Source: Trypanosoma brucei | Lineage: Eukaryota | Reading direction: 5' to 3' | NCBI GenBank assembly: GCA_000002445.1 | Contig: CP000070.1 | Location: 1,088,001 to 1,152,000 of the forward strand | DNA: 64,000 nt | In this document: positions 1-64,000 of the stretch, one piece after another | Layout of the letters: each line of letters starts with the position of its first letter | How positions within the stretch are numbered: the stretch's first letter is position 1 | Notes under the pieces: generated by a model | Databases searched by the model: none | Told to the model about the DNA's origin: nothing | Seen by the model: the letters and a program-made list of their open reading frames with translations, nothing else | Translations under genes and position numbers: made by a program

Positions 1-447
1 GTTGAAGGGAAATCGTGTTTTCCTCCTTTCTTCCTTTTTTTTGTTTTTTAATACTCTCATCCTTGCCCCCGTTTTCTATGTGTCTGTAGAGGTTGGAGAA
101 GGTGGTTGTGGGGAGAAATGCAACGTTAAGGCGTGAGTATGTGAAGGCTTAGTAGACATCCAATTTCACGTGTTACCTCATGTCTCCGTGCTACCTCAAC
201 TCAGCTCTAACGGCTTTCTGTCCTTTTCTTGTCGCCGTACTTTAAAATATTAGAAACACTTGTTACCTTTCTGCGTTTCTCCTCTTCGCAGGTGAAAGTA
301 TTCAAAGGTGTGTGACGCGCTACCAGGGTGTTGCACAATATATATATATAAATATATATTCAGCACAGCAGCAAGGCGGCTGCGACGCCTGTAAAGCATT
401 CTATAACAGTTTTTTTTTGTTTATAGTTTGCTGAAGGCAGTGATTCT

Positions 448-3183
448 TTGCACAACCGTGATCACATTCATTTTTGTATGTTTGATAAGGTAACAGCAAT
501 GAGCGAGAGGGAAACAACATCCCATAGCCCCGAGTTGGGCGGCGACAACAATGGTAGCGTCGTCGTAGCTGTTCGCGTGCGACCCCTGGAAGGTTTGAGC
601 ATTGAAGCAGGTGGTGCTTTGAGTATGTCGCGATTTACCGCCCAGCAGCGAATGCATCGTCGGGGAATGTCGGCACAAGAGGGTGATAAACCTGCTGTAC
701 GTGTGGGAGTTGACCGCAAAACAGTTGTTGTGCTTGATCCCGAAAATCTTCAATACATTCGGGAGAGTTTTGTTTTTAACCATGTATTTTCCCCCGTTTT
801 GTTGGATGAATCCCTCATGGGTACGGATGGTGGATCGGTAGGCGATATAGCCCGGCCGTCGGGAGATGTCTATGGGGGAATTTCCAGTAGTGGAGGTTAC
901 AACTCGGGTGTTCTCGGTTGCTGCACGAAGGGGACCAAACTCAGTGCAGAAGACCGAAGGGCTGAATTAGAACAACAGGAAGTATACGAACTGTTAGGAG
1001 CTCCACTAACTGAGCATTTTATGAAAGGGCACAACTCCTGCCTTTTTGCATATGGACAGGAGGGTAGTGGCAAGAGTTACACCCTGTCGGGAACGGCGCG
1101 GTGCGTGGGGGTGATTCCACGTATTTGCAAAGATCTTCTTAGCCGAGCTTCAGCGCCTTGTCGGAGCCCACCATGTGAGGTCCAACGGAAGCAGGAGGCG
1201 GTGAAAAATAATCTCTTGCCACTTCAAGTGAGTCATATGTCGTTTGCTCTCCGTGGTGCGTATACGTCCGCAAAGTCAGGGGGGAACTTTTCTTCGCCCA
1301 TAAAAAATGCCCCCCCAACCGTGCTTCCGCCATCGCTGAGGAACAAACAAAACGCCAGTCGGGTGGAAGTGACGATATCATACATGGAGGTTTGCAACGA
1401 TTGGGTTAGGGATTTGCTTAAACCGAAAAGGGACAGGGACCCAAAATGTGGCGATGCAGACTCGTGCACATACGGCTCGGATGCTTTTGAGAGATTGAAG
1501 GTGCGGTACTACCCAAGACATGGCCCTAGTGTGGAGGGACTAACAACAATTAACGTGCGCACGTGGGAGGAGTGCTGGAGTTATATCCAGTACGGAAACA
1601 TGGAGCGCCAGCAACTGATATCGTTACGTAAAACCCATGGCCACACACACACTATATTCCGAATAACCTCACCAAAGGTTGATCCGTTTGATGAGTGCAT
1701 TACGTCGGTGGAGTGTTCACCAAAGATTGATGTCGTTGAGCTTTCGAGCGTTGGCTGTTTAAAGAACTCTCGTTCTCCACCAAACACAGCAGGTATTACC
1801 ACGTATGAGGATTGTAGAAGACAGTTAAGGGAGTTCAATGCGGTCCAGCGGTCTCTTGGAGTTTTGAGTCGCGTTCTTCAAGCAGTGGCAAGTGGTAGCA
1901 AAAACGCCCCGTACCGTGAGAATCTGTTGACCCATTTGCTCTCTGACGGACTCGTCGGTGGGTCGCTTACCATCTTCTGCGCAACAGTGCTGTCAGACGT
2001 CTGTGCACATGCCGAAACACTAACAACACTTCGTTATGCCGCGCAGACTTGTAGTACCATTTGCTGTATGAAGCCCAATGTGGCCTCGGTCGCAAGTACG
2101 GGCTGTTTGAACCAGAAACAACTGGGAACGACCGTGGAAAGTCTGTCACCGAGGTTTGAAGGTTCCACACCAACAGTACGAAATGATGTAAGGGGAATGA
2201 CCACCTCCGTCTCGTTGCCCTTTTGGTCCGATTGTAGCGGCTCGCGAGCTGGAGCTGTGGGTGCCGCGAGTGACGACGGTTCGCCAAGCAAGAATGGCGC
2301 AAAAGGGGCGTTTTGTGTTGAATGCCTGCCATATATTCCCGGGGCGAAGGTGGAACGAGTTGGCACGGATTCATACGTACCACCAAACAACTGCAGCGGT
2401 GTTACAAATATCACTGCCCTGAACCAAGGCGGGTGTTCAGGGCCGGGTACATTGTTACGAAGGGATCAACAGACTGTCGGACTGCCGCCACTTACCGGGT
2501 CACCGGGGGTTTCTTCCAGCCCGCGTGTTTCCTGGTCCGAAAGGTTGAAGGCAAGCGCTTCGTTTAATAACTTGGGTTGTGGCAATACCTCCAGAGGCGG
2601 GGTGGAGGGTTGGCAGTTGAGGTCCCCTTCCTCTGTTAGCGACAAACCTTCATCCCCTTCTACCAGCGCTTTTAGTTCCCCCAGAAACTTGCTGCGTCCC
2701 AGCAGTTTGGTTCCCAACTCAGGTACTGCCGTGACTGACAGCCCGCTGCAGCCCCACACACCCAATCGTGGAGTGGGAAGGGTTAGTGCCCTGGCTTCCT
2801 CTTTTCTGATATTAACAAGCCCTTCTGCGGTAGCCCCTAGTGGCCGAATTGCAGGGCTAACAGCATTGGGCGGCGCTCACGACGTTATTAGTGCGAGTGG
2901 TGTAACAACAGGCGCGTTCCCGTCAGAGGTCTTGGGAGGAAGTCCCATCCATTCCTGGACCCAGCACGGTTTCCTCGGTTCCCCAGAGTTTGTCCGCAAA
3001 AAGGAAAGCCGAAGGAATCTTGTAAAGGTTTTCACCCCTGAAGAGCTGCAGCCGTCGTTAGCGTCCCCTGAGTCATGCTCTCCAAAGCAAAGCTGCCCAC
3101 CAACACCAATACTTTCCACCAAGAACAATCCTACTCTCAAACCTCTAGCTACTAGTAATCCAGTATCTCCTACAGTGAAGTGA
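448..3183 (+). CDS. Kinesin-like protein with a divergent and possibly catalytically degenerate motor domain. The true start may be the Met at 499.
   Basis: The N-terminus has the VVVAVRVRPL kinesin N-terminal motif. The P-loop reads FAYGQEGSGKSYTLSG where kinesins have GQTGSGKT. The neck-like NAPYRENLLTHLLSDGLVGGSLTIFCATV resembles HIPYRDSKLTRLLQDSLGG. Switch I and II (SSRSH, DLAGSE) are only weakly recognisable as RKTHGHTH and VVELSSVG. The C-terminus is long and S/P-rich. The ORF is 911 aa. Confidence 0.65.
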   Translation: MHNRDHIHFCMFDKVTAMSERETTSHSPELGGDNNGSVVVAVRVRPLEGLSIEAGGALSMSRFTAQQRMHRRGMSAQEGDKPAVRVGVDRKTVVVLDPENLQYIRESFVFNHVFSPVLLDESLMGTDGGSVGDIARPSGDVYGGISSSGGYNSGVLGCCTKGTKLSAEDRRAELEQQEVYELLGAPLTEHFMKGHNSCLFAYGQEGSGKSYTLSGTARCVGVIPRICKDLLSRASAPCRSPPCEVQRKQEAVKNNLLPLQVSHMSFALRGAYTSAKSGGNFSSPIKNAPPTVLPPSLRNKQNASRVEVTISYMEVCNDWVRDLLKPKRDRDPKCGDADSCTYGSDAFERLKVRYYPRHGPSVEGLTTINVRTWEECWSYIQYGNMERQQLISLRKTHGHTHTIFRITSPKVDPFDECITSVECSPKIDVVELSSVGCLKNSRSPPNTAGITTYEDCRRQLREFNAVQRSLGVLSRVLQAVASGSKNAPYRENLLTHLLSDGLVGGSLTIFCATVLSDVCAHAETLTTLRYAAQTCSTICCMKPNVASVASTGCLNQKQLGTTVESLSPRFEGSTPTVRNDVRGMTTSVSLPFWSDCSGSRAGAVGAASDDGSPSKNGAKGAFCVECLPYIPGAKVERVGTDSYVPPNNCSGVTNITALNQGGCSGPGTLLRRDQQTVGLPPLTGSPGVSSSPRVSWSERLKASASFNNLGCGNTSRGGVEGWQLRSPSSVSDKPSSPSTSAFSSPRNLLRPSSLVPNSGTAVTDSPLQPHTPNRGVGRVSALASSFLILTSPSAVAPSGRIAGLTALGGAHDVISASGVTTGAFPSEVLGGSPIHSWTQHGFLGSPEFVRKKESRRNLVKVFTPEELQPSLASPESCSPKQSCPPTPILSTKNNPTLKPLATSNPVSPTVK

Positions 3184-4140
3184 CATTTTGTTTGAATACA
3201 GTTTTTATTTCTTTTCTTTGATTCGTTTATTACTGAATGTGCGTACACGTATATGTGTATATATACATATATATGTAACTTTCTCATGTCATTTTAGCGT
3301 CATCGAAGAAGGGAAGGAAATGAAGAAAGGAAAGAATCGAGCATCTATTTTCGCTACTGTCTGTCTATTTGTTTTTCCCATTCTTTCCCCTTTTGACCCT
3401 TTTTGTTAGTTTTTTTGAGTTTATACTCTGCAGACTCCAGCAGCACGGCAGAGAGAGGTGAAGACGAGACAAGAATAGAAGCTGTTACAATGGTAGAAAA
3501 GGGGCAAAAGAAACGTAACCAACTGCAACTACTCTCAGCCTTGAATGTTTTTTTTTTTTACTACCCGTAAAGGAGAAGCGAGGGTTCACCATGTTGTATT
3601 TGAAATTTATAAATTCTTTCTATAGCTTTATTACTTGTCTCTATGTGGTGAATGATGTGGTTGTTTCTTTTTTTTTTCCTCATGTCAATATATTGTTGTT
3701 ACTGTCGTTACAAGTGTGTTTTTGTCCGCACCGTGCTAAGAATCTTCCTCCTGTTAATTGTGCCATCTGCGTGATGTTTCTGAAACGATATATATACATA
3801 TATATATGAATTTAAAATCTATTGCCTTTCTGCTTTCCCTTCCCACATAATCTCTGAGTCTGCGTTTGTGTGTGCCCTTTCCCCTCTTGTTTCCCATTCC
3901 AACTCATTTTTTTTTATTTGTTGCCTCTCCAAAATATTTCATGCATGCATATCATTTCTGCACCACAGATTCCATGGGGATGGGCACCGGTGAGTCCCTT
4001 TTCTCCCCACCAGGGTTTCCTGTACGTTTTTTTGTTTTTTTGTTTTTTGATCTTTATTTATTTACGTTCTTGTCTCGTATTTTCCTCTCGACTCTTAGTT
4101 TATGAATGCAGAGCGTGTATGTATATGTATTTGTATGTAT

Positions 4141-4172
4141 GTGTGTGTGTGTGTGTGTGTTTGTATGTATGG
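4141..4172. repeat. (GT)n microsatellite in an intergenic spacer
   Basis: A gtgtgtgtgtgtgtgtgtgt run is read directly in the sequence. Confidence 0.9.
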
Positions 4173-5712
4173 TAAATCTTTCATTCCTTCTCTTGCATTT
4201 TTCTTTTCTCTCAATATTCCTTCCACCTCCGTTTTTTTTTAACTTCTACCTTTCTTTTATTATTGATCGTGCCCCTTTGTTTTGAATTTGAGTGCAGATG
4301 TACTGGTGTGCATGGCAGCTGTAAACTACCTAAAGTATGAAAACAAAACGAGAGGTGAGAAAATATTTCTTCCACCCTTTCTTTTATTACTTAACTTCTC
4401 CCCTTCTTCTCAATATAAACGATTTTTTTTTCCTTCAGCGTCTGCTATGGGTTGGTACCGAACTTGACAGCACATTCATTTATCTATTTGTTGTTGTTGT
4501 TGCGATTATTAATTAATTTTCTTCTGCTTTATTTATAATTCTTGAGTTTTTACCTCTTATTAACGAGTGAAGTGACGATTGTTGAGAATTAACGGTACTC
4601 CTTTTGGACCGATGACCGAGTGTTTTATTCACCTATGTATGCGTATGCGTATGCGGAAGAGAGGCGTTTCGACTTCCCCTTCTCTTTCTTTTTTTTTCCT
4701 TTTTCTTCCTCCTCTTACCGACTTGTTGACTGACTGACAGTAAAGTGACAAAAATTGTGGGGTACGTACGGATATATTAGTAAACAAATAAATAAATTAG
4801 TAGGTGAATAAATAAATAAATAAATAAAAATATATATATATATATATTTCCCCTGTGTTTTCCCTGTTTCTATCTTATTTCAAGGTGATTAACATATTGT
4901 CGTCTCCCTCTCCTTCTTTTTCTCCTCTTTAACACACATGCTCACACACGCCAAAGGTGTATAATTCAAGTCGCACGCATTCATTTACTCCTATGTCTTT
5001 TCCCCGTTTCTTCGTTTTTTTTATTTTTTATTTTTTATTTTTGAAAAAAAAAACTTGTAGCGTATGAGCGCATTTACCTACTTTTCAAAACAATCTTTAA
5101 CCATGAAGGCCCAGCGACCCGATTCGTAATTGTCCTCTTTTTACCCGTAATGAGGCTGATGTTATAATGCCTTCTGAAGCATTTTCAATCCTTTTTTTTT
5201 TCGTTCTTATTCTCCTGTTTCTCTCCTCCCCTCCTCCGGACTCGTCATCTTATCTTTTCCTTGTGCTACCTTTTCAGATTGTTTAATCAACTTTTTCCTA
5301 TCGTTGATGTTTACCCTCACTTTTATTACTCTTTCTTCCATTGCTAAATTAAATCGGATACTTCCCTTTGCTTTGTTTCCCACTTCATTTATCAAAGTTT
5401 TTTTTTTAAGGAATAGTTTTCATATTTTCTTGGGTGGGTACCCCCTAAACGAACAACACCTGAGGCTTAAGTTGAGGGAATCACAGAAATAAGATAATTA
5501 CAATAAGGTAAATAAAGGTAAAGGTGGGTACAAGGTGAGGGAGATAGGCAAGACAGATCTAAGCGTAGGGAATTTAGTGGTTTGTAATACGAGTAAGTAG
5601 TAGGATAAAATAGGAAAATATTGTTCAACTTAATAATTTAAGGAGGAGGCAAAAATAAGAAGGAACAAAAGTCAACAACGGTTATAACAGACTGTGAGGA
5701 AGGAGAAGAAAG

Positions 5713-7236
5713 ATGGATCTGGATTCTTTCCTCGACAAGAAGAGCAAAAAACTTGCTGGTGGAAAGAAGAAGGCGAAAACAAGCGAACTTTCTGAGAAGG
5801 AGAAGGCGCAGTTGGGAATAGGCGTGTTTCTTGGGCTTGATGTTACCCCTGCAGCGCACGCACAATCGGAAGAAGCGGGTGAAGATGACAAGAGGGAAAG
5901 TAAAAATGGTGTATCAGATCCCGATGGGGTAGCAGCTGTTGAGGCCACTGTGCAGTCAGGGATTCAAACAAACAAGGATCCCGATGTTCCGGCCGTGCGT
6001 AACGCTTGGGTCGATGAAGGGGCTGAAGCTGGTGGTGGTGCTGAGGTGGGAGCTATTCCCGGAAACTTGGCCGTGCCAGTGATTAGAAGCACTGGTAAAA
6101 AAGCTAAGGGTTGGGATTCGGTGAAGGTAACGTCGGGCTCGATAGAGGACCTTCTCGCAAAGGCAACCGAAAGCGGGAAACGACAGAAGTTTGTTGCTCG
6201 CGGCAACGAGGGTGCCACAGGGTCACTTGGTTGTGAGGTGCTTGCTAGTGCAACAAGTTTTCCTTCGCTCGACGAGCTAACAGGAGGGGCAGCTGCCCCT
6301 GCGAAAGAAACTGGCTCAACACCAACTCTTGACACGTGTGGTTCAGTGGAAGATGTGAGCGCTGAAGTGGACAAGGTGACTTCCAGCACGTATAAACCGC
6401 CAGTAGACAAACCGGTTTCTGGTGTTTACAGACCGCCAACAGAGAAACCCACATCTGGAGCGTACAGGCCACCAACCGATAAACCTGCAACTGGCGCATA
6501 TAAGCCCCCAACCGATAAACCCTTCTCAGGAGCATACAGACCACCAGCGGACAAACCGTCTTCGGGAGCCTACAGACCGACTGCAGCGAAACTAGGAGAG
6601 GTGATGGCAGCAACAACAGCACGAGACGAGACTTCTTCCGAAAAACCAGCTGCGGGAGCGTATAGGCCGCCCATTGACAAACCTTCTTCCGGTGCGTATA
6701 AACCGCCGGTGGATAAACCGTCTTCTGGTGCGTACAAACCTCCAACGGACAAATCCTCCCTGGGTGCGTACGAACCTCCCAGTGAAAAACCAGCTTCAGT
6801 GCCGGCCGTACCTGCTGAATCCTCTGCGGTAAAACCGTCCACTGGAGCGTACAGGCCACCGACCGATAAACCACCCACAGGTGTATACAAACCCCCAGTG
6901 GATAAACCGTCCACTGGAGCGTACAGGCCTCCAACAGACAAACCGTCATCGGGGGGAGCTTATGTGCCTCCAAGTGAGAGGCTTGCAACTGCCGCGCCGG
7001 GGGAGCAGCTGTCTGTCGAGAAACCGTCGGCAGGAACGTACAAACCTCCTACTGATAGGGTTTCATCCGGATCATACAAACCACCCACTGACAGGCCATC
7101 AGCAGGGGCATATAAACCCCCAACCGATAAACCCTCCTCGGGAGCATACAGACCACCAACGGACAGACCGTCTTCGGGAGCCTACAGACCACCAGCCGAA
7201 AGAAGTTTCGGCAGCACCTTTAGACCACCAAGCTAA
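5713..7236 (+). CDS. Proline-rich protein built from 12-aa tandem repeats (KPxSGAYRPPTD)
   Basis: The 507-aa ORF has a K/E-rich N-terminus. More than 20 tandem 12-aa units of K-P-x-S/T-G-A-Y-R/K-P-P-T/A-D/E run from about aa 230 to the C-terminus. Antisense ORFs across it are mirror artefacts of the repeats. Confidence 0.6.
   Translation: MDLDSFLDKKSKKLAGGKKKAKTSELSEKEKAQLGIGVFLGLDVTPAAHAQSEEAGEDDKRESKNGVSDPDGVAAVEATVQSGIQTNKDPDVPAVRNAWVDEGAEAGGGAEVGAIPGNLAVPVIRSTGKKAKGWDSVKVTSGSIEDLLAKATESGKRQKFVARGNEGATGSLGCEVLASATSFPSLDELTGGAAAPAKETGSTPTLDTCGSVEDVSAEVDKVTSSTYKPPVDKPVSGVYRPPTEKPTSGAYRPPTDKPATGAYKPPTDKPFSGAYRPPADKPSSGAYRPTAAKLGEVMAATTARDETSSEKPAAGAYRPPIDKPSSGAYKPPVDKPSSGAYKPPTDKSSLGAYEPPSEKPASVPAVPAESSAVKPSTGAYRPPTDKPPTGVYKPPVDKPSTGAYRPPTDKPSSGGAYVPPSERLATAAPGEQLSVEKPSAGTYKPPTDRVSSGSYKPPTDRPSAGAYKPPTDKPSSGAYRPPTDRPSSGAYRPPAERSFGSTFRPPS
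6400..7225 (+). repeat. 36-bp in-frame coding tandem repeats inside the 5713-7236 CDS
   Basis: The unit (aaaccgtcttctggtgcgtacaaacctccaacggac and variants) recurs; the period was read from the translation. Confidence 0.7.
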
Positions 7237-8040
7237 GGTAGCGATCTTCTTCCGCTACGAAACTGAAGGTGAGTGACGCGTTAGTGCTCGCTAGTGGGGA
7301 CAGGTGTTGTTTTTCTTTTTGTTTGTTTGAAGAGAAGAACGTTTTTTCGTTGGAAGGTGACGAAGTCCAGCTTCCACACGGGGGAAGGAGAGTATGCGCA
7401 TCTTTTTTTCCTATTTTGACTACCAATTGGCTCTGCACCTGTGATGAAGGTGGAGACACTTCTATCCGATGGAATAACCGGCGTGTTCTAACGGTATCTC
7501 ACTGCGGAGAATTATTGTTTGCGTACGCATTATTCGCCTCCTACTTTTCCACTCGTTACAAAGAGTGAAAAGTAACCAATACGCCATCAGGGACGCTTTG
7601 ACAAGGGACCCAGCAAGTGAGTGGTCCACCTGGTGAAGCTGAATTTCAGTTGTCTACCTGCGGGGAGGGGGGTGTGACGTTGGAGGAGACTTGACTTTCA
7701 TTTCTTCATACTTCTAGCCCTGGCCCCATTCTGTACACATGTATATGTATGTGTATGTGTATGTGTATGGGTGTGTGCATATACTCTGTGGTTGCTCATA
7801 CCATAACGGGTGGAGGTGTGGTGTGGTGGGACCACCTGTGCCGGCACTTGAGTCACCCGTCAAAAGCTTGAGAAGAAGCGAACAACACAACCTCCTGCTT
7901 TCACCCCCGAGATGCGCGGAATGGCACCTCAGCGGGAACGTTGTGGCGATATTTCCCCTCCGATCCTTCCCCGCAACGTACTTACAAAGAATATGCACAA
8001 CAGGACCCTTGTTAGGGTAAAGCGTATATGTGTGTGTCGC

Positions 8041-8095
8041 ACATTCTTCGTTTATTTCACTCTATTGGTGGTATTTTTTTTTTCCTGTTTGTTTA
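8041..8095 (+). promoter_or_regulatory. Polypyrimidine tract upstream of the 8162 CDS, a probable trans-splicing or polyadenylation signal
   Basis: A T/C-rich run (cattcttcgtttatttcactctattggtggtatttttttttcctgtttgtttac) lies 70-120 nt upstream of the ATG, which is the typical kinetoplastid arrangement. Confidence 0.4.
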
Positions 8096-8161
8096 CAAGG
8101 TAGGGTTGTCGCATAGCTTGAGACAATAGCCGTGCTGTGAAGGGGACCCAAATAAGCAACG

Positions 8162-11100
8162 ATGGGTAATGAACCCTTCTTGTTGTTTAGGGGTAGCGAG
8201 CTGCTTCCAGGCTTTCCGTCAAGCCGGCCGGAAGGGAATTTGGCTCAACCCGACGAAGGTGACGTGGAGCGTTTGCCGACGCATCTGATTCCCATTGAAC
8301 CTCTCACACACTCCGTGGTGCGAGTCGTCTGCCATTCTTCCACCCGTGCGGGTATGTCAACGCCACTTGCCCAAATGTGCGCACTAACTGATGTCCGTAG
8401 ATTGTTGGAGGAAGAAAGAGATAAATGCGTTGAGACGGCTCGGTCGTGGGAAGGACTGTGCGCACTTCACTCACACTATCCCCACGATCACGCCACAGGC
8501 TGCATGCCAATAGCAAACGAAGAGTTAGACTGTGTGGCGTCCAGCTTATCCCTGGATGAATCTTTTGTCAAGGAAGTTCTTCGGAGCAAACTCTGGAGGG
8601 TGAAAGGCAACGCTGAAAGTGCGGATGGTAAGGTCGAACCTGATTTGAAGCGCCTCAAAATAGTTGTGTCTGATTTGTGCCAGCTTCTGTGGCACCATCG
8701 TGATGGAGAGGGGTCCATAAGCACCGACGGTGTTGCTGTGCCAGACTCGAGTGAGCGCTGTGAAGTCGTTAGACGGGAAAAGAGAAAGGCATCAAAGGTC
8801 GAGGCAAAGAGCGTTTTGTCCATTATCGCAGGACTAACAAAAGACAGTTTGGACGAACTCACAGCCAGCCATGGCAGCGTAGAGCCCCTCCTTGTGGGTT
8901 TAGTCTTTAGTGAGGTGTCGGAGGAAACTTGTAATCATAGCGGAGGAGAGACGGTTGGAACGCTCGTGGGGGATGATTTGCTGAGGCTGTTCGACAAAAA
9001 GGTTGAGGCCACTGTGGAAAACAAGGATGGTTACGGTGATACAGTTGATTTTTCTGCCCGGGTACTGCTCCTTAACGCTGTTATGGAGAGGAAGAACATG
9101 AAAAACATGGCCCATGCCTCTCCAATGTGGTCAGCGCTCCTGTCGGTGGTAAACTTTGTGTATGTCACTGGTGATCCTGCAACTGTCCGTTACGTCGCTC
9201 AACTGATCAACCATGTGCAATGTTTGACACAACAGGTCACTGCGGAGCCCGCACCTAGACCGCATTCAAAGGTGGACATCTCTCTTTTTTACACTCCTCT
9301 GATGGGTGTTGAGAACGAGGAGGGTCTTTACCCAAGTGGTGCACGCTGTGTTTCCAACCTAAAGACCGCGTTGTCGGAAGCAGTCGTTGGCGTGGCGAAT
9401 AAAAAAAGATGGAAACCGGAAGCTTTTTCCCCTGGCGGTTCGGGAGGATTTCAGGATTTGTTGCAATGGTCACTTATGCTGGAGCACGTGTGGCACCACT
9501 GCGGCAGCGCCCCCTGTCACAAGGTTTCTCGGGGGATAGAGCAATGGATTGGCATGGCTGTTGAGACGGCTGCCGATATCTTCGCGTCTACTGCGGAGGC
9601 TTTGCTGCTTTCCATGTATGTTATGGAGCCACTTCCTCCTGTATGCCTGCCTGTAGCGGACAACACAGAAACTGCTGTCAAATCGGTTGCTGGTTCACCG
9701 GGTTTCAGTGTGGGTGATGTTCTTCTTTCTGCGCATCGTGTATCGTTGTTGGTCTTTGGAGCTGTTGTAGGTCCATGTGCTTCTGACAACCCTCTGCTTC
9801 GGCGGGAGGCACTGGAGGACCTTTACGGGGCTCACCTGAAAGCATCTGAGGCAGTAAGGGGACGACTAGAACGGTTTTGCGCGCGGCAGGCCGAGCGCAC
9901 TGTGGATGCTTCGCCGGCACTAAAAAATCTGGAAAAATATCAAAGTCAGTGGAGTAAGACAGTCGAGCTTGAGCAGGGTAAAAAGGGGGATTCCCTCGCA
10001 CGCATTTTATACGTGTGCATGGAAGGAATGCATCATATTTTAAGTACACCACTTATTAAACATTGTGACGTTCCATATGATCTTGGCGAAAACGCCATAG
10101 CAGGCGTTGATGGTTGGCGTTGCAGTGGCGCTACCACCTCGTGCGTGGGAAGGACGACTACCAATTGTGGATACGGCGCAAAGGTGAACCAGAGGTGCCA
10201 GGTGACCGAAAGTCCAATTACTTCATCATGGGCTTCGGCTGCAAAATCTTCTGCGATTTGCAACTTCACAATGCAACGCCTCCTGCCGATGTTGCTACAC
10301 TCATTAGGGCAGCAACCGGTGGTTTTGAATGGGAACTCTATCGTTAATGTTGGAACGCGCAGGGCCGTGCAGTCTTGGGAAGATCAGCGGATGCAACTGG
10401 AGGGACGGTGTAGGGCGGCTGAGGCGATGATTGAGCACCAACGGTGCGTGATAGGCGAGATTAGAAATCAAAGAAGTGCACTTGGGAATCGACTACGTGA
10501 GGCACAACGGTGCATGAGAAAACTGGTTATGATGTGTGTGGGGTATGAAGAAGGACACGCGAGCTACGCCCAGAAGTTAGCTTTTCGACTGAAATATAGC
10601 TTGGAGGAAGATATCACTAGTATTTTCGTTCCCATTGAGGTAAAGCCGGTTGCGGGATCGGATGCTTGGGACGGCGGGGAAACTTCTCAACAGTCATCTC
10701 CGTCGCCGTTGGTGTGCGGTGAAGCTTCAATGGTAGCACCCTTAGCGGGCCGGGACGATCTGCGCAGGTTAATGTTCCGCGATGCGCAAATGCAACTCGA
10801 CGCTTGCCACAATGTCGTGCGGTGCGTTTGTCAAGAAGCTCGGGAAAACCTCAATACACTTTCAGCTGCCATGATGGAGTGCAGTATAAGTTACGGAAAT
10901 GTCTCCCCCAACGAGTCGTTGCGCGCAATGTTTTCCACTTCACTTTACGGAACGAGGACGAATGAACCCAGCGGTGGTTACATGCCCCCTACTGGTGATC
11001 AAGAATGTGACTGTGACGGCAGTAACCAAGGTGATATGTACCAAAAAGATGATTCAAAGCACACATATCCCTCTACAATCATCAAAGTACCCCTGGGGTT

Positions 11101-14100
11101 AAGTACTCACAATAATAATCACAAAAATTTCGAAGGCAAAAATCAACCCCGTGGGCGGGCTCTCGAAATTTCCTCCAATGAGTCGCGTCCACTGTCTCAC
11201 ACAGGAAAAACAACTTGGGGCTCGAGAGACGAACAAATTTATCAGCACGAAAAGCAACAAACACTTAACACATCTACAAAGCGCCGATACGTCTCAACAC
11301 CGTCAGCTTCGCGGTGTTCATCAAGAGACATAGTAGCAGTCATCCAATCACCAAAACCAAGCAAGGCGGCCATCGACGCCATTGCACATCTCCAAAAGAA
11401 ACATGCCGAAGGAAAATCTCATCACCAACATTTAAAAAAGCAATACGAAGATACGTGTCTGTCTTTGGTGAAAACAGCAGCGGAATTTCAAGAGAACATA
11501 GCAAGACAAAAGATAGAACAGACCTGCTGGTCTGAACAGAACAAAATACTATTAGCGTTCATCAATACAACCGTGAGGGAGACACAGATATCGATGATGA
11601 AACAAAAAATCGAAAAGGAACGCACATTGACGGAGGAGGATTCCCGAAAATTAGCTACTGACCGTCGGGTGCTTGACTTATCTAAGGTGTATTTTGACTC
11701 ACTGAACGAGGTACGTGAATCCATGGCGGAACACTATGGTACTCTCATGTGTGAATGCAAAACAGTACTGAGTAATGCGAATGCTACAAGCTATGAAGCT
11801 CATCAGCAGTTGGCGGAGGAGATTCGTGCTCGTGAATTAGCTACTGACCGTCGGGTGCTTGACTTATCTAAGGTGTATTTTGACTCACTGAACGAGGTAC
11901 GTGAATCCATGGCGGAACACTATGGTACTCTCATGTGTGAATGCAAAACAGTACTGAGTAATGCGAATGCTACAAGCTATGAAGCTCATCAGCAGTTGGC
12001 GGAGGAGACTCGTGCTCGTGAATTAGCTACTGACCGTCGGGTGCTTGACTTATCTAAGGTGTATTTTGAGTCACTGAACGAGGTACGTGAATCCATGGCG
12101 GAACACTATGGTACTCTCATGTGTGAATGCAAAACAGTACTGAGTAATGCGAATGCTACAAGCTATGAGGCTCATCAGCAGTTGGCGGAGGAGACTCGTG
12201 CTCGTGAATTAGCTACTGACCGTCGGGTGCTTGACTTATCTAAGGTGTATTTTGACTCACTGAACGAGGTACGTGAGTCCATGGCGGAACACTATGATAC
12301 TCTCATGTGTGAATGCAAAACAGTATTGAGTAATGCGAATGCTACAAGCTATGAAGCTCATCAGCAGTTGGCGGAGGAGATTCGTGCTCGTGAATTAGCT
12401 ACTGACCGTCGGGTGCTTGACTTATCTAAGGTGTATTTTGACTCACTGAACGAGGTACGTGAATCCATGGCGGAACACTATGATACTCTCATGTGTGAAT
12501 GCAAAACAGTATTGAGTAATGCGAATGCTACAAGCTATGAGGCTCATCAGCAGTTGGCGGAGGAGACTCGTGCTCGTGAATTAGCTACTGACCGTCGGGT
12601 GCTTGACTTATCTAAGGTGTATTTTGACTCACTGAACGAGGTACGTGAGTCCATGGCGGAACACTATGATACTCTCATGTGTGAATGCAAAACAGTACTG
12701 AGTAATGCGAATGCTACAAGCTATGAAGCTCATCAGCAGTTGGCGGAGGAGACTCGTGCTCGTGAATTAGCTACTGACCGTCAGGTGCTTGACTTATCTA
12801 AGGTGTATTTTGACTCACTGAACGAGGTACGTGAATCCATGGCGGAACACTATGATACTCTCATGTGTGAATGCAAAACAGTATTGAGTAATGCGAATGC
12901 TACAAGCTATGAAGCTCATCAGCAGTTGGCGGAGGAGACTCGTGCTCGTGAATTAGCTACTGACCGTCGGGTGCTTGACTTATCTAAGGTGTATTTTGAC
13001 TCACTGAACGAGGTACGTGAATCCATGGCGGAACACTATGATACTCTCATGTGTGAATGCAAAACAGTATTGAGTAATGCGAATGCTACAAGCTATGAAG
13101 CTCATCAGCAGTTGGCGGAGGAGATTCGTGCTCGTGAATTAGCTACTGACCGTCGGGTGCTTGACTTATCTAAGGTGTATTTTGACTCACTGAACGAGGT
13201 ACGTGAATCCATGGCGGAACACTATGATACTCTCATGTGTGAATGCAAAACAGTATTGAGTAATGCGAATGCTACAAGCTATGAAGCTCATCAGCAGTTG
13301 GCGGAGGAGATTCGTGCTCGTGAATTAGCTACTGACCGTCGGGTGCTTGACTTATCTAAGGTGTATTTTGACTCACTGAACGAGGTACGTGAATCCATGG
13401 CGGAACACTATGGTACTCTCATGTGTGAATGCAAAACAGTACTGAGTAATGCGAATGCTACAAGCTATGAGGCTCATCAGCAGTTGGCGGAGGAGACTCG
13501 TGCTCGTGAATTAGCTACTGACCGTCGGGTGCTTGACTTATCTAAGGTGTATTTTGACTCACTGAACGAGGTACGTGAGTCCATGGCGGAACACTATGAT
13601 ACTCTCATGTGTGAATGCAAAACAGTACTGAGTAATGCGAATGCTACAAGCTATGAAGCTCATCAGCAGTTGGCGGAGGAGATTCGTGCTCGTGAATTAG
13701 CTACTGACCGTCGGGTGCTTGACTTATCTAAGGTGTATTTTGAGTCACTGAACGAGGTACGTGAATCCATGGCGGAACACTATGATACTCTCATGTGTGA
13801 ATGCAAAACAGTACTGAGTAATGCGAATGCTACAAGCTATGAAGCTCATCAGCAGTTGGCGGAGGAGATTCGTGCTCGTGAATTAGCTACTGACCGTCGG
13901 GTGCTTGACTTATCTAAGGTGTATTTTGACTCACTGAACGAGGTACGTGAATCCATGGCGGAACACTATGATACTCTCATGTGTGAATGCAAAACAGTAC
14001 TGAGTAATGCGAATGCTACAAGCTATGAAGCTCATCAGCAGTTGGCGGAGGAGATTCGTGCTCGTGAATTAGCTACTGACCGTCGGGTGCTTGACTTATC

Positions 14101-15388
14101 TAAGGTGTATTTTGAGTCACTGAACGAGGTACGTGAATCCATGGCGGAACACTATGGTACTCTCATGTGTGAATGCAAAACAGTATTGAGTAATGCGAAT
14201 GCTACAAGCTATGAAGCTCATCAGCAGTTGGCGGAGGAGACTCGTGCTCGTGAATTAGCTACTGACCGTCGGGTGCTTGACTTATCTAAGGTGTATTTTG
14301 AGTCACTGAACGAGGTACGTGAATCCATGGCGGAACACTATGATACTCTCATGTGTGAATGCAAAACAGTATTGAGTAATGCGAATGCTACAAGCTATGA
14401 AGCTCATCAGCAGTTGGCGGAGGAGACTCGTGCTCGTGAATTAGCTACTGACCGTCAGGTGCTTGACTTATCTAAGGTGTATTTTGAGTCACTGAACGAG
14501 GTACGTGAATCCATGGCGGAACACTATGGTACTCTCATGTGTGAATGCAAAACAGTACTGAGTAATGCGAATGCTACAAGCTATGAGGCTCATCAGCAGT
14601 TGGCGGAGGAGACTCGTGCTCGTGAATTAGCTACTGACCGTCGGGTGCTTGACTTATCTAAGGTGTATTTTGATTGTGCTGGGGTGCTATGTGACGCTGT
14701 TTTCAAAAAATGTATTTTTTTTGGTGGTGTAGTGTTTGATATTTGTCGTGATTGTTTGGTTCCTATGTCTATTTGTTCTTCCGTGTCGCTGGGCGGTGTT
14801 TATGCTTTGGGTGGCATTGATGGACTTGTGTACGAAATGGAATTGAGGAAACGGCGCATTGCAGAGTTGGAAGAATGTGTTCGGCAGAAGCACATTGTTA
14901 TCACATCACTAAAAGAGAGTATTGCCAACTTGTATGGCCTTTTGGAGGCACAGCGAGATCTTGGCATGGTCGCTCCACCTCCACCACCGTTAGTGTCGCG
15001 CGAGTTTGGTGTGCTGAACTCGAGTGCGAAAGAAGCCGTGGCATATGTGAACAGTGATGCATCTTTTTCTAGTACTTTTTTTGCATCACCATCTCGTGTT
15101 CTATCCCCTGGTGTTAATGACGGGGTGAAGTTGAAAGTGTGTCCCAGATCATTTGCTGATGAGGCTGTGTTATCAGCGGAGACAGTTGGGGGCGCTTTTA
15201 CTTCATCAAATGATCATCATGTTGCCGTTGGTGGGGTAGTTGGACACGAAGCTAATCGTACCGACCAAATTACGGATGAAGGTGAACGGTTGCAGGGCTG
15301 GAGCCTTCCTATTGATCGTAAGGAGATGCGACCAGTAAGTTGGTATTTGCAGTCTATCGCTGCCATTGAGAGTACGCTCAAGAAGTAG
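8162..15388 (+). CDS. Giant (2408 aa) protein with a unique N-terminal region, about 16 near-identical 62-aa tandem repeats and a unique C-terminal domain
   Basis: A single uninterrupted ORF. The repeat unit is ELATDRRVLDLSKVYFDSLNEVRESMAEHYGTLMCECKTVLSNANATSYEAHQQLAEEIRAR, with alternating charged and hydrophobic residues (helical or coiled-coil-like). No family is recognised. Confidence 0.7.
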   Translation: MGNEPFLLFRGSELLPGFPSSRPEGNLAQPDEGDVERLPTHLIPIEPLTHSVVRVVCHSSTRAGMSTPLAQMCALTDVRRLLEEERDKCVETARSWEGLCALHSHYPHDHATGCMPIANEELDCVASSLSLDESFVKEVLRSKLWRVKGNAESADGKVEPDLKRLKIVVSDLCQLLWHHRDGEGSISTDGVAVPDSSERCEVVRREKRKASKVEAKSVLSIIAGLTKDSLDELTASHGSVEPLLVGLVFSEVSEETCNHSGGETVGTLVGDDLLRLFDKKVEATVENKDGYGDTVDFSARVLLLNAVMERKNMKNMAHASPMWSALLSVVNFVYVTGDPATVRYVAQLINHVQCLTQQVTAEPAPRPHSKVDISLFYTPLMGVENEEGLYPSGARCVSNLKTALSEAVVGVANKKRWKPEAFSPGGSGGFQDLLQWSLMLEHVWHHCGSAPCHKVSRGIEQWIGMAVETAADIFASTAEALLLSMYVMEPLPPVCLPVADNTETAVKSVAGSPGFSVGDVLLSAHRVSLLVFGAVVGPCASDNPLLRREALEDLYGAHLKASEAVRGRLERFCARQAERTVDASPALKNLEKYQSQWSKTVELEQGKKGDSLARILYVCMEGMHHILSTPLIKHCDVPYDLGENAIAGVDGWRCSGATTSCVGRTTTNCGYGAKVNQRCQVTESPITSSWASAAKSSAICNFTMQRLLPMLLHSLGQQPVVLNGNSIVNVGTRRAVQSWEDQRMQLEGRCRAAEAMIEHQRCVIGEIRNQRSALGNRLREAQRCMRKLVMMCVGYEEGHASYAQKLAFRLKYSLEEDITSIFVPIEVKPVAGSDAWDGGETSQQSSPSPLVCGEASMVAPLAGRDDLRRLMFRDAQMQLDACHNVVRCVCQEARENLNTLSAAMMECSISYGNVSPNESLRAMFSTSLYGTRTNEPSGGYMPPTGDQECDCDGSNQGDMYQKDDSKHTYPSTIIKVPLGLSTHNNNHKNFEGKNQPRGRALEISSNESRPLSHTGKTTWGSRDEQIYQHEKQQTLNTSTKRRYVSTPSASRCSSRDIVAVIQSPKPSKAAIDAIAHLQKKHAEGKSHHQHLKKQYEDTCLSLVKTAAEFQENIARQKIEQTCWSEQNKILLAFINTTVRETQISMMKQKIEKERTLTEEDSRKLATDRRVLDLSKVYFDSLNEVRESMAEHYGTLMCECKTVLSNANATSYEAHQQLAEEIRARELATDRRVLDLSKVYFDSLNEVRESMAEHYGTLMCECKTVLSNANATSYEAHQQLAEETRARELATDRRVLDLSKVYFESLNEVRESMAEHYGTLMCECKTVLSNANATSYEAHQQLAEETRARELATDRRVLDLSKVYFDSLNEVRESMAEHYDTLMCECKTVLSNANATSYEAHQQLAEEIRARELATDRRVLDLSKVYFDSLNEVRESMAEHYDTLMCECKTVLSNANATSYEAHQQLAEETRARELATDRRVLDLSKVYFDSLNEVRESMAEHYDTLMCECKTVLSNANATSYEAHQQLAEETRARELATDRQVLDLSKVYFDSLNEVRESMAEHYDTLMCECKTVLSNANATSYEAHQQLAEETRARELATDRRVLDLSKVYFDSLNEVRESMAEHYDTLMCECKTVLSNANATSYEAHQQLAEEIRARELATDRRVLDLSKVYFDSLNEVRESMAEHYDTLMCECKTVLSNANATSYEAHQQLAEEIRARELATDRRVLDLSKVYFDSLNEVRESMAEHYGTLMCECKTVLSNANATSYEAHQQLAEETRARELATDRRVLDLSKVYFDSLNEVRESMAEHYDTLMCECKTVLSNANATSYEAHQQLAEEIRARELATDRRVLDLSKVYFESLNEVRESMAEHYDTLMCECKTVLSNANATSYEAHQQLAEEIRARELATDRRVLDLSKVYFDSLNEVRESMAEHYDTLMCECKTVLSNANATSYEAHQQLAEEIRARELATDRRVLDLSKVYFESLNEVRESMAEHYGTLMCECKTVLSNANATSYEAHQQLAEETRARELATDRRVLDLSKVYFESLNEVRESMAEHYDTLMCECKTVLSNANATSYEAHQQLAEETRARELATDRQVLDLSKVYFESLNEVRESMAEHYGTLMCECKTVLSNANATSYEAHQQLAEETRARELATDRRVLDLSKVYFDCAGVLCDAVFKKCIFFGGVVFDICRDCLVPMSICSSVSLGGVYALGGIDGLVYEMELRKRRIAELEECVRQKHIVITSLKESIANLYGLLEAQRDLGMVAPPPPPLVSREFGVLNSSAKEAVAYVNSDASFSSTFFASPSRVLSPGVNDGVKLKVCPRSFADEAVLSAETVGGAFTSSNDHHVAVGGVVGHEANRTDQITDEGERLQGWSLPIDRKEMRPVSWYLQSIAAIESTLKK
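11640..14680 (+). repeat. 186-bp tandem coding repeat array of about 16.2 copies
   Basis: The period was measured directly: ttagctactgaccgtcgggtg occurs at 11651 and 11837, and the final partial copy ends near 14672. About 7 nucleotide sites vary among copies, giving G/D, D/E, I/T and R/Q codon variants plus synonymous changes. Confidence 0.9.
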
Positions 15389-15588
15389 TGTGTTTTTTGA
15401 GCGTTTTACTACGTTGATAAGGATGTTGTCCGACTGCATATTTACGGTGAATAGTGTACATTTACAGGGGGTTTGTATATTTTTCTGTACGGCAATCGTG
15501 AGTTTGAGAGTGAAATTTTTATTTTTATGGATAGTGCTGGTGGGTAATTGTCGTTGCTGCAATAAGACATGTTTTAGCGGAACGATTG

Positions 15589-15646
15589 TTTCCCTACCTT
15601 CTATTACCCCTACCCTTGTTTTTGTTCCTCTCTGACCCTTTTGTCT
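15589..15646 (+). promoter_or_regulatory. Polypyrimidine tract upstream of the bL21 CDS, a probable splice-acceptor signal
   Basis: The run tttccctaccttctattacccctacccttgtttttgttcctctctgacccttttgtc lies about 155 nt upstream of the ATG at 15801. Confidence 0.4.
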
Positions 15647-15800
15647 AACGGAAGTACGTTGTCGTCAGAAGGAAAAACCTCCCCGAGGTAGAGAGTGCCG
15701 AAAAAGTGCAAGAAGGTGGCAGTCGCACTGTGTAACATATCGGAGAGAGAAAGGGAGCAATAAAGGCTCAGCGCGTGAAGGGGCCGAAAGGGAGGACACA

Positions 15801-16367
15801 ATGCCCTCACTAGCGAACGGGTTGCGTTGCCCGGATGCGCTCATCACCCGGACGTTGAATCCGCTACTCAATGGACCGAAGTTTGCGGTAATATACTGTG
15901 GAAATCACCAGTACAAAGTTGCGGTAGGCGATGTCATTGCGGTTCAGCGGCTTCGGGTCGAAATAGGAAGTCATATTGCTCTTAAAAAGGTGCTGATGGT
16001 AGGTGGCCCGCGCTTCACGGCTATCGGCCGTCCTCTTCTTGAAGGTGTACGGGTAACCGCACAGGTGGAGGAGCAAAAGCGGATGCGCAATGTGGTTTCG
16101 TTATTTGCCACGCCAGGTAGGCGACATGTGCGGTGGGTGGATGCACCTCATGCTGCAACAGTTATTCGCATTTGTGAAATATTTTACTCTCCCAATGTGG
16201 TTGGTGAGTTGGATAAGTACAAGGGCGAGTTGTTGGAAACGTTTACACCAGGTCAGCACACGAACCCAGTGTACCCCGTTGATGATGGCTATGACGTGTT
16301 TAGGAAGAAAGATAAGGAGGCCATGGAGAATGCCACCACCTTTCTCGACCTTTTGGGTGGTGTGTGA
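15801..16367 (+). CDS. Mitochondrial ribosomal protein L21 (bL21 family)
   Basis: FAVIYCGNHQYKVAVGDVIAVQRLRVEIGSHIALKKVLMVGG...LEGVRVTAQVEEQKRMRNVVSLF...TVIRICEI matches the bacterial-type L21 pattern YAVIExGGKQYKVxxGDxIxVEKL...EVGxxIxLDKVLLVG...GxPxVEGAKVTAxV. The N-terminus (MPSLANGLRCPDALITRT) looks like a mitochondrial presequence. Confidence 0.7.
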   Translation: MPSLANGLRCPDALITRTLNPLLNGPKFAVIYCGNHQYKVAVGDVIAVQRLRVEIGSHIALKKVLMVGGPRFTAIGRPLLEGVRVTAQVEEQKRMRNVVSLFATPGRRHVRWVDAPHAATVIRICEIFYSPNVVGELDKYKGELLETFTPGQHTNPVYPVDDGYDVFRKKDKEAMENATTFLDLLGGV

Positions 16368-16776
16368 AGGGATGTGCGAGGAGATTAAAGGAAGACGGGC
16401 AAACGGTTGCGTGTTGGTCACACACTACGGCGGCGGAGTTCAAGTTCAGTGGTGCCACTATTGTGTGTGTGTGTGTGTGCTGAGAAGGAGAACTATATAG
16501 AGCAGTATCTCCACTTTACGTGTGTTACTTCCATGGAACGGAGGTCGGGTCTGTTTGATGGTCCCTTTTGAGAGCGCGGCTTGCTGGGCTCATCCACACG
16601 TGCCTACTTTTTCTTTTTTGTGCGCATGCAGTACTTATATTCTGCGATTTATTTATTTTCTTCCAGTGCTTCCACCTACTTTGCCGTGCTTTCTACACAA
16701 CGTACACATGCTATTTTTGTGAGTGGTGGTAACTTAGCACACGTTTTTTTTCGACCTAGTCCGGTCACCCCACAGG

Positions 16777-19700
16777 ATGGTCGTTCATCTTACCCCACTA
16801 AAACGTCCGCAGTTACTCGACTTGTGTGGGCTTACGGGGTCGGTGTTGCGCGCTGTTGCCGCGTCTGCTCAAATCAACGGGTCGGCGAATTGTCCGCCCA
16901 GCAGTGAAAGTAGCAATGGCAACCATCATCCCCACCCTAACGGACACAGTGGTGATGATGGTATTACTAGTAATAAGGAGCACATTGGTGGTGATCGGAG
17001 CGGAAAACATTCCCGGTGTGAACATCCGCTAATGTGCGGAACGTTTTGTGACGTTTTGGAGGACCCGTACACGAAAGATACATGGAGACTGCACGATAAA
17101 ATGCTGTATTTGGTGTGGTGGTCGCACCGTCCAACTTCTTGTACCAACTGCGGTACGCAAGATGCATGGCTGCCGTCAGAAGATAGTGAGTTGAAATGCT
17201 GGAACTGCGGAACCGGCGCGGGCACTACCGCTGATCATGACATTGTTGAGGAAAGGTTTGATGAGGCGAATATGAGCGAGGAGGAGGAGGGGGGTCCGGA
17301 CCGCAGCATGGTGGAGGGTGAAACAAGTGGTGGTTTTGCCACGGGGGACAACAATGCTGTGGTTGCAACTGGCGGTAGTGCCGTCTCTCTGTACTCATTT
17401 TTCTATGAATGGATATCAGTTTTGCAGTCAACGAAGCAGCTCTCGGGCATACGACTCCCTAAAGGTGAATGTCTTTCGCAGGTATTGCGGGCGGCGTACG
17501 ACCTGGCCATGCTGTTCGTGCTCCCGGGGACGCCCGGGTCGGGAGCAATGGCGATGTGGGGAGGGGCGCTCTTTTTGAGTTTGACCTTGTACCGGTATGC
17601 TGTGCCGTTTCCCCTCTTTCAGTTAGGTGGACAGTTATACGATCTGAGGGAATCCCCAAAAGCTTCTTCTGATAACCGTGAGCGGATTGAAAACTTGCAA
17701 TGGGTTGACGTGGAGTTGCTCTCATCTCTAATCGGGGTTGTGCTTCCCGATTTCTTTGAGTCGTGTAGCGTTGGAGAGCAGTACATGTGTAACGTGATGA
17801 CGGTAACAGCACAGTTCGGCGTTCCTAGCTGTATTTGGCATCCCCGTCGCATTTCGTGGTATCAAGATTCCATCCTGCTGATGAAAAAACGTAGGCGGCT
17901 ACCCACACAAACTCATGGCACGCCATTTCCTAGCGAAATTTCACCTGAACACACGGCGATGATAGCCCTACTTGAGTTGGCTCGATTGTTTGATTCTAAA
18001 CCGTCAAGTGCCAGTGTGTCCGCGCGTGTTGGTAAGTGGTTGGACGAGAATGGGCTGTATCCGCAGCGTACCTCTTATCGATCGAAAGAATGTGGTGATG
18101 AAAACTTGAATGATGACAATCAACAGCCGAATGCAGCAGAAGCAGCGGGTAACGCCTCTATACCTGCAGCCGAAGAGGATACTGCGTGGGCATGTGGCTC
18201 ACTTACTACTACGAGTTCTCCGTTTGCCGGAGCTATGCACCACGTTTTACAATCCCCATGTGCCAATGCACTTCTCTACATGTTCGCTGAGGTGTTTTCA
18301 ATCCCTGCGCTTGAGTTAGCTGATATGGCAAGTAGTAGTGGAATGTACGGAGGCCCTGTGCGCACCTTTGAGGTGCTGCGAGACTCTGCATGCTCGGGGA
18401 ATTATGGCTTAGTGCCTCTGTCACGGAGAATTTCCCCGATAGTTTCCCCTTGGACAAGTGTATATTTTGCCATACACTCCAACGATCGCCTACCATTTCT
18501 TGCAGCACTGCAGCACGTTCGAAGTGCGACATCGCGTGAAAAAGAAATTCACTTTGTCCGACTCATTCAGGCCATTCTGCGCAAACACCAAAGCACGCGG
18601 CGTTATCAATTTAACTATACCATAAATGTGAAGAGTGAGAAGTCAATGTCACAAATCGACGGAACTTATTTTCTTTGCTATGTCGCAGAGCAGTTTGCCG
18701 TCTTCGCGGCCATTGGTTCCGCCCAGAGGACTTTAACCTTTGACAGCACGAACAAAAGCATAACGTTTAACTCCCCTCAACTCCGTGACGTGGAGGTGGA
18801 GCTTATTCCTGAGAAACGAATGTCCTCTAGTGCTAAAAGTGAGAAACCACATGAGGAGGCGTCACAGGCTTCGGTGGGGCAATCGCCGCATTTCCGTGGC
18901 CATCACCATGACAAATTTCAAAACAATCAATATCAATCGCTGCCGGGCGCCGCGCGTCCACAGTCGCAACGGGATGCCCATCGTATCCATATTAAATTCA
19001 GTGGCCCTGTTATAGCGAACGTGGAAAGCAGCAGCGCTAAGTGTGTGATTGATTGCGCGCGGCAAGACTTGGGTTCTGTGCAATGGCAGTCAGTGGTTCG
19101 GCGGCTGGAGCGCTGTGGGCGTATTCGCAGACGCATGAGGGTTCCGATGCTCGCGTCGCGCCTGGACGCGTTAGCTTCCGTCCGGGAGTCGACGGCGATG
19201 ACATCACATCCCATGAACGGTTCTTCCACACTCGGGTGGAGAGATACAGAGAGCCTCTTTGGATCAACACACCACATGTTGTACGTGTCGCAGAAGTACA
19301 CGGCTACAACACTTAGGCGCGAGGTGCAACAGGATGTGTTGTCATTACTGAGACCGTCGCTTGTCTTTGGAATGTCAGAAAGTCGTGTTGTCACAATGTA
19401 TGCTGCCCTCATCGCTTTGTTGGAAATCACTGACAGACAACTGGGATCTCAGGCTCGTACGTCACCGCGTGTGCCTGGAGGACCGCCAGCGCGCACGTGG
19501 TTAGATGAATTACTGAGCAAGGAAGAGTGGAACTTTGATGACAGGCCTACGCAGAAAACGTTAAATGATACGCCTTCGCCGCCATATCCCAACCGAGATA
19601 CCAACGGAGGAGGGGACGCGATGGTGCTCCCTGCTTCAACAGCAGCCGTCCAGAGGGAACAACAGGACGCAAAGCACCGTAACTCTTCTGACGGACAACA

Positions 19701-20532
19701 AAGGTGTCCAAACGGTTCGCGCCATTCGACGCAATGCAACGCAACTACAGAAGCCTTTCCAAGCTATGAGGAGGTATTAATGGGACGTGTCAAAATGATC
19801 ACTAACGGTGCTGGAGGTCGAAACTCGGGGACGCGGTTCCTGCGGTTTACGAAGTCTCAGAAGCAGCGACGACCCTGCACTGAGGGTAGCGCGGGTGGTG
19901 TTAGCGTCGATAATCCTTCAGCATCAGCTGTTGACGACCCGTCAAATCTCAACTTCACTTCGTTTAACCTGTTTAAAGCGGAGATATGTAGGAGACGGCT
20001 CTACCGACTTCTCTGTTTTATTGACGAGTACAAAAGGAAAGGACATGCAGAACTCAAGCGGCCACCGCACGAAATACGAGCAGACACGCACATGGCAGTG
20101 AAAGCAGAGGATCATAAGGCTTTCAAGAGAGAGGATTCACCTCCGCTATATTCCGCGCAGACTCCTAACGTGTGCGCTAATCGCTCTCCAAGGCACAGTT
20201 TTACATCTGCTCGCAAAAGTAACACTCCATTACTGGGGCCTCAGCCAAATAAAACGACCCCAACAACACCTCCACGACACGCGACATCTCCCATTGTGGA
20301 GCCAATAAAACTACCACCTCAGGCAGAACAATCCGTGTGGGGTTGTCGCAGCTCCGGATCTTCCGGTCACCGCAACGGTGATAACACAAACCATACCCAC
20401 AATCGCATTTATCACACTGGTGTGGGTGACAGGCCACCCCAATCCCGCGCCTCCAGCAACGACGGAGGTTCAATTGAAAACAGGAAACCTATGGGTGAGT
20501 GGTCTTCTAAGAAATTTCGGCGGACGAAATGA
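16777..20532 (+). CDS. Large hypothetical protein (1251 aa) with an N-terminal CxxC-x14-CxxC zinc-ribbon-like motif
   Basis: A long uninterrupted ORF in the same orientation as its neighbours. SCTNCGTQDAWLPSEDSELKCWNCGTG supplies four Cys in a zinc-ribbon-like arrangement. The remainder is low-complexity (S/T/P/N/H-rich) with no recognisable catalytic motif. Confidence 0.5.
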   Translation: MVVHLTPLKRPQLLDLCGLTGSVLRAVAASAQINGSANCPPSSESSNGNHHPHPNGHSGDDGITSNKEHIGGDRSGKHSRCEHPLMCGTFCDVLEDPYTKDTWRLHDKMLYLVWWSHRPTSCTNCGTQDAWLPSEDSELKCWNCGTGAGTTADHDIVEERFDEANMSEEEEGGPDRSMVEGETSGGFATGDNNAVVATGGSAVSLYSFFYEWISVLQSTKQLSGIRLPKGECLSQVLRAAYDLAMLFVLPGTPGSGAMAMWGGALFLSLTLYRYAVPFPLFQLGGQLYDLRESPKASSDNRERIENLQWVDVELLSSLIGVVLPDFFESCSVGEQYMCNVMTVTAQFGVPSCIWHPRRISWYQDSILLMKKRRRLPTQTHGTPFPSEISPEHTAMIALLELARLFDSKPSSASVSARVGKWLDENGLYPQRTSYRSKECGDENLNDDNQQPNAAEAAGNASIPAAEEDTAWACGSLTTTSSPFAGAMHHVLQSPCANALLYMFAEVFSIPALELADMASSSGMYGGPVRTFEVLRDSACSGNYGLVPLSRRISPIVSPWTSVYFAIHSNDRLPFLAALQHVRSATSREKEIHFVRLIQAILRKHQSTRRYQFNYTINVKSEKSMSQIDGTYFLCYVAEQFAVFAAIGSAQRTLTFDSTNKSITFNSPQLRDVEVELIPEKRMSSSAKSEKPHEEASQASVGQSPHFRGHHHDKFQNNQYQSLPGAARPQSQRDAHRIHIKFSGPVIANVESSSAKCVIDCARQDLGSVQWQSVVRRLERCGRIRRRMRVPMLASRLDALASVRESTAMTSHPMNGSSTLGWRDTESLFGSTHHMLYVSQKYTATTLRREVQQDVLSLLRPSLVFGMSESRVVTMYAALIALLEITDRQLGSQARTSPRVPGGPPARTWLDELLSKEEWNFDDRPTQKTLNDTPSPPYPNRDTNGGGDAMVLPASTAAVQREQQDAKHRNSSDGQQRCPNGSRHSTQCNATTEAFPSYEEVLMGRVKMITNGAGGRNSGTRFLRFTKSQKQRRPCTEGSAGGVSVDNPSASAVDDPSNLNFTSFNLFKAEICRRRLYRLLCFIDEYKRKGHAELKRPPHEIRADTHMAVKAEDHKAFKREDSPPLYSAQTPNVCANRSPRHSFTSARKSNTPLLGPQPNKTTPTTPPRHATSPIVEPIKLPPQAEQSVWGCRSSGSSGHRNGDNTNHTHNRIYHTGVGDRPPQSRASSNDGGSIENRKPMGEWSSKKFRRTK

Positions 20533-21481
20533 GGAGGTGGTGAGCGATGTTGAATCGAGGGTTATCAAGTAGAAAAAGGGTAACAACAACGAGGTGTGGT
20601 GTGCCCACGTGCACGGGAGTGCTGGAAGAAGTAGTCTGTCCCCCAACGGGTAAAACAGCCTCTTCCCTGGCTTTTACTGGATTCGTTTCCCTTCCTTCCA
20701 ATGCGTATGCATTGGTACGCAAAATTTAAAGGGTGGAGGAGGGGAGGGGAAATATGTACTTGATTTTTTAGGGCACCGCCTGGACAAGAAGGCACGCGGT
20801 TGGGGGTAAAGCATTCGCGTAATTAAGTGCTTTGCGTTTCTTGTTTGTATGATGGCTTGATTTCTGCAGTGTGTCGCACCCCTCCCTTTTCACCATATTC
20901 CAATGAAAAAATGGGGTGCGAGTTTTGTGATGAATCTCGTGTACGACCGTATAAGTATAAGTTTCCTTCCACATGCTTTATCTGCACACAATACTGAGTT
21001 TGTTGTTTATGTTCTTAAAGTACGTTCATTCTTTTGCTTGTACAGGTAATCACATCATGTCTGTTACCTCTGCTTGTGCACTTACTTTCGATAACTCCAC
21101 GCTCGGTTTCAGTATTGAATGATGTTTTTTCCTTCTTTTTTTCCCCCTTCTCTCGCTATTTCGTGTCAATGTTACCTATCTCGCTAGGCTCTTTAACCGA
21201 GACGCGTCACCGGCTCATTTTCGCAGCAGACAAAAAATTTGTTGACGAACCCTAGCGGAGGAGGGTGAAGATCAGCTCACAAAAGAAAACAAAGGAAGAG
21301 TAAGTAGCAACAAAGGAGAAAGGCGGGTGCAGGGAGGTAAAAAAACTGAAACCGTCCAATAAAGACAAATAAATTTTAAGGAAGCATACAGGCAACAACA
21401 TACATTCTCCCCTAAGAAAAATTTAGGTTTTTTTTGTTGTTTTTTATTTTTTTCCTTCTATTGTTAAGTGATTTGCCGAAG

Positions 21482-22387
21482 ATGTTGATGAACTTCGGGG
21501 GCTCCTACGATGCCTACATAAATAACTTCCAAGGTACCTTTCTTGCGGAGTGGATGTTGGATCATCCATCGGTTCCTTACATCGCAGGCGTCATGTATCT
21601 CATTCTTGTACTCTACGTACCGAAAAGCATTATGGCGAGTCAACCGCCCCTCAATCTTAGGGCCGCCAACATCGTGTGGAATCTGTTTCTGACATTATTT
21701 TCAATGTGCGGCGCGTATTACACCGTTCCGTACCTCGTGAAAGCGTTCATGAATCCTGAAATTGTCATGGCAGCCTCGGGGATAAAATTAGACGCAAACA
21801 CCTCACCAATAATCACACATAGTGGTTTCTATACCACCACGTGCGCTTTGGCTGATAGCTTTTACTTCAACGGTGATGTGGGTTTCTGGGTTGCACTTTT
21901 TGCCCTGTCAAAGATCCCTGAAATGATTGACACGGCCTTTCTTGTCTTCCAAAAGAAGCCGGTTATTTTTCTACACTGGTACCATCACCTCACTGTGATG
22001 CTTTTCTGTTGGTTTGCCTACGTGCAGAAAATTTCCAGCGGTCTGTGGTTTGCCTCCATGAACTATTCTGTCCACTCCATCATGTACTTGTACTACTTTG
22101 TATGTGCCTGCGGTCACCGTCGCCTCGTCCGTCCATTCGCTCCGATAATTACATTTGTGCAAATATTTCAGATGGTGGTGGGTACGATTGTTGTGTGTTA
22201 CACGTACACTGTAAAGCATGTGTTGGGAAGGAGCTGCACAGTAACAGACTTCTCTCTTCATACTGGTTTGGTAATGTATGTGAGTTACCTGCTTCTTTTT
22301 TCGCAGCTCTTCTACCGCAGCTATCTCAGTCCGAGGGATAAGGCCAGTATTCCACACGTAGCAGCGGAAATAAAGAAAAAAGAGTAA
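21482..22387 (+). CDS. ELO: Fatty-acid elongase (ELO/ELOVL family), first of three tandem paralogues
   Basis: The HxxHH histidine box FLHWYHHLTVMLF is present. There are multiple transmembrane helices. The conserved N-terminal WMLDHP motif precedes the first TM, and the C-terminus ends in a dilysine (KKKE). The ORF-track start at 21434 adds a Leu/Phe-rich leader, so the start is probably the Met at 21482. Confidence 0.85.
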   Translation: MLMNFGGSYDAYINNFQGTFLAEWMLDHPSVPYIAGVMYLILVLYVPKSIMASQPPLNLRAANIVWNLFLTLFSMCGAYYTVPYLVKAFMNPEIVMAASGIKLDANTSPIITHSGFYTTTCALADSFYFNGDVGFWVALFALSKIPEMIDTAFLVFQKKPVIFLHWYHHLTVMLFCWFAYVQKISSGLWFASMNYSVHSIMYLYYFVCACGHRRLVRPFAPIITFVQIFQMVVGTIVVCYTYTVKHVLGRSCTVTDFSLHTGLVMYVSYLLLFSQLFYRSYLSPRDKASIPHVAAEIKKKE

Positions 22388-23706
22388 ATGAAAGAATGGG
22401 GAGTTTAGTGGAGGATGGGGAAGAGCACGCACGCGTGTCTGCTCACGTGCTTATGTGTTTTGACAATGTTGAAGGTAAAAAGAAAAGAAGGAAAATGAGA
22501 AGAGTGATGGGTGGTGTTCGTCGCAGGCATGATCTGTGGCGTGTCCCTGCACTTGGTTCGATTTATTGCATTGGTTTCATTTCCTTTTCTCTTTTTTTTG
22601 TTCATAAAAAAATGCACACGCACGCAGTCGCACGCTCAGCTGTTCGCTTCGGTTGCTTGCTACTCCCCTACCATATTGTTTTTTGTGTGTGTATTTTGCA
22701 GTTGTAACTTCCACCTTCCCTTACTTTCACTTTGGGATGAACCAAAAAATAAAGGAAACGAAAATAAAAACGAAAAAAAGGAACATATATATATATATAT
22801 ATGCTAAATGTCATACGAGTTATTTAGCGCATACACACAAAGAGGTGTGTGTGTGTGTATTGGTAGGGCAATAATGCATCACCGTATCCCTCAAGCAATT
22901 CTACTCTGTTGACTCCATTCCTCCTCTCCTATCTTTTTTTACCCTTGTTTATTTTTCTCTTTTGAGGGACCGAACAAAAAAAAAATACGACAGTCACTTC
23001 TGAATAAGCAGCATTGTGGCAACGTATATTTTTTGTGTTCTTTTTTGTCCCCTTTAGCTCCCCTATTTTTCCACAGGGACACTTTGTTTCCTTCCTCCTT
23101 CGCACATACGGTAAACATACATACATACATACACATGTACACACAAACACATATTATATTATATATATATATATATATATATAATATGAGTGTGTGCCGT
23201 TGTGCGTGTGAAGGTTCGCTCACAGATATCCCTCAAACGTTAAACTCCCGTATTAAACGGTGGAAGAAAACAATATAAAAAAAGGGGAAGGGAGTCCAAC
23301 CGCGTAATATTGGGCGTAATAAATGTAGTGTGGCCAATCTTTCGTTTGTTTCAGTTCTTGTCACAAAATTAGTCTCTCTCCTTTCTTCTTCCTTCTTCAC
23401 CTACTCTTGCGGATATATACATGTGCGTACAAATGCACGCGGGTATATATGAATATTTGTTTGAGTCGTTCTGGTATTGAAAAGGTTACGACAGCAAACG
23501 ATACTTTTTAACAGAAAATAAATACGCTGAACGACTCGATTTATTAGTGAGGGTTGAGTGCATACAAATATACAAAAGTAGGTAAAAATATATTTAAATA
23601 TAAATATATATATATATATATATATCAACTCACAGAGCCTTTCTGGTGAGAAGGAAGCGTATTCGGTTAACAGAAATTAAACGAATAGTGGCGTAAGTGC
23701 GACGAG

Positions 23707-24522
23707 ATGTTTCCATACGTCACAGACTATAGCGGTTTTGCTATCAGGAAATGGATGATTGATAATGTGGATGTTGCCGGCTTCCTTTGCCTCTTGTATC
23801 TTGGGCTTGTGTGGAAGGGACCAGGCGTCGTGAAGAGCCTCAGAGAAAAGAATTTAATCAATGCAACACTTCTTCAGGGCGTTTTTATTATGTGGAATCT
23901 CTTTTTGTCCACCTTTTCCGTCATCGGAATGATCGTCGTTGTTCCCGCCGCTATTGCACACATCAGCAACAAGGGACTTGTTCCCGCTCTTTGCGAGAGG
24001 GATGTAAACATGATTTACGACTCTCCCGTCGGTTTCTGGGTTGGTGTGTTTGCGTTGTCAAAAATACCGGAATTGTTTGACACGGTTCTTCTTGTTTTGC
24101 AGGGGAAACAACCTCCGTTCCTTCATTGGTATCACCACACCACCGTGTTAATCTTCTCTTGGCAAAGCTACTGCGAGGGAAGTAGTACCATATTTGTCTT
24201 TGTTGCCATGAACCTGACGGTACATGCCGTCATGTACTTTTACTTCGCCATGTGTGCCAGTGGATTCAAGGCGATTATGCGAACCATTGCTCCGGTTATT
24301 ACAATTATGCAAATTTTGCAGATGATAGTTGGCAGCGCTGTAACAATGTACTCCGCATATGTACTTTACAATCCTCAACCTGATGGGCCACAGACTTGCG
24401 ATGTGACAAAAGCAAGCGCTCGGATGGGAGTGGTGATGTATTTGAGTTATTTGTACCTCTTCGCTGCGCTGTTTGTTGAGTCATACCTGAAACCAAAAAA
24501 GAGGACCGAAAAGTCGAAATGA
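23707..24522 (+). CDS. ELO: Fatty-acid elongase (ELO family), second tandem paralogue
   Basis: FLHWYHHTTVLIF histidine box. The shared N-terminal motif is WMIDNVDV. The protein is polytopic and ends in a K-rich C-terminus (KPKKRTEKSK). Confidence 0.85.
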   Translation: MFPYVTDYSGFAIRKWMIDNVDVAGFLCLLYLGLVWKGPGVVKSLREKNLINATLLQGVFIMWNLFLSTFSVIGMIVVVPAAIAHISNKGLVPALCERDVNMIYDSPVGFWVGVFALSKIPELFDTVLLVLQGKQPPFLHWYHHTTVLIFSWQSYCEGSSTIFVFVAMNLTVHAVMYFYFAMCASGFKAIMRTIAPVITIMQILQMIVGSAVTMYSAYVLYNPQPDGPQTCDVTKASARMGVVMYLSYLYLFAALFVESYLKPKKRTEKSK

Positions 24523-26440
24523 AGTACGGGACGGTAAAGAAAACAACAACGGGGTAATTTTTTTTTGTTTTTTCTTGTTTGTTTGTTGTAGAAACGTGGG
24601 TAACCGGGGAGGGGATGAGGGGGAGAAACGCCACTGGCACGGGACTAATGAACTAACGCCTTTTTATTTATTTATTTATTACCCTCTTCCCTTTTGTTTT
24701 TGGGAATGGAGGGGAAGAAGAAAACCATAACGCGATGCGTCGCAGCGTTTCGGTATGCGAGGAAGAGAGAGGGGAAAAACAAAAAGGAGCAGACAATTTT
24801 GAATGGCAGGGATGAGGGAAGAAAAAACAGTTTGGCACGTTCGACTGTTTTAATACTCGCTATTGAAACGAAAAAAAAAAATAAAAGAAAAGACAAACAA
24901 GCGCGCAAGTAAAATTAAGACCCAAACTGAGCAGGACGGAGCAAATTTTCCAAAACAAAAAATTACCTTGTGAGGAATCACAACTGATATGCGAGCAATC
25001 GGAAGGGAAAAGCAAAAGGAAAATTTGTGCGTGAAGGAGGGCATAACAATGAAGTAAATGCCAAGAAAGAAAGGAAAAAGAAAAAGAACAAAGTAGATAC
25101 TTACAATACAATACAAAAAAAAAGTAGGAAAACAGATGGCTTGAATGTATTATTTCTTCCGATGCGTTATTTTCCCCCTCTCCATGGTCCCCGTTTATGT
25201 CCTCTCAACTTACCGCTACCACGAGCCCAATAATTTATAAACAAAGCTCGTGGCATATGTGTATGTATGTGTATGTGTATATGTGCGTATGTATGTATGC
25301 ATGCATAATTATTTTTGCATTCATATGGACGCATATAAACGCATATACACATGTTTCTTTTTTTTTTTGTTTCGCCTTCTAAATCCCCTCCCCACTTTGG
25401 GGGGGGGGGAGAGTAGTGGTTTTATTTCGTTTCGTTTTAGTTTTTTATCATTTTTTTTAAATATAATAATTTCATATTTATCTCGTAATTATTTTATTTT
25501 TCGTAGTTGTTGTGTTTGTTTCCTCATTTATTCACAACCAATCACTCTCTTCGTTATATTTTTGGTTGCTTTTGACGACTACTTTACTACAATCATTATT
25601 ATTATTATCATTATTGTTCCTTCTTTTTCTTTTTTGTGTTATTATTTCAAAAAAATTGTAATAAAATAAACATTCACGCTACTTCGTGGTTGTTCACTCA
25701 TGAGAATGTTCTCATGAATATCGCAGCGGATTTGTTTGTCTATTAATTTTTTTTTCACCTTTTTAATTTCTCTCCTCATTTCTCTCTACACTCAATCACC
25801 TTATATTCCACTACTTTAGCCGTTTAGTGAAATCATATGACTAAATAAGCGCATTGACGTGAGCGTGAGCTGAAAGTGCTTTGTATATAATAAAAAAAAA
25901 AGAAAAAAGGCGCGGTTTTTAAAAAAAAAAATAGATAAATAAAATAATTCATCTGTCGATGAGAAATGGGAAATGTTTTCTGCCGTGGGGAGCTGATGCC
26001 GACGCCAATGGAAAACAGCCGGTTGACTCCGTCTAAAAACTTAATCGTGGCTATTTTATTTTTTTGTAACTTTAATTGCAACTTGAGGCTGTTGGAGTTA
26101 CTGGTGCATAATGAAGTGATACACGAAGGAGAGACGGATTATATTCTTCTTATCTGTAATGTCTTATGGGTGGTTTTTTTTTTGGGGGGGATAATACTGT
26201 AAAAGGAAAGCATAGGTGACGCACATTTTTGCGCCGTTGGTGTTGTTGTTCTTGTTGAGTGTAAATGTAAAATTATTTTCCAGAAATGGGGTGCTGCTGT
26301 GGGTTGTCGTGACAAACACTTCCTAACTTAATTATGATAATGCCAAACACTAGCAGGGATTGTGGAAGTTACAATCGGAAGGCCGATTCGTGTTTAACTC
26401 GATGAATATTATGTAAATGTGATGTTCGCCGTGTTTAAAC

Positions 26441-26520
26441 TTCTTCGTTTCTCCCTTCAGTACGCTCATTTGTTGTTTTCTGTGTCCGGTTTTTTTTCCT
26501 GTTTTGTTTGCCTCCTTCAA
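26441..26520 (+). promoter_or_regulatory. Polypyrimidine tract upstream of the third ELO gene
   Basis: cttcttcgtttctcccttcagtacgctcatttgttgttttctgtgtccggttttttttcctgttttgtttgcctccttc lies about 180 nt upstream of the ATG at 26698. Confidence 0.35.
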
Positions 26521-26697
26521 CCTGGACGTTTGCGCGCCCACTCACATACACGATAGTGAAGAAAAGGCATACAAAAAGAGTAAAAAAAATAAATAAAAGA
26601 AGTAAGGGAAAGTAAAGGAAAAAAAAAGAGGTAGCGTGTGCATCGAGTTCGACTGCGTCAAGAAAACCGGAATATAATACATCCTTAAGCACGACAA

Positions 26698-27615
26698 ATG
26701 TTTTTTACTCCTCCACAACTTCAGAAGCTTGAGCAGGACTGGAATGGGCTCGCAGTGCGTGATTGGATGATTGCCAATGTGGATGTTGTGTTGTACATCT
26801 CTTTCCTCTACCTTGGATTCGTATTTATTGGCCCAAAATTGTTCGCTAAGCTTGTTGGCACAAACCCGGCCGCTGCTGCTGCTGGAGCCCGAAGCGCTGA
26901 CGGCACCGGCTCTCCAATCGTTCGCCGGTCGATGGTTGTGTGGAATTTGGCGCTTTCAATTTTCTCCATCTTCGGCACAAGCACTGTGACGCCTGTACTT
27001 CTGCGTAACCTTGCCAATAAGGGGTTCTACGGTGCCACCTGTGACTTCAAGGAAACGGAATTTTACACAACAAATGTTGGATTCTGGATGGGTATTTTCG
27101 CTCTTTCAAAGATACCGGAGCTTGTTGACACGATATTCCTCGTGTTGCAGGGCAAACAGGAGTTGCCTTTCCTTCATTGGTATCACCATGTGACAGTTCT
27201 GTTGTTCTCATGGCACACGTACTGTGTAGGGAGTAGCGCATACATTTGGGTGGCCGCTATGAATTACTCCGTACATTCCGTCATGTACCTTTACTTCGCC
27301 CTTGCAGCATTAGGATACAAACGCGTAGTTCGCCCACTTGCGCCGTACATCACAATTATACAGATACTACAAATGGTTGTGGGTTGTTATGTGACTATTT
27401 TTGCACTTCAGGAGTTGCATGGGGAGGGGGGTCGCGGATGTGGTGTGTCGCCAGCGAACATGCGCATTCAATTGGTGATGTACGCCAGTTATTTGTACCT
27501 CTTCTCGAAGATGTTTGTGGCGTCGTACATTCGACCCCCCAAGCGCCCGACTGTTGGCGGTCCCTCCTCAACAGCCGGCGTCAGCAACGGTTCTGTCGAG
27601 AAGAAAGTTAAATAA
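26698..27615 (+). CDS. ELO: Fatty-acid elongase (ELO family), third tandem paralogue
   Basis: FLHWYHHVTVLLF histidine box, a WMIANVDV motif and a C-terminal KKVK. Confidence 0.85.
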   Translation: MFFTPPQLQKLEQDWNGLAVRDWMIANVDVVLYISFLYLGFVFIGPKLFAKLVGTNPAAAAAGARSADGTGSPIVRRSMVVWNLALSIFSIFGTSTVTPVLLRNLANKGFYGATCDFKETEFYTTNVGFWMGIFALSKIPELVDTIFLVLQGKQELPFLHWYHHVTVLLFSWHTYCVGSSAYIWVAAMNYSVHSVMYLYFALAALGYKRVVRPLAPYITIIQILQMVVGCYVTIFALQELHGEGGRGCGVSPANMRIQLVMYASYLYLFSKMFVASYIRPPKRPTVGGPSSTAGVSNGSVEKKVK

Positions 27616-29157
27616 TGACCTGTTGACTGAGCGGCAGATACATACAACACTCTCATGTACACGCGCCATGAGAAACTTTCATTTAGTGAAGTTGTTTTGC
27701 ATGTTCGTATCAAACTGTCGCCCCCCCTTTTTTTTACTTCTCTTTTCTTCTTTTTGTTTTTCTTTTTTTTTTCTTGTTGTTTTATGTTTAAATACTTTTA
27801 TGGTTTGAGGGTAATAACAAAACGGAAAAGAAAAAACAGAGTGGATTGCTGTGGTATCGTTGCACACATCCTTTTCTTATTATTGTCTCACTTTTCTCAT
27901 CTCCCTTCCTTTCTTTTTTTTTTTTTACCGGTGTGCACCAGTAGCCACGGCGGGAAAGGGGGGAAGGAATGAGAAATGAATCAAAGAGGAAGAGAAATAA
28001 ACAACAATAATGAAAAAAAAAAGATTCTTTTATATTAATTCGTATGACCTTTGAATAACGAAACGGAGAGGTTAGCGGTGAATTATCTCAAGCAGAACCG
28101 TGTGACGCATGACAGGCGTAACACATGCGGTACGACGCGTCTCTTCAGTCACCACACGATGAGGACTGAAGGATTGTTGAAGGCAATGTTGTGCTGTTGG
28201 CCTCTTGTTTTTTTTGTTTTGTTTTGTTTTTTTCGTGGGAATTGTTGGGCACAGGACGCGTTTTCCTCTTCTTTTTTTCTTCCTTCTTTTTTTTTTTTTA
28301 CTTTCTCTTCTGTTTTATCTTATCACTTTACGTGTTGTTAAACATTTTTTTTTGTTGTTGTTGTTCTTTTCCCTTACAACTTATGTTTCGCTAGTATGAA
28401 AGGAAAATGAATTTAAAATTATAAGGGAAGAAAAATGGTGGAGTTTCGCCGTTGCTGTTGTTGTTGGTATTTTTATTTCTGACATAATTGTGTGGCTTTT
28501 GCTTTTCGTTCATTTGGCATACAGCTACCAGTGACACTACAAAATAGGCGGAGAAGGGAAAGAAAACAGAGCAGGAAAAAGAAAAAAAACCGCGAAAGAG
28601 AAGGGAAGAAATAGGAGGAAACAAGATGAAACGAAACGAAACGAAAACAGAGGGGATTGTTGTTTTTGTTTTTTGTTTTTGTTTTTTTTTGTCTTTGGTT
28701 TTGGTTTCTGATACTGGAAAAGATTGAGACAACATCGCTGGTGTTAGGCTTCAAAGTACTCACATTTTTCCTTTTTATTTTATTTTATTTTATTCTTTTT
28801 CAATATTTATACCTCGTTTCAGTGCCTCTCTCCCTCATTTTGTTCCTCCCATACGGTGTGGAAAGTTTATTTATTTATGTGGAGGGGGGAGGGGACGTGA
28901 CGGGGTTCGTAAATTGTGTTCGTTTATTTTATCTACTCACTCGACTCTCTCCATGCTTCTTTTTTTTTTCCTCTTCCTTTTTTTGTTTTTTTTATGTTTT
29001 TGTGCCATGTTTCACGAATTGTAACGTATTTATAATTCCTCCGTATGATTGACACATTACAGTGAGTTGCGTTCCTCCTAAAAAAAAAAAGTATACGCAC
29101 ACACACGCACACAGGTATAAATATATTTACATATTTTATTTTGTTTATAGATATACA

Positions 29158-29751
29158 ATGAGTCAGTTTGGTCAACTTGTGTGCTTCAAGTGCCGCAAGA
29201 TATTAAGTTATCCCTTAGGAGCCGTAAGTTGCCGTTGCCGCAACTGCAACACCATCAATCCTGCACAAAACCTCCACATCACCTGCGGTTGTTGCTTTCG
29301 GCATATTTTGGTACCCATCAACACACTCACATTTTTATGCCCCTGTTGTGCCACAATAACGGATATACCGCAGTCACTTCTTCCATTAGTGGAAGGTCCA
29401 GTAAGTGTTGGTACAGAAACGGATCGTGTAGTCAAGACGATTTATGTCACATACCCCGGGAAAGCAAAACCAAAGGATAAAAATCGAAAGGGAATGAAAC
29501 ATGATGATGATGATGATGATGATGATAGGGAAAGTGAAGAAGAGGGTTGCAGCTCTGGTGGTGGTGGTAATATTGTGATGGGCGGAAAGGCAACGGCAAC
29601 TGGAAGGGAAGGAGGAGGTTGTAAAACAGGACCTCTGGATGGTGATGATGGTGATGATGATGAGCAACTTGTCGGTGATGGCCAGCGGAGCGTATCAAAC
29701 CGACATGAGGGATCGAATGTTATTATGGTAGTAGGAACACGCATATTATAG
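29158..29751 (+). CDS. Small protein with two tandem LSD1-type zinc fingers followed by an acidic (poly-Asp) and Gly-rich tail
   Basis: From the Met at 29158: MSQFGQLVCFKCRKILSYPLGAVSCRCRNCNTIN matches the zf-LSD1 consensus CxxCRxxLxYPxGAxxVxCxxCxxxT. A second, degenerate copy is CGCCFRHILVPINTLTFLCPCCATIT. The (GAT)8 run encodes D8. The ORF-track start at 29062 lies in low-complexity upstream sequence and is unlikely. Confidence 0.5.
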   Translation: MSQFGQLVCFKCRKILSYPLGAVSCRCRNCNTINPAQNLHITCGCCFRHILVPINTLTFLCPCCATITDIPQSLLPLVEGPVSVGTETDRVVKTIYVTYPGKAKPKDKNRKGMKHDDDDDDDDRESEEEGCSSGGGGNIVMGGKATATGREGGGCKTGPLDGDDGDDDEQLVGDGQRSVSNRHEGSNVIMVVGTRIL

Positions 29752-31022
29752 ATATTTCATCTGCATGTGTTACGCGGAAGAAAGCAACCTCGAATGTGTA
29801 CCCGAGCACTTATGGCGCAGCTGTGCTGTTTTATTGCTACGACCTTACCAGCGCTTTAACTGGTAGACAGGGGAAAGGGAATCTAGTGGAGTGTGTATAA
29901 TCCTCATATGCGGCTTCGCAACATAACTTTCCGCAATTTGCTTTCGCGTCTTCTTGTCTCTCTTTTTTTTTTTTGTCTTTTGCATTCTTTGCTTCCTAAC
30001 CCTTTGGAGGAACTTCCCTGCGTGTGAGTGTTCCTTTTTTTTTTATTATTGTTGTTGCTGTGATATGTTGCGTTGCGTGTATTCATGTAACTCAGATCGA
30101 ATCTCAAGAAAAAAAAAAAGAAAGAAAAAAAGCAATAATAACTTGAAAATAATGTGAATGCATTTGAATATATTAGGAAATTTAAAGGTTCTTACTTTTT
30201 CTTTTCAGAGGCGGCCGATCTCGCTTGAATTCCCATCTTTTTATTTCATGCATTTCACCGTAAACAAAAGGAAGCAACGGAGGATATGGGCGAATAGGAT
30301 TGGTACTCTTGTGTGCATAAACGCACACGTGTCATTGAAATGATTACTGTTCGAATCAGAGTGAGACAAGTTGTCAATTCGTGATGAATGTGGATGATTG
30401 TGCAAACTAGGGAGACGGGAAAGTGTGCGGGAGGATGCAGTTAATGTGGTTAAAGCTTAAAGCGTAAAAGAACCACACACGCACAAAAAAAAAAGAAAGA
30501 ATAACGGAGAAAGAAAAGCGAAGCTCATTCCTCATTTTTTTTTTCACGGCATTGTTTATTGTTACGACAGCTGGTGATGTTTGCCTCCCTCTTTATTCAA
30601 AGAATAAATAAATAAATAAAGGAGGAGAGAAACGAGAGGGTTAAAGCTGTGCCATTTGATTGCGCTGCACATACGGTGATTCCTGCTTTTCATACGTACG
30701 GTTTTGGAGCAATGGGATGGAGGGATTGGAGGATTTCATTGGAACGACTATAAAGTGCCAACTTGCCCAAACATGAGGGAAACCATAAAGAAGGTGGAGG
30801 CATGGAGTTGCAAATATTAGTGAGGGTTCGTCAAACATATTGGTTTCACTTAAAACAGCATTTTCACCCATTCATTTATGGGAATATAATCCGCATTTAC
30901 GGTTCTCACCCCCTTTTTTCCTTCTTCTTCTGCTCCCTCCTTTTGACAACTGGGTCGAGTAGCGGCGTGCTGTTGCCTTGTCTGCGGGGCAACGTGCTTT
31001 GAAAAAGGATTAAAATTGAGTA

Positions 31023-32102
31023 TTGTTTTTGAGAAACATGTGGTTTACATCGCTTGCCCGTTCCCGCTGCGGTGGACCCACGTGGCGGCTGTTTTCTGCC
31101 ACTCCGATTGTTTCGGGTTGCGTGGGTGAGTTTCATTCAATCGCGCTATACGCCCCAGTTCGCAACGAGTTTAAGACATCTCCAGACTGCGCCGCTAGTG
31201 GTTTTAAGGCGCATTCGTCAAGTGCGGGCTCATCCTCCTCCTCCTCCTCCTCCTCACGCTTCACTTCTGCAGCAGAGGAAGAGAAGATGTCCACTCCGTC
31301 GAGCGGTGCAAAGGTACGTGCACTTCAGCTGCATAACCTGCCACGATCGTGGATGTATGAAGAAATTGTAGAATTTCTTCACCAAGTTGCTGAGCACGCG
31401 GGTATTGAACAGCCGTCTTATCACTCCACGGCGTCGTGTAACAGCGATGGAAATGAGGAAAGTGACTCGGCAGTGCCCCACGTGACATCCCCTTTCGTGG
31501 CCAGGTTACACATACCGTTCGGACGGCGAACGGGGATCGTTTATGGGACACCTATTATTCTTATAACGTCTGATTCTCTTGCGGATTATCTCTTGCGTGA
31601 TCTCACCTTCGACCCTGATGACTATAGGAGTCGCATTTACTTCACAGAAACTAAAGCCGACAGGTGGTATAACGGTGTGGGTGGTTTGTCTGCTGTGAGT
31701 GAGGAGGCTGCGGTGGTGGCTGAGCAACAACAGGCACTTTCGACGTTGGAGCTTGATCGTTATCTCTTGGCTCCTGACCTTTTGTACGATATGGCAAAGA
31801 TGCGGCAGCGGCGCCTCGTCACACGGCGGTCGAAATTGCTGCTGCATACGTTTGCGGATGATGAGAGTGACATGAAGGATACTCACGATGTTGAGGGTTG
31901 TGACGCTTCTGCTGGGGGAAATGCCGTATTTGGCGAGCGAACTGAAGAGCAGAATGAGGAGGAGGAGGAGGATAGGACGAGGAAAGGGGGAGGGAAAGCG
32001 CCAACCCTCAAATGTGCCGGGGAATACAAAGATTTGGGTCGCGGATCGATGCATAGCGTTCCTCTTCCAGCACCGTATGTTCGTGGTCGGCGTGGTGCAT
32101 AA
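31023..32102 (+). CDS. Hypothetical protein with a presequence-like N-terminus, a poly-Ser run and an acidic region
   Basis: A 359-aa ORF in array orientation. The (TCC)n tract encodes S10. No recognisable domain was found. Confidence 0.4.
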   Translation: MFLRNMWFTSLARSRCGGPTWRLFSATPIVSGCVGEFHSIALYAPVRNEFKTSPDCAASGFKAHSSSAGSSSSSSSSSRFTSAAEEEKMSTPSSGAKVRALQLHNLPRSWMYEEIVEFLHQVAEHAGIEQPSYHSTASCNSDGNEESDSAVPHVTSPFVARLHIPFGRRTGIVYGTPIILITSDSLADYLLRDLTFDPDDYRSRIYFTETKADRWYNGVGGLSAVSEEAAVVAEQQQALSTLELDRYLLAPDLLYDMAKMRQRRLVTRRSKLLLHTFADDESDMKDTHDVEGCDASAGGNAVFGERTEEQNEEEEEDRTRKGGGKAPTLKCAGEYKDLGRGSMHSVPLPAPYVRGRRGA

Positions 32103-32724
32103 CCACGTGACTTTTTCCCCCATTGAAATAAGGGACTATTCATATGGGAGGTGCTCTTGCCAGGAGAAAGCGGACTCCCCCTGGTAGAGTGATGTTATCG
32201 CTATGATTGTTATTATTATTATTTCTTTTTCTACATAGCGTTTTAGTTGTTTTCCTCATCTTGCGACTCTGGGAGGGGTCCCTCATGTTTTTGCGCGAGC
32301 GGAGGTGAGGTGAAGTTTCACTTATTAAGGACTCTATTTTGGCTGCTTTAGGTGCTCGTGTCGTTTGCTTGTGGAACGACGATTGTTCCCCTCTCCCTTT
32401 GTGGAAGTGGGCGGATGATCAGTGTAGTGTGGCAAGAAAAGAGTTTTTTTTCCTTTTTTTTTTTCATCAGGGGTTGGCAAAAACCCTCCCTAGACCCGTA
32501 GGGTGATTTAGCTGTGTTTCTTACTCTCTACCATTGTTACCGAGGTTGTGATTTTTCAAGTGCAACAACTTTGGTGAAAAGAGCGAACCTCCTTACCTAT
32601 TGTATGTGTAGTTCACTGGATGCCCCACTGTTCTCCTCTTTTCCTTCTTGTTTTTATTTGACCTTGTATTACACGGAGAGTTTCTTCCCCTCTCCATTGG
32701 CATCCGCGGGCGGTATTCTCTCAT

Positions 32725-33075
32725 ATGTTAAGAAGCACTGCTGCGTGCCTCGGGGGCCAGAGGAAGTGGTGGAAAGAAGGCCGGCCGGATTTTGGTCGAG
32801 CAGCGGCCCGCCGCATGCAGTTGGAGCGGCGGCGACTGGAGGCGAGTACCCATCCACCACCTGTTGATCCCACGGCTCAGCAGGCTTGTGTTTTGTACCG
32901 GCGTCTATTGAAGGCCGGCCACCAGCAACTTTTGGTTACGGACAAAAGTTACTACGCGCGAAAGGTGCGACATGAGTTTGAGGTGACGGCCCGACAAACG
33001 AGTGCGCGTGTGAGAGGTATTATGTATGAGCGTGGGCAGTGGTTGGTGGAGAATAAACTCGGTGGTATTGTCTGA
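32725..33075 (+). CDS. LYR-motif (Complex1_LYR family) small mitochondrial protein
   Basis: ACVLYRRLLKAGHQQLL...DKSYYARKVRHEFEV carries the L-Y-R / K-x-YY-x-R-x-x-F signature of LYRM proteins. The real start may be the internal Met near 32812. Confidence 0.5.
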   Translation: MLRSTAACLGGQRKWWKEGRPDFGRAAARRMQLERRRLEASTHPPPVDPTAQQACVLYRRLLKAGHQQLLVTDKSYYARKVRHEFEVTARQTSARVRGIMYERGQWLVENKLGGIV

Positions 33076-33331
33076 GCGGGACGGGGCGGGTGTGACCGCA
33101 TCTGTGACGAAGCGGTTGGGGTGGGAAAGTTCGGGATTGGCTAACCTCAGGGAGGTGCTACCCAAAGGAAGTGTGTGTGTGTGTGTGTGTCTGTTGTTGT
33201 TTCTACTTCTCTACCTTTGTGTACCCAGTTGTTGCTTTGGCGACGCAACGGGTGGCGGCAGTTATTTACGCACCCGTTTCTTTTTGTTTGTTTTTCATTT
33301 TTCTTTTCTTGCGTAAATATCTTGAAACTCA

Positions 33332-36300
33332 ATGAAGGTAGGATTCATGGTTGGGAAGACGTATCTTCGGTATGTTGTGGGCCCACAGGGTGGTGCTGTC
33401 GCGAGCAATGGTTCCCTTTCATGTTACAGCAGTATCACGCGTCCGTCGTATGCCAAATCAACGGGAGTGGCGAAGACAACTTACAGTGAACGCAATAACC
33501 GAAATCAGGGGAGGGATAAGTCCTCAACCGCGGCTTCTGCTGTGATTTTCACTGCAAGTCTGGAGGCTGTGCGGGTGTACTCTCTGCGCAGCGGTGTGCT
33601 TCAACATACGTTAATACCTAGGGAAGGAAAAATGCCGTTGGAAGTTACCGCCCTCCGTGTTGTACCACTGGATATGGTCGGAACATCAACAGCGTCGGCA
33701 ACGCCACTGAATACCCTCAATCAAATTGAGCAAGAAGGATGGATGCTGTTGGTCGGATACCACAACGGGCACGTGGCAGTTTTTTCGTGTGGTCCGACAT
33801 CGAATTACGGGGAACCAGTTTGCCGTTTCTACGCCCTCGGTCACAAGATAGATACATCAGTTCTATCCGTTGCCATAGACTCGCAGCGCGCTTGCCTTTG
33901 TAGCGGGGGACAAGATACCGATCTTACCGTGTGGGATGTTGTGACTCAAGAGCCCTCTTTTCGGTTGCGTGGGCATCGGGGAGGTATTGTCGGTGTGGAG
34001 TTCGTACCACAACGACGCCCAACAGGCCGTTTAGTAGTTGTCACGGGCTCATCGGATGGTCTGATTAAAGTGTGGGAACTATCCATACGTCAGTGCTTGC
34101 AGACAATTGTCGCATCGGATACACAAGTGTCGTCTATACTAATTGATGCTACCGGTAGTCGGCTGTACTGTGGCCTCCGCGAAAGTCAACTGAAGGTGTT
34201 CAATACGGAAGAGCTCACTGCATCAAGTGAAATGGACAAGGAATTGGGTGCCGTCACAGAGCACGGAGGTGTTCCGCGCAAACACCAGAAGCCAATAACT
34301 TCTTTTTCCTTTTCATATGACGGCAACTTTCTCTTGGCGTGCACAAGCAAAACTGTGGAAATCTTTCGTATTCTGTCCCGCGACGATGTGCGACGGAAGG
34401 TTGCGCGGAAACGTAAGCGTCGGGAGGCAAAGAATAGCGGTAATGCCCCATTGAACGATGTGGCAGAGGATGATGGAGACGAGCCCAACGCCCCGGGTGA
34501 TGAGGATAGAATTGAGGAGAAGTTGCCACCGACGAGAATAACCACTGATGGCAAAAGTGAGGCTAATGACGCGGGTAGCAAAAGCACGCATTCTGCCCAC
34601 GCTACAGCCATGGAAGAGATGGCCTTGTTACGCACTTTCTTTCTTGACGAGAAGGTGCGTAGTGCTTGTTTCGTTCCTCCTTTCCCAGGCATGAGCGGTG
34701 GCAGAGGTAGTGGTAGTCCTGGACAGCTCCACATCGCTGTAACGTTTAACAACAATACAGTGCGCACATTCACTACTGCGCTGACATGCGGCGACCCCCC
34801 AGCTGCTGCTATGTGGTCGCTCGAGAACCTTTCGATGCGCCATACGATGGATTACAGCGGACACCAGTCTGACATCCGCTCGTTGCAGTTTGTCGACGAC
34901 GACACGACGTTGCTTTCGTTAAGCTCTGAAAAGCTGATGATGTGGAACATCTCCACGAAAGACCCGGAAGAGGATCACAGAAACGAGCACGATTTCTATG
35001 ATGCCGTAGAGGCAAATGTGAAGCGGGGTGATAAAACAGGGTCGCTCACATGTACATCTCAGGTCGCGCTTGACGATGCCGTTGCTGTTGCAGCCATCGC
35101 CTCAAACCTGTGCTGTGTAGGGCGTAAAGATGGGTCCGTATTGTTGGTTGACCTTCCCGCGGCGGAAACAGTGTTCACAGACACTGCAGTGCATGTTGGT
35201 GGTGTGCGGCATGTTACTCCACTCCCCGATAAAAGTGGTTTCGTTTCTGTTGGTGCTGACCGTCGCATGATCGTTTGGACTCTTGCTATGGTGAAGGCTG
35301 GCTCCGATGCCGCCTCTTCTGGTTCTGGCTCTCAAGCAGCGTCTCACCGCCATAAAAACTCATCCCCCGATACTCCAGAACCAACCGATGAAAACGGGAA
35401 TGGAGAGACCGATACAAAGAATATGTCACTTCAGTTACTGCAAAGCGCACAACTCGAGTTAACGGAGAGTCCTTTGTTCGCTGTGTGTAGTGCCGACGGG
35501 CGGTTCCTCGCGGTTGGGTTACAAAACACAAACATTCAGCTGTTCTTTGCTGACACAATGAAGCCGTACCTTTCCCTCTACGGTCATAAACTTCCACCTA
35601 CCGCGGCAACGTTCAGCACTGACGGTACTCTCATTGCCTCTTGTGGCATGGACAAAGCTCTGCGACTGTGGGGGACGGACTTTGGTGATTGTCATCGTTC
35701 TATTCATGCTCACGATGACTACGTGACGGACGTTGCTTTTTTTCGGGATACTCACCAACTTTTAACTGTTTCACTTGACGGTACACTCAAACATTGGGAC
35801 GGTGATAACTGGATAATGATCCAAATGTTCCGTCAGCACCAACGGGGTGTGTGGGCGGTTGCGGCGACGGCAAATAGCACATGTGTTGCGACAGCGGGAG
35901 TTGACAAATGCATTCGCTGTTTCTTACGCACCTCTGACATTGTCTTCCCAGCGGAGGAAGAAGAACGGTTAGCTCAGGAGGCGATGGATGAGGAGGCAGC
36001 AAAGCGAGCAGCGATGCAGAGTTTAAATGGCATCCAACACCAGCAGGAAGTGGGTGTGGCGGGTCATGCGACTACGGCAACTGCCGCTGCCGCGGAAAAG
36101 ATAATGGAAGCGCTCGATTTGGTGTCAGTGGAGCTACAACGACGGAAGAACGACTCGGATAGTGCTCCCCCAAACCCGCTTCTGGTGAACAAAACCGTCT
36201 GGGAATATCTCTGGTCCATCATAGAAAGTGTGCGACCCAGTGACTTGCGTCACGCGCTGTCCAACCTCACGAGCACACATGTTGATGCCTTGCTGGACTA

Positions 36301-36664
36301 CGTCGAGCAGATGCTGAAGGAACGGGCCGTGCTTAACTATGAGACCGCTGCGAGAATTCTGCTCGCTTTGGTTGGCACACCGGCTTCGGTGGCAACAACT
36401 CACATCGCTCGCGTAGCCGTTGCAGGTGAAGTGTCCGAGGCGCGTGGGGCACGCCGTCTAGCCGCCCTCCGCCGAATGATTGCTGAAGGCCTCGATCAAT
36501 CAGCAACGCGCATGGACTATAACGTTTCCGGCTTGCAGTTTGTTCGTAAGATACTCGAAGACAGCGAGAAGGCTCGCTTCTTCGACGTGAGCAAAGTCCA
36601 GGGGTACAAACAAAGGTATCACAGTCGTGTCCTCCATGAAGAGCAAAGAGGAGAGAAGCATTAA
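33332..36664 (+). CDS. UTP12: U3 snoRNP / SSU-processome WD40-repeat protein UTP12 (WDR3/Dip2 homologue)
   Basis: There are multiple WD repeats (LTVWDV, IKVWEL, LRLWGTDFGDCHRSIHAHDDYVTDVAF, LKHWDG). The block LFFADTMKPYLSLYGHKLPP...ALRLWGTDFGDCHRSIHAHDDYVTDV...LKHWDGDNW...HQRGVWAVAATANSTCVATAGVDKCIRCF is closely collinear with yeast Utp12 VKVFFLDSMKFYLSLYGHKLPV...[25 protein letters not shown]...VKYWDGEKF...[29 protein letters not shown]. The C-terminal AEKIMEALDL corresponds to the GERLMEALDL of the Utp12 domain. Confidence 0.8.
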   Translation: MKVGFMVGKTYLRYVVGPQGGAVASNGSLSCYSSITRPSYAKSTGVAKTTYSERNNRNQGRDKSSTAASAVIFTASLEAVRVYSLRSGVLQHTLIPREGKMPLEVTALRVVPLDMVGTSTASATPLNTLNQIEQEGWMLLVGYHNGHVAVFSCGPTSNYGEPVCRFYALGHKIDTSVLSVAIDSQRACLCSGGQDTDLTVWDVVTQEPSFRLRGHRGGIVGVEFVPQRRPTGRLVVVTGSSDGLIKVWELSIRQCLQTIVASDTQVSSILIDATGSRLYCGLRESQLKVFNTEELTASSEMDKELGAVTEHGGVPRKHQKPITSFSFSYDGNFLLACTSKTVEIFRILSRDDVRRKVARKRKRREAKNSGNAPLNDVAEDDGDEPNAPGDEDRIEEKLPPTRITTDGKSEANDAGSKSTHSAHATAMEEMALLRTFFLDEKVRSACFVPPFPGMSGGRGSGSPGQLHIAVTFNNNTVRTFTTALTCGDPPAAAMWSLENLSMRHTMDYSGHQSDIRSLQFVDDDTTLLSLSSEKLMMWNISTKDPEEDHRNEHDFYDAVEANVKRGDKTGSLTCTSQVALDDAVAVAAIASNLCCVGRKDGSVLLVDLPAAETVFTDTAVHVGGVRHVTPLPDKSGFVSVGADRRMIVWTLAMVKAGSDAASSGSGSQAASHRHKNSSPDTPEPTDENGNGETDTKNMSLQLLQSAQLELTESPLFAVCSADGRFLAVGLQNTNIQLFFADTMKPYLSLYGHKLPPTAATFSTDGTLIASCGMDKALRLWGTDFGDCHRSIHAHDDYVTDVAFFRDTHQLLTVSLDGTLKHWDGDNWIMIQMFRQHQRGVWAVAATANSTCVATAGVDKCIRCFLRTSDIVFPAEEEERLAQEAMDEEAAKRAAMQSLNGIQHQQEVGVAGHATTATAAAAEKIMEALDLVSVELQRRKNDSDSAPPNPLLVNKTVWEYLWSIIESVRPSDLRHALSNLTSTHVDALLDYVEQMLKERAVLNYETAARILLALVGTPASVATTHIARVAVAGEVSEARGARRLAALRRMIAEGLDQSATRMDYNVSGLQFVRKILEDSEKARFFDVSKVQGYKQRYHSRVLHEEQRGEKH

Positions 36665-37117
36665 CCCAACCGCTGGGGAGAAGAGCAATAATGAAGGTAA
36701 CACATCCCAGCAATGTATCGCTGGTAATAAATCAGTCATGTGGTGGCTTTGCATCTTAATTAAAGTTCTACCTTGTGACAAAGGGCTGCAGCCTATGCTA
36801 GGAAGTAAAATGGAGCGTTAATTTTATTCGGTGGGGAGTATTATTGTAAAGGTCCCTCAATAAACGTGTAAGACGTAACCCAAAGTAGGGGCTTAAGGAA
36901 GGATGGAAGGGCACTAGAGCATGTGTCCAGTCGCAGGTGCACACGCATAAGCCCCAATGTTCCTCTCCTTGTATTCCCGTGTTCCGCCTACACGCGAACA
37001 CCCGTACAAACTCAAGAGCACAAATCACTGCATCATTGTTTCTCTTCACTCTTCCCATAATTTTTCAATGTTTGCACAGACCCCATAGCAAGTAAGTGGA
37101 GAAAAAGGTAACACACA

Positions 37118-37858
37118 GTGAGTAAGAAAAGCAGCAACGACGAGAAACAAAAGTTTGGCGTAATGGTGATGAAGGCTTTCCCCCTTTCCCTGTTAGCGGC
37201 AACCACTGTGTTATTACTGCTGCTTCCTGTTCCTGGTAGGTGTGCTGATTGCTTTGCTCATTCAAATGATTACTCCACTCCCGGGGAGCCGTTCGGCAAA
37301 TCGAAGCACACAATCACCTTAAGTGGTGGGAACTGGGGCACTGTCATAGGCAGTGACGGAAATGCACTAAAGACGGCCCTTCTACTTGACATTTACGCTC
37401 AAATACTGCGACGGCATGCTTTTAACACTTCCGTCACCGTCGACGATATGCGACAGGGAGAGCATGGCATGGAAGCTGAAGTAACCGTTACACAGGTTTT
37501 GTTGACTGATGTCCCTAGGGCCGACTTGCAGCATACATGGAATCCCAACGAAATAACATCGTTGTTAATGCAAGGGGTGTACAAACACACAAAAGATAAA
37601 CACGATCCGCATTCAGACGTCCATCTCGTTAGTGTCAGACTCCCCGCTGCGACTACAGAGCTCCACAAGTGTGGGAAGGCCTGTTGGACTGTTCGGTTAA
37701 TAGGCATCTTTATAGGGATAGCCATGATTCTCATTGCAGCATACACTATATTCATAACGCGTAAATGGGAAAAGCAAGCGGAAAAAGAACCGGATGACGA
37801 CTCTTCGCGGGAACCATTGCCAGAACAAGAACAGAGGAGGTCGAGAACACGCGTGTAG
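37118..37858 (+). CDS. Small type-I membrane protein, copy A of a 4-member family (signal peptide, about 150-aa ectodomain, one TM, short charged tail)
   Basis: MVMKAFPLSLLAATTVLLLLLPVPGRC forms a signal peptide. The C-terminal LIGIFIGIAMILIAAYTIFI is a TM segment followed by a charged tail. The motifs KTALLLDIYAQILRRHAF, LQHTWNPNEITSLLMQGVYKHT and LHKCGKACW are shared with the paralogues at 46100, 47900 and 49539. The likely true start is the Met at 37163 or 37169. Confidence 0.6.
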   Translation: MSKKSSNDEKQKFGVMVMKAFPLSLLAATTVLLLLLPVPGRCADCFAHSNDYSTPGEPFGKSKHTITLSGGNWGTVIGSDGNALKTALLLDIYAQILRRHAFNTSVTVDDMRQGEHGMEAEVTVTQVLLTDVPRADLQHTWNPNEITSLLMQGVYKHTKDKHDPHSDVHLVSVRLPAATTELHKCGKACWTVRLIGIFIGIAMILIAAYTIFITRKWEKQAEKEPDDDSSREPLPEQEQRRSRTRV

Positions 37859-37879
37859 CATCGTTTCATTAGCAGCGGC

Positions 37880-40800
37880 GACAACAATCCGAAGTAATGC
37901 GCGGTTAGTTGCGGACAACATTCCACTGCGTCTCTTTGATATACTTTTTTTTGCTTTTGCTTTTCGCTGCATATACCAGCACCCCACTCCACGTGTGGTG
38001 AGGAGCTTGGGGTGGCATTCTTTGTTTGAACGCCTCCCATCCCCTTTTATGTTATTTTATGTTTTTTTTCCCCCTCTTGCTCGTTTATTCCCGCCCACCT
38101 TGTTGCTTTGACTGCCCTATGTACGACTGATAAATATGCATTGGACAACACATGGCTACTATTCAGTGTCTAAATACATCTTGCACACGCGGTCTTCCTG
38201 TTACTGCATGCACGGAAACTACTTTGAGCCCCCCCTTCCTTTCCCTCCCTACTTTTTCATCTTTCATATTATACCACATACATTTTGTGTATTACTCATT
38301 TTACCGTTAGCACCACCTTGCAAAGTTGTTAGCGTAATATGGGAATGTGTGTATTATATACTTCCCAATTGAATCCATATTCGGGAAGTTTTCTGTCTCC
38401 TCACTCGCCTCGTTGAAATCCTGTTAGTTGTCTCGGTATCAATGATAATATTGATGTGTGTTGAATGGTGGTTTATGGATGTGACTGTATTTTGTTGCGT
38501 ATGAACCACTGGAATGATTAAAAGGTCCTTTTAGCACTGCGGGGTTATGAATATTAATAGCCTGCACTCGTGTCAATGTATCTGGTAGTATTTTCACACC
38601 CCACCCACGTGCAACTTTTTACCTTTGCTCTGAGTTATTCTACTCCACACACCCATCGTTGCAACATTATTGGAAGTTAAGTGCTTTAGTAGTCATTAAT
38701 TTTGTAACGACTCTAATTAACGCGGTTCCGGTCGACAAAATTAAGCACTGCTGACACCCACTTCTTTATTTCCCCCACCTGGAAACAATGACTCGGCAAT
38801 CCGATGTGCAAAAATCCATGAGGACAATTTCTGATGGAGCGGAAAAGGCAGTAGAAGTACGGAAATATGACGAGAAAGCGGTGCAGCAGCGGATGCAGAA
38901 ACTTTATGCCGATGTGGCGAAAAAGAAATTAGCTGAGAAGAAGCGAGCTGATGAGTTGGCGCAGATCCCGGTGTCGGAGGAGGATGTGCAACTTTTGGTG
39001 CGTGAATGCGGTTGGGAGGCGCAGGTGGCACAACAGAAACTCCGTGAGAGGAATGGAAGCGTTGTGGCGGTTCTTCGAGATGTTGCGGGACTCCCGAAGG
39101 CCAAAGCATCGAGTGGAACCTCCTGAAACCTGACAAACAAAAAAAAACATTTACAATATAATGGTTATGACTGATTGAATGAGAGCAGCAGCGAGAGAAA
39201 CGGAAGTTGGCGGGGCCCTTTTGGTTGACTTGTTACGAGATGCTCAGAGGTGTGGAGCGTAAGCATGTGTGTAATCCCACTGAAGACAATTGCATGGTGA
39301 TGCAGGGGATGTTTGAGTTCATACAAATCTCAAACAAACACTGTAGAGGCGTTGAACTCATTAATGTCAAACTCCATCTGATTATTTCAGGCACGAATGC
39401 CCTCATGTAGGATGAAAAGGATTGCCACTTCCTTCATGTCGCAACGGATTCGCTATCAATTGCAACAGCTCCGACCTACAGCTTGTTGTGAGTTTTTAAC
39501 GCGCTTGGACTTCGGTAATGAACTTGGAACTTGATTTCCTGAGGATCGCCGCGGTGCATAATTTGTTCCTTCCCCATTTGATGTGAGCAGTGCGGTGCAC
39601 TTAACCATTGTGGTATCACTGCTTCGCTTTCTATGAGTGTGTGCTGTACAAATCTAATTCCTCTTCCACTATTTACCGTATTTGAAGCTCATTAAAGGAA
39701 CCATAATTAGCAAAGGGGGCACACTCAGTTGTCAAGGCAGTGGAACCCACAACATCCGCGCACAGCGGTGACACAAATGCATAATAGCTGCTTTTCATAC
39801 ACCTCTATTGTGGGGATGTTGATTCTCAAAGCGTAGTGGTTGTAATTTGAAATCAGGCATGGAGCGTCTGGGTAGGCGCATCGAGGCCAATCGCTTTATT
39901 ATGGGACAGTTGGATGGTATGCGAGGGTGCACGCCTGCTGTTGGTTGCAGCGGCAGCCTCAAAAAATTAAGTTATGCAACACTCGGTGTATTGCGCCGGG
40001 AGAATATGCGGCGGTGCGGGTGAGCCCTTTCACTGCACTTTGGGCAGCGGGGGTTGGGATGGTATCTACAGGGGATCTACTTCACATTGGAAAGTAAACG
40101 TCACAACTGCTGTCTCGACTGGTCGCTGATAGAACCCGTGAGGTGGAGAGAGAGACTGCTAGACCGGAGTTCCCTTCCAGGACGGATTAGCATCGGCAAA
40201 CCGAGAGGCACAAGCACGCCCTCGTTGTTGAATTACTGATCGGCATTCTGTTGGAGGTATGAAGGAATCGCAGTGGCGGCGGTGTTGATTAAAGTTTGAG
40301 AAACCTCGAGGAAAGGGAAAACCTCGTGTCGCAAAAGTCACTATTTCCCGGGAGTCACACCGGCTATAGAGGCTGAAATTGAATACTTGAGAAAACAGTT
40401 GGGCGACTGTAAAGAACAACTTATAAAATACAGAGCACACTTTGAGCAGGTTAACCACGTTATTAAGAATAGACGAATTAAAGGAAATGGTTCAGCAGCA
40501 AGCTCAGACATTGGAAAAGCTCGAAAAATATTATCAAGAACAAAACGCCCAAAAGGTCCCGTGGCCGCTGATCCTCGGAAACGATGTCTGTAAACCCCCA
40601 ACCTTCCTCCATAGACCGTCAACAGAGCACTCAGATGTACCAACATGTTTCCACTACTCCGCTCGGCTTTAGTATAAACTGGGTCGGATGGAAAAACAGA
40701 GCGGAAACCTCTGAAGGACTTTTACAATTGTATGACGAATGTGGGACTACAATTGGGAATCCTGAGAGGCCTTCATGGTACAATTCTGTAAATTAATGGG

Positions 40801-41515
40801 GGGGAAGTGAATCATCTCTACATTTTTGGACGTTCACAAGATGGGTACGGTATTATGACCACTTCGTGGCTACGGCGAATAGAATGCCAATACAATATAT
40901 AACAACAGGGGCAGCTATGTATAAAACATGGCGAATGGAAATGGCAGCACAGAAAAGAGGAGTATTTATCCCACGGGCAATACAAGAAGGATTGGATACT
41001 GAAGGAGGTATCAATGTATGATAAGATGGCAAACGCAGCTGCAAAACAAAGAGCTCAGAGAAGTCGCCAAGGACGGAATTGAAGCAATTTCAACAACCAT
41101 CAGCGTCGAACAAGCCCAAACGGGCGAAGGAAGTCCCCATCGCGGAAACAGTAGCAAAGGCGAGACTGAGCGGGGCTCGTAAAATATACCGCTCCCGACA
41201 TAAGAGAATGAAACAAAAGGCGAAGAAAGAATGGTCAAAACTACAAATCCACAAGAACAGTGAATATGTTCGAAAACACATGGGAAACAAGAAAATTCTA
41301 TGGGGGTGTTGCGATCCGCGCGCGGATATACGCAACAAAGAGATACGGGGATGCACAAATAAAATAGTAGCTCCGGCACCACCTAACCCAGTGACTGTCC
41401 CCCGCGCGCAGATTAGGCCCTGTTCGTCAGGGAACTCTGAGCGAGAGCACTGTCCGGACCTTAAAATGCCCATTCAAGCACCGGAAGTCAAGCCGATGCT
41501 ATGGCGTAAACTATT
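37880..41515. repeat. Left arm (3636 bp) of a near-perfect inverted repeat
   Basis: The boundaries were located by direct reverse-complement comparison. gacaacaatccgaagtaatgcgcggttagtt starting at 37880 matches the reverse complement ending at 46117. Identity ends after ctatt at 41515, which pairs with aatag at 42482-42486. Every ORF-track peptide inside this arm has an identical mirror on the opposite strand of the right arm. One C/T mismatch was seen near the outer edge, at 37912 versus 46076. Confidence 0.9.
38788..39126 (+). CDS. HYPK-like / UBA-like small protein (copy 1, in the left arm)
   Basis: The 112-aa protein has a long charged helix (KKKLAEKKRADELAQ) followed by a C-terminal EEDVQLLVRECGWEAQVAQQKLRERNGSVVAVLRDV block that resembles the NAC-alpha/HYPK C-terminal UBA-like domain. 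Confidence 0.5.
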   Translation: MTRQSDVQKSMRTISDGAEKAVEVRKYDEKAVQQRMQKLYADVAKKKLAEKKRADELAQIPVSEEDVQLLVRECGWEAQVAQQKLRERNGSVVAVLRDVAGLPKAKASSGTS

Positions 41516-41528
41516 AGGCTGGCATTAA
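40387..41528 (+). mobile_element. Left-arm mirror copy of the 5' part of a degenerate retroelement (frameshifted ORF1-like region plus a basic K/R-rich ORF), truncated at the arm/spacer junction
   Basis: Three overlapping + ORFs in different frames (40387-40593, 40442-40672, 40584-40796) look like one frameshifted coiled-coil ORF. They are followed by 41079-41528, which encodes the basic protein MKQFQQPSASNKPKRAKE.... On the other arm this ORF reads on into the spacer, where RT motifs follow. Confidence 0.45.
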
Positions 41529-42481
41529 CACGCTTGCACGCATTGTTGAAAAAAACTGAACTTCCTCATTATTTCTTGGAACCAGTCTAGCGGCTCAGTT
41601 GCTAATACTTTTGCCGTAGCCACCAGGCTTCCAAATAATTTTTCAAGGTCTCGCAGGTCGATTAATTTCAAATATTCTTGTGTCGTCATCTGAATAAATT
41701 GTCTAGCCACATTATTTTCAATTTATTCAGATGTTTTTCTGTTACTTGTACACTTTTATTATTGTGGTCCAAGACCGCTCCTATGGAATCATAACTGGTG
41801 GCGTAAGGCAGCGGTTCGGATAATGTCACGCAGTATTTCTCCACCTTGCCGTGGAGGAGGCTAATTATTTTTGGCGCTTGTTTTTCCGTAATTGCTAGTC
41901 TGAAATTATCGATCCAGACATCACCGTCTATCATCCGGTGCTCTCAACGCGTTACCTGCGAGTGCCCCGTTAATGTCATTACCAACCACTGCATAATTTC
42001 GCAGCTTGTTGTTAATCCCATGGGCAATTGTGTCATTTCCAAAGGCGAACCATCTGCAGTTGCAATGGAGAAGCATGCGGTGGTGTTTACCGGCAGGTCA
42101 ATTTCATAGTAACTTGCTTTTAAATCACCCACTATTGCTCCAGCAGCGGAGAGTATGTCCAGGTACTCCTGGAACGGGTTTAATTCCACTATACAGCGAT
42201 AATCACACACATTATCTAAATAGTCATTCGTCGTGTTTGGCCATACCAATAGTCTCCTCCTGTTTTTCCAGGGTTCATCGACTGTAGATGCACGGGCGAC
42301 TGGGGGATCCACTGTCGATTTCGTGATATTCGCGCTGAGTACGGTCTTGGCATCACTGGATGATAGCCACTAACGCGCTGGGACGTCGCCTATTTCGTCC
42401 CGTCTTACGTATTGCGCGGCATCGGCTAATTGCCGGAGCAGCACTTGAATTCTTTCTTGCACCTTATTTTTTGTCGAACGC
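41516..42481. other. Unique 966-bp spacer of the palindrome, holding the RT fragment of the retroelement
   Basis: This region has no mirror partner. It is fully occupied by minus-strand ORFs that continue the right-arm retroelement. Confidence 0.8.
41525..42312 (-). pseudogene. Frameshifted reverse-transcriptase fragment (Ty3/gypsy- or DIRS/VIPER-like) with a degenerate YxDD box
   Basis: The minus-strand ORF 41944-42312 contains GDLKASYYEIDL...TTACFSIATADGSPLEMTQLPMGLTTSCEIMQWLV. This is collinear with RT motifs iDLrsGYhQI ... KTAFrt.yG.yEf.vmPFGLtNAPa.FQ. The next ORF, 41686-41934 in another frame, has DVWIDNFRLAIT where VYlDDILIfS is expected. Frameshifts separate three consecutive ORFs. 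Confidence 0.55.
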
Positions 42482-43610
42482 AATAGTTTACGCCATAGCA
42501 TCGGCTTGACTTCCGGTGCTTGAATGGGCATTTTAAGGTCCGGACAGTGCTCTCGCTCAGAGTTCCCTGACGAACAGGGCCTAATCTGCGCGCGGGGGAC
42601 AGTCACTGGGTTAGGTGGTGCCGGAGCTACTATTTTATTTGTGCATCCCCGTATCTCTTTGTTGCGTATATCCGCGCGCGGATCGCAACACCCCCATAGA
42701 ATTTTCTTGTTTCCCATGTGTTTTCGAACATATTCACTGTTCTTGTGGATTTGTAGTTTTGACCATTCTTTCTTCGCCTTTTGTTTCATTCTCTTATGTC
42801 GGGAGCGGTATATTTTACGAGCCCCGCTCAGTCTCGCCTTTGCTACTGTTTCCGCGATGGGGACTTCCTTCGCCCGTTTGGGCTTGTTCGACGCTGATGG
42901 TTGTTGAAATTGCTTCAATTCCGTCCTTGGCGACTTCTCTGAGCTCTTTGTTTTGCAGCTGCGTTTGCCATCTTATCATACATTGATACCTCCTTCAGTA
43001 TCCAATCCTTCTTGTATTGCCCGTGGGATAAATACTCCTCTTTTCTGTGCTGCCATTTCCATTCGCCATGTTTTATACATAGCTGCCCCTGTTGTTATAT
43101 ATTGTATTGGCATTCTATTCGCCGTAGCCACGAAGTGGTCATAATACCGTACCCATCTTGTGAACGTCCAAAAATGTAGAGATGATTCACTTCCCCCCCA
43201 TTAATTTACAGAATTGTACCATGAAGGCCTCTCAGGATTCCCAATTGTAGTCCCACATTCGTCATACAATTGTAAAAGTCCTTCAGAGGTTTCCGCTCTG
43301 TTTTTCCATCCGACCCAGTTTATACTAAAGCCGAGCGGAGTAGTGGAAACATGTTGGTACATCTGAGTGCTCTGTTGACGGTCTATGGAGGAAGGTTGGG
43401 GGTTTACAGACATCGTTTCCGAGGATCAGCGGCCACGGGACCTTTTGGGCGTTTTGTTCTTGATAATATTTTTCGAGCTTTTCCAATGTCTGAGCTTGCT
43501 GCTGAACCATTTCCTTTAATTCGTCTATTCTTAATAACGTGGTTAACCTGCTCAAAGTGTGCTCTGTATTTTATAAGTTGTTCTTTACAGTCGCCCAACT
43601 GTTTTCTCAA
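41525..43610 (-). mobile_element. Degenerate VIPER/DIRS- or LTR-class retroelement remnant on the minus strand: a frameshifted ORF1-like region, a basic ORF (42370-42918) and the RT fragment. It is truncated where it abuts the left arm.
   Basis: The minus-strand ORFs 43404-43610, 43325-43555, 43201-43413, 42370-42918, 41944-42312, 41686-41934 and 41525-41710 are contiguous in one direction. The RT motifs are as described for the RT-fragment pseudogene feature. The element ends within about 10 bp of the palindrome junction at 41515/41516. Confidence 0.5.
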
Positions 43611-46117
43611 GTATTCAATTTCAGCCTCTATAGCCGGTGTGACTCCCGGGAAATAGTGACTTTTGCGACACGAGGTTTTCCCTTTCCTCGAGGTTTCTCA
43701 AACTTTAATCAACACCGCCGCCACTGCGATTCCTTCATACCTCCAACAGAATGCCGATCAGTAATTCAACAACGAGGGCGTGCTTGTGCCTCTCGGTTTG
43801 CCGATGCTAATCCGTCCTGGAAGGGAACTCCGGTCTAGCAGTCTCTCTCTCCACCTCACGGGTTCTATCAGCGACCAGTCGAGACAGCAGTTGTGACGTT
43901 TACTTTCCAATGTGAAGTAGATCCCCTGTAGATACCATCCCAACCCCCGCTGCCCAAAGTGCAGTGAAAGGGCTCACCCGCACCGCCGCATATTCTCCCG
44001 GCGCAATACACCGAGTGTTGCATAACTTAATTTTTTGAGGCTGCCGCTGCAACCAACAGCAGGCGTGCACCCTCGCATACCATCCAACTGTCCCATAATA
44101 AAGCGATTGGCCTCGATGCGCCTACCCAGACGCTCCATGCCTGATTTCAAATTACAACCACTACGCTTTGAGAATCAACATCCCCACAATAGAGGTGTAT
44201 GAAAAGCAGCTATTATGCATTTGTGTCACCGCTGTGCGCGGATGTTGTGGGTTCCACTGCCTTGACAACTGAGTGTGCCCCCTTTGCTAATTATGGTTCC
44301 TTTAATGAGCTTCAAATACGGTAAATAGTGGAAGAGGAATTAGATTTGTACAGCACACACTCATAGAAAGCGAAGCAGTGATACCACAATGGTTAAGTGC
44401 ACCGCACTGCTCACATCAAATGGGGAAGGAACAAATTATGCACCGCGGCGATCCTCAGGAAATCAAGTTCCAAGTTCATTACCGAAGTCCAAGCGCGTTA
44501 AAAACTCACAACAAGCTGTAGGTCGGAGCTGTTGCAATTGATAGCGAATCCGTTGCGACATGAAGGAAGTGGCAATCCTTTTCATCCTACATGAGGGCAT
44601 TCGTGCCTGAAATAATCAGATGGAGTTTGACATTAATGAGTTCAACGCCTCTACAGTGTTTGTTTGAGATTTGTATGAACTCAAACATCCCCTGCATCAC
44701 CATGCAATTGTCTTCAGTGGGATTACACACATGCTTACGCTCCACACCTCTGAGCATCTCGTAACAAGTCAACCAAAAGGGCCCCGCCAACTTCCGTTTC
44801 TCTCGCTGCTGCTCTCATTCAATCAGTCATAACCATTATATTGTAAATGTTTTTTTTTGTTTGTCAGGTTTCAGGAGGTTCCACTCGATGCTTTGGCCTT
44901 CGGGAGTCCCGCAACATCTCGAAGAACCGCCACAACGCTTCCATTCCTCTCACGGAGTTTCTGTTGTGCCACCTGCGCCTCCCAACCGCATTCACGCACC
45001 AAAAGTTGCACATCCTCCTCCGACACCGGGATCTGCGCCAACTCATCAGCTCGCTTCTTCTCAGCTAATTTCTTTTTCGCCACATCGGCATAAAGTTTCT
45101 GCATCCGCTGCTGCACCGCTTTCTCGTCATATTTCCGTACTTCTACTGCCTTTTCCGCTCCATCAGAAATTGTCCTCATGGATTTTTGCACATCGGATTG
45201 CCGAGTCATTGTTTCCAGGTGGGGGAAATAAAGAAGTGGGTGTCAGCAGTGCTTAATTTTGTCGACCGGAACCGCGTTAATTAGAGTCGTTACAAAATTA
45301 ATGACTACTAAAGCACTTAACTTCCAATAATGTTGCAACGATGGGTGTGTGGAGTAGAATAACTCAGAGCAAAGGTAAAAAGTTGCACGTGGGTGGGGTG
45401 TGAAAATACTACCAGATACATTGACACGAGTGCAGGCTATTAATATTCATAACCCCGCAGTGCTAAAAGGACCTTTTAATCATTCCAGTGGTTCATACGC
45501 AACAAAATACAGTCACATCCATAAACCACCATTCAACACACATCAATATTATCATTGATACCGAGACAACTAACAGGATTTCAACGAGGCGAGTGAGGAG
45601 ACAGAAAACTTCCCGAATATGGATTCAATTGGGAAGTATATAATACACACATTCCCATATTACGCTAACAACTTTGCAAGGTGGTGCTAACGGTAAAATG
45701 AGTAATACACAAAATGTATGTGGTATAATATGAAAGATGAAAAAGTAGGGAGGGAAAGGAAGGGGGGGCTCAAAGTAGTTTCCGTGCATGCAGTAACAGG
45801 AAGACCGCGTGTGCAAGATGTATTTAGACACTGAATAGTAGCCATGTGTTGTCCAATGCATATTTATCAGTCGTACATAGGGCAGTCAAAGCAACAAGGT
45901 GGGCGGGAATAAACGAGCAAGAGGGGGAAAAAAAACATAAAATAACATAAAAGGGGATGGGAGGCGTTCAAACAAAGAATGCCACCCCAAGCTCCTCACC
46001 ACACGTGGAGTGGGGTGCTGGTATATGCAGCGAAAAGCAAAAGCAAAAAAAAGTATATCAAAGAGACGCAGTGGAATGTTGTCCACAACTAACCGCGCAT
46101 TACTTCGGATTGTTGTC
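42482..46117. repeat. Right arm (3636 bp) of the inverted repeat
   Basis: It is the reverse complement of 37880-41515, as described for the left arm. Confidence 0.9.
44871..45209 (-). CDS. HYPK-like / UBA-like small protein (copy 2, in the right arm; identical translation to copy 1)
   Basis: A 112-aa translation identical to that of 38788-39126. Confidence 0.5.
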   Translation of the reverse strand: MTRQSDVQKSMRTISDGAEKAVEVRKYDEKAVQQRMQKLYADVAKKKLAEKKRADELAQIPVSEEDVQLLVRECGWEAQVAQQKLRERNGSVVAVLRDVAGLPKAKASSGTS

Positions 46118-46975
46118 AGCACTATTGCTATCAGATATGCCTTCGTTACTTTCTGTTTCCATTCTGGCATCGTCGACGTTTAGGACATTGACTGCATGTT
46201 TATTTGGAGTAGGAATGTCTTCCTCTTCTTCTTCTTCATCTTCCTCTTTTTCTGCATCCCTTCTCCATTTAAAAATTAAGAATACGCAAATTGCAGAAAC
46301 GAGAGCCATAAAAAACAAAATGACGCCCGAGAAGGTTCGCAGAGCCGCGCAGCCCTCCCCGCACCTATGAAGTTTTTCACTTATGGTCGGGTTCTTGACG
46401 CTCAGGAGGCGCACGGCACCGTTGCTACCGGTTTCGCTGTTACCACCGTACTCATTGTACAAGTTGTTTGTGTGTTTATACGTTCCTTGCATTAGTAACG
46501 ACGATATCTCGCTGGGATTCCATGTGTGCTGCATCTTCTCGCTCGGGGTACCATTTATCAAAACTTGCGTAATGGTCACTGTAACACTCATGTGTTTACC
46601 TCGAGTATTTACGTCGTTGATGTCAGCTGTGGTGTCGAAAGCGTGTCTCCGTAATATTTGAGCGTAAATATCAAGAAGAAGAGCCGTCTTTAGTTTCCTT
46701 TCACCCCCCGTATACACACCACCCCACTTATCGCCACTAAAAGTGATTACATGTTTCGATGTGCCCAACTGTTCTTCGTCAGTGGAATTATTGTCCCTCG
46801 GTGTTGCAAAGCAATTTTTCGAGAGAGTGGGCATGGGGATCAGCAACAGCATTGCTGCTGTTGTAAGAGAAAATGAAACCTTCACTGTCATTATGCTGAA
46901 AAGGGCTTTCTCTTTTCCTTTCTTTTTGTAAGCTACCCGTGTTTTACTTCTTTGCTCTAAGCCAAAACTTACCAA
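46100..46975 (-). CDS. Small type-I membrane protein family, copy B. It has a divergent N-terminus and a longer acidic tail. The likely start is the Met at 46891.
   Basis: MTVKVSFSLTTAAMLLLIPMPTLS is a signal peptide. KTALLLDIYAQILRRHAF, MQHTWNPSEISSLLMQGTYKHT and LHRCGEGCAAL match family motifs. The TM segment is VILFFMALVSAICVFLIF. The last 5 codons and the stop lie inside the right palindrome arm. Confidence 0.6.
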   Translation of the reverse strand: MVSFGLEQRSKTRVAYKKKGKEKALFSIMTVKVSFSLTTAAMLLLIPMPTLSKNCFATPRDNNSTDEEQLGTSKHVITFSGDKWGGVYTGGERKLKTALLLDIYAQILRRHAFDTTADINDVNTRGKHMSVTVTITQVLINGTPSEKMQHTWNPSEISSLLMQGTYKHTNNLYNEYGGNSETGSNGAVRLLSVKNPTISEKLHRCGEGCAALRTFSGVILFFMALVSAICVFLIFKWRRDAEKEEDEEEEEEDIPTPNKHAVNVLNVDDARMETESNEGISDSNSADNNPK

Positions 46976-47899
46976 TAATTCGAGTACGGTTGAAGAAAGA
47001 AAGAAAGGGGGGAGTGAAGGGAATCATGTTGGACAGAATCCACAACAAAAATTATAATTAACCGAATGGATCAACTTCATTGTCCAAACAGTCTCTGTTG
47101 TACTGCTGTTGTCGTCACCGTTCATTTGTGGTGAGGGAAGGAATTGTGTGTGCCGATTTATCCTTCCTGTTTTCTCTTAATAACGAGACAATAAAATAAG
47201 TGACCGTTAATATCTTTTATTTTCTTTTCTTCCCCCGGTACTCGAACCGCAAGGCGGGGGAGTCACATATAACGAGAGATCAAAGATACAAATAAATAAT
47301 ATAAAACAGCAGAAGGGCACACACACACATACATATATATATATATACATGTATGAGGGAACGAAATTAAGATAGTTTTTAACAAGGAGGAAGAAATAAA
47401 GCACTGAAAACTAAAAGAAACTCGACGCAACGGCTCTCAATATTCGCCGTACTTTACTCTCAGGGATCGCAGAGGTGTATTTTTTTTTCTTTCCTTGTCC
47501 CATTTCTTTTGGCACCTCCCGCGGCCTGCTCGTGGAAGAATGCACATAATTACGATAACTTACGTTCATGTCATATAAAATAATAATAATAGACAACAAC
47601 GACGCGGTGGCGATGATTGTTTTGATTAAATAACCTGAAGGGGGAAAAAAAAAAGAAACCTCAGTGGAGGAATATTCACAGATGGATGTTTTTTTCATTA
47701 TTATTTTGTTTTTGTTTCTGCGGGTGACAGCCTTTCCTTTAATTTTATTTGTTGGTTATGTACCGCTCATGTCCTACGTTGAGTGGTGGAAGAAGCACAA
47801 AAACAAGACTACAGCACAACTGAGTGAACAAATAAACTAACAACAAAAGTAATCGGATTGAAGCAGTGACGAATAAAACTTTTTTCACTACATATGCCT

Positions 47900-48613
47900 T
47901 TATTTGTTTGTTTCCTCAGTCCTATAGTGGTCTTGATTGTAAGGATGATTGGCATTGCTCTCATCTTTTTCTTTTGGTTCCCCACGGCAACAGTTGACGA
48001 TTAGGTAAATGATCAAAATAAGTAAAGAAACCCCCATTAAAATAATAACTACCATCGCCAGCTTTAATAGTCGCCTGCATGTGTCATCGCACTCACCAAA
48101 ATGCAGTTTTCCATCATGCACCTTCACGGAGATGAGTTCCGGTCTCTTCACACCTTCGTACAAACTTAGCGTTTTACTATAATCCGTCTGCGTAATAAGT
48201 GAATTCACCTCCGCAGGCGGCCAAATGTGTTGCCTCTCAGGATTTGAAACTTGTGCCCTGACGGTTTGTACAACAACTATGAGTATTTCGATAAAGTTGT
48301 GTGTGGGGTCGAATGAGGTAATTAAAACCTCCGTCAGAAAACTTCCATTCCGTTGCACGTAACGATCGATGTCGCTCACAAGTATTTCCCTCAGTTGTTC
48401 CTCTTTCTGCTGGACAGTTGCCGCCCAATTGTCGCCATCAAATTTCACGGTATGTTTTGATGTTGAGGACTGCTGGATGTCGTCAGCACACCTACCAGGA
48501 ACAGGAAGCAGCAGTAATAACACAGTGGTTGCCGCTAACAGGGAAAGGTGGAAAGCCTTCATCACCATTACGCCAAACTTTTGTTTCTCGTCGTTGCTGC
48601 TTTTCTTACTCAC
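47900..48613 (-). CDS. Small type-I membrane protein family, copy C
   Basis: The N-terminal 40 aa are identical to copy A (MSKKSSNDEKQKFGVMVMKAF.LSLLAATTVLLLLLPVPGRCAD), as is the 5' flank. The ectodomain is divergent (RQHIWPPAEVNSLITQTDYSKT; LHFGECDDTCRRL). A C-terminal TM segment and short tail follow. Confidence 0.6.
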   Translation of the reverse strand: MSKKSSNDEKQKFGVMVMKAFHLSLLAATTVLLLLLPVPGRCADDIQQSSTSKHTVKFDGDNWAATVQQKEEQLREILVSDIDRYVQRNGSFLTEVLITSFDPTHNFIEILIVVVQTVRAQVSNPERQHIWPPAEVNSLITQTDYSKTLSLYEGVKRPELISVKVHDGKLHFGECDDTCRRLLKLAMVVIILMGVSLLILIIYLIVNCCRGEPKEKDESNANHPYNQDHYRTEETNK

Positions 48614-49538
48614 TGTGTGTTACCTTTTTCTCCACTTACTTGCTATGGGGTCTGTGCAAACATTGAAAAATTATGGGAAGAGTGAAGAGAAACAATGGTG
48701 CAGTGATTTGTGCTCTTGAGTTTGTACGGGTGTGCGCGTGTATTAAGTCAAGAAATGAGTGAGATAACAATGACCAATAAACAGGAGTCAGAAAGAGTAT
48801 TTGTACAAAGAAAAATTAGTGAACGATGCGGGAGAGCAACAACACAAGCTCAATAACAATAACGGAAAAAAGCAATGAAGACGACAGTCGCTTTGCCTAC
48901 TTGTCATCACAAATGTTAATTTCCTGCTGATGGGCAATAACCCAATGCCTACCCTCGGTAATTTGGTGAGATTCAGAGAAAAAAAGCAAAGGAATGTGGG
49001 AATTTCTTCGATCGAATGGAAACCCCTCAAAAAGGAGGAAAAAGTAAACATACGTAAAAATAACTCCCCCTCCTTCTGTCACACGAATATACAAGAATAT
49101 ATGTATTTTTACGCACACGTGAATTAAATGTTGCGCGCAACAAGAAATAAAACACAAGAGAACTTACATTGCCATTTTTTGTTTTAGTATCATCTGTTTA
49201 AGACAAATATCAACCGGTGAAGCACAAAGAGTTGTTGAAACAGAGATAAATAGATAAATTCAATAGTGTATATGAAGCACGGAGTGATGACAGTCGAAAA
49301 TACGAAGGAACGGGATGCGCATAACACAGAAGAGTGAATACGGTGCAATGACAAATCAAAAGAAAAAATACAACTCACTCGATATCATGAGACTTCTACA
49401 ATCAGAAAGCATTTGCTATTAGCGTGGAAAAAGAATGAAGAAGCAATAAAATATGTATAACAATGGCACGTACCTATAGCCACAGCTAGTATTGGGGGCA
49501 TCGAACCTGATGGGGCTAGTCCGCCGTTTTCGGTCACT

Positions 49539-50219
49539 TTAATCCCTTTCTTCAAGTTTCGGACGCCGGAAATGCGAATAAATCCAAATGTACGCCGTCA
49601 CACTAACTATTATGGTCATAGCAGCGAGAGACACGGCCACCACACCTCTAAGAATTTGACAGCTCGTGCCACATAATGGCGGACCCGGGGGAACCAAAGG
49701 AAGTCTGACGGTAATGAGTTCAACATCCCCATGGGGTTTGTACGTGCTTTTTGTGTGTTCAAATTTTCCCTGCATTATCATAGAGTTGGCCTCACTGGGA
49801 TTCCACACATGCTGCAACTCAGGCGTGGGGTCATCAGCCAATGCAACTTGTGTAACGGTCACTTCAACTTCCATTTCCCCCTCTCTCACTTTCATATTGT
49901 TGATGGTAACGGTGGTGTTGACGGCGTACTCCCGTTGCGTTTGCAAGTAAATGTCGAGCAAAAGTGACTTCCTCAACTTCGCTTCATCACTTATGACAAT
50001 TTCGTCCCATTTCGTGCCTTTAAAGGTGATTATGTGCTTCGATTTGCCGAACTCCGTTGGTTGCAAGTACAACATCGTACCATTGAGGCAGTCAGAGTGT
50101 GCGGGAACAGGAAGCAGCAGTAATAACACAGTGGTTGCCGCTAACAGGGAAAGGGGGAAAGCCTTCATCACCATTACGCCAAACTTTTGTTTCTCGTCGT
50201 TGCTGCTTTTCTTACTCAC
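49539..50219 (-). CDS. Small type-I membrane protein family, copy D
   Basis: It shares the N-terminus and 5' flank with copies A and C. Family motifs are RKSLLLDIYLQTQREYAV and LQHVWNPSEANSMIMQGKFEHT. The TM segment is VAVSLAAMTIIVSVTAYIWIY. Confidence 0.6.
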   Translation of the reverse strand: MSKKSSNDEKQKFGVMVMKAFPLSLLAATTVLLLLLPVPAHSDCLNGTMLYLQPTEFGKSKHIITFKGTKWDEIVISDEAKLRKSLLLDIYLQTQREYAVNTTVTINNMKVREGEMEVEVTVTQVALADDPTPELQHVWNPSEANSMIMQGKFEHTKSTYKPHGDVELITVRLPLVPPGPPLCGTSCQILRGVVAVSLAAMTIIVSVTAYIWIYSHFRRPKLEERD

Positions 50220-51871
50220 TGTGTGTTACCTTTTTCTCCACTTACTTGCTATGGGGTCTGTGCAAACATTGAAAAATTATGGGAAGAGTGAAGAGAAACA
50301 ATGGTGCAGTGATTTGTGCTCTTGAGTTTGTACGGGTGTGCGCGTGTATTAAGTCAAGAAATGAGTGAGATAACAATGACCAATAACGCTACTTGATGAT
50401 GGAAACAAAAAGGGTACACGCATAAGAAGTCTACCACCATTCCATGGTGTGATTATTGCAAACTCGAAGGTAGTGTCGATTAACCACCCAGACGAGCCAT
50501 CTCCAGTTGTCGTTACTGTTGTTAATAGACCGAAAACAAGCCCTAGTAAGCGGTTAATTACTGGAGGAAGGATTTGCTCCTCTTTATTGGTGCTGCATAC
50601 TAACTTGTTATCATTGTTCCTTCAGCACTGCTGTTCAGTACGATAGGAGGAGGGGATTTGAATATATATATATATATATAAACAACTTTGCAGAACCAAA
50701 ATGCATCACTGAATTCCAACGAAGCGTTAAGACGAAAAATGATAACCCCCTCTCAGCATTGTCGACGCCAAGTTTATCGTTTTAAATACAAACATGCACG
50801 GAAATACGTATGATGCGTGCCCATAAACCCGTTGGATCAAATATTCACGCGGCGGCACTCTGTAAAATATAAAATGCCCGTCATGCGGCACGACGGAACG
50901 AGCGGGTCAACTTGTGGTTTCTACCCTTTTGTATCTTCAGGGCGCAATGGTGCTTCCACAACGCACCGAAGCTACTCAATGTCGGTTCACTATCGTGTGG
51001 CAACTTCATGACTAGGCCATTTCGATTTTGAAGTTATACTTCACTACTTAGTCGCCCCACGCTCCATTTCATTTGGAAGTACCGTATCTAACGCGGTGCC
51101 AAGGCTTGTTTTTGCTCCTTTGGCAGAACAAAAACATTCAGTAGCAAACGGTTGGCAGTAAAGTTTGAGATGGGCCGACTAAGAACTCAGAGCCGTTGGC
51201 GCGGATGTCCCCACGGGTTGGTTTAGTATGCCCAAGTGACGTGCTCAGTGAGTTCTTCAGCTGAGTCCTTACGTATTGTGTGAAGGCCGTAGTTAAGCGG
51301 CAGCATTCGTGGGGCCAGATTATTTGACCAAATAGCTGCGACAAGTGAAGGAATACCTTCAGCAGCCTAGTTCTTGTCCATAGTTCCCCTAGAGATAGCT
51401 CTTATGAAGGAGAAAAAGTGAAGGCAACCCATTGGATGTTAGAAGTGAAGCGACGCGAAAGGGGGAAACAGTAAATCTTGCGGATGAAGAAATGCAAACG
51501 TATATCTCATGAGAGTTTGGCTCGAAAGGGAGGCGTTTTGTCAAAAGCGTACGAATGGAAAGGGAAAGAAGGGACAAGTGGCATTTGCGTACTCCCTTTA
51601 AAGTTAGGAACCACAGTTGCACGTCTTCCCGGATGCTCATCCATCCACCTCTTCGCACTGTCACCAGGGCCCCCCTGCCGATTGGGACATGGCTCTCATA
51701 TCAAATAACGCTTTCAAAAGCCTTAACAATTAATAGTCATAAATAATAATAATAATATTGATAGTAGTCGGCACGATGCTGTGCCATGAACGAAGACCGA
51801 CATCCATTCAGTCACAACGCAGTTTCACGCCGTGGAGAACTGCAACGCTGGATTCAGCTTTTTCCTGGTGA

Positions 51872-52765
51872 TCAGCATATTTTGGCTTGTGAGAAGTCCA
51901 TTTCGGGATGCGCCGCCATAAACTTCGCCAGCATTTCTCTCTTTTTCTGCTCCTCTGAAGTGGGCAGTCCCATGGCCTTTTGCCTCTGGTCGTACATCAT
52001 TTTTTCAACCGTTTGTCTTGTATCGCCGTCAAGGTCGTCTAACTTGGAGTTCTCCGGCATCACCTTCTGCAGGTCGATTTCAGCATCACCCACCATAACA
52101 GTCTTCCACCACTCCATTTGATTTTGCTTCGTCAGCGTAACCACCACCGTGTGACCATCTTCAATAGTCCACATGGACTCCTCAGTTTTCACACTGGCAA
52201 AAAGCTCGCCATCAACAATAGGAGGCTTCCCCTTCATCCCCACCCGTAAACGGCGCTGCTGAAGAACCACATCCACATCCTTCCCCTTTGCGCGTGCCAC
52301 CAGTAACGGCACTCTCACTTCGACCTCCTTAAGTGTTTGCGAGAACATATAGTGCTCGTAATCGAACCCGTTCCCGACGGTCGGAGGAAGTCCTTTCGGC
52401 TTTGCTCCATCTTCATCTTCTTTCGCATTTGCTAATTCTTCCTTTTTTCGCTCCAAATCCGCTTTGCGCTTTGCGGCTTCAGCAGCCGCCTGCGCCGCCG
52501 CCTTCGCCTTCACCTCCTCTTCATCCTCCACCTCTTCCACGCGCGAGACGGGTGCCTCCTTCCGTTTTTGCCTTTGTTTCTCTTCCGCCTGCGCTAAATG
52601 GCGGTCAAGTGCGCGTTGTACTGCTGTGCGAGCCATGGCTGGTTGCGAGAAGAAGTCCGTTTTCCGCCCAAGAAAAGAGAAGAAGGTGTTGAGGATGGAG
52701 TCAATGCCATCGTGCTGCTGGGCGATAGCCAAAAGCATCGTGTCGAATCGTTCGTCCGTCGCCAT
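51872..52765 (-). CDS. NUDC: Nuclear migration protein NudC homologue (CS-domain protein)
   Basis: The C-terminal block KGKDVDVVLQQRRLRVGMKGKPPIVDGELFASVKTEESMWTIEDG...LTKQNQMEWWKTVMVGDAEIDLQKVMPENSKLDDLDGDTRQTVEKMMYDQRQKAMGLPTSEEQKKREMLAKFMAAHPEMDFSQAKI is collinear with the NudC CS and C-terminal domains. Confidence 0.8.
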   Translation of the reverse strand: MATDERFDTMLLAIAQQHDGIDSILNTFFSFLGRKTDFFSQPAMARTAVQRALDRHLAQAEEKQRQKRKEAPVSRVEEVEDEEEVKAKAAAQAAAEAAKRKADLERKKEELANAKEDEDGAKPKGLPPTVGNGFDYEHYMFSQTLKEVEVRVPLLVARAKGKDVDVVLQQRRLRVGMKGKPPIVDGELFASVKTEESMWTIEDGHTVVVTLTKQNQMEWWKTVMVGDAEIDLQKVMPENSKLDDLDGDTRQTVEKMMYDQRQKAMGLPTSEEQKKREMLAKFMAAHPEMDFSQAKIC

Positions 52766-53263
52766 GACTTGAACTAGTCGTGTCCGTATGTGGTTAAAAA
52801 GTGTATACGCTTTATGTAGTGCTTGCTGGTAGTACGCATATGCAAAAAAAAAACCAAAGGTAAATATACGAGAAGAGGATTAGCATCGGTATGGGGGGAA
52901 GTGAAGACAGAAAACACGCGATAGCATGATATTGTGGGTAAAAATAAAAATACAACTTAACGCGCGGAGACTCGGAAGCTCCTGAGGGATGGAAAAAAAA
53001 TTATCTGTAGATGTTTGAACCATGTAAGGAAGATCCAAAAAAGCCAGCAGCAACAATGAGCAACATTGAGGATAGAAGGGAAGAGGTGGATGATTCTCGA
53101 AAAAAAAAAACAGAAAGCACCAACGAAGTGGTTGTTTCTTAATGCGCGAAAGCATACGTCCTTACGAGTACCGGCGTTAGTAACTGCCGACACAACAACA
53201 TGAAGGAATAGTGTGAGTATGCAAACCACCTACTGGAGAACCGCAGGGTACATGTTTCTGCAA

Positions 53264-53294
<31 letters not shown>

Positions 53295-53300
53295 GGTTTC

Positions 53301-54971
53301 TCACACATCTCTGCGATTGTGCTTTATTTTTCTTTCCCCCTTGATGAAGTACATCATCTGGGTGATGATGATCCCCAAAATCAGTTCACTCCCTTCAAGA
53401 ACAATAAAGTCGTACAGGACACAATTCCGCGCAAGTTGTAAGATGATGACCTCCCGTTCCATACCCTCGTATATCAGTGCAAACAGAGGAACCAGATTCC
53501 CTGCATCTCTCTGCATGCATTGCATCAGGCTGACAGCAGGGTGCGCCACAAAAGGAAATTGCTTCACTTCCATTTCGATAGCGCTCCATATTCCTTTTAA
53601 CATATCCCACTCAATACGATACTTATCAGTTTTCAGAAGAAGGCTTCTCATTACCGAAGCAATCGCCCCCCTACCCAACACATGGCTAAGATGGGATAGA
53701 TATCCCTTCAGTTGCCTCTCCTGATGAAAGAGTCTATGTGCGGTTGTCAGCTTATCCACGCGTACCCAAGCCCTTCCCCACTTCTCTTTCATGTATGCAA
53801 AAAAAATTCGTGCCACAGCACGACCAGCAAGTATATAAAATTGCATTCTTGCGGAGTGGCTAATGAGCGCTTGCCAAGCTTTGCATACAGTTCTAGCAAC
53901 GGGTAAGTCAGCAGGGCGCAGATAGTTTAAAACGTACTCTTGTAACTCGTAAGGTAAGGTCGAAAACGAACGCTGCAAGGTAGAAATACCCACACTTTTG
54001 TAGTGTACTCTCGAGTGACCACTGGGGATGTTGGATGCATCACGTTTGCGTTTACGTGTCTCCATAGTTTGGAAGTCGTCATACACGATATTTATTGCAT
54101 AACCGTCGCTGCTTGTTCTTCCCCTAGTCTCGCCCGACTCCTGAACGGTTTCATCCACGTCTTCGTTAATTTCCGCCTGCGCCACTATCTTTTGTATCGT
54201 TTGCAAGCGTTGAGTCCCGTGCCAGTACCACGTGGGCTCTCCAATGGTATACTCCGAACGAGATTTCAGCCACGGCAAAGTGGGTAAGGAGCAATTCCTT
54301 TTGTACCCCATGGTTTCTGCAAAAGTGTCCTTCGCAAACTCACACTGAAGCAAGGCTCTGGTCAAACTGAGGAAAAGGAATGCTACAGTAGAGTACATGG
54401 AAAGACCCGCATCACTAGGTTCCGCCTCCCTAAGGTATGGTGTTGATTCGAAGTAAGCACACAGTCCCTGCCGGATAGCTCTCCTCTCCAGGCGGCGGTC
54501 GACGTAAAAGTCTAGAAAGGAGAAAAGTACTGGGGCCAAGACATCCTCAGAAAGCCTTGTGTTAAAAACATCCAAATCGTCTGCAACCAAAGTGGTTGTG
54601 CCGTGAACAACGCCGTTTGTAGGGTTTCTTCCCCTGCCATCCTCAACGCCTTGCACTCCTCCCATACCACTGATAGTGGCGTTGGCGGAAGTATTTAATT
54701 CTTCATTCACCACACTACGCGCTTCTGTTTCCCTGGTCACTGGCAGCAACCTTGTGATAAGAAGCTGAACGAAAACACTATTTGTGTGCAGACAAATGTC
54801 CAAAAGTGAAAAACTGTCGGTTGGTACAGCACCCTCTTTGCGGCGTGTTATGTATTGAAAACGTTCCAGGAATTCTACAGATTCATCACTAAAGATCTGC
54901 GGCATACTATGTATCAGTACCTGCTCTGTTGCACATGTGAGTATGCAAGCGCGTTCATGGGAAATACCCAA
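53301..54971 (-). CDS. Hypothetical protein with an F-box-like motif
   Basis: LPYELQEYVLNYLRPADLPVARTVCKAWQALI fits the F-box consensus LPxEllxxIfsyLxxxDLlxxxxVCKxWxxLi. The rest of the 556-aa ORF was not recognised. Confidence 0.45.
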   Translation of the reverse strand: MGISHERACILTCATEQVLIHSMPQIFSDESVEFLERFQYITRRKEGAVPTDSFSLLDICLHTNSVFVQLLITRLLPVTRETEARSVVNEELNTSANATISGMGGVQGVEDGRGRNPTNGVVHGTTTLVADDLDVFNTRLSEDVLAPVLFSFLDFYVDRRLERRAIRQGLCAYFESTPYLREAEPSDAGLSMYSTVAFLFLSLTRALLQCEFAKDTFAETMGYKRNCSLPTLPWLKSRSEYTIGEPTWYWHGTQRLQTIQKIVAQAEINEDVDETVQESGETRGRTSSDGYAINIVYDDFQTMETRKRKRDASNIPSGHSRVHYKSVGISTLQRSFSTLPYELQEYVLNYLRPADLPVARTVCKAWQALISHSARMQFYILAGRAVARIFFAYMKEKWGRAWVRVDKLTTAHRLFHQERQLKGYLSHLSHVLGRGAIASVMRSLLLKTDKYRIEWDMLKGIWSAIEMEVKQFPFVAHPAVSLMQCMQRDAGNLVPLFALIYEGMEREVIILQLARNCVLYDFIVLEGSELILGIIITQMMYFIKGERKIKHNRRDV

Positions 54972-55278
54972 ATAGACACAACAAAAAGAAAATACGTGAA
55001 GGTAATAGAGGTTTATGTATGTGTGTGGTTGAGGGTGCCCTTCAAGCGTACCTGAAGGTTGGAAGCGTGTGAGAAAGGAATGCTACCGTCGATGCGGCAA
55101 ACGCTCCACAGAAGGTTCCCCCCCCCCCATTGCAGTATTAAAGGCTTACGTTTCGTTGTGTCGTCCCCGCGTTCCCCCGTAGAATTTTCTTTGGCTGACT
55201 TTGGCGCAGTGCCTCTACATTGCAGACAACCGAACTGACAGAGTGGCTTTCGTATTTGCTATTTTCTCGTTGTCACAC

Positions 55279-56820
55279 TTAACAGTGAGAAAAGTCAACA
55301 ATATCGGTTATTTCATGTGCAGCCCAGTTTGAAATACGCTGCTTTACCTTCGCCGCATCCTGCCGCTTGTAAAAAATAGGTTTTTGAAACTCCTTTACAA
55401 GGAAGTTCCTATCTTGCATGAATTCATGAACAGCCGCAAGACCCACCATAGCACCAGACCATGGGGTGGACCCCACCGCGTCATCACTGCCTAAGCGAAC
55501 AAGCATGCGAGGAATGTTCAAACGGCGCAAGTCTAAGCCATCACGTGAGTGCATAAATCGCTCCGTTGGGTTATGCACCACAGAATTGAGAGCTCGGAAC
55601 ACCGTTCTCGCTTCCACATCACTTAGACCGTAACCGCGGACTCGCGGTATGTTGTTACAACGACCAACAGCCCATATATTTGGTCGACAATAGAGTTGCA
55701 TTAGAGTACTTACGCGGTAGTGTCCATCCGGCATTTCATGCTCCGAGAGGATGTTGGTACAACCTTTTCCGGAAACGATGGGACGCGGAACATCGCCAAT
55801 AGTCGAAAAAACGTAATCATAACCTTCTTCCTCACCTGTTGATTCCACGGTATTGCTCGTCAGCTGCGGCTGCCGAGTCCCAAAATAGGCCTGATTGACG
55901 ATCGATTGCCGTGGTCGTGGTGCGAAGTGCATCTTTTCGTACCGCACAGTAAATGTCGACGGTTCATCCGGTGATGTTCCCCAAGTCAACCACCCCGTTA
56001 GTGGCTTCAGCAGGCTTGACAACATTGATGTGCTCGTTTCGTTCACGCGCCTTCCCAACGCATCATAACCAGTAACATCAGTGACGCGGGAACAGAGGTT
56101 AACAGTAATGTTATCACACTTCTCCACGGTTTCCAACGCATACCTTTGGCTTGTCGTTGGAAGCGCAGGGAGGAGCTCAGGTTTGGAGTGGTACAGGTGG
56201 ACTTTCAAGTCCTTCCTGTTGCGAGCGAGGTCGACTGCCAGTGACACCCCAACGGGCCCGCCGCCAAGAACGGCAACTTTTTTACATGTGCCAATGAATT
56301 CATTAAAGTTCTTCAGCTCCTGTACGCGTCCGCTCACTGTTCGCTGCTTCGTTGCAAAGGGGTATGGCTTGCGTTCTCCCACAGTGATGAATAACAGATC
56401 ATAGGGGACAGTGCGGCCATCTCGTAGTGTAACTGTGTTTTCATCCACGCCATGTACTGTACCCGTCAAGACGTTCGCCTGCTTCAAGTAATAACGGTGG
56501 AGAACGAGCAGGCGCCGGCACGCCTCTTCATTTAACTCACTCCAAGGGTTCGCTATGATAGGGATAATATCATTTGTAAGTTCAAAGTAATTTTTTTCAT
56601 CGATAAATGTGACGTTAAACATACTGTCAAGCATGTATGCCAACTTCGACCCGGTGTACCCGCCGCCAACAACAACGCATCTTACGGGGGTAACATCTTT
56701 GCTTGGGTCCATAACAACGTCCAATGTTGGTGGTGAAATGGCGAGCGACGAGGACGAAGTGCTGCGGTATGCCGACACTGCACCGGCTAACATGCTACTT
56801 GTGAATAACTTCCAGAGCAT
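55279..56820 (-). CDS. FAD/NAD(P)-binding pyridine-nucleotide-disulfide-type oxidoreductase (AIF/NDH2-like), probably mitochondrial
   Basis: There are two Rossmann dinucleotide-binding motifs, VVVGGGYTGSKLA near the N-terminus and KKVAVLGGGPVGVSLAVDLA in the middle of the protein. The N-terminus (MLWKLFTSSMLAGAVSAYRS) looks like a presequence. Confidence 0.6.
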   Translation of the reverse strand: MLWKLFTSSMLAGAVSAYRSTSSSSLAISPPTLDVVMDPSKDVTPVRCVVVGGGYTGSKLAYMLDSMFNVTFIDEKNYFELTNDIIPIIANPWSELNEEACRRLLVLHRYYLKQANVLTGTVHGVDENTVTLRDGRTVPYDLLFITVGERKPYPFATKQRTVSGRVQELKNFNEFIGTCKKVAVLGGGPVGVSLAVDLARNRKDLKVHLYHSKPELLPALPTTSQRYALETVEKCDNITVNLCSRVTDVTGYDALGRRVNETSTSMLSSLLKPLTGWLTWGTSPDEPSTFTVRYEKMHFAPRPRQSIVNQAYFGTRQPQLTSNTVESTGEEEGYDYVFSTIGDVPRPIVSGKGCTNILSEHEMPDGHYRVSTLMQLYCRPNIWAVGRCNNIPRVRGYGLSDVEARTVFRALNSVVHNPTERFMHSRDGLDLRRLNIPRMLVRLGSDDAVGSTPWSGAMVGLAAVHEFMQDRNFLVKEFQKPIFYKRQDAAKVKQRISNWAAHEITDIVDFSHC

Positions 56821-57573
56821 TCGGCTATAAGTGAATGCAATGGAAGCTTACACGAGAGCTCGCGTACGTAATTATGTGAAGAAATACAGTTGAAGATGTG
56901 ATGCACAAGTAATTGGTACAGGTTATATCAGTAGCTTTGTTTAGCCTTACCCACTCAATACCTGGGTTGGCGATCCTTCGTATGCTTCCTTTGCGTATCA
57001 GTGCGGAAGCTTAGTCTGCGGTGCCCGTGTCCAATTGGCGAAAAAAAAAAAATACGACACGAAAACGAGCGTAAAGTCACTATGATCCTTCAATGCGCCG
57101 GATGTAGTCAAGTTGAAAGAGCGAAAGATGAAACAGGCGCTGGTTGTTGATACACAAAAAGTATGGACACTCATGAGGACATGCAAAGCACAATACAAGT
57201 ACATATAGATGTGTGTTTTTTATACGCAACTGAACAGAATAGTGGAAAGGTGAATTATCCCCCTTCCCCTGTTGGCCAATTTCGTGATCTATCGTGCGCA
57301 CCCCACTGAAACGAAATGCACAAATCCTTCATACACAAACACGGATGCACCCCGTGCTGCTCTGCAAAAAAGAAAAGTGGACACACCGTATGATAGTGCT
57401 AGTTCGTGTCTCAACGACAAAGCAGGAGCAATCACTGCATGTATGTTGCCCGCACGCCACTTCGGCATTTCGTAACGCACAACGCCGAGAGGAGGGACGC
57501 CACACTGCTTCCTCGGTGGATATTACCAAAATCAACGGAATATCTCACATACGCCCACGCGAGCGTTATGTTC

Positions 57574-58407
57574 TCACTTCACCGTCAGGAACTGTATGAG
57601 TTTCAAAACATCTTGCGCTGTATGCCATACCGTACTCTCCACCAACCGTGTGCGCCGTACCTCCCTGTGCAGCGCCTCCAGATTTACTTCCAACTCTACA
57701 TCGTGTGATAAGTACGGCGCGCTGATGAGTGGTAATTGCAATTGTTGTCCTAATGGTCGTGCGATGCGGGAGTGATCAGTGAACGAACGCACCACTGCCA
57801 AATCTACAGTGAGCAATGCCCCTACTCGCACGGACTTGCGCTGTCGGAGGCGCGACACTTTTGGTGTAAAGAGCTGCCACGTCGACAGGTCCCACGTCTT
57901 GACAGGAATGCGCGTTTCACGCGATACACACACACGAAAATCGGCGGCCCACGCGGGACAACGCACATCGTGGACGAAAAGGCGCTCCTTTTCGCTCCCC
58001 GAGAGCAGCTGACCTTCACTGCATGAGGCATTCATCGCGTATTCAAGTCTCTGTGTTCCTGCCGTATGTACAAAAAGGGTTGCGGTAGAGCGTGAGGGTA
58101 CACACGCGGCGGGGGCTGTTTTCTTCAGTTTCTCATGGAGTGCGTGAAACGTTGCCTGTGAAACTCCACTAAAAAAGTGGAAGGGTGCTGCCGACGCTGC
58201 TGTGTCCAGTACCGCAGGTGTTTGCGTATTGGTGGCGAAGGGATGAGTGAAGTTGTGACGAGAAGCTGAGTACGTGCCTAAGCGGCACTCAAACTCGACA
58301 AGGACATCGGAAGTTGCGTTTTTGCGGTAGATCTCCAACCCCCGAATGAGTGCATCCGCCAACAGCTGCACGAGAGGGTCACGATATGGTGGAATACGTT
58401 GCAGCAT
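57574..58407 (-). CDS. Candidate Cet1-like RNA 5'-triphosphatase (triphosphate tunnel metalloenzyme) of the mRNA capping apparatus
   Basis: The N-terminal LVEFECRLG matches the E-x-E-x-(K/R)-(F/L)-G beta-1 motif of the Cet1/TTM family. The C-terminal VELEVNLE matches the terminal E-x-E tunnel strand. The length (277 aa) is close to protozoan Cet1 enzymes. The call rests on motifs only. Confidence 0.45.
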   Translation of the reverse strand: MLQRIPPYRDPLVQLLADALIRGLEIYRKNATSDVLVEFECRLGTYSASRHNFTHPFATNTQTPAVLDTAASAAPFHFFSGVSQATFHALHEKLKKTAPAACVPSRSTATLFVHTAGTQRLEYAMNASCSEGQLLSGSEKERLFVHDVRCPAWAADFRVCVSRETRIPVKTWDLSTWQLFTPKVSRLRQRKSVRVGALLTVDLAVVRSFTDHSRIARPLGQQLQLPLISAPYLSHDVELEVNLEALHREVRRTRLVESTVWHTAQDVLKLIQFLTVK

Positions 58408-58859
58408 GTGACCGCAGTGAATGCAACTCCACTGTTCCCCCTTTGCACGTTCCTGCTAACGAAACAGAAGGATAAAAACGAGACAAGGGTACAAGCAAAA
58501 CGACAATACAACGTGGATTCGCTCAAGGCGAAGACAGGGTACGGGAGCATCCGAGTGCCTCAAAATCTCTGAGTTTGTATATCCCACACACAAAAGAAAA
58601 ATAACGGTGGACGGAGTGTAGGCGAAGGCCACAGCAAATTAAAAAAATGCAGACTGCCAACTGGAACAGCACATTCACTACGCAAAATATCTCCTCAAAA
58701 CGCCGCATCATCTGCTGTTAAAGCACACCCTTCTTGCCCCTTTTTAATGTCTTTTCCTGCTTCATTCACTCGTTCCACACCCTCACGAGGCAAGGCACCC
58801 AATGGCGCATTTGAAATGAGCAAATGCGAACGTTTCCCACTTGTTACATTCCTTCCCAA

Positions 58860-61664
58860 TCATACACTACTACCACCAGAACTCAAGTCAGTGACAGAAA
58901 TATTGGCAACTTTCACGTCGGCACTGACCTGTGCGACTCCCGTTTCCACATGCATAGGCGCAACACCGCTTCCCAAGCTCAATGGAGGAGAAGTTGTTGG
59001 GACGGGCACTGGAAGTGATGCAGCAAAGGGAGGTACCATCACCTTTGGTCCCGGTTGGTGTTGCTGCACAGGTACCGGAATTGCTCGTATCACACTATTG
59101 GACGTCTCCAACCCTGCATTAGGGTGAGTACCGGGAGGCGAGACCGCAACGCCGGTAGTGGAAGCCAGTCCCGGCGGGCTCTCCATTGGAGCCGTGGGCA
59201 CAACGTTAGATTCTTTTGGGATTGCAAAATTAGTGCCTCCAGAGGGGGCATAACCGCGCCCTGTTGCACCGTTCCGGCCGCTATCAGTGATGCTGTCGTT
59301 CCTTAACCATTCCGGCGTACACGACGACGCGGCCGTCGACGGTTTAGAGGACGAAACCAAGTGTTGAACCACTTGACAGTCCACGCCTGGAGCCGCAGTA
59401 GAGGGTTTAGGCCTTACCGATAGACTATCATCCAATAAAGAACTCTTCCCAGAGTTCTGTACCTGTCCCGGCGGTTTTAGCGTCGAGAAAAGCTGTGGAA
59501 GGGATCCCATGCTGGCCATTGAGGAGGCGCAGTTTGATACGATACATTTTGAAGGGCGGGCTGCGCTAGTGATTGGCATTACATCCACGGGTGCAACAAC
59601 TCCGGCAGTGAGGTGAGAAGTGTTGTGAACCACCTCAGTGACTGTGTGTGGCTGCGGTTGCTGAGATAGGGAAGGAGGTGCTACCGAAGTGTGAGGCGCC
59701 GGTACAGTTTGGGGTTCTCCTTTCGTCACCTCTTGCTGTTGTTGCACCGGTGGCGCTGTCGCTGCCTGTGGTGCTGAAGGGAGCAGTTGCGGTTGCGGTT
59801 GCGGTTGCGGTTGCAGGGGCTGCGGCACCGCCGGTCGTGCACCAGGAAATGGCAACTGCTGTGGTACCGCCGACGGTGCATATATTTGGTTTGGTTCGAC
59901 TAATGGATGCTGCTGCTGTATCGACGCTGGTGCCAGGGGCTGTTGAGTCGACGGTACATGCTGCGGGTTTGGTGCTTGCTGCGTTGCCAGATGAGTTGAA
60001 GTCTGCTGCGCGGTTTGTATTTTCGGTGATTCTATTGGTGGTGCTGTGATTGTCGTCAACCCCGTTATTGGCTGTTGTTGGTCTAACGACGTACGCTGAG
60101 TTGCCGTTGGGAATGCATGTGTTTGGTAGTGTGGGTCCGAAGGGTGCTGTTGCACCATTTGCGCCGTGGCGGGGGGCACCTGCTGAGGTGCTAATGGTAT
60201 CGTTGCAGAAGCCGTAGGATGTAGCGCAACAGGCTGCTGCAGAGGTAACTGCTGTGTTGCCGTTGGCAGCGTGCGCGTTTCGCGCTGCAGGTCTAATGGG
60301 TGCTGTTGCTGTATCAGAGGTTGTTGGGTCATTGCTACACACTGCGGGTTTAACTCTTGCACAGCTCTGAGTGGCTGTGTTTGCAACGGAGGCACTGATG
60401 TATTTGTGTCAGGTCCCACTTTCGCAGTGTTCGCAGAACCTACGTTAGCAGCCCTCGATAAGAGGGCAGATATTGCAGGTTTCTCGGCGTTACCCTGCTG
60501 CATTTCGTTCACAGTAAGCCACGACGGGGAAGCCGATGGTCCCGCAGCATTCCCACTCACTGATGTCGCAGGGAGTGCCGATTCAGACTGCTTTCCTTCC
60601 TTCAAACTTTTCACAACCTTCTGCAACTCTTCCACCTGTTTGACAAGTGCGCTGTTACTTGCTTCCTGTTGTCGTGTATTGTTGTACTGCTGCAGTGCTG
60701 CGACGTCGGGGACAACGGGAACAGCAAATAAAGATTGCTGTGAATTCCGATGCGGAAGAGCTGCAACGCCTGCAGCCTGCACTGTCGGCAACCCCGGAAG
60801 AGTTGGCTCAGACTTCGTTTGCTCCAACTTCTGCTGTTGTGGCGATATTGGCTGTCCAGCCTGGACATTGGCTTTCCCACCTTCTGCTGAGGGCGGTACT
60901 GGAGAGGCCGGCTTCTGCCCAATCAGTGCCGCCTGCATCATCATCATCATACCTTCACGCTGCAGACGATCGTTTCTATCTCTTTCCTTCTCGAGGAGTT
61001 GCTCTATCGAACTCAGTTTATCCTGCAATTGGTGCATTTTAAGGTCATAATCGGTCTTCCACTGCTCTGGTTGTCGTGGTGGCTCCAGCGCGGTTTGTGG
61101 TTGTTGCTGTGGTTGAACCTGTACTAACGGCGATTCTACTGCAGGCTTCATCATATGACGCTTTCGTATGTGTGATTGTAATGACTCGCACTTTCCATAC
61201 ATTTCGCCGCACTGTGGACATATATATGTTGAGCCCGCCGTCGCGTTTCTTCCTGCCCTATTATATTCGTATGCCAACAACGTGCGGCGTTGTGCCTTCA
61301 CCTCTTTCCTCAAAACGCTGTTTTCCTGATTCAACCGGTCGCATTCCTGTTTCAGTGAATCAACGCCTTGCTGAGACTCTTGCATGCGCTCGTTAAGTTT
61401 TACGTTTATCTTTGCGAGACACTCTTGCGAGCAGACCAAATACTGAATAACCAGTTGACAAAGTGTGTAAAGATGGATAAAGTGGTCGGGGGTAAACATC
61501 GCCGCCTCATCACGTGTTAGGCGAGCGAACGCGATGTTTTCCACCACCCGCTGTAGAGTATCCACGTTGGTGTCTTTTATGAGACGCTGAATGTCAATAC
61601 TTACCAGCACACCCCAATCCAGGCGTTCACTTCCTTGTACAAACTGAAAGTCGAGTGCCGTCAT
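58860..61664 (-). CDS. DZIP1-like protein: Dzip-like N-terminal domain, a single C2H2 zinc finger and a long Q/P-rich low-complexity tail
   Basis: FQFVQGSERLDWGVLVSIDIQRLIKDTNVDTLQRVVENIAFARL fits the Dzip-like_N pattern (FxF...IDWxxI..VD...I....D...Lq..l.nitf). A coiled-coil follows, then YICPQCGEMYGKCESLQSHIRKRH (C2H2). The C-terminal 600 aa are Q/P/A-rich. Confidence 0.6.
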   Translation of the reverse strand: MTALDFQFVQGSERLDWGVLVSIDIQRLIKDTNVDTLQRVVENIAFARLTRDEAAMFTPDHFIHLYTLCQLVIQYLVCSQECLAKINVKLNERMQESQQGVDSLKQECDRLNQENSVLRKEVKAQRRTLLAYEYNRAGRNATAGSTYICPQCGEMYGKCESLQSHIRKRHMMKPAVESPLVQVQPQQQPQTALEPPRQPEQWKTDYDLKMHQLQDKLSSIEQLLEKERDRNDRLQREGMMMMMQAALIGQKPASPVPPSAEGGKANVQAGQPISPQQQKLEQTKSEPTLPGLPTVQAAGVAALPHRNSQQSLFAVPVVPDVAALQQYNNTRQQEASNSALVKQVEELQKVVKSLKEGKQSESALPATSVSGNAAGPSASPSWLTVNEMQQGNAEKPAISALLSRAANVGSANTAKVGPDTNTSVPPLQTQPLRAVQELNPQCVAMTQQPLIQQQHPLDLQRETRTLPTATQQLPLQQPVALHPTASATIPLAPQQVPPATAQMVQQHPSDPHYQTHAFPTATQRTSLDQQQPITGLTTITAPPIESPKIQTAQQTSTHLATQQAPNPQHVPSTQQPLAPASIQQQHPLVEPNQIYAPSAVPQQLPFPGARPAVPQPLQPQPQPQPQLLPSAPQAATAPPVQQQQEVTKGEPQTVPAPHTSVAPPSLSQQPQPHTVTEVVHNTSHLTAGVVAPVDVMPITSAARPSKCIVSNCASSMASMGSLPQLFSTLKPPGQVQNSGKSSLLDDSLSVRPKPSTAAPGVDCQVVQHLVSSSKPSTAASSCTPEWLRNDSITDSGRNGATGRGYAPSGGTNFAIPKESNVVPTAPMESPPGLASTTGVAVSPPGTHPNAGLETSNSVIRAIPVPVQQHQPGPKVMVPPFAASLPVPVPTTSPPLSLGSGVAPMHVETGVAQVSADVKVANISVTDLSSGGSSV

Positions 61665-62297
61665 TCCTTTCTATTATGCTGTTGCTTCTATGGTTGTAAA
61701 AGTAAGCTCAAATATTATTGTTATTCCCCGCTCCCTCCCTGCTTCACACTTCCACAACAACTTATGGGTGTCTCGCTTCGACCCAAATCCGTGTGACTCA
61801 CCCAGTTGGTGTTTAACAGCTTACTACCTTGTTTTCCTTTACCTGGTAATGATGCGCCACTTCGATAGGAAAGATATGAATGACGACTGTGAAAAATTAT
61901 CAAAACAGGAGTAATCTCCAATAACAAAAATAGAAACACTGTAATAATGAGTTTACGCGACAGTGAAGCAGTTGAGGCCCTACGGCTGCGGGCTTCCAGT
62001 GTGCCTACCGCCAGGTCCTCAAAAATACCTTCTGGACTACCCTACGCCGAAGTCAGCCGCCATCCAAATCCTTTTGTTCGAGTCCCTTCCCGCAGAACAA
62101 AAAATAACAAAGTACAAAAAACTCAGCTACTCAAGGCCTGCACTTTCATTCCTTGTCGCAGAGGGGTATTAAGTGTACGTTACACGCGTGTTAATTGTGA
62201 GTGCATGACTGCAACTACAGCTGCGGCCCCAGGAATTACTTTGTTTTCCTCACCCCTCCCCTCCCACATTTGCGCCACTCCTTGCACATCATCACTA

Positions 62298-63950
62298 CTA
62301 GTTTGTTACGAAGGAATACGCCTCCGCCTCGCGTTCCACCAGCTGTCGTGCACGCGCCGTTCCCACTAGCCTGTTCAGTTCATGAGAGTCGTATCTGCAA
62401 AAGAGAGTGAGCGAGAAGGCGTTTGGCGACGTGGCCACAAGGCGCCCAACAAGCGAGACGTAGAAGCTAGAGAATACAGGTGGGCTATAGAACACGATGA
62501 TTTCCGCATGTTTCACGAAATACCTCCTGAAAAAGTAGAAACGCTCCGTGACTAGCAGAAGTGGTCGCTCCAAATCGGTGAACTGCCCCAGTGACTTGCG
62601 CTGTTGCCGAAGAGAGGTGTACTCGCATATGGCTGCGAAGCTGTCGCGATGCTCGCGTATCATATAGTTTCGGATGCGAACGTAGTCAAAGTAGGAGGGA
62701 ACGAATATGATCGTACGCACATCACGAGAAACAGGCGGTAATATCTTGGTTGGAAGCACCTCGCGCGTGAAAAAGTCAAAGCGCGCGTCATCGCAGGATT
62801 CCACAGAACTTCCTGGATCGAAGCGAAGAAAGTGCTGTCTCACGGGCACCATAATTTGCTGGAGCACACCTGTTTCCTCCCTCCGATGCAGCGACACGCG
62901 ACCAGAGTTGTTCACAAACGTGCGAAAAGTGGAAAGAAGGACGGCATTTGTCACATTGCTTGAAATAATAGTCTGCCGATGGCGTCCGCTCTGTCCAGCA
63001 AGCGCCCAGGCATAAACACGACGCAAGTCAGATAATCCGTATGTTGTGTCGCGTGGGCGTTTATTCAGCAAACCGAGCACCTCCATCACATGCTGCCAGT
63101 TCTGCATCAACAAAACATGAGCTTCATCGATAAGGCAAACTTCAATAGAGGAAAGTGACACGGAGGCGTCGCCATTCCGTTCGAGACGCCGCCGCAACCC
63201 CAACGGGGAACAGATAATCATATCACTGTTCAACGGGTGAGTGTATACTCGCACACGACTTGGTTCAATTCGCAAACCCACACAAAAAGAATCATCAATA
63301 TTGCCGGCAAACTGTCGTTGGTAGTCACGGGGGCGGCGTGAGAAAGTTGGATCCATTGCCTCCGCAAGCTCAGTGAAGTCTTCGTCAAATGTAGCGAGCC
63401 TCGGACAGTCCTCAGGGATAGCACGAAGCAACTCTATCAGCGTGGTCACATATTCGTGAGCAATGTTGCGCATTGGGAGCATAATGAGCAATCGCGTTTT
63501 TCCAAAACCACGGTCTCGCAGTTCATACTCCCCATCCTCACCGTCACTATCATCCAGATTCTTGCTCGACACCGCGCTGCTGCCTTTAACCTTCTTCTTG
63601 GAGTTCTTTCTTTTCTGACGCTTCTTTTCATGTAGAAAGGCTTCGTGTAAGACCATAACCGCACGTGCCTTGTACCAATGGTTGAGAGCGTGAAGCAGAA
63701 ACACTTCTCGACGTGCCTCAGCGTTCTCAGCCGATCGACAACAGTCCATGACATCGGGGTAGCCCTGCAGAAGGTCCAACAGCCCCCGCTGTTCCGCCGT
63801 CATAGGTCCGCGAGACTTCGCCGCACGGTAATCCAACCATTTGTTCCAAAGTGTTTCGTGCATGTACGGCGGCCTCTTATCGAGTTTTTGTGGTGCTGAG
63901 GCAGTTCCTTGCCATCCAACGCGAAAGGGTTCATGTATGAGGTGCTCCAT
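62298..63950 (-). CDS. UTP25: U3 snoRNP protein UTP25 (Def/DUF1253 family)
   Basis: GFGKTRLLIMLPMRNIAHEYV resembles Utp25 GFTRPKVLILLP.R. IEVCLIDEAHVLLMQNWQHV resembles the DEAD-like SIE..LD.AD...MQNWEH block. The C-terminal RFYFFRRYFVKHAEIIVFYSPPVFSSFYVSLVGRL resembles RFFHFRRYRIRGxKNVIFYGPPENPxFYSEVVRFL. An acidic N-terminal region is expected. Because the first Met lies only 50 bp from the window edge, the N-terminus is possibly incomplete. Confidence 0.7.
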   Translation of the reverse strand: MEHLIHEPFRVGWQGTASAPQKLDKRPPYMHETLWNKWLDYRAAKSRGPMTAEQRGLLDLLQGYPDVMDCCRSAENAEARREVFLLHALNHWYKARAVMVLHEAFLHEKKRQKRKNSKKKVKGSSAVSSKNLDDSDGEDGEYELRDRGFGKTRLLIMLPMRNIAHEYVTTLIELLRAIPEDCPRLATFDEDFTELAEAMDPTFSRRPRDYQRQFAGNIDDSFCVGLRIEPSRVRVYTHPLNSDMIICSPLGLRRRLERNGDASVSLSSIEVCLIDEAHVLLMQNWQHVMEVLGLLNKRPRDTTYGLSDLRRVYAWALAGQSGRHRQTIISSNVTNAVLLSTFRTFVNNSGRVSLHRREETGVLQQIMVPVRQHFLRFDPGSSVESCDDARFDFFTREVLPTKILPPVSRDVRTIIFVPSYFDYVRIRNYMIREHRDSFAAICEYTSLRQQRKSLGQFTDLERPLLLVTERFYFFRRYFVKHAEIIVFYSPPVFSSFYVSLVGRLVATSPNAFSLTLFCRYDSHELNRLVGTARARQLVEREAEAYSFVTN

Positions 63951-64000
63951 AGCATGCGCCGAAGCTGATACCGCAATCTGTCCGTATTCTGTATGATATT

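What the first reader, a model, noticed from the sequence alone, without database searches (positions are those of the whole stretch)
11640..14680. About 16 near-identical 186-bp in-frame repeats inside a 7.2-kb gene, with only a handful of variable sites recombined combinatorially
The 62-aa unit is repeated head-to-tail with identity above 96%. The same small set of variant codons (GGT/GAT, GAC/GAG, ATT/ACT, CGG/CAG, plus synonymous CTG/TTG, GAA/GAG and GAA/GAG) appears in different combinations in different copies. That is the footprint of ongoing unequal crossing-over or gene conversion (concerted evolution). The unit has heptad-like spacing of hydrophobic residues and a CECK motif. The copy number in this assembly is likely to be an underestimate or strain-variable. 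No known repeat-protein family (MARP, FAZ1, GM6) matches by eye.
Basis: seen in the sequence. Interest (0 to 1): 0.5.

Follow-up and report, generated by a model that had tools for sequence, protein, structure and literature searches.

The report
Expanded helical repeat in trypanosome protein
A large uncharacterised Trypanosoma brucei gene (most likely Tb927.7.4130) carries 16 almost identical 62-amino-acid helical repeats whose number changes between strains (14, 16, 45), an ordinary pattern for big T. brucei structural proteins, and its function is still unknown.

Summary
A 186-bp unit is repeated 16.3 times in frame (11649-14673, 98% matches, no indels) inside a 7227-nt ORF (8162-15388, 2408 aa).

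The window is T. brucei brucei TREU927 chromosome 7. The gene is XP_846036/Q57UP3, "hypothetical protein, conserved", and by gene order it is Tb927.7.4130.

The same array has 14 units in T. b. gambiense DAL972 and 45 in the PacBio assembly of T. equiperdum IVM-t1. Strain-specific variants have spread over many units, and multi-unit blocks are duplicated. This supports concerted evolution and a variable, or in older assemblies collapsed, copy number.

Syntenic orthologues exist only in Trypanosoma (T. cruzi, T. grayi, T. vivax). They keep the N-terminal ~900 aa and the C-terminal ~190 aa but have no array.

My best reading is a lineage-specific expansion of an alpha-helical spacer between two conserved ends, as in p197 and NUP-1. 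That function is inferred, not shown.

One caveat: in TREU927 the seven sites look completely unlinked, unlike in the long-read array, so the "combinatorial" pattern may partly come from assembly.

It is a new member of a known kind, of modest interest.

The parts
8162..15388 (+). Whole gene: XP_846036.1 / Q57UP3, 'hypothetical protein, conserved', 2408 aa; by gene order Tb927.7.4130
   Evidence: ORF. Exact-sequence look-up (T. b. brucei TREU927, contig of 2,205,233 bp). The ID is inferred: TrypTag primers for Tb927.7.4170 and Tb927.7.4180 map to 24440-24519 and 27533-27612, the kinesin Tb927.7.4110 is ORF 448-3183, and exactly five ORFs lie between them.
8267..10876 (+). Conserved N-terminal region (aa ~36-905), ending in a predicted long helix (aa 730-812) and a second helix (aa 862-904)
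   Evidence: phmmer against 1.84 billion representatives finds only T. grayi (2.3e-69), T. cruzi (1.1e-55) and T. vivax (1.8e-41), aligned over aa 36-914. There is no Pfam or PDB match. The AF2 model is unusable (pLDDT 35).
10877..11416 (+). Poorly conserved S/T/N/Q-rich linker (aa ~906-1085)
   Evidence: Translation; low conservation and many gaps in alignment A1.
11417..11650 (+). Unique helical segment leading into the array (aa ~1086-1163)
   Evidence: Translation. Modelled as helix in AF2 for aa 1106-1153 (model residues 5-52, low confidence; the model starts at aa 1102). Aligns to the start of the helical central region of the orthologues.
11651..14626 (+). 16 full 186-bp / 62-aa units in frame, with 7 biallelic variable sites
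14627..14674 (+). First 16 codons of a 17th unit (LATDRRVLDLSKVYFD), then divergence
   Evidence: The same boundary, with GAC (D), is found in all three strains.
14675..14821 (+). Cys/Gly/Val-rich hydrophobic stretch specific to T. brucei (CAGVLCDAVFKKCIFFGGVVFDICRDC...). MAFFT aligns it to the second copy of an ancestral duplicated motif.
   Evidence: Borderline Kyte-Doolittle hydrophobicity of 1.61. Alignment A1. The homology is not statistically established.
14822..15385 (+). Conserved C-terminal region: a helix (ELRKRRIAELEE...), the PPPPPLVSREFGVL motif, and the terminal WYLQSIAAIESTL motif
   Evidence: BLASTP gives 38-39% identity over ~188 aa to T. grayi (5e-27) and T. cruzi (4e-30); invariant columns.

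Best explanation
Shown: this is the protein-coding gene XP_846036/Q57UP3 of T. brucei TREU927 chromosome 7, most likely Tb927.7.4130. It is a Trypanosoma-specific protein. A conserved N-terminal region of ~900 aa and a conserved C-terminal region of ~190 aa flank a central region that reads as helical from its sequence and from low-confidence models. In the T. brucei group, a 62-aa segment of that central region has been amplified head to tail into a near-identical array. Because 186 bp is exactly 62 codons, any shift in register during unequal sister-chromatid or allelic exchange, or during gene conversion, keeps the reading frame. The array therefore expands, contracts and homogenises freely: 14, 16 and 45 units in three assemblies, lineage-specific variants present in many units, duplicated multi-unit blocks, and no conserved unit order.

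Inferred (about 45-50% likely): the array works as an extended alpha-helical spacer or rod. Its length, roughly 9 nm per unit if fully helical, sets the distance between whatever the conserved N- and C-terminal ends bind. This is what has been demonstrated for p197 of the tripartite attachment complex and proposed for the lamina protein NUP-1. Where the protein sits in the cell and what it binds are unknown.

The confidence given (0.7) is for the shown part.
For: Identity and coding status:
- Exact match to XP_846036.1.
- The ORF is intact over 7.2 kb here, 6.9 kb in DAL972 and 12.4 kb in IVM-t1.
- Syntenic orthologue in T. cruzi, with the gene order 537-aa protein, this gene, bL21m..., 1270-aa protein, ELO.
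- Orthologues occur only in Trypanosoma.

Conserved ends:
-.

The array is specific to the T. brucei group:
- T. cruzi, T. grayi and T. vivax proteins contain no 8-mer that occurs twice, against 94 such 8-mers in T. brucei.

Turnover of the array:
- Copy numbers 14/16/45 and allele counts per strain.
- Strings of unit types, and the 'DGIAB' block duplicated ten units apart.
- The short-read assembly of T. equiperdum OVI breaks at the array and leaves a 207-aa C-terminal fragment.

Helical character:
- Hydrophobic periodicity of 3.65 residues.
- The AF2 secondary structure shows 55-58-residue helices, with a short break every 62 residues at the unit junction (low confidence).

Precedent:
- p197 has conserved ends and ~26 near-identical 175-aa helical repeats found only in T. 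brucei. The reference annotation (TriTrypDB) lists only 3.5 of these repeats, against ~26 in a newer T. b. brucei genome. Its T. cruzi orthologue lacks repeats, and its length sets the distance between the basal body and the mitochondrial outer membrane (PMC9546609).

Possible origin of the unit:
- T. grayi and T. cruzi carry a significant two-copy duplication about 103 aa apart at the equivalent position (z = 11.7 and 7.6).
- MAFFT places the T. brucei unit on copy 1 and the partial 17th unit on copy 2.
- hhalign aligns 31 ungapped columns with P = 0.008.
Against: - No localisation, expression or phenotype data could be found. The ID appears in no main text of the paper library, and it is missing from the stored, partly truncated supplements of TrypTag and four proteomic studies.
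- Both AF2 models are of low confidence (pLDDT 49 and 35), so the rod geometry is not established.
- Foldseek gave nothing significant.
- The period is 3.65 rather than 3.5, and 62 is not a multiple of 7, so a canonical two-stranded coiled coil is not demonstrated.
- Homology between the unit and the ancestral motif is weak: Smith-Waterman z <= 1.6 and no HMM hit.
- T. equiperdum IVM-t1 carries a TCA>TAA nonsense codon that removes the last 61 aa. The C-terminal end may therefore be dispensable, at least in that tsetse-independent strain, or this may be a sequencing error.
Confidence: 0.7

Rival explanations
1. The details of the TREU927 array (exactly 16 units, and nearly every unit a unique combination of seven variants) are partly an assembly product. 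Sanger shotgun reads from a longer array, and/or from two allelic arrays, were collapsed, and majority-rule consensus calling produced chimeric unit haplotypes. The repeat itself is real. The copy number and the 'combinatorial' pattern are not reliable.
For: - In TREU927 the seven sites behave as if unlinked: 15 haplotypes against 14.0 +/- 1.1, and 15 incompatible pairs against 15.7 +/- 1.8 after shuffling columns.
- In the PacBio array the variants are strongly linked: 12 haplotypes against 22.2 +/- 1.4, and 7 incompatible pairs against 15.9 +/- 1.6.
- Both Sanger-era assemblies give about 15 units (~3 kb), while the only long-read assembly gives 45.
- The short-read OVI assembly breaks at the array.
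- The p197 array is under-represented in the reference annotation, 3.5 repeats against ~26 in a newer T. b. brucei genome, and the p197 authors note that such repeats often cause assembly errors (PMC9546609).
Against: - A 186-bp unit fits inside a single Sanger read, so unit haplotypes could have been read directly.
- TREU927 has its own private variants (columns 16, 47, 88, 117) at intermediate frequencies, so its array is truly different.
- The strains could really differ threefold in length.
- No reads were available to test any of this.
Confidence: 0.4
2. Each 62-aa unit is a binding module rather than a passive spacer. The array would then be a multivalent ruler that lies along a periodic partner, such as a microtubule lattice or other cytoskeletal filament, in the way MARP or nebulin-type repeats do.
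For:
- The unit has a strictly conserved Cys-x-Cys motif and an acidic net charge (7 K+R against 12 D+E).
- All amino-acid variants are conservative surface-type changes.
Against: - A fully helical 62-aa unit would be about 9.2 nm long, which does not match the 8-nm tubulin dimer repeat (arithmetic from standard helix geometry).
- The orthologues do without any array, so a periodic partner is not an ancestral requirement.
- A threefold difference in copy number between close relatives argues against a length-matched partner.
- No binding data exist.
Confidence: 0.15
3. The expansion is a selectively neutral by-product of T. brucei's tolerance for perfect repeats and its efficient homologous recombination. 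The array adds helical length with no function of its own, and may incidentally act as an immunodominant tandem-repeat antigen.
For: - Copy numbers range widely, 14-45.
- The orthologues function without the array.
- The NUP-1 authors explicitly note T. brucei's tolerance of perfect repeats (PMC3313915).
- The p197 central region only needs to be helical and long enough (PMC9546609).
- One strain has a premature stop.
Against: - The frame is intact over as many as 45 units, and none of the 75 units examined has a nonsense or frameshift change.
- Amino-acid variants are few and conservative.
- Neutrality cannot be separated from a 'minimum length' requirement using sequence alone.
Confidence: 0.2

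Closest known systems
p197 (Tb927.10.15750), exclusion-zone filament protein of the T. brucei tripartite attachment complex
   Same: Both have conserved N- and C-terminal ends flanking a central alpha-helical region made of near-identical in-frame repeats. In both, the repeats occur only in T. brucei, while orthologues such as the T. cruzi one keep a non-repetitive helical centre. For p197 the reference annotation under-represents the repeat number (3.5 listed against ~26 in a newer genome) (PMC9546609). Here the two Sanger-era assemblies give 14-16 units and the long-read assembly gives 45.
   Different: No sequence relationship was found or tested. The unit is 62 aa rather than 175 aa. p197's termini have known partners (TAC65 and the basal body) and a measured spacer function, whereas nothing is known here about localisation, partners or essentiality. 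The N-terminal zinc-finger region of p197 was not looked for here.
NUP-1, coiled-coil lamina protein of trypanosomes
   Same: NUP-1 is a large, mostly helical protein with 17 near-perfect 144-aa repeats flanked by unique ends. Repeat number and sequence differ between species but are nearly identical within one protein (PMC3313915). That is the same signature of concerted evolution.
   Different: NUP-1 orthologues in other trypanosomatids also have repeats, whereas here only the T. brucei group does. NUP-1 extends to Leishmania, while this protein was detected only in Trypanosoma. There is no evidence of nuclear localisation here.
   Same: They share the general pattern of high-identity tandem repeats inside large T. 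brucei structural proteins.
   Different: No Pfam FAZ1_cons domain, or any other domain, is present in this protein. The sequences of MARP and GM6 were not available to compare directly. The 62-aa unit has no significant match in the PDB.

Membership tests
Architectural class: T. brucei repeat-expanded helical spacer proteins (p197 / NUP-1 type); a shared design, not a homologous family | Conserved unique N- and C-terminal regions flanking the repeat array | tested here: met
   N-terminal aa 36-914 is conserved with T. grayi, T. cruzi and T. vivax. The C-terminal ~188 aa is 38-39% identical, E = 5e-27 and 4e-30. Alignment A1.
Architectural class: T. brucei repeat-expanded helical spacer proteins (p197 / NUP-1 type); a shared design, not a homologous family | Near-identical, in-frame, head-to-tail repeats | tested here: met
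   16.3 copies of 186 bp, 98% matches, no indels.
Architectural class: T. brucei repeat-expanded helical spacer proteins (p197 / NUP-1 type); a shared design, not a homologous family | Repeat region predominantly alpha-helical | tested here: inconclusive
   Hydrophobic periodicity is 3.65. AF2 secondary structure is almost all helix, with a break every 62 residues, but pLDDT is only 49. No dedicated coiled-coil predictor was available.
Architectural class: T. brucei repeat-expanded helical spacer proteins (p197 / NUP-1 type); a shared design, not a homologous family | Orthologues outside the T. brucei group lack the array but keep a central region (p197-like) | tested here: met
   No repeated 8-mers in the T. 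grayi, T. cruzi or T. vivax orthologues. Synteny with T. cruzi confirmed. The central regions align as gapped blocks whose sequences look helical.
Architectural class: T. brucei repeat-expanded helical spacer proteins (p197 / NUP-1 type); a shared design, not a homologous family | The two ends attach to different structures, and the distance between them scales with repeat length | not testable with these tools
   This needs double tagging with expansion microscopy and length variants, as was done for p197 (PMC9546609).
Concerted evolution of a tandem array | Copy number differs between close relatives | tested here: met
   14 (DAL972), 16 (TREU927) and 45 (IVM-t1) units. Caveat: the assemblies used different sequencing technologies.
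Concerted evolution of a tandem array | Lineage-specific variants present in many units, with no positional orthology of units | tested here: met
   Allele counts per strain. Strings of unit types share types but not order, and a block is duplicated at lag 10.
Pfam DUF5748 / XPG_I / DUF948 (whole-protein hits) | At least one stretch that scores significantly on its own | tested here: not met
   The whole-protein E-values of 1e-15 to 1e-9 come with 0 significant stretches. A single unit gives no hit to any of the three, and two units give at most 18.4 bits, against cut-offs of 25-37. The scores are weak matches summed over 16 identical units.
FAZ1 family | FAZ1 conserved domain (PF23398) | tested here: not met
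   No hit in the full protein or in its N- or C-terminal parts.
Canonical heptad coiled coil | 3.5-residue hydrophobic periodicity with a continuous a/d register | tested here: inconclusive
   The strongest harmonic is 62/17 = 3.65. Core spacing is 3-4-4-3-4-3, with stutters. The 62-aa unit is not a multiple of 7.

The most novel reading that the evidence does not exclude
The array is a genetically tunable molecular ruler. Recombination-driven changes in unit number (14 to 45, or about 130 to 420 nm of helix if fully extended) would alter the spacing of a so far unidentified trypanosome-specific cellular structure between strains. If the seven TREU927 sites really are unlinked, the array also undergoes exchanges with breakpoints only 20-30 bp apart.
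Probability: 0.15. Interest if true: 0.55.

Novelty: new member of a known kind. Interest (0 to 1): 0.3.

Why it matters
If the spacer reading is right, this adds a third case, after p197 and NUP-1, of T. brucei building a long structural element by amplifying a helical segment that its relatives have in non-repeated form. It would also be a natural length series (14, 16 and 45 units) for testing how rod length relates to cell architecture.

Practically, it flags a gene whose reference model (2408 aa) is probably too short or strain-specific. That affects proteomic mass assignments, the design of RNAi and tagging constructs, and the use of the unit as a typing or serological marker.

It does not open a long-standing question, and a specialist would not be surprised by it.

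Tried and rejected
1. Pfam hits. The whole protein hits DUF5748, XPG_I and DUF948. I rejected these as additive artefacts of 16 identical weak matches.

2. The search for homologous proteins. All three runs were uninformative: one found nothing, one found only the query's own cluster, and one found a T. equiperdum OVI fragment. The exhaustive phmmer search was what found the orthologues. Its fourth hit (P0024, a repetitive metagenomic protein, 2.4e-11 spread over 10 short stretches) was dismissed as a low-complexity or repeat match.

3. PDB sequence searches with the unit, the N-terminus and the orthologue profile gave nothing.

4. Structure prediction. AF2 on one pre-unit segment plus four units gave pLDDT 49, and on the N-terminal 905 aa with an 8-sequence alignment gave pLDDT 35. 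Neither tertiary structure is usable. Foldseek with the repeat model gave only generic long-helix matches with E >= 0.09. No fold search was run on the N-terminal model.

5. Literature. No paper text mentions Tb927.7.4130, its neighbour Tb927.7.4120, its inferred old ID or its accessions. The stored TrypTag supplements (the main localisation table among them was cut when stored) and four proteome or phosphoproteome supplements do not contain it. The UniProt label 'C2H2-type domain-containing protein' on the T. cruzi orthologue was not pursued, because Pfam finds no zinc finger in it.

6. Homology of the unit to the two-copy motif in the orthologues. A motif HMM found nothing, and Smith-Waterman against shuffles gave z <= 1.6. 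Only hhalign (P = 0.008) and the MAFFT placement point that way, so I keep it as a lead and not a result. The T. vivax within-species duplication test is invalid because the two segments overlapped.

7. A transmembrane reading of the hydrophobic stretch after the array was rejected. Its hydrophobicity is borderline (1.61) and the stretch is not conserved in the orthologues.
Full report
**1. The observation**

Tandem Repeats Finder reports a single strong array in the window, at 11649-14673. Its period is 186 bp, with 16.3 copies, 98% matches, no indels and a score of 5812. The array lies inside the ORF 8162-15388 on the + strand, which is 7227 nt and 2408 aa.

Read in codon phase, there are 16 complete 62-aa units (11651-14626). 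They are followed by the first 16 codons of a 17th unit (14627-14674), after which the sequence diverges abruptly. Upstream of 11649 there is no similarity to the unit.

Only 7 of the 186 columns vary, and all are biallelic. Four change the amino acid (R/Q6, D/E16, G/D30, I/T58) and three are synonymous. Pairwise identity ranges from 96.2% to 100%, with a mean of 98.4%. There are 15 distinct unit sequences among the 16, and 15 of 21 site pairs show all four allele combinations (Hudson-Kaplan Rm = 4).

**2. What the locus is**

An exact-sequence look-up identifies the product as XP_846036.1 / AAZ12477.1 / UniProt Q57UP3, 'hypothetical protein, conserved', of Trypanosoma brucei brucei TREU927, on a contig of 2,205,233 bp, which is chromosome 7.

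The neighbouring genes fit this placement:
- a kinesin at 448-3183;
- mitochondrial ribosomal protein bL21m at 15801-16367;
- three tandem fatty-acid elongase (ELO) genes at 21434, 23707 and 26698.

The TrypTag tagging primers for Tb927.7.4170 and Tb927.7.4180 (PMC9981465 supplement) map to 24440-24519 and 27533-27612. Tb927.7.4110 is annotated as a kinesin (PMC7952579). Exactly five ORFs lie between them, so the gene is Tb927.7.4130. This assignment rests on gene order, not on a direct look-up.

**3. Relatives**

An exhaustive phmmer search with aa 1-1163 against 1.84 billion representative proteins found only three true relatives, all from Trypanosoma: T. grayi (1675 aa, 2.3e-69), T. cruzi (1646 aa, 1.1e-55) and T. 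vivax (1.8e-41; a full-length version has 1596 aa). Nothing was found in Leishmania or beyond at E <= 0.001.

The T. cruzi gene is syntenic. Its order is a 537-aa protein, the orthologue, bL21m, a Ras-like gene, a 1270-aa protein and ELO.

Conservation is concentrated in two places. One is the N-terminal ~900 aa. The other is the last ~190 aa, which is 38-39% identical (E = 5e-27 and 4e-30). It contains a helix, a PPPPPL(V/I)S(R/Q)EFGVL motif and a terminal WYLQS..AIES.L motif.

None of the orthologues has the array. They contain no 8-mer that occurs twice, against 94 such 8-mers in T. brucei. Their central ~450 aa is a non-repetitive sequence that looks helical.

T. grayi and T. cruzi do carry an old, diverged two-copy duplication about 103 aa apart (z = 11.7 and 7.6 against shuffles). 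It lies at the position where MAFFT places the T. brucei unit (on copy 1) and the partial 17th unit (on copy 2). hhalign aligns 31 ungapped columns with P = 0.008. However, Smith-Waterman against shuffles (z <= 1.6) and a motif HMM do not support homology. Descent of the unit from that motif is therefore a lead, not a result.

**4. Array dynamics**

The same gene has 14 units in T. b. gambiense DAL972 (2284 aa) and 45 units in the PacBio assembly of T. equiperdum IVM-t1 (4145 aa). The short-read assembly of T. equiperdum OVI breaks at the array, leaving a 207-aa C-terminal fragment.

The variants fall into three groups:
- Columns 68, 146 and 172 are polymorphic in all three arrays.
- Columns 104 and 109 vary only in gambiense and equiperdum, where the minority or alternative base is in 24/45 and 11/14 units (104) and 16/45 and 1/14 units (109). 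Neither varies in TREU927 (0/16).
- Columns 16, 47, 88 and 117 vary only in TREU927. For example, GAC at codon 16 is in 11/16 TREU927 units and 0/59 elsewhere.

Unit types are shared between gambiense and equiperdum, but their order is not. The equiperdum array contains a five-unit block duplicated ten units apart. Diversity within an array (0.8-1.6%) is about the same as divergence between strains in the unique 5' part (35-37 differences in 3489 nt between TREU927 and the other two).

Together these are the expected marks of unequal exchange and gene conversion within an array whose 62-codon unit keeps every register in frame.

**5. A caveat on the 'combinatorial' pattern**

Shuffling alleles within columns, which imitates complete linkage equilibrium, gives 14.0 +/- 1.1 haplotypes and 15.7 +/- 1.8 incompatible pairs for TREU927. 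The observed values are 15 and 15. The seven sites, 20-31 bp apart, therefore behave as if fully unlinked.

In the long-read equiperdum array the variants are strongly linked: 12 haplotypes against 22.2 +/- 1.4 expected, and 7 incompatible pairs against 15.9 +/- 1.6.

There are two possible explanations. TREU927 may have undergone many very short exchanges. Alternatively, the Sanger-era consensus of a near-identical, possibly longer and heterozygous array may be partly chimeric. There is a precedent for the second: the reference annotation lists 3.5 p197 repeats where a newer T. b. brucei genome indicates about 26, and the p197 authors note that such repeats often cause assembly errors (PMC9546609). 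I put the chance that the TREU927 count or haplotypes are materially wrong at about 40%.

**6. What the protein is like**

No Pfam family is truly matched. The whole-protein hits to DUF5748, XPG_I and DUF948 have no stretch that is significant on its own, and they fall below every cut-off when one or two units are scanned. The orthologues and the unique parts have no hits either. There is no PDB relative by sequence or by profile.

The unit is acidic (12 D+E against 7 K+R). Its hydrophobic residues recur with a dominant period of 3.65, that of an amphipathic helix, and not a clean 3.5 heptad.

A single-sequence AF2 model gives helices of 55-58 residues, broken for 4-6 residues every 62 residues at the unit junction (...ARE|LATD...). 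Its pLDDT is only 49, and Foldseek finds only generic long-helix proteins. The N-terminal model, built with an 8-sequence alignment, failed (pLDDT 35). There is no convincing transmembrane segment.

**7. Most likely mechanism**

The architecture is conserved ends flanking a helical centre, with near-perfect repeats only in the T. brucei group and a non-repetitive centre in the orthologues. It matches p197, whose repeat region was shown to be a flexible helical spacer that sets the distance between the basal body and the mitochondrial outer membrane (PMC9546609). It also matches NUP-1 (PMC3313915).

I therefore favour an extended spacer or rod between two anchoring ends, at roughly 45-50%. At ~0.15 nm per residue, 16 units would add about 150 nm and 45 units about 420 nm, if the array is fully extended. 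This is inference by analogy. No data on localisation, partners, expression or phenotype could be retrieved.

The rival readings are:
- an assembly-inflated pattern, which is not exclusive of the spacer model;
- periodic binding modules;
- a neutral expansion, possibly with incidental antigenicity.

**8. Verdict**

It is a further example of a well-known habit of T. brucei rather than something new in kind. The gene is already annotated, as a hypothetical protein. Interest is modest (0.3). The useful new points are:
- the 14/16/45 copy series;
- the restriction of the array to the T. brucei group, within a Trypanosoma-specific protein;
- the warning about the reference model.

**9. Noticed in passing**

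A 3.6-kb perfect palindrome sits at the convergent strand-switch region (37880-41515 / 42482-46117). Its two arms are 100% identical within TREU927 and also within DAL972, yet they differ by about 1.2% between the two genomes. That indicates gene conversion between the arms, and it may deserve its own follow-up.

Noticed in passing
window 37880-41515 and 42482-46117 (spacer 41516-42481): A perfect (100% complementary) 3636-nt inverted repeat with a 966-nt spacer sits exactly at the convergent strand-switch between the + and - gene blocks. Each arm carries a 112-aa UBA_HYPK-domain gene (38788-39126 + and 44871-45209 -). T. b. gambiense DAL972 has the same palindrome, also with 100% identical arms. 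Between the two genomes, however, the arms differ by 45 substitutions and 13 gap columns (~1.2%). This implies ongoing gene conversion between the arms.
   Followed up: partly
L001 15436-15438 (T. equiperdum IVM-t1), equivalent to window 15203-15205: The IVM-t1 copy of this gene has a TCA>TAA nonsense change that removes the last 61 aa, including the conserved WYLQSIAAIESTL end. The OVI strain fragment (P0043) keeps the full C-terminus. This is either real decay in a tsetse-independent strain or a sequencing error.
   Followed up: partly
window 5713-7236 (+), Tb927.7.4120 by gene order: The upstream 507-aa hypothetical protein contains more than 20 degenerate 12-aa repeats of the type GAYKPPTDKPSS (TRF period 36, 72-76% matches). 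This old, diverged array contrasts with the homogenised array next door. There is no Pfam hit. T. cruzi has a 537-aa gene at the same position.
   Followed up: no
window 21434-22387, 23707-24522, 26698-27615 (+): Three tandem ELO (GNS1/SUR4) fatty-acid elongase genes. The second and third are Tb927.7.4170 and Tb927.7.4180, confirmed by TrypTag primer matches. This is the known ELO cluster of T. brucei chromosome 7.
   Followed up: yes
window 47900-48613 (-): A 237-aa ORF with a weak hit just above the cut-off to the Pfam FAZ1 conserved domain (E = 1.4e-7, 31.7 bits against a cut-off of 27.5), plus a sub-threshold Tweety match.
   Followed up: no
L001 3001-15438 (T. equiperdum IVM-t1 array): Higher-order structure inside the 45-unit array: the five-unit block of types D-G-I-A-B occurs twice, ten units apart (units 23-27 and 33-37). 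Identical units are most frequent at lag 10 (8 of 35). This points to a recent multi-unit duplication by unequal exchange.
   Followed up: partly

What the first reader, a model, noticed from the sequence alone, without database searches (positions are those of the whole stretch)
36990..50390. Four-member family of small type-I membrane proteins: an identical 5' flank, start region and signal peptide, but diversified ectodomains
Copies A (+), C (-) and D (-) share at least 250 bp of identical sequence, from about 130-170 bp upstream of the ATG through the first 40 codons (MSKKSSNDEKQKFGVMVMKAF.LSLLAATTVLLLLLPVPG). This shows up as identical antisense ORF-track peptides at 37065-37313 and 48418-48666, and at 48369-48719 and 49951-50325. 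Downstream of the signal-peptide cleavage region the proteins diverge strongly. Only short motifs persist (DIYxQ, QHxWNPxExxSLxxQG, a Cys pair before the TM). Copy B is divergent at its 5' end but shares its 3' end with the palindrome, as noted in the arm-boundary finding. A conserved 5' UTR and leader with hypervariable mature domains is typical of surface-exposed families under diversifying selection and points to shared post-transcriptional control elements. The extra 15 codons before MVMKAF are probably conserved 5' UTR rather than coding sequence.
Basis: seen in the sequence. Interest (0 to 1): 0.55.

Follow-up and report, generated by a model that had tools for sequence, protein, structure and literature searches.

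The report
Known trypanosome surface-protein family, shared leader
These four genes are the already described Fam79 surface-membrane proteins of Trypanosoma brucei (ESP12, ESP13, TbEVMP1 and a fourth), and the identical 5' stretch in three of them is best explained by repeated copy-correction between the genes, not by a conserved control element or fast-evolving outer domains.

Summary
Copies A (37163-37858 +), C (47900-48568 -) and D (49539-50174 -) share a 245-283 nt block at 98.8-100% identity. It runs from 174-212 nt upstream of the ATG to codon 24-28, then identity stops abruptly.

The window is T. brucei TREU927 chromosome 7. The genes are Tb927.7.4230, .4260, .4270 and .4280, the published Fam79 family (ESP12, ESP13, TbEVMP1/Fam79.3, Fam79.4), which are experimentally localised surface or flagellar membrane proteins.

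The block evolves in concert. Strain-specific variants are shared by A, C and D within each genome. The same layout recurs in T. vivax and T. grayi at the DNA level, and in T. congolense at the protein level. Ectodomains instead group by paralogue type across species (Tbr_C + T. congolense 100% bootstrap).

The ectodomains are not hypervariable. Orthologues are 93-99.6% identical between subspecies, and dN/dS is 0.3-0.5.

Stage regulation follows the 3' flank, not the 5' block. A and B share a palindrome arm and are both bloodstream-up, while C shares A's 5' block but is procyclic/stumpy-biased.

The family is already known.

The parts
37163..37858 (+). Copy A = Tb927.7.4230 = ESP12 = Fam79.1 (231 aa)
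   Evidence: 100% identical to XP_846046 / UniRef 'Enriched in surface-labeled proteome protein 12'. The gene ID comes from the Gadelha 2015 supplement.
46100..46891 (-). Copy B = Tb927.7.4260 = ESP13 = Fam79.2 (263 aa). It has its own diverged 5' end and leader.
   Evidence: Its first 22 residues are 23% identical to those of A, C and D.
47900..48568 (-). Copy C = Tb927.7.4270 = Fam79.3 = TbEVMP1 (222 aa), the most divergent ectodomain ('C-type')
   Evidence: It matches Pfam PF23398 at 31.7 bits against a cut-off of 27.5. It groups with T. congolense CCC91533 at 100% bootstrap.
49539..50174 (-). Copy D = Tb927.7.4280 = Fam79.4 (211 aa)
36989..37248 (+). Homogenised 5' module of A: polypyrimidine tract (about 37033-37077), candidate splice-acceptor AG (37078-37079), about 83 nt of 5' UTR, and 28 leader codons
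   Evidence: The AG and pyrimidine-tract assignment is inferred from sequence only.
48483..48780 (-). Homogenised 5' module of C. It is shared with A up to 48742 and with D up to 48780.
50104..50386 (-). Homogenised 5' module of D. Identity to A and C ends 15 nt earlier inside the leader, after PVP.
37880..41515 (.). Palindrome arm 1, which forms the 3' flank of A. It contains a HYPK-UBA gene (38788-39126 +) and a Fam79 D-like relic (39255-39392 +).
   Evidence: one mismatch between arms, at 37912. for HYPK. for the relic (tblastn E 1.3e-8).
42482..46117 (.). Palindrome arm 2, which forms the 3' flank plus the last 18 nt of the ORF of B. It contains HYPK (44871-45209 -) and the relic (44605-44742 -).

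Best explanation
The locus is the known Fam79 family of Trypanosoma brucei, sitting at the two ends of a convergent strand-switch region on chromosome 7. It encodes four invariant type-I membrane proteins. Each has a cleavable leader, one ~115-residue ferredoxin-like (SEA/MAD-like) juxtamembrane ectodomain, a CxxxC pair, one TM helix and a short, paralogue-specific cytoplasmic tail.

The paralogue bodies are old and are kept distinct by purifying selection. There are at least two lineages, C-type and A/B/D-type, and they predate the T. brucei / T. congolense split.

A ~250 nt 5' module covers the trans-splicing signal, the 5' UTR and the part of the ORF that is removed from the mature protein. 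In A, C and D this module is repeatedly overwritten by gene conversion between the copies, which lie in direct and inverted orientation 1.6-13 kb apart. Conversion tracts stop where sequence similarity collapses and where a change would alter the mature protein.

The same process keeps the 3.6 kb palindrome arms identical. Those arms give A and B the same 3' flank.

Stage-specific expression is most likely set by the 3' UTRs, not by the shared 5' module.

Shown here: the identity of the family, the block anatomy, concerted evolution, the conflict between leader and ectodomain phylogenies, and the low divergence between strains. Inferred: the splice-acceptor position, 3' UTR control of stage bias, the neutrality of the homogenisation, and the SEA/MAD-like fold.
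For: Family identity:
- (100% matches to TREU927 proteins named ESP12 and ESP13).
- (gene IDs).
- (the four paralogues named Fam79.1-4).
- (localisation).

Concerted evolution of the block:
- In the block (-174..+69), the dinucleotide at -136/-135 is AC in A, C and D of TREU927 (and in copy A of T. equiperdum OVI, the only OVI copy covering the site). It is GT in A, C and D of T. b. gambiense and T. b. equiperdum.
- Other variants (-24, -21, +20 Pro/His, +66) are distributed across paralogues and strains in combinations that no tree can produce.
- Synonymous divergence in the leader is 0-0.05. In the adjoining ectodomain it is 0.6-0.8, which is saturated.

The same layout in other species:
- T. 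vivax: an identical block from -144 to +97, then an abrupt break.
- T. grayi: -212 to +52 at 98%.
- T. congolense: three paralogues with identical first 23 residues.
- Leaders are under 25% identical between species.

Ectodomain tree:
- Tbr_C + Tco 100% bootstrap.
- A+B+D+Tco_3410 80%.
- Species monophyly 0%.

Palindrome arms: 1, 3 and 20 differences within a genome, against about 55 between TREU927 and gambiense.

Expression:
- Tb927.7.4230 and .4260 are both 'up' in long slender versus procyclic forms.
- Paralogue-specific qPCR for .4230 gives log2 -2.43.
- Tb927.7.4270 is up in stumpy forms and procyclic-preferential.

Background: partial gene conversion that spans UTRs and start codons is common in T. 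brucei arrays (Jackson 2007).

Against: - Gene conversion and selection for identical leaders are not mutually exclusive. Recurrence of the same module boundaries in four species could mean that sameness itself is selected.
- Copy B escapes homogenisation, and I have no demonstrated reason for that.
- The expression data come from the literature. 5'-tag methods cannot separate A, C and D, because their 5' ends are identical; only the qPCR for A is paralogue-specific.
- dS is saturated, so the dN/dS values are rough.
- The T. congolense evidence is at protein level only.
Confidence: 0.8

Rival explanations
1. The 5' block is held identical by purifying selection on a functional element. Candidates are a 5' UTR translational or mRNA-stability element, an optimal trans-splicing signal, or a leader tuned for ER import. 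The paralogues would then be co-regulated through it.
For: The same module (about 150-210 nt upstream plus the leader) is kept identical among paralogues in T. brucei, T. vivax and T. grayi. Its 5' edge lies just upstream of the polypyrimidine tract and candidate AG. Its 3' edge lies at the predicted leader cleavage region in every species.
Against: - Selection on a peptide or an RNA motif would not remove every synonymous and non-coding difference. pS is 0-0.05 in the leader against 0.6-0.8 next door.
- The sequence itself is not conserved between species; leaders are under 25% identical.
- Strain-specific variants are shared across paralogues.
- A and C share the block but differ in stage bias. 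B lacks it yet behaves like A.
Confidence: 0.12
2. A single recent event, such as a segmental duplication or one-off transplantation of a 5' cassette onto older genes, produced the identity. There is no continuing exchange.
For: Very high identity with sharp edges. The locus is structurally dynamic: it has a palindrome, and gambiense carries a tandem D-C-B duplication.
Against: Variants that arose after the T. brucei subspecies or strains separated are shared among paralogues within genomes, and they are reshuffled. Independent species-specific leaders are homogenised in T. congolense, T. vivax and T. grayi. Both require repeated events.
Confidence: 0.05
3. Assembly artefact: repeat collapse or mis-joining in the TREU927 reference created the identical blocks and the perfect palindrome.
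For: Perfect or near-perfect repeats are classic assembly hazards.
Against: The same block structure, gene order and palindrome appear in independent assemblies of T. b. gambiense DAL972 and T. b. equiperdum, and partly in T. equiperdum OVI. Each assembly carries its own variants.
Confidence: 0.02

Closest known systems
Fam79 of the African-trypanosome cell-surface phylome (ESP12 / ESP13 / TbEVMP1; Tb927.7.4230-4280)
   Same: These are the same genes. All four window proteins are 100% identical to the TREU927 entries. The four paralogues, their type-I topology, their surface or flagellar localisation and their stage bias are all published.
   Different: Nothing differs in identity. This analysis adds four points I did not find in the papers I could read: the 5'-module concerted evolution, its recurrence in other Trypanosoma species, the homologues outside T. 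brucei, and the SEA/MAD-like fold prediction. Shimogawa 2015 was not available to read.
Partial gene conversion in T. brucei tandem arrays (Jackson 2007, BMC Evol Biol 7:54)
   Same: Both show chimaeric copies, with non-coding flanks and start-codon regions homogenised while the coding bodies diverge. That paper found chimaeric gene copies (putative partial gene conversion) in 21 of 47 arrays.
   Different: This array is not mentioned in that paper's main text. Here the exchange also crosses an inverted pair (A versus C/D) across a strand-switch region. The same module boundaries persist in several species.
SEA domains and MAD12/MAD28 membrane-adjacent domains of metazoan mucins, TTSPs and protocadherin-15 / cadherin-23
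   Different: There is no sequence-profile match to SEA and no G/SVVV autoproteolysis motif. Foldseek does not single these domains out. This is a resemblance of fold and position, not demonstrated homology.
Pfam PF23398 'FAZ1 conserved domain'
   Same: 12 of 17 family members match at E<0.01, and copy C is above the gathering score. Giant Leishmaniinae, Angomonas and Leptomonas proteins carry up to 14 repeats that match ectodomain residues ~40-80.
   Different: A, B and D score below the cut-off (13-17 bits). FAZ1 is, from my own knowledge, a cytoskeletal protein, whereas these are leader-plus-TM surface proteins. The shared element is a domain, not a shared function.
Large surface-antigen families with conserved ends and hypervariable centres (for example T. 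cruzi MASP; named from my own knowledge)
   Same: A conserved leader and 5' flank next to divergent mature regions.
   Different: There are only 3-7 copies per genome. The mature domains are invariant between strains and under purifying selection. The paralogues are orthologous across species.

Membership tests
Fam79 / ESP12-ESP13 family (T. brucei) | Sequence identity to the named TREU927 proteins and gene IDs | tested here: met
   All four copies are 100% identical to XP_846046, XP_846049, XP_846050 and XP_846051. ESP12 = Tb927.7.4230 and ESP13 = Tb927.7.4260. All four are listed as Fam79.1-4.
Fam79 / ESP12-ESP13 family (T. brucei) | Type-I topology: N-terminal leader and a single C-terminal TM segment | tested here: met
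   Each copy has two Kyte-Doolittle peaks, at residues 1-28 and about 165-210. AF2 predicts helices 7-19 and 172-206. No dedicated signal-peptide predictor was available.
Fam79 / ESP12-ESP13 family (T. brucei) | Cell-surface, flagellar-pocket or flagellar-membrane localisation | not testable with these tools
   Literature only.
Pfam PF23398 FAZ1_cons | Score at or above the gathering cut-off (27.5 bits) | tested here: inconclusive
   C scores 31.7 bits. A, B and D score 13.1, 16.6 and 13.3 bits. 12 of 17 relatives match at E<0.01.
SEA / MAD membrane-adjacent domain | Sequence-profile match to the SEA family | tested here: not met
   No SEA hit at E<=1 for the four copies, and none at E<=0.01 for the 17 relatives.
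SEA / MAD membrane-adjacent domain | Ferredoxin-like alpha/beta sandwich whose closest structural neighbours are SEA or MAD domains | tested here: inconclusive
SEA / MAD membrane-adjacent domain | G/S[VI]VV autoproteolysis motif in the beta2-beta3 turn (present in only some SEA domains) | tested here: not met
   Read from the alignment. The turn in copy A reads DDMRQGEHGMEAEV and has no GSVVV-like motif.
Concerted evolution by gene conversion (process) | Strain- or species-specific variants shared among paralogues, and conflict between the phylogeny of the tract and that of the rest of the gene | tested here: met
Hypervariable surface-antigen family under diversifying selection | High variability between strains and dN/dS above 1 in the mature domain | tested here: not met
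   Orthologues are 93-99.6% identical. dN/dS is 0.31-0.50, with dS saturated.
ISG / ESAG families | Profile match to a described ISG or ESAG domain | tested here: not met
   No such Pfam family appears at E<=1.

The most novel reading that the evidence does not exclude
The 'leader module' (trans-splicing signal, 5' UTR and signal peptide) is a selected, exchangeable cassette. It is kept identical among functionally diverged Fam79 paralogues throughout the genus Trypanosoma: T. brucei, T. congolense, T. vivax and T. grayi each have their own version. On this reading, equal mRNA processing, translation or ER entry of the paralogues matters, for example for stoichiometry or for competition for a common partner. 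In addition, the ectodomain would be a true SEA/MAD-type juxtamembrane domain, shared with the repeats of the giant FAZ1-domain proteins.
Probability: 0.15. Interest if true: 0.5.

Novelty: already known. Interest (0 to 1): 0.3.

Why it matters
The family itself is catalogued. This check removes a tempting misreading, namely a hypervariable antigen family with a conserved regulatory leader. It replaces that reading with a documented case of concerted evolution confined to one module.

Three practical consequences follow.
- Assays based on 5' tags or the spliced leader, and short reads generally, cannot tell A, C and D apart.
- Stage-specific control should be looked for in the 3' UTRs, one of which A and B share through the palindrome.
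- Homologues exist across Trypanosoma, so the UniRef label 'T. brucei spp.-specific' is wrong.

The SEA/MAD-like fold is a testable lead for the function of invariant surface proteins that are potential drug or vaccine targets.

Tried and rejected
- The AlphaFold-database fold search (afdb50) was not installed.
- Shimogawa 2015, the primary Fam79 paper, is not held. The Siegel 2010 supplements are not held, so no splice-site or poly(A) coordinates could be obtained.
- Foldseek against the PDB gave no significant hit.
- There are no tRNA genes at the strand-switch region.
- I guessed that the ORFs in the palindrome spacer (41686-42312 -) were a retroelement relic. Pfam gave no support, so I dropped the idea.
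- I looked for a donor for the clustered substitutions in gambiense copy B among all paralogues and in both loci. None was found.
- The GTG-initiated ORF coordinates from the ORF listing were rejected as bacterial-code artefacts.
- Literature searches for 'SEA domain' + T. brucei + AlphaFold, and for 'EVMP1', returned nothing.
- T. congolense DNA could not be fetched, because those proteins have no contig in the collection.
Full report
**What is there.**
ORF listing and repeat finding confirm four homologous ORFs: A 37118/37163-37858 (+), B 46100-46891 (-), C 47900-48568 (-) and D 49539-50174 (-). They also confirm near-identical blocks at the 5' ends of A, C and D.
- A versus C: 260 nt with 3 mismatches.
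- A versus D: 245 nt with 2 mismatches.
- C versus D: 283 nt with 0-1 mismatch.
- The block occurs only three times in the window, so it is not a dispersed repeat.
- It begins 174 nt upstream of the ATG when A is compared with C or D, and 212 nt upstream when C is compared with D.
- It ends after codon 28 (PVPGRCAD) in A and C, and after codon 24 (PVP) in D. Similarity then falls abruptly to about 70% (A-D) or to nothing detectable at the DNA level (A-C).
- The 'MSKKSS' extension starts at a GTG and comes from bacterial ORF calling. The deposited proteins start at MVMKAF.

**Identity.**
All four proteins are 100% identical to Trypanosoma brucei brucei TREU927 chromosome 7 proteins. UniRef names A and B 'Enriched in surface-labeled proteome protein 12' and '13'.
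- Gadelha et al. 2015 (PMC4587319) give ESP12 = Tb927.7.4230 and ESP13 = Tb927.7.4260.
- They localise ESP12 to the flagellar pocket and endosomes, and ESP13 to the whole cell surface.
- They note that Fam79 of the Jackson 2013 cell-surface phylome is well represented in the surface proteome.
- A bioRxiv preprint (10.1101/2020.10.07.330316) states that Tb927.7.4230, 4260, 4270 and 4280 are the four Fam79 paralogues studied by Shimogawa et al. 2015.
- The same preprint shows Tb927.7.4270 (TbEVMP1) in the procyclic flagellar membrane and in extracellular vesicles. It reports that 4230 and 4260 are more highly expressed in bloodstream forms and 4270 in procyclic forms.
- The family is therefore already known and partly characterised.

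**Genomic setting.**
All long ORFs up to 37858 are on the + strand, and all from 46100 onward are on the - strand. No tRNA genes are present. The family therefore sits at the ends of two converging transcription units.
- Between A and B lies a palindrome with 3,636 nt arms (37880-41515 and 42482-46117) and a 966 nt spacer. The arms differ at one position.
- Each arm carries a HYPK-type UBA gene and a 46-codon relic of a D-like Fam79 gene (tblastn E 1.3e-8).
- The outer arm boundary falls inside what is coding sequence in B. A's 3' UTR still reads ...SSGDNNPK* in frame, which matches B's C-terminus ...SADNNPK*.
- The palindrome is present in T. b. gambiense and T. b. equiperdum. Arm-to-arm differences are 3 and 20, against about 55 between TREU927 and gambiense. 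It is therefore real, and the arms evolve in concert.

**Why the 5' block is identical.**
I fetched the orthologous loci from T. b. gambiense DAL972, T. b. equiperdum and T. equiperdum OVI.
- In the 243 nt core of the block there are 11 variable sites.
- The dinucleotide at -136/-135 is AC in A, C and D of TREU927 (and in copy A of OVI, the only OVI copy covering the site). It is GT in A, C and D of gambiense and T. b. equiperdum.
- Variants at -24, -21, +20 (the Pro/His polymorphism also seen in the proteins) and +66 are distributed among paralogues and strains in combinations that require exchange between paralogues.
- Synonymous divergence in the leader is 0-0.05, against 0.6-0.8 in the adjacent ectodomain.
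- This is concerted evolution by gene conversion, not conservation of a sequence element.

**The same anatomy elsewhere.**
A profile search of 1.84 billion representative proteins found about 20 small relatives in T. congolense, T. vivax, T. theileri, T. melophagium, T. grayi, T. cruzi, T. conorhini and T. rangeli. The family is therefore genus-wide, not T. brucei-specific.
- Three T. congolense paralogues share identical first 23 residues.
- T. vivax paralogues share the first 32 residues.
- Between species the leaders are under 25% identical.
- At the DNA level, T. vivax paralogues share -144..+97 at 99.6% and then break.
- Two adjacent T. grayi paralogues share -212..+52 at 98% and then drop to 72-76%.
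- The ectodomains group by type, not by species. Tbr_C with T. congolense CCC91533 has 100% bootstrap, A+B+D with TcIL3000_7_3410 has 80%, and monophyly of any species has 0%.
- The T. vivax locus is syntenic: WD40 gene, then Fam79, then HYPK.
- Jackson 2007 had already shown that partial conversion spanning UTRs and start codons is common in T. brucei arrays. That paper's main text does not mention this array.

**Are the ectodomains hypervariable?**
They are not.
- Orthologues differ from TREU927 at 1-18 amino-acid positions across the subspecies compared (A 1-2, D 2-3, C 6, B 2-18).
- Nei-Gojobori dN/dS between paralogues is 0.31-0.50. dS is saturated, so these values are approximate.

**Does the block confer shared regulation?**
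The available data argue against it.
- Nilsson et al. 2010 list both Tb927.7.4230 and .4260 as robustly up in long slender versus procyclic forms.
- Their qPCR for 4230 gives log2 -2.43 for procyclic over slender. Its primers lie in A's unique 3' coding region (primer sequences, read against the sequence).
- Jensen et al. 2009 list 4270 as up in stumpy forms, and 4270 is procyclic-preferential.
- A and B share only the 3' flank, while A and C share only the 5' block. Control through the 3' UTR is the simplest reading. This is an inference, consistent with what is generally known of trypanosome gene regulation.
- One caveat applies. Methods based on 5' tags cannot separate A, C and D.

**Protein architecture.**
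- Hydropathy shows a leader and one TM segment in each copy.
- AF2 on the full-length protein gives a confident ectodomain. The domain-only model has pLDDT 85.4 and pTM 0.77, with beta-alpha-beta-beta-alpha-alpha-beta topology.
- Foldseek gives only non-significant generic ferredoxin-like hits, and there is no SEA profile match.
- I therefore call the domain ferredoxin-like, and treat 'SEA/MAD-like' as a lead, not a finding.
- At the sequence level the domain corresponds to Pfam PF23398 (FAZ1_cons). C is above the cut-off, and 12 of 17 relatives match.
- Its N-terminal half recurs up to 14 times in giant proteins of Leishmaniinae and Angomonas.
- The C-type members and most non-African homologues carry a Cys-rich stretch in the C-terminal part of the TM segment and just after it. 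A, B and D lack it. This might relate to the flagellar-membrane targeting of C, but that is speculation.

**Verdict.**
The 'surface type-I family' reading is correct but already published. The 'diversifying selection' and 'shared post-transcriptional element' readings are not supported. The best explanation is module-limited gene conversion in a known family. Interest is modest.

Noticed in passing
window 37880-41515 and 42482-46117: The 3.6 kb palindrome at the convergent strand-switch region differs at only one position (37912 C/T). It is present in gambiense and T. b. equiperdum, with 3 and 20 arm-to-arm differences against about 55 between strains. It therefore evolves in concert and is not an assembly artefact.
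   Followed up: yes
window 39255-39392 (+) and 44605-44742 (-): Each palindrome arm holds a degenerate 46-codon fragment resembling copy D residues 119-164 (ERKHVCNPTEDNCMVMQGMFE...; tblastn E 1.3e-8). It is a relic Fam79 gene downstream of HYPK.
   Followed up: partly
window 38788-39126 (+) and 44871-45209 (-): A 112-aa HYPK-type UBA-domain gene (PF19026, E 2e-11) is duplicated in the two arms. In T. vivax the Fam79-HYPK unit is instead repeated in tandem on one strand (L007).
   Followed up: partly
window 37859-37897: A's 3' UTR reads HRFISSGDNNPK* in frame after its stop codon, matching B's C-terminus ...SADNNPK*. A premature stop truncated A's tail, and the palindrome boundary lies in ancestral coding sequence.
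   Followed up: yes
L001 (T. b. gambiense) 388-10792: In gambiense the D-C-B triplet is tandemly duplicated as a ~6.3 kb unit. One D copy (388-1022) is frameshifted relative to the other.
   Followed up: partly
L001 10171-10200 versus window copy B (nt 176-193 of the CDS): Gambiense copy B carries 11 substitutions within 18 nt (GGVYTGGERKL becomes GGVSVQSEKKL), in the predicted beta1-alpha1 loop. No donor sequence exists in either locus, so this is unexplained. It could be conversion from an unsampled allele or local positive selection.
   Followed up: partly
window 41516-42481 (palindrome spacer): ORFs on the minus strand (41686-41934 and 41944-42312) have no Pfam match. The nature of the unique spacer at the convergence point is unknown.
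   Followed up: partly
window 37068: The only upstream ATG in the block lies 10 nt before the candidate splice-acceptor AG (37078-37079). It would probably be excluded from the mature mRNA.
   Followed up: no
L007 14465-17032 (T. vivax): A retroelement (endonuclease and reverse-transcriptase domains) lies immediately downstream of the T. vivax Fam79 array.
   Followed up: no
L008 1-371 and 3761-4369 (T. grayi): The contig starts with the 3' part of a further Fam79 gene that is nearly identical to the third gene. This suggests a tandem array of alternating paralogue types in T. grayi.
   Followed up: no

What the first reader, a model, noticed from the sequence alone, without database searches (positions are those of the whole stretch)
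37858..46117. The outer palindrome boundaries coincide with the 3' ends of two inverted paralogues of a membrane-protein gene family
The left arm starts 22 bp after the stop codon of family copy A (+, 37118-37858). The right arm ends 15 bp inside the 3' end of copy B (-, 46100-46975). The last five codons of copy B (DNNPK) and its stop are part of the arm. The same 18 nt occur non-coding just past copy A. So the two divergent paralogues face each other and share homologous 3' termini and 3' flanks that continue seamlessly into the identical arms. This is the geometry expected if the inverted duplication formed, or is homogenised, by recombination between inverted family members. The family genes may therefore serve as portable homology for rearrangements at this strand-switch region.
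Basis: seen in the sequence. Interest (0 to 1): 0.55.

Follow-up and report, generated by a model that had tools for sequence, protein, structure and literature searches.

The report
Known trypanosome palindrome edged by paralogous genes
The 3.6-kb palindrome is the already published siRNA-producing inverted repeat IR3 of Trypanosoma brucei chromosome 7; its outer edges do sit in the last codons of two facing surface-protein paralogues (ESP12 and ESP13), most likely because that is where gene conversion between the arms stops.

Summary
The coordinates are correct. The arms are 37880-41515 and 42482-46117 (3,636 nt, one mismatch), separated by a 966-nt spacer. The left arm starts 21 nt after the stop of copy A. 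The right arm includes the last five codons and stop of copy B.

The window is T. brucei TREU927 chromosome 7. The palindrome is Tb927_07_IR3 (Tschudi et al. 2012), the richest inverted-repeat siRNA source; their two probes map exactly in the arms. A is ESP12 and B is ESP13.

New here:
- The 21 nt between ESP12's stop and the arm are exactly 7 codons, so DNNPK* lies in ESP12's frame. ESP12 probably once ended as ESP13 does.
- The arms evolve in concert. They differ 1.2% between subspecies but at only 1-12 sites within a genome.
- The identity edge is 3 nt further out in TREU927 than in six other assemblies.
- "Family gene, HYPK, family gene" is the ancestral order in T. vivax.

Best reading: IR3 is the homogenised core of an inverted duplication of that module, and its edge is the limit of arm-to-arm conversion. 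The T. congolense locus could not be fetched. Interest is modest.

The parts
36989..37248 (+). 5' UTR and signal-peptide patch of copy A, 99% identical in inverted orientation to the 5' ends of copies C (48483-48742) and D (50104-50348)
   Evidence: I2, I3; protein alignment
37118..37858 (+). Copy A = ESP12 (annotated 231-aa product starts at ATG 37163). It is a type-I membrane protein and the last full-length family gene of the + transcription unit
   Evidence: localisation in PMC4587319
37859..37879 (+). 21 nt, exactly 7 codons (HRFISSG), between ESP12's TAG and the arm. It keeps the arm's DNNPK* in ESP12's frame and is the presumed relic of a longer ancestral C-terminus
37880..41515 (+). 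Left arm of palindrome Tb927_07_IR3. The first 18 nt (37880-37897) are DNNPK* read as non-coding. The single arm mismatch is at 37912
38788..39126 (+). HYPK-type UBA-domain gene, copy 1 (112 aa)
   Evidence: PF19026, E 2e-11
39255..39392 (+). Relic of a further family gene inside the arm (matches copy D residues 134-179 at 48% identity). Its mirror copy is at 44605-44742 (-)
   Evidence: E 1.6e-8
40233..40593 (.). Zone of the arm containing both published IR3 siRNA Northern probes (mirror zone 43404-43764)
41516..42481 (.). Unique 966-nt spacer
41875..42297 (-). Degenerate reverse-transcriptase relic of a VIPER-like (tyrosine-recombinase) retroelement, confined to the spacer
   Evidence: (E 3.5e-13 to a T. 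cruzi element)
42482..46117 (-). Right arm of IR3. Its outermost 18 nt (46117-46100) are the last five codons and stop of ESP13
44871..45209 (-). HYPK-type UBA-domain gene, copy 2
46100..46975 (-). Copy B = ESP13 (annotated 263-aa product starts at ATG 46891)
47900..48613 (-). Copy C of the family (222 aa from its ATG)
49539..50219 (-). Copy D of the family (211 aa from its ATG), the closest paralogue of A overall

Best explanation
The feature is the outer edge of Tb927_07_IR3, a long palindrome at the convergent strand-switch region between the WDR3/UTP12 transcription unit and the NudC transcription unit on T. brucei chromosome 7. Each arm copies an ancestral gene module: the 3' end and 3' UTR of an ESP-family gene, a HYPK-like gene, a relic of the next family gene, and about 2.1 kb of non-coding DNA. 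ESP12 and ESP13 are the family genes in the equivalent position just outside each arm. The arms are kept nearly identical by frequent arm-to-arm (intrachromosomal, inverted) gene conversion. The edge of identity lies where the two family genes have become too different for conversion tracts to extend, inside the last five codons of the ancestral family-gene reading frame. ESP12 later gained, or already carried, an in-frame premature stop 12 codons before that ancestral stop, so the same 18 nt are now non-coding on its side. Consequences: ESP12 and ESP13 mRNAs share the same 3' flank, HYPK exists as two identical genes, and read-through from either unit can form a long hairpin RNA that is diced into siRNAs (published). 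Shown: coordinates, frame relation, concerted evolution, movement of the edge, outgroup gene order, and identity with IR3. Inferred: gene conversion as the homogenising mechanism, and that the original duplication reached into the family gene.
For: Identity with IR3: the repeat length (3,636 bp), the single mismatch and chromosome 7 all match, and both published probes hit the arms exactly. Concerted evolution: TREU927 and gambiense arms differ at 44-45 of 3,632 sites (1.24%), like unique flanking DNA (0.97%). Within a genome the arms differ at 1 (TREU927), 2 (gambiense) or 12 (IVM-t1) sites, and at 41 of 55 variable sites both arms of a genome carry the same allele. The edge is an edge of conversion. 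In gambiense, IVM-t1 and OVI the right arm reads GAA AAC... and the left arm GAC AAC..., while in TREU927 both read GAC, so identity reaches 3 nt further out there. Collapsed contigs from three other read sets start exactly at 37883. Within-genome arm differences cluster near the outer edge: 37912 in TREU927, 37882 in gambiense, and 11 of 12 IVM-t1 substitutions in the outer 1.65 kb. Positional homology: ESP12's frame reads ...RTRV*HRFISSG|DNNPK*. A and B alone share the juxtamembrane KW..AEKE.D motif and an identical 19-residue block. T. vivax has WDR3, family gene, HYPK, family gene, HYPK, family gene on one strand, and its family gene upstream of HYPK has an ESP13-like acidic tail ending N/S-rich. 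A family-gene relic lies downstream of HYPK in both arms, as in the outgroups.
Against: DNA similarity in the 30-90 nt just outside the edge is not significant, so the extension of homology beyond the arm rests on the frame coincidence (1 in 3 by chance) and a few residues. Overall A is closer to D than to B, which is unexpected if A and B were the outer parts of one duplication; mosaic conversion from other family members would have to be invoked. The sharp step from chance-level identity to about 100% also fits a true duplication breakpoint. Near-identity of arms in Sanger or short-read assemblies can be inflated by collapse. The long-read IVM-t1 assembly does resolve 12 differences, and Tschudi et al. 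confirmed IR3 by PCR. The closest outgroup, T. congolense, could not be examined.
Confidence: 0.6

Rival explanations
1. Homology-primed formation. ESP12-like and ESP13-like genes already faced each other across the strand-switch region. A broken end in the shared 3' terminus of one gene invaded the other and copied its downstream region (3' UTR, HYPK, relic, non-coding DNA) by break-induced replication or long-tract conversion. This created the second arm, with the family-gene terminus as the outer junction.
For: HYPK and the family genes lie on the WDR3 side and strand in T. vivax, T. cruzi and T. melophagium. The NudC side carries neither in T. vivax or T. theileri. The right-hand HYPK copy is therefore in a derived position. 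The outer junction lies inside the shared, in-frame C-terminal codons. Family members do exchange patches in inverted orientation. The edge is sharp.
Against: There is no direct trace of such an event. Only 15-18 nt of shared terminus can be seen, which is little for strand invasion unless the tails were more alike at the time. The model does not explain how B, C and D came to lie on the NudC strand. Present identity is explained by ongoing arm-to-arm conversion whatever the origin. This model can coexist with the best explanation.
Confidence: 0.25
2. Selection sets the edge. Conversion tracts do run into the coding regions, but such products are removed because ESP12 and ESP13 have different functions, so the edge sits at the stop codon for functional rather than mechanical reasons.
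For: ESP12 localises to the flagellar pocket and endosomes, and ESP13 to the whole cell surface (PMC4587319). The edge lies within a few codons of the end of the ORF. In TREU927 conversion did change ESP13's fifth-last residue, E to D.
Against: Untestable with sequence alone. The tails outside the edge are so different in length and sequence that mechanical failure of heteroduplex extension suffices to explain the edge.
Confidence: 0.1
3. A single recent inverted duplication with breakpoints near the two stop codons by chance, the arms being identical only because the event is young.
For: Sharp edges on both sides.
Against: The same palindrome with the same edge is present in TREU927, gambiense, T. 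b. equiperdum IVM-t1, T. equiperdum OVI and three other read sets. The arms have diverged 1.2% between lineages yet stay within 0.03-0.33% within genomes. Two breakpoints within about 20 nt of paralogue stops, and in frame, are very unlikely by chance.
Confidence: 0.03
4. Assembly artefact: the second arm or its perfection is produced by misassembly.
For: Near-perfect repeats are prone to collapse or duplication in assemblies.
Against: Tschudi et al. verified IR3 by PCR in strain YTat 1.1. Four independent assemblies show it, one of them resolving 12 arm differences.
Confidence: 0.02

Closest known systems
Tb927_07_IR3, long inverted repeat siRNA locus of T. brucei (Tschudi et al. 2012, BMC Genomics 13:427, PMC3447711)
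   Same: It is the same object: chromosome 7, 3,636-bp repeat, one mismatch, and both published probes map in the arms. It was the most abundant inverted-repeat source of AGO1-bound small RNAs, and the spacer also gave reads.
   Different: A term search of the paper found no mention of gene conversion or recombination. The passages read do not describe the genes at the edges, the in-frame relation to ESP12 and ESP13, or cross-strain concerted evolution. Its authors guessed at selective pressure or a role for RNAi in keeping the arms identical.
Large palindromes kept identical by arm-to-arm gene conversion, e.g. human Y-chromosome palindromes P1-P8 (Rozen et al. 2003; from my own knowledge)
   Same: Arms are more than 99.9% identical around a unique spacer, genes are present in mirror pairs, and divergence between lineages far exceeds divergence between arms.
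   Different: It is about 1,000-fold smaller, lies at an RNA polymerase II termination zone in a protist, and produces siRNAs. The conversion mechanism is inferred here, not measured.
Hairpin-RNA endogenous siRNA loci of animals and plants (Okamura et al. 2008; cited in PMC3447711)
   Same: An inverted repeat with a loop whose transcript can fold back and be diced.
   Different: The arms contain a protein-coding gene (HYPK) and the 3' flanks of two others. Dependence on either Dicer is only partial (73% and 41% of wild type).
Inverted-repeat-mediated rearrangement and amplification in Leishmania (Ubeda et al. 2014, PMC4028189; Laffitte et al. 2014, PMC4256157; seen only as titles and abstracts)
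   Same: Dispersed repeated sequences in inverted orientation serve as recombination substrates in a trypanosomatid.
   Different: Those events give extrachromosomal linear amplicons under selection. This structure is fixed in the chromosome and shared by all T. brucei subspecies examined.

Membership tests
Tb927_07_IR3 (Tschudi et al. 2012) | Chromosome 7 of T. brucei TREU927; inverted repeat of 3,636 bp with one mismatch | tested here: met
Tb927_07_IR3 (Tschudi et al. 2012) | The published IR3-specific oligonucleotide probes match the repeat | tested here: met
   Both 25-mers match with 0 mismatches, once in each arm
Palindrome under arm-to-arm gene conversion | Within-genome arm divergence much lower than between-lineage divergence of the same sequence | tested here: met
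   1-12 differences within genomes against 40-45 between TREU927 and the other two; 41 of 55 variable sites are shared by both arms of a genome
Palindrome under arm-to-arm gene conversion | Direct observation of conversion events or tracts | not testable with these tools
   Needs pedigree or clone data, or induced-break experiments. The only indirect hint is the 3-nt outward shift of identity in TREU927
Hairpin-RNA siRNA locus | Small RNAs of siRNA size, bound to Argonaute, derive from the arms | not testable with these tools
   Taken from the literature only: 372,045 reads, with Northern validation
Hairpin-RNA siRNA locus | A single transcript spans both arms | not tested
   No transcript data are available here
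ESP surface-protein family (ESP12, ESP13; Gadelha et al. 2015) | Sequence identity to the named proteins | tested here: met
   Exact matches to XP_846046 (ESP12) and XP_846049 (ESP13)
VIPER / tyrosine-recombinase retroelement (spacer relic) | Reverse-transcriptase homology to an element that also encodes a tyrosine recombinase and RNase H | tested here: met
   E 3.5e-13 to the RT of a T. cruzi element whose ORFs, read by eye (no profile match), show a zinc knuckle, an HSIERG motif and an RNase H-like stretch. The T. cruzi RT matches Pfam RVT_1 only below its cutoff (E 0.0028, 17.9 bits against 29.6)
VIPER / tyrosine-recombinase retroelement (spacer relic) | Recombinase, gag and RNase H parts present at this locus | tested here: not met
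   No hits in the window even at E up to 5. Only an RT fragment with stop codons survives

The most novel reading that the evidence does not exclude
Paralogous surface-protein genes facing each other at a transcription-termination zone supplied the short shared 3' terminus that primed a break-induced inverted duplication. This created T. brucei's most productive endogenous hairpin siRNA locus. Arm-to-arm conversion now reaches into, and occasionally rewrites, the coding end of ESP13 (E to D in TREU927). If the other six long inverted repeats of T. brucei are edged by paralogues in the same way, gene-family-anchored palindrome formation would be a general route to hairpin siRNA loci in trypanosomes.
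Probability: 0.2. Interest if true: 0.5.

Novelty: already known. Interest (0 to 1): 0.3.

Why it matters
Tschudi et al. called the near-perfect identity of these long inverted repeats a curiosity and guessed at selection or RNAi. The cross-strain comparison here gives a simpler answer: ordinary concerted evolution by arm-to-arm conversion. It also shows that the identity edge is movable and sits in the last codons of two surface-protein paralogues. As a result, ESP12 and ESP13 differ in localisation but share the same 3' flank, which is where most gene regulation acts in trypanosomes. It also means conversion can alter ESP13's C-terminus. This adds detail to a known locus; it does not describe a new kind of system.

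Tried and rejected
- **Right arm as the original.** I first thought the right arm plus spacer was the original unit, because one minus-strand frame runs from the right arm through the RT relic. Rejected: retroelement homology is confined to the spacer, and outgroup gene order puts HYPK on the WDR3 side.
- **DNA homology beyond the edge.** I looked for significant similarity just outside the arms and found none.
- **C and D flanks.** I tested whether the 3' flanks of C and D resemble the arm. They do not.
- **T. congolense.** A related HYPK contig (L017, 904 nt) was too short to be informative.
- **RNA genes and tandem repeats.** No tRNA genes in the window and no Rfam family or tandem repeat in 36000-51000.
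- **Pfam.** No assignment for the small ORFs in the inner arm or for the RT relic itself.
- **Spacer flip isomers.** None among four assemblies.
Full report
**What is in the sequence**

The window carries a near-perfect palindrome with arms 37880-41515 and 42482-46117, each 3,636 nt, around a 966-nt spacer. A base-by-base comparison finds one mismatch, at 37912/46085. Identity falls to chance level immediately outside both the outer and the inner edges.

All long ORFs to the left are on the + strand, the last being copy A at 37118-37858. All long ORFs to the right are on the - strand, the first being copy B at 46100-46975. This is therefore a convergent strand-switch region.

A's TAG ends at 37858 and the arm begins at 37880. 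B's last five codons (DNNPK) and its TAA occupy 46117-46100, inside the right arm. The same 18 nt lie at 37880-37897. A and B are paralogues (tblastn E about 1e-54 to 1e-56, 41-43% identity), and two more members, C (47900-48613) and D (49539-50219), follow B on the - strand.

**Identity of the locus**

Copy B is 100% identical to a T. brucei brucei TREU927 protein on a 2,205,233-bp record. Exact look-ups name A as ESP12 and B as ESP13, "enriched in surface-labeled proteome" proteins. In bloodstream forms ESP12 was localised to the flagellar pocket and endosomes and ESP13 to the whole cell surface (PMC4587319).

Each arm contains a 112-aa gene with a HYPK-type UBA domain, at 38788-39126 and 44871-45209.

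The palindrome is already published. Tschudi et al. 2012 (PMC3447711) list Tb927_07_IR3 on chromosome 7 with a repeat length of 3,636 bp and one mismatch. It gave 372,045 AGO1-associated small-RNA reads, the most of the seven long inverted repeats. It was verified by PCR in another strain, and the spacer also gave reads. Their two IR3 Northern probes match the window exactly, once per arm, at 40233-40257/43740-43764 and 40569-40593/43404-43428. A term search of that paper found no mention of gene conversion or recombination, and the passages I read do not describe the genes at the edges.

**Anatomy of an arm and of the spacer**

From outside inwards, the left arm contains:
- the 18-nt DNNPK* element;
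- about 890 nt of flank up to the HYPK gene;
- the HYPK gene;
- a 46-codon relic of another family gene, 130 nt after HYPK's stop, at 39255-39392 (48% identical to D residues 134-179, E 1.6e-8);
- about 2.1 kb with no recognisable gene, RNA family or tandem repeat. This stretch includes the siRNA probe sites.

The spacer holds a degenerate reverse-transcriptase fragment on the - strand (41875-42297). It is homologous to the RT of a T. cruzi element (E 3.5e-13). By my reading of that element's ORFs, without a profile match, it also encodes a zinc-knuckle protein, a tyrosine-recombinase-like protein and RNase H, so it looks VIPER-like. No other part of that element can be found in the arms, even at permissive thresholds.

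**Is the edge a breakpoint or a conversion limit?**

Five results bear on this.

1. The 21 nt between ESP12's stop and the arm are exactly seven codons. ESP12's frame reads ...RTRV*HRFISSG followed by DNNPK*. One in-frame stop thus separates ESP12 from the ending that ESP13 still uses. The TAG is present in gambiense and in T. b. equiperdum as well.

2. Among the four paralogues, only A and B share the juxtamembrane motif KW..AEKE.D. They also share an identical 19-residue block, LKTALLLDIYAQILRRHAF. Elsewhere A is closer to D, and its signal peptide is that of C and D. The genes are mosaics.

3. Local DNA alignment of the 30-90 nt just outside the edge is no better than shuffled sequence (p 0.1-0.99). 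The claim of seamless homology therefore rests on the frame and a few residues, not on significant DNA similarity.

4. The edge moves. In gambiense, T. b. equiperdum IVM-t1 and T. equiperdum OVI, the right arm starts GAA AAC (ENNPK) while the left arm has GAC AAC. In TREU927 both arms have GAC. Contigs from three other read sets, in which the repeat is collapsed, start exactly at 37883. Identity therefore reaches 3 nt further out in TREU927. The likely cause is a conversion from the non-coding left copy that changed ESP13's fifth-last residue.

5. Within-genome arm differences lie near the outer edge: 37912 in TREU927, 37882 in gambiense, and 11 of 12 substitutions in the outer 1.65 kb in IVM-t1. 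This is expected if conversion tracts often stop short of the edge.

**Concerted evolution**

The palindrome has the same outer edge in T. b. gambiense DAL972 and in T. b. equiperdum IVM-t1. T. equiperdum OVI has a contig with ESP13, the right arm and the spacer.

| Comparison | Differences |
|---|---|
| TREU927 arms vs gambiense arms | 44-45 of 3,632 sites (1.24%) |
| Unique left flank, TREU927 vs gambiense | 0.97% |
| Between the two arms, TREU927 | 1 site |
| Between the two arms, gambiense | 2 sites |
| Between the two arms, IVM-t1 | 12 sites |

Of 55 variable ungapped columns, 41 have both arms of a genome carrying the same allele while genomes differ. This is the signature of ongoing arm-to-arm homogenisation and rules out a young one-off duplication.

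Assembly collapse could exaggerate within-genome identity. However, the IVM-t1 assembly resolves arm differences, and IR3 was confirmed by PCR. The spacer has the same orientation in all four assemblies, so no flip isomer was seen.

**Origin, from outgroups**

- T. vivax has WDR3, a family gene, HYPK, a family gene, HYPK and a family gene, all on one strand.
- T. cruzi and T. melophagium have WDR3, then further genes, then HYPK, then three to six family genes on the same strand.
- The T. vivax family gene upstream of HYPK has a long acidic tail ending N/S-rich, like ESP13.

The left half of the T. brucei structure (WDR3, ESP12, HYPK, family relic) is therefore in the ancestral position.

The NudC side carries no HYPK or family genes in T. 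vivax or T. theileri. In the T. vivax assembly, NudC is on a different scaffold from WDR3. The right-hand block (D, C, ESP13, HYPK, relic) is therefore derived.

I cannot tell whether it arose as a larger inverted duplication whose outer parts have since diverged, or by copying primed from the shared terminus of pre-existing inverted paralogues. T. congolense, the outgroup that would decide this, could not be reached.

**Most likely explanation**

IR3 is the homogenised core of an inverted duplication of the module "family gene, HYPK, family gene". ESP12 and ESP13 are positional homologues just outside it. The edge is where conversion between the arms can no longer extend because the two genes have diverged (confidence about 0.6).

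The broader idea that the family serves as portable homology has one real piece of support. A 260-nt patch (5' UTR and signal peptide) is 99% identical between A and C/D in inverted orientation across the palindrome, and this holds in all three genomes examined. That shows patchy conversion within the family. It does not show that the family built the palindrome.

**Function**

What the locus does is known from the literature: it is a major source of endogenous siRNAs, probably through hairpin RNA from read-through at the termination zone.

What the edge geometry adds:
- ESP12 and ESP13 transcripts share the same 3' flank from the stop onward, except 21 nt.
- HYPK is present as two identical genes.
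- ESP13's C-terminus is exposed to conversion from a non-coding copy.

Whether siRNAs act on these mRNAs was not testable here. The published probes lie in the inner arm, not in the shared flank.

**Verdict**

The object is already known. The new details are the in-frame relic, the demonstrated concerted evolution, the movable edge and the ancestral module. They are useful but modest.

Noticed in passing
L014 15295-20906 (T. vivax, GCA_021307395.1 SOPI01000326.1): The T. vivax NudC transcription unit also ends in a palindrome: arms of at least 2,339 nt, 100% complementary, with a 645-nt spacer. Each arm carries a VIPER-like element with recombinase-like (HSIKRG), RT and RNase H-like stretches. 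The right arm runs off the fetched locus.
   Followed up: partly
window 41516-42481: The spacer has diverged about twice as much between TREU927 and the other subspecies (2.3-2.6% substitutions) as the arms (1.24%) or the unique flank (0.97%).
   Followed up: partly
L004 1-3305 and 6306-9600 (T. b. gambiense): Gambiense has an extra tandem unit (copy C, ESP13 and the outer 508 nt of the arm, 99.3% identical). The outer arm segment therefore exists three times there, and ESP13 travels with this 3' flank.
   Followed up: partly
window 36989-37248, 48483-48780, 50104-50386: The 5' UTR and signal-peptide region is 99-100% identical among copies A, C and D, although the rest of these genes is only 32-49% identical at protein level. 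The same N-terminal sharing between neighbouring paralogues is seen in T. vivax, T. cruzi and T. melophagium.
   Followed up: partly
L009 versus L014 (T. vivax): In this T. vivax assembly the WDR3-HYPK block and the NudC block are on different scaffolds (SOPI01000403.1 and SOPI01000326.1). The T. brucei strand-switch region holding IR3 may therefore be a synteny breakpoint.
   Followed up: no
window 37163-37858, 46100-46891, 47900-48568, 49539-50174: Several database names call these proteins 'T. brucei spp.-specific', but clear homologues (tblastn E 1e-15 to 1e-34) sit next to HYPK in T. vivax, T. cruzi and T. melophagium. Copy C passes the Pfam cutoff for the FAZ1 conserved domain.
   Followed up: partly
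L002 (T. b. equiperdum IVM-t1), arm positions equivalent to window 38054-39530: In IVM-t1 the outer part of the right arm carries seven private alleles and four TREU927-like alleles, while the left arm is gambiense-like. The two arms appear to hold different haplotypes that have been only partly homogenised.
   Followed up: no

What the first reader, a model, noticed from the sequence alone, without database searches (positions are those of the whole stretch)
37880..46117. Near-perfect 3.6-kb inverted repeat with a 966-bp spacer sitting exactly on a convergent strand-switch region
Seen in sequence: 37880-41515 is the reverse complement of 42482-46117. Every ORF-track peptide in one arm has an identical twin on the other strand of the other arm. 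I found a single C/T mismatch, near the outer edge. Each arm carries a complete HYPK/UBA-like gene and the 5' half of a retroelement. The window's + gene array runs into the left arm and its - gene array runs into the right arm, so RNA polymerases from both sides converge on the palindrome centre. Any read-through transcript would fold into a hairpin with a stem of more than 3 kb. In RNAi-competent trypanosomes, long inverted repeats, retroposons and convergent strand-switch regions are the known sources of endogenous siRNAs (established knowledge), so this locus is a strong candidate siRNA-generating and transcription-terminating structure. It is also a probable cruciform or recombination hotspot. 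If both HYPK-like copies are real, the gene is held in two copies that are kept identical, presumably by gene conversion. An alternative reading is an assembly artefact at a fold-back.
Basis: partly seen in the sequence, partly recalled or inferred. Interest (0 to 1): 0.8.

Follow-up and report, generated by a model that had tools for sequence, protein, structure and literature searches.

The report
Known trypanosome siRNA inverted repeat IR3
The 3.6-kb near-perfect inverted repeat is real, but it is the already published Trypanosoma brucei chromosome 7 locus "IR3", which was shown in 2012 to be the parasite's most productive inverted-repeat source of small interfering RNAs.

Summary
The arms are 37880-41515 and 42482-46117, 3,636 nt each, with one mismatch (37912) and a 966-nt spacer. 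They sit where the + gene array meets the - gene array.

The locus is not new. Tschudi et al. 2012 (PMC3447711) list Tb927_07_IR3 with a 3,636-bp repeat, 1 mismatch, 372,045 AGO1-bound small-RNA reads, PCR confirmation and a Northern blot. Both of their IR3 probes match this window perfectly, once per arm. Reynolds et al. 2016 (PMC4721609) list the same interval as a convergent strand-switch region whose small RNAs rise when histone H3.V is deleted.

An assembly artefact is excluded: the same repeat is present in three other Trypanozoon assemblies.

What I add:
- The arms evolve in concert. Between strains there are 40-45 substitutions; within a genome there are 1-12.
- The "retroelement" is a truncated VIPER-like reverse-transcriptase fragment. 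It lies mostly in the spacer and runs on from the right arm, so 41515/41516 is the rearrangement joint.
- T. vivax, T. cruzi and T. melophagium have HYPK on one strand only, so the inverted copy is derived.
- T. vivax has an independent perfect inverted repeat of VIPER-like elements downstream of NudC.

The parts
37880..41515 (.). Left arm of the inverted repeat (3,636 nt)
   Evidence: reverse complement of 42482-46117 with one mismatch. The same arm is present in three other assemblies.
42482..46117 (.). Right arm of the inverted repeat (3,636 nt)
   Evidence: The reverse-transcriptase homology and the ORF 42370-42918 (-) run across its inner edge into the spacer without a break.
41516..42481 (-). 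Unique 966-nt spacer; a degenerate reverse-transcriptase pseudogene read on the - strand
   Evidence: It diverges 2.5-2.8% between strains, against 1.1-1.2% for the arms. Tschudi et al. 2012 report that the spacer also yields small RNAs.
38788..39126 (+). HYPK-like UBA-domain gene, left copy (112 aa)
   Evidence: Pfam PF19026 at 2e-11. The identical protein is annotated twice in TREU927 (AAZ12488.1, AAZ12489.1) and twice in DAL972. The coding sequence has 0-1 substitutions between strains.
44871..45209 (-). HYPK-like UBA-domain gene, right copy (112 aa, identical protein)
41695..42594 (-). Truncated VIPER-like (RT/RNase H class) reverse-transcriptase fragment. About 110 nt lie in the right arm (mirrored at 41403-41515) and the rest in the spacer.
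   Evidence: phmmer with ORF 41944-42312(-) gave 155 hits, best 2.6e-12. The hits carry Pfam RVT_1, RT_RNaseH or RVT_3. tblastn of the hits back to the window gave E-values down to 4.5e-29 over 42594-41695. Named relatives come from Angomonas deanei ('TcC31.12'), Leptomonas pyrrhocoris and T. vivax.
41515..41516 (.). Head-to-head rearrangement joint, where the truncated reverse-transcriptase fragment abuts the inverted copy of its own upstream region
   Evidence: The T. equiperdum contig L005 crosses this joint by 32 nt.
40233..40593 (.). Region targeted by the two published IR3 Northern probes (40233-40257 and 40569-40593; mirrored at 43740-43764 and 43404-43428)
   Evidence: exact matches, once per arm, with 0 expected by chance.
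37912..37912 (.). The single arm-to-arm mismatch (pairs with 46085)
   Evidence: It matches the '99% (1)' entry for IR3 in Table 3 of PMC3447711.
37118..37858 (+). Last gene of the + array before the left arm: a paralogue of a small membrane-protein family (famL)
   Evidence: It is a mosaic: the 5' 260 nt are 99% identical, in inverted orientation, to famR2/famR3, and the body is 69% identical to famR1.
46100..46975 (-). Last gene of the - array before the right arm (famR1). Its last 17 nt and stop codon lie inside the arm.

Best explanation
This is Tb927_07_IR3, the known long inverted-repeat siRNA locus at a convergent strand-switch region of Trypanosoma brucei chromosome 7.

Two polycistronic units converge here. 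One ends WDR3 > fam > HYPK on the + strand. The other ends NudC > fam x3 > HYPK on the - strand. Each ends in one arm of the repeat.

Proposed mechanism:
- RNA polymerase II that runs past the HYPK gene transcribes the inner arm, the spacer and the opposite arm.
- Double-stranded RNA then forms in two ways: by intramolecular fold-back of the 3.6-kb arms, and by pairing of overlapping transcripts from the two sides.
- The Dicers DCL1 and DCL2 cut this RNA into siRNAs of about 22-25 nt, which load into AGO1.
- Histone H3.V limits this transcription. H3.V is reported to be enriched at these siRNA regions.

Status of each step:
- Published: the small-RNA output, its partial dependence on both Dicers, and its rise in the H3.V knockout.
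- Inferred: the relative share of hairpin versus convergent transcripts.
- Shown here: the two arms are kept nearly identical by arm-to-arm gene conversion.
- Inferred: the structure arose in the T. brucei lineage as an inverted duplication whose inner joint lies inside a degenerate VIPER-like retroelement.
For: - Identity with IR3: the arm length and mismatch count are the same. Both published probes match exactly, once per arm.
- siRNA production: 372,045 AGO1-bound reads, falling to 73% of wild type in dcl1-/- and 41% in dcl2-/-. There was a Northern blot, and small RNAs also came from the spacer.
- cSSR status and H3.V effect: chr7:1126324-1135240 gave 569 RPM in wild type and 1440 RPM in the knockout; for 21-27-nt reads P = 0.0014.
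- Convergent gene arrays are confirmed in the window.
- The structure is real. It is present with the same boundaries in GCA_003543875.1 and in T. b. gambiense DAL972. It is crossed at the joint by a T. equiperdum contig. The authors confirmed it by PCR in strain YTat 1.1.
- Concerted evolution: at 40 sites both arms of this genome differ from all four arms of the other two strains. Arm-to-arm differences within a genome are 1, 2 and 12.
- Derived state: T. vivax, T. cruzi and T. melophagium have WDR3, HYPK and the fam array all on one strand, with no inverted HYPK.
Against: - Nothing contradicts the identification.
- The hairpin route is not proven. The authors noted that siRNAs come only from restricted parts of the arms and also from the spacer, which points to dual-strand transcription.
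- IR3 depends only partly on either Dicer.
- The H3.V effect on 21-27-nt reads is small (logFC 0.11).
- No biological role for these siRNAs has been shown.
- The near identity of the arms in the Sanger assemblies could be slightly inflated by consensus building. Even so, the 40 fixed between-strain differences are shared by both arms in all three genomes.
Confidence: 0.92

Rival explanations
1. It is an assembly fold-back artefact: only one arm exists in the genome.
For: Fold-back chimeras do occur in assemblies. Short Logan contigs collapse the two arms into one contig that starts 3 nt inside the outer edge.
Against: - The same two arms and spacer are present in two further chromosome-scale assemblies. 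There the arms differ from each other by 2 and 12 substitutions, so they were resolved as separate copies.
- A T. equiperdum contig reads right flank, right arm, spacer and 32 nt of the left arm.
- The two arms have different flanks.
- Tschudi et al. confirmed IR3 by PCR in a further strain.
Confidence: 0.01
2. The double-stranded RNA comes essentially from convergent overlapping transcription, as at ordinary T. brucei convergent transcription units. On this view the inverted repeat is an incidental scar of a rearrangement at a synteny break. It adds little to siRNA output and has no selected function.
For: - siRNAs also arise from the unique spacer, which cannot pair within one transcript.
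- All convergent units in T. brucei give some siRNAs.
- In T. vivax, HYPK and NudC lie on different contigs, so the junction is a synteny break.
- The spacer and inner arms are degenerate retroelement sequence.
Against: - IR3 gave 372,045 reads. The best ordinary convergent unit gave 33,373 and most gave 28-9,000.
- IR3 keeps 41% of its reads without DCL2, while ordinary units fall to a few percent or less. That indicates a different substrate.
- All seven long inverted repeats produce small RNAs.
Confidence: 0.2
3. The arms are near-identical because the duplication is very recent, not because of continuing gene conversion.
For: There is only one mismatch in 3,636 nt in this genome.
Against: - The repeat has identical boundaries in T. 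b. brucei, T. b. gambiense and T. equiperdum. It therefore predates their split.
- Arms of different strains nevertheless differ by 40-45 substitutions, while arms within a genome differ by 1-12.
- 49 lineage-specific changes are present in both arms of a genome.
Confidence: 0.04

Closest known systems
Tb927_07_IR3 (Tschudi et al. 2012, BMC Genomics 13:427; PMC3447711)
   Same: It is the same object. It shares chromosome 7, the 3,636-bp arms and the single mismatch, and both published probe sequences map to the arms.
   Different: Nothing differs in the object itself. I found no discussion in the papers read of the gene content of the arms (HYPK), the VIPER-like reverse-transcriptase fragment, the joint, the concerted evolution across strains or the outgroup arrangement.
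T. brucei convergent transcription units / cSSR siRNA loci (Tschudi 2012; Reynolds et al. 2016, PMC4721609)
   Same: Two Pol II polycistronic units converge here. The interval is listed among the cSSRs, it produces small RNAs, and these increase when H3.V is lost.
   Different: Output is one to four orders of magnitude higher, and it depends much less on the nuclear Dicer DCL2 than at ordinary units. Here the overlap region is itself a long inverted repeat.
Hairpin-RNA (hpRNA) endo-siRNA loci of Drosophila and long inverted-repeat siRNA loci of plants
   Same: A long inverted repeat is transcribed through and processed by Dicer into Argonaute-loaded siRNAs (from my own knowledge; cited as the analogy in PMC3447711).
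   Different: The arms here are far longer and contain an intact, duplicated protein-coding gene. No trans target is known. The hairpin transcript has not been demonstrated.
Large palindromes with arm-to-arm gene conversion (human Y/X chromosome palindromes, plastid inverted repeats)
   Same: The arms are kilobases long with a unique spacer, are over 99.5% identical, carry duplicated genes and evolve in concert (the comparison rests on established knowledge).
   Different: The scale, the lineage and the link to siRNA production all differ. No spacer-orientation isomers were seen: all four assemblies share one orientation.
VIPER / VIPER-like tyrosine-recombinase retroelements of trypanosomatids (Ribeiro et al. 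2019, PMC6681497)
   Same: The reverse-transcriptase fragment is most similar to RT/RNase H proteins from species reported to hold VIPER copies: A. deanei, Lep. pyrrhocoris, T. vivax and T. cruzi.
   Different: Only a truncated, stop-interrupted RT N-terminal part is recognisable. No tyrosine recombinase, RNase H or terminal repeats were found.

Membership tests
Tb927_07_IR3 (published long inverted-repeat siRNA locus) | Two inverted arms of 3,636 bp with one mismatch | tested here: met
   compared with Table 3 of PMC3447711.
Tb927_07_IR3 (published long inverted-repeat siRNA locus) | The IR3-specific Northern probe sequences lie in the repeat | tested here: met
   Both 25-mers match with 0 mismatches, once per arm, with 0 expected by chance.
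Tb927_07_IR3 (published long inverted-repeat siRNA locus) | AGO1-bound 22-25-nt small RNAs of both polarities, dependent on Dicer | not testable with these tools
   Reported in the paper: 372,045 reads; dcl1-/- 73% and dcl2-/- 41% of wild type; Northern blot. No read data are available here.
Convergent strand-switch region (cSSR) | Gene arrays on opposite strands pointing towards each other | tested here: met
   ORFs are on + up to 37858 and on - from 46100, with conserved genes on both sides.
Convergent strand-switch region (cSSR) | Termination marks (H3.V, base J) and effects on small RNA or transcription | not testable with these tools
   Reynolds 2016 lists chr7:1126324-1135240 among the cSSRs, with small RNAs rising in the H3.V knockout. 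The paper states that siRNA regions are enriched in H3.V.
HYPK-type UBA-domain protein | Pfam PF19026 (UBA_HYPK) above the gathering score | tested here: met
   43.5 bits against a cut-off of 27, E = 2e-11. Orthologues occur in six other Trypanosoma species.
VIPER-like tyrosine-recombinase retroelement | Reverse transcriptase of the RT/RNase H class related to VIPER/TATE | tested here: met
   There were 155 phmmer hits, and the hits carry RVT_1 or RT_RNaseH. The closest named relatives are trypanosomatid. The fragment itself does not reach any Pfam threshold.
VIPER-like tyrosine-recombinase retroelement | Tyrosine-recombinase ORF and RNase H domain | tested here: not met
   No Pfam hit was found in any stop-free segment of the inner arm. 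Homology to the relatives ends at about 41695 and does not extend upstream of 42594. The copy is truncated and degenerate.
VIPER-like tyrosine-recombinase retroelement | Terminal repeats / SIRE-type ends | not tested
Assembly fold-back artefact | Structure seen in one assembly only, with no sequence crossing the joints | tested here: not met
   Three further assemblies hold it, including a contig across the 41515/41516 joint. PCR confirmation is reported.

The most novel reading that the evidence does not exclude
The inverted repeat may be a maintained architecture and not only an incidental siRNA source. In both T. brucei and T. vivax, the polycistronic unit that ends with NudC terminates in a near-perfect, tail-to-tail inverted duplication of a VIPER-like retroelement. 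The breakpoints and arm contents differ between the two species. In T. brucei the arms are actively homogenised, while the spacer drifts about twice as fast. This would fit selection for a hairpin-forming locus that acts as a master source of siRNAs against VIPER-like elements, or as a barrier at the end of a transcription unit. The published probes, presumably chosen from abundant siRNAs, lie in the retroelement-side part of the arm and not in HYPK.
Probability: 0.12. Interest if true: 0.55.

Novelty: already known. Interest (0 to 1): 0.22.

Why it matters
The locus matters biologically. It is the largest inverted-repeat source of endogenous siRNAs in T. brucei, and it sits at a site where two transcription units terminate.

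This has been known, with experimental support, since 2012, so rediscovering it changes nothing for specialists.

The additions made here are modest:
- a measured case for arm-to-arm gene conversion;
- the identification of the inner joint inside a VIPER-like reverse-transcriptase pseudogene;
- evidence that the inverted HYPK copy is derived;
- a comparable inverted repeat in T. vivax.

These could help anyone who wants to test why trypanosomes tolerate and maintain such palindromes. The original authors left that question open.

Tried and rejected
- Pfam scans of the spacer and inner-arm ORFs gave no family. My first impression of reverse-transcriptase motifs, formed by eye, therefore had to be tested another way.
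- The word-indexed protein search with the 226-aa conceptual reverse-transcriptase translation found nothing. The exhaustive phmmer search with the 122-aa ORF then found 155 relatives.
- tRNA and Rfam scans of the whole window were empty. No structural RNA genes sit at this strand switch.
- I considered that the arms might be the inverted terminal repeats of a DIRS-type element. I rejected this because each arm contains a conserved host gene (HYPK) and the end of a host paralogue.
- I considered that the repeat originally extended into the flanking fam genes. Identity drops abruptly from 99.97% to 69% or nothing at 37880/46117. famL is a mosaic of other paralogues. An older, larger duplication can be neither shown nor excluded.
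- I tried to decide which arm is the original. Synteny favours the left side, with the order WDR3 > fam > HYPK as in the outgroups. Retroelement continuity favours the right side. Recombination between the arms would invert the spacer and make the two states interchangeable, so this cannot be resolved.
- T. congolense, the key outgroup, could not be examined. Its NudC protein has no contig on record, and its HYPK was not returned.
- Literature searches for the assembly accession GCA_003543875 and for 'TcC31' gave nothing useful. I believe from memory that GCA_003543875.1 is the long-read Lister 427 assembly, but I could not verify this.


Full report
**1. The observation**

The repeat finder reports arms at 37880-41515 and 42482-46117. 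They are 3,636 nt long, 100% complementary after rounding, and 966 nt apart. A base-by-base comparison finds one mismatch: 37912 C against the complement of 46085. Complementarity collapses to background within a few bases outside both the outer and the inner edges. ORFs in one arm have identical twins on the other strand of the other arm.

Each arm holds a 112-aa ORF (38788-39126 on +, 44871-45209 on -) that matches Pfam UBA_HYPK at 2e-11, above the curated threshold.

All long ORFs are on the + strand up to 37858 and on the - strand from 46100. The flanking genes are recognisable conserved genes: a WDR3/Utp12 homologue on the left, and NudC and others on the right.

**2. Identity of the locus**

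The exact HYPK protein is encoded twice, in inverted orientation about 6.1 kb apart, in two chromosome-scale records. These are GCA_003543875.1 CM010678.1 and T. b. gambiense DAL972 FN554970.1. It is encoded once on a 7-kb T. equiperdum contig. The protein carries TREU927 accessions AAZ12488.1 and AAZ12489.1, and DAL972 accessions CBH12559.1 and CBH12563.1. The window is 98.4-98.7% identical to the first two assemblies and 99.4-99.9% identical to the T. equiperdum contig.

A literature search found Tschudi et al. 2012 (PMC3447711). Their Table 3 lists Tb927_07_IR3 at chromosome 7 1,125,000-1,134,900, with a repeat length of 3,636 bp and identity "99% (1)" (one mismatch). It gave 372,045 AGO1-bound small-RNA reads, the highest of seven inverted repeats. 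Reads fell to 73% of wild type in dcl1-/- and 41% in dcl2-/-. The repeat was verified by PCR in strain YTat 1.1 and by Northern blot.

I took the two IR3 probe oligonucleotides from their supplementary file and searched the window. Each matches with no mismatch exactly twice, once per arm: 40233-40257/43740-43764 and 40569-40593/43404-43428. The window is therefore T. brucei TREU927 chromosome 7, and the finding is IR3.

Reynolds et al. 2016 (PMC4721609) state that small RNAs rise in the H3.V knockout at all characterised siRNA loci, including the inverted repeats; their S2 Fig maps small RNAs to IR3. They also state that these regions are enriched in H3.V. Their S2 Table lists chr7:1126324-1135240 among the cSSRs, with 569 RPM in wild type and 1440 RPM in the knockout. 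For 21-27-nt reads, logFC was 0.11 and P = 0.0014.

Zheng et al. 2013 (PMC3683921) report that siRNA sources are consistent between the slender bloodstream and procyclic forms.

**3. Not an assembly artefact**

The two other chromosome assemblies hold the same arms with the same boundaries and a 960-nt spacer in the same orientation. Their arms differ from each other by 12 substitutions (GCA_003543875.1) and 2 substitutions (DAL972), so they were assembled as distinct copies.

The T. equiperdum contig runs from the right flank through the right arm and spacer and 32 nt into the left arm, so it crosses the 41515/41516 joint. Three short Logan contigs start 3 nt inside the outer edge, as expected where a collapsed repeat meets two different flanks.

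**4. Concerted evolution**

I aligned the six arms from three genomes, plus the T. equiperdum arm.

| Comparison | Substitutions |
|---|---|
| Arms of this genome vs arms of the other two strains | 40-45 |
| Arm vs arm, this genome | 1 |
| Arm vs arm, DAL972 | 2 |
| Arm vs arm, GCA_003543875.1 | 12 |

- At 40 alignment columns, spread from 38228 to 41471, both arms of this genome share one state and all four other arms share another.
- A further 9 columns show a change specific to one other strain and present in both of its arms.
- Apart from three boundary-trimming columns at the inner edge, only one column (37882) shows a left-versus-right difference shared across strains.

The repeat has the same boundaries in all these strains, so it predates their divergence. 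The arms must therefore have been homogenised repeatedly by gene conversion.

Between strains, the arms diverge by 1.1-1.2%. That is similar to the neighbouring flank (1.4-1.5%). The HYPK coding sequence shows 0-0.3% divergence and the spacer 2.5-2.8%.

**5. What the arms and spacer contain**

Pfam did not recognise any ORF in the spacer or inner arm. A word-indexed protein search also failed.

An exhaustive phmmer search with the spacer ORF 41944-42312 (-) found 155 proteins, best E = 2.6e-12. Those tested carry RVT_1, RT_RNaseH or RVT_3 at the matching position. The named ones come from Angomonas deanei ("TcC31.12"), Leptomonas pyrrhocoris and T. vivax. Ribeiro et al. 2019 report VIPER copies in these species.

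Searching these proteins back against the window places the reverse-transcriptase homology at about 42594 to 41695 on the - strand, with E-values down to 4.5e-29. It begins about 110 nt inside the right arm and crosses the arm/spacer boundary at 42482 without a break. It fills most of the spacer and stops short of the RNase H part. The ORF 42370-42918 (-) also crosses that boundary.

Three conclusions follow.
- The right arm plus the spacer is one continuous, truncated, stop-ridden VIPER-like element.
- The left inner edge (41515/41516) is the rearrangement joint.

No tyrosine recombinase was found, so I describe the fragment as VIPER-like and do not file it as a VIPER member.

**6. Comparison with other species**

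In T. vivax, T. cruzi (four strains) and T. melophagium, the order is zf-LSD1, two small genes, WDR3, HYPK and then an array of the same small membrane-protein family. The membrane-protein or ion-channel genes between WDR3 and HYPK vary by species. All of these genes are on one strand, and there is no inverted HYPK copy within 10 kb. T. vivax has two HYPK copies, but in direct tandem.

The right-hand unit of the window (p550, p934, p277, p513, p556, NudC) is conserved in order and strand in T. vivax and T. theileri. What follows NudC differs in each species. In T. vivax, NudC and HYPK lie on different multi-megabase contigs.

The T. brucei arrangement is therefore derived. Two ancestral units meet at the repeat, and an inverted copy of HYPK lies on one side. 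Which arm is the original cannot be decided. Synteny favours the left and retroelement continuity favours the right, and recombination between the arms would interconvert the two states. T. congolense could not be examined.

**7. The outer edges**

Beyond 37880/46117 the flanks are paralogous fam genes that are only 69% identical over part of their length. The left gene is a mosaic: its first 260 nt are 99% identical, in inverted orientation, to the second and third right-hand paralogues. The drop from 99.97% identity is abrupt, and it falls at the same place in all strains.

**8. Mechanism**

Best-supported account:
- Pol II from either unit runs past HYPK into the inner arm, spacer and opposite arm.
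- Double-stranded RNA forms by fold-back and by pairing of convergent transcripts.
- DCL1 and DCL2 dice it and AGO1 binds the products.
- H3.V restrains the transcription.

The small-RNA output, its Dicer dependence and the H3.V effect are published. The split between the hairpin and convergent routes is inferred.

The hairpin contributes, to judge from two differences from ordinary convergent units. IR3 yields 10 to 10,000 times more reads. It also keeps 41% of them without DCL2, where ordinary units keep a few percent or less. The spacer-derived small RNAs show that dual-strand transcription also occurs.

A DNA cruciform is unlikely with a 966-nt spacer. This rests on established knowledge of palindrome behaviour and was not tested here.

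**9. Verdict**

It is, however, a rediscovery of a locus characterised experimentally in 2012 and revisited in 2016. Novelty: already known. Interest is low. The remaining open question is why such palindromes are maintained.

Noticed in passing
L015:15295-20906 (T. vivax GCA_021307395.1, SOPI01000326.1, about 4.4 kb downstream of NudC): T. vivax has its own perfect inverted repeat. The arms are 15439-17777 and 18423-20761 (2,339 nt, 100%), continuing at 96% to the end of the locus, with a 645-nt spacer. Each arm holds an RT/RNase H region of the same VIPER-like class, arranged tail to tail (16042-17638 on +, 18565-20158 on -; best E = 1.6e-81). The arm content is not homologous to the T. brucei arm genes. 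I could not tell whether it is real or an assembly effect, or what lies beyond it.
   Followed up: partly
L009:8128-13036 (T. vivax, SOPI01000403.1): The unit made of a fam gene plus HYPK is duplicated in direct tandem, with a period of 2,270-2,339 nt. T. vivax therefore also has two HYPK copies, but head to tail instead of inverted. An ingi-like element (Exo_endo_phos_2, RVT_1) follows the array.
   Followed up: partly
L012:16600-19159 (+) and L011:14327-15921 (-), T. cruzi loci syntenic with the left side of the window: A VIPER-like RT/RNase H element lies a few kb downstream of the HYPK-fam array in two T. cruzi assemblies, in opposite orientations. It is absent within 10 kb in two other T. 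cruzi assemblies and in T. melophagium. The same retroelement class therefore recurs at the end of this gene array in distant species.
   Followed up: partly
window 36989-37248 versus 48483-48742 and 50104-50348: The 5' end and upstream region of the left fam gene is 99% identical, in inverted orientation, to the 5' ends of the second and third right-hand paralogues 11-13 kb away. The rest of the gene is only 69-80% identical to any paralogue. This suggests a separate gene-conversion tract between paralogues on opposite strands.
   Followed up: partly
window 41516-42481: Between strains, the unique spacer diverges about twice as fast (2.5-2.8%) as the arms (1.1-1.2%) or the neighbouring flank (1.4-1.5%). 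The numbers are small: 24-27 substitutions.
   Followed up: no
L002:13696-17337 (right arm in GCA_003543875.1): This arm is a mosaic. At six sites (window-equivalent 38063-38543 and 40436) it shares the TREU927 state, while its partner arm shares the DAL972 state. This could reflect a conversion tract, a mixed haplotype or consensus noise.
   Followed up: no
Proteins P0018, P0053 and cluster members (Leptomonas pyrrhocoris XP_015662839.1, XP_015654205.1 and others): Several VIPER-like reverse-transcriptase proteins of Leptomonas pyrrhocoris carry the database name 'putative target of rapamycin (TOR) kinase 1'. This looks like a propagated misannotation.
   Followed up: no
window 3000-6000 and 21000-31000: These stretches have a clearly lower G+C content (0.37-0.43) than the 0.46-0.53 seen across most of the window. 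Their cause was not examined.
   Followed up: no
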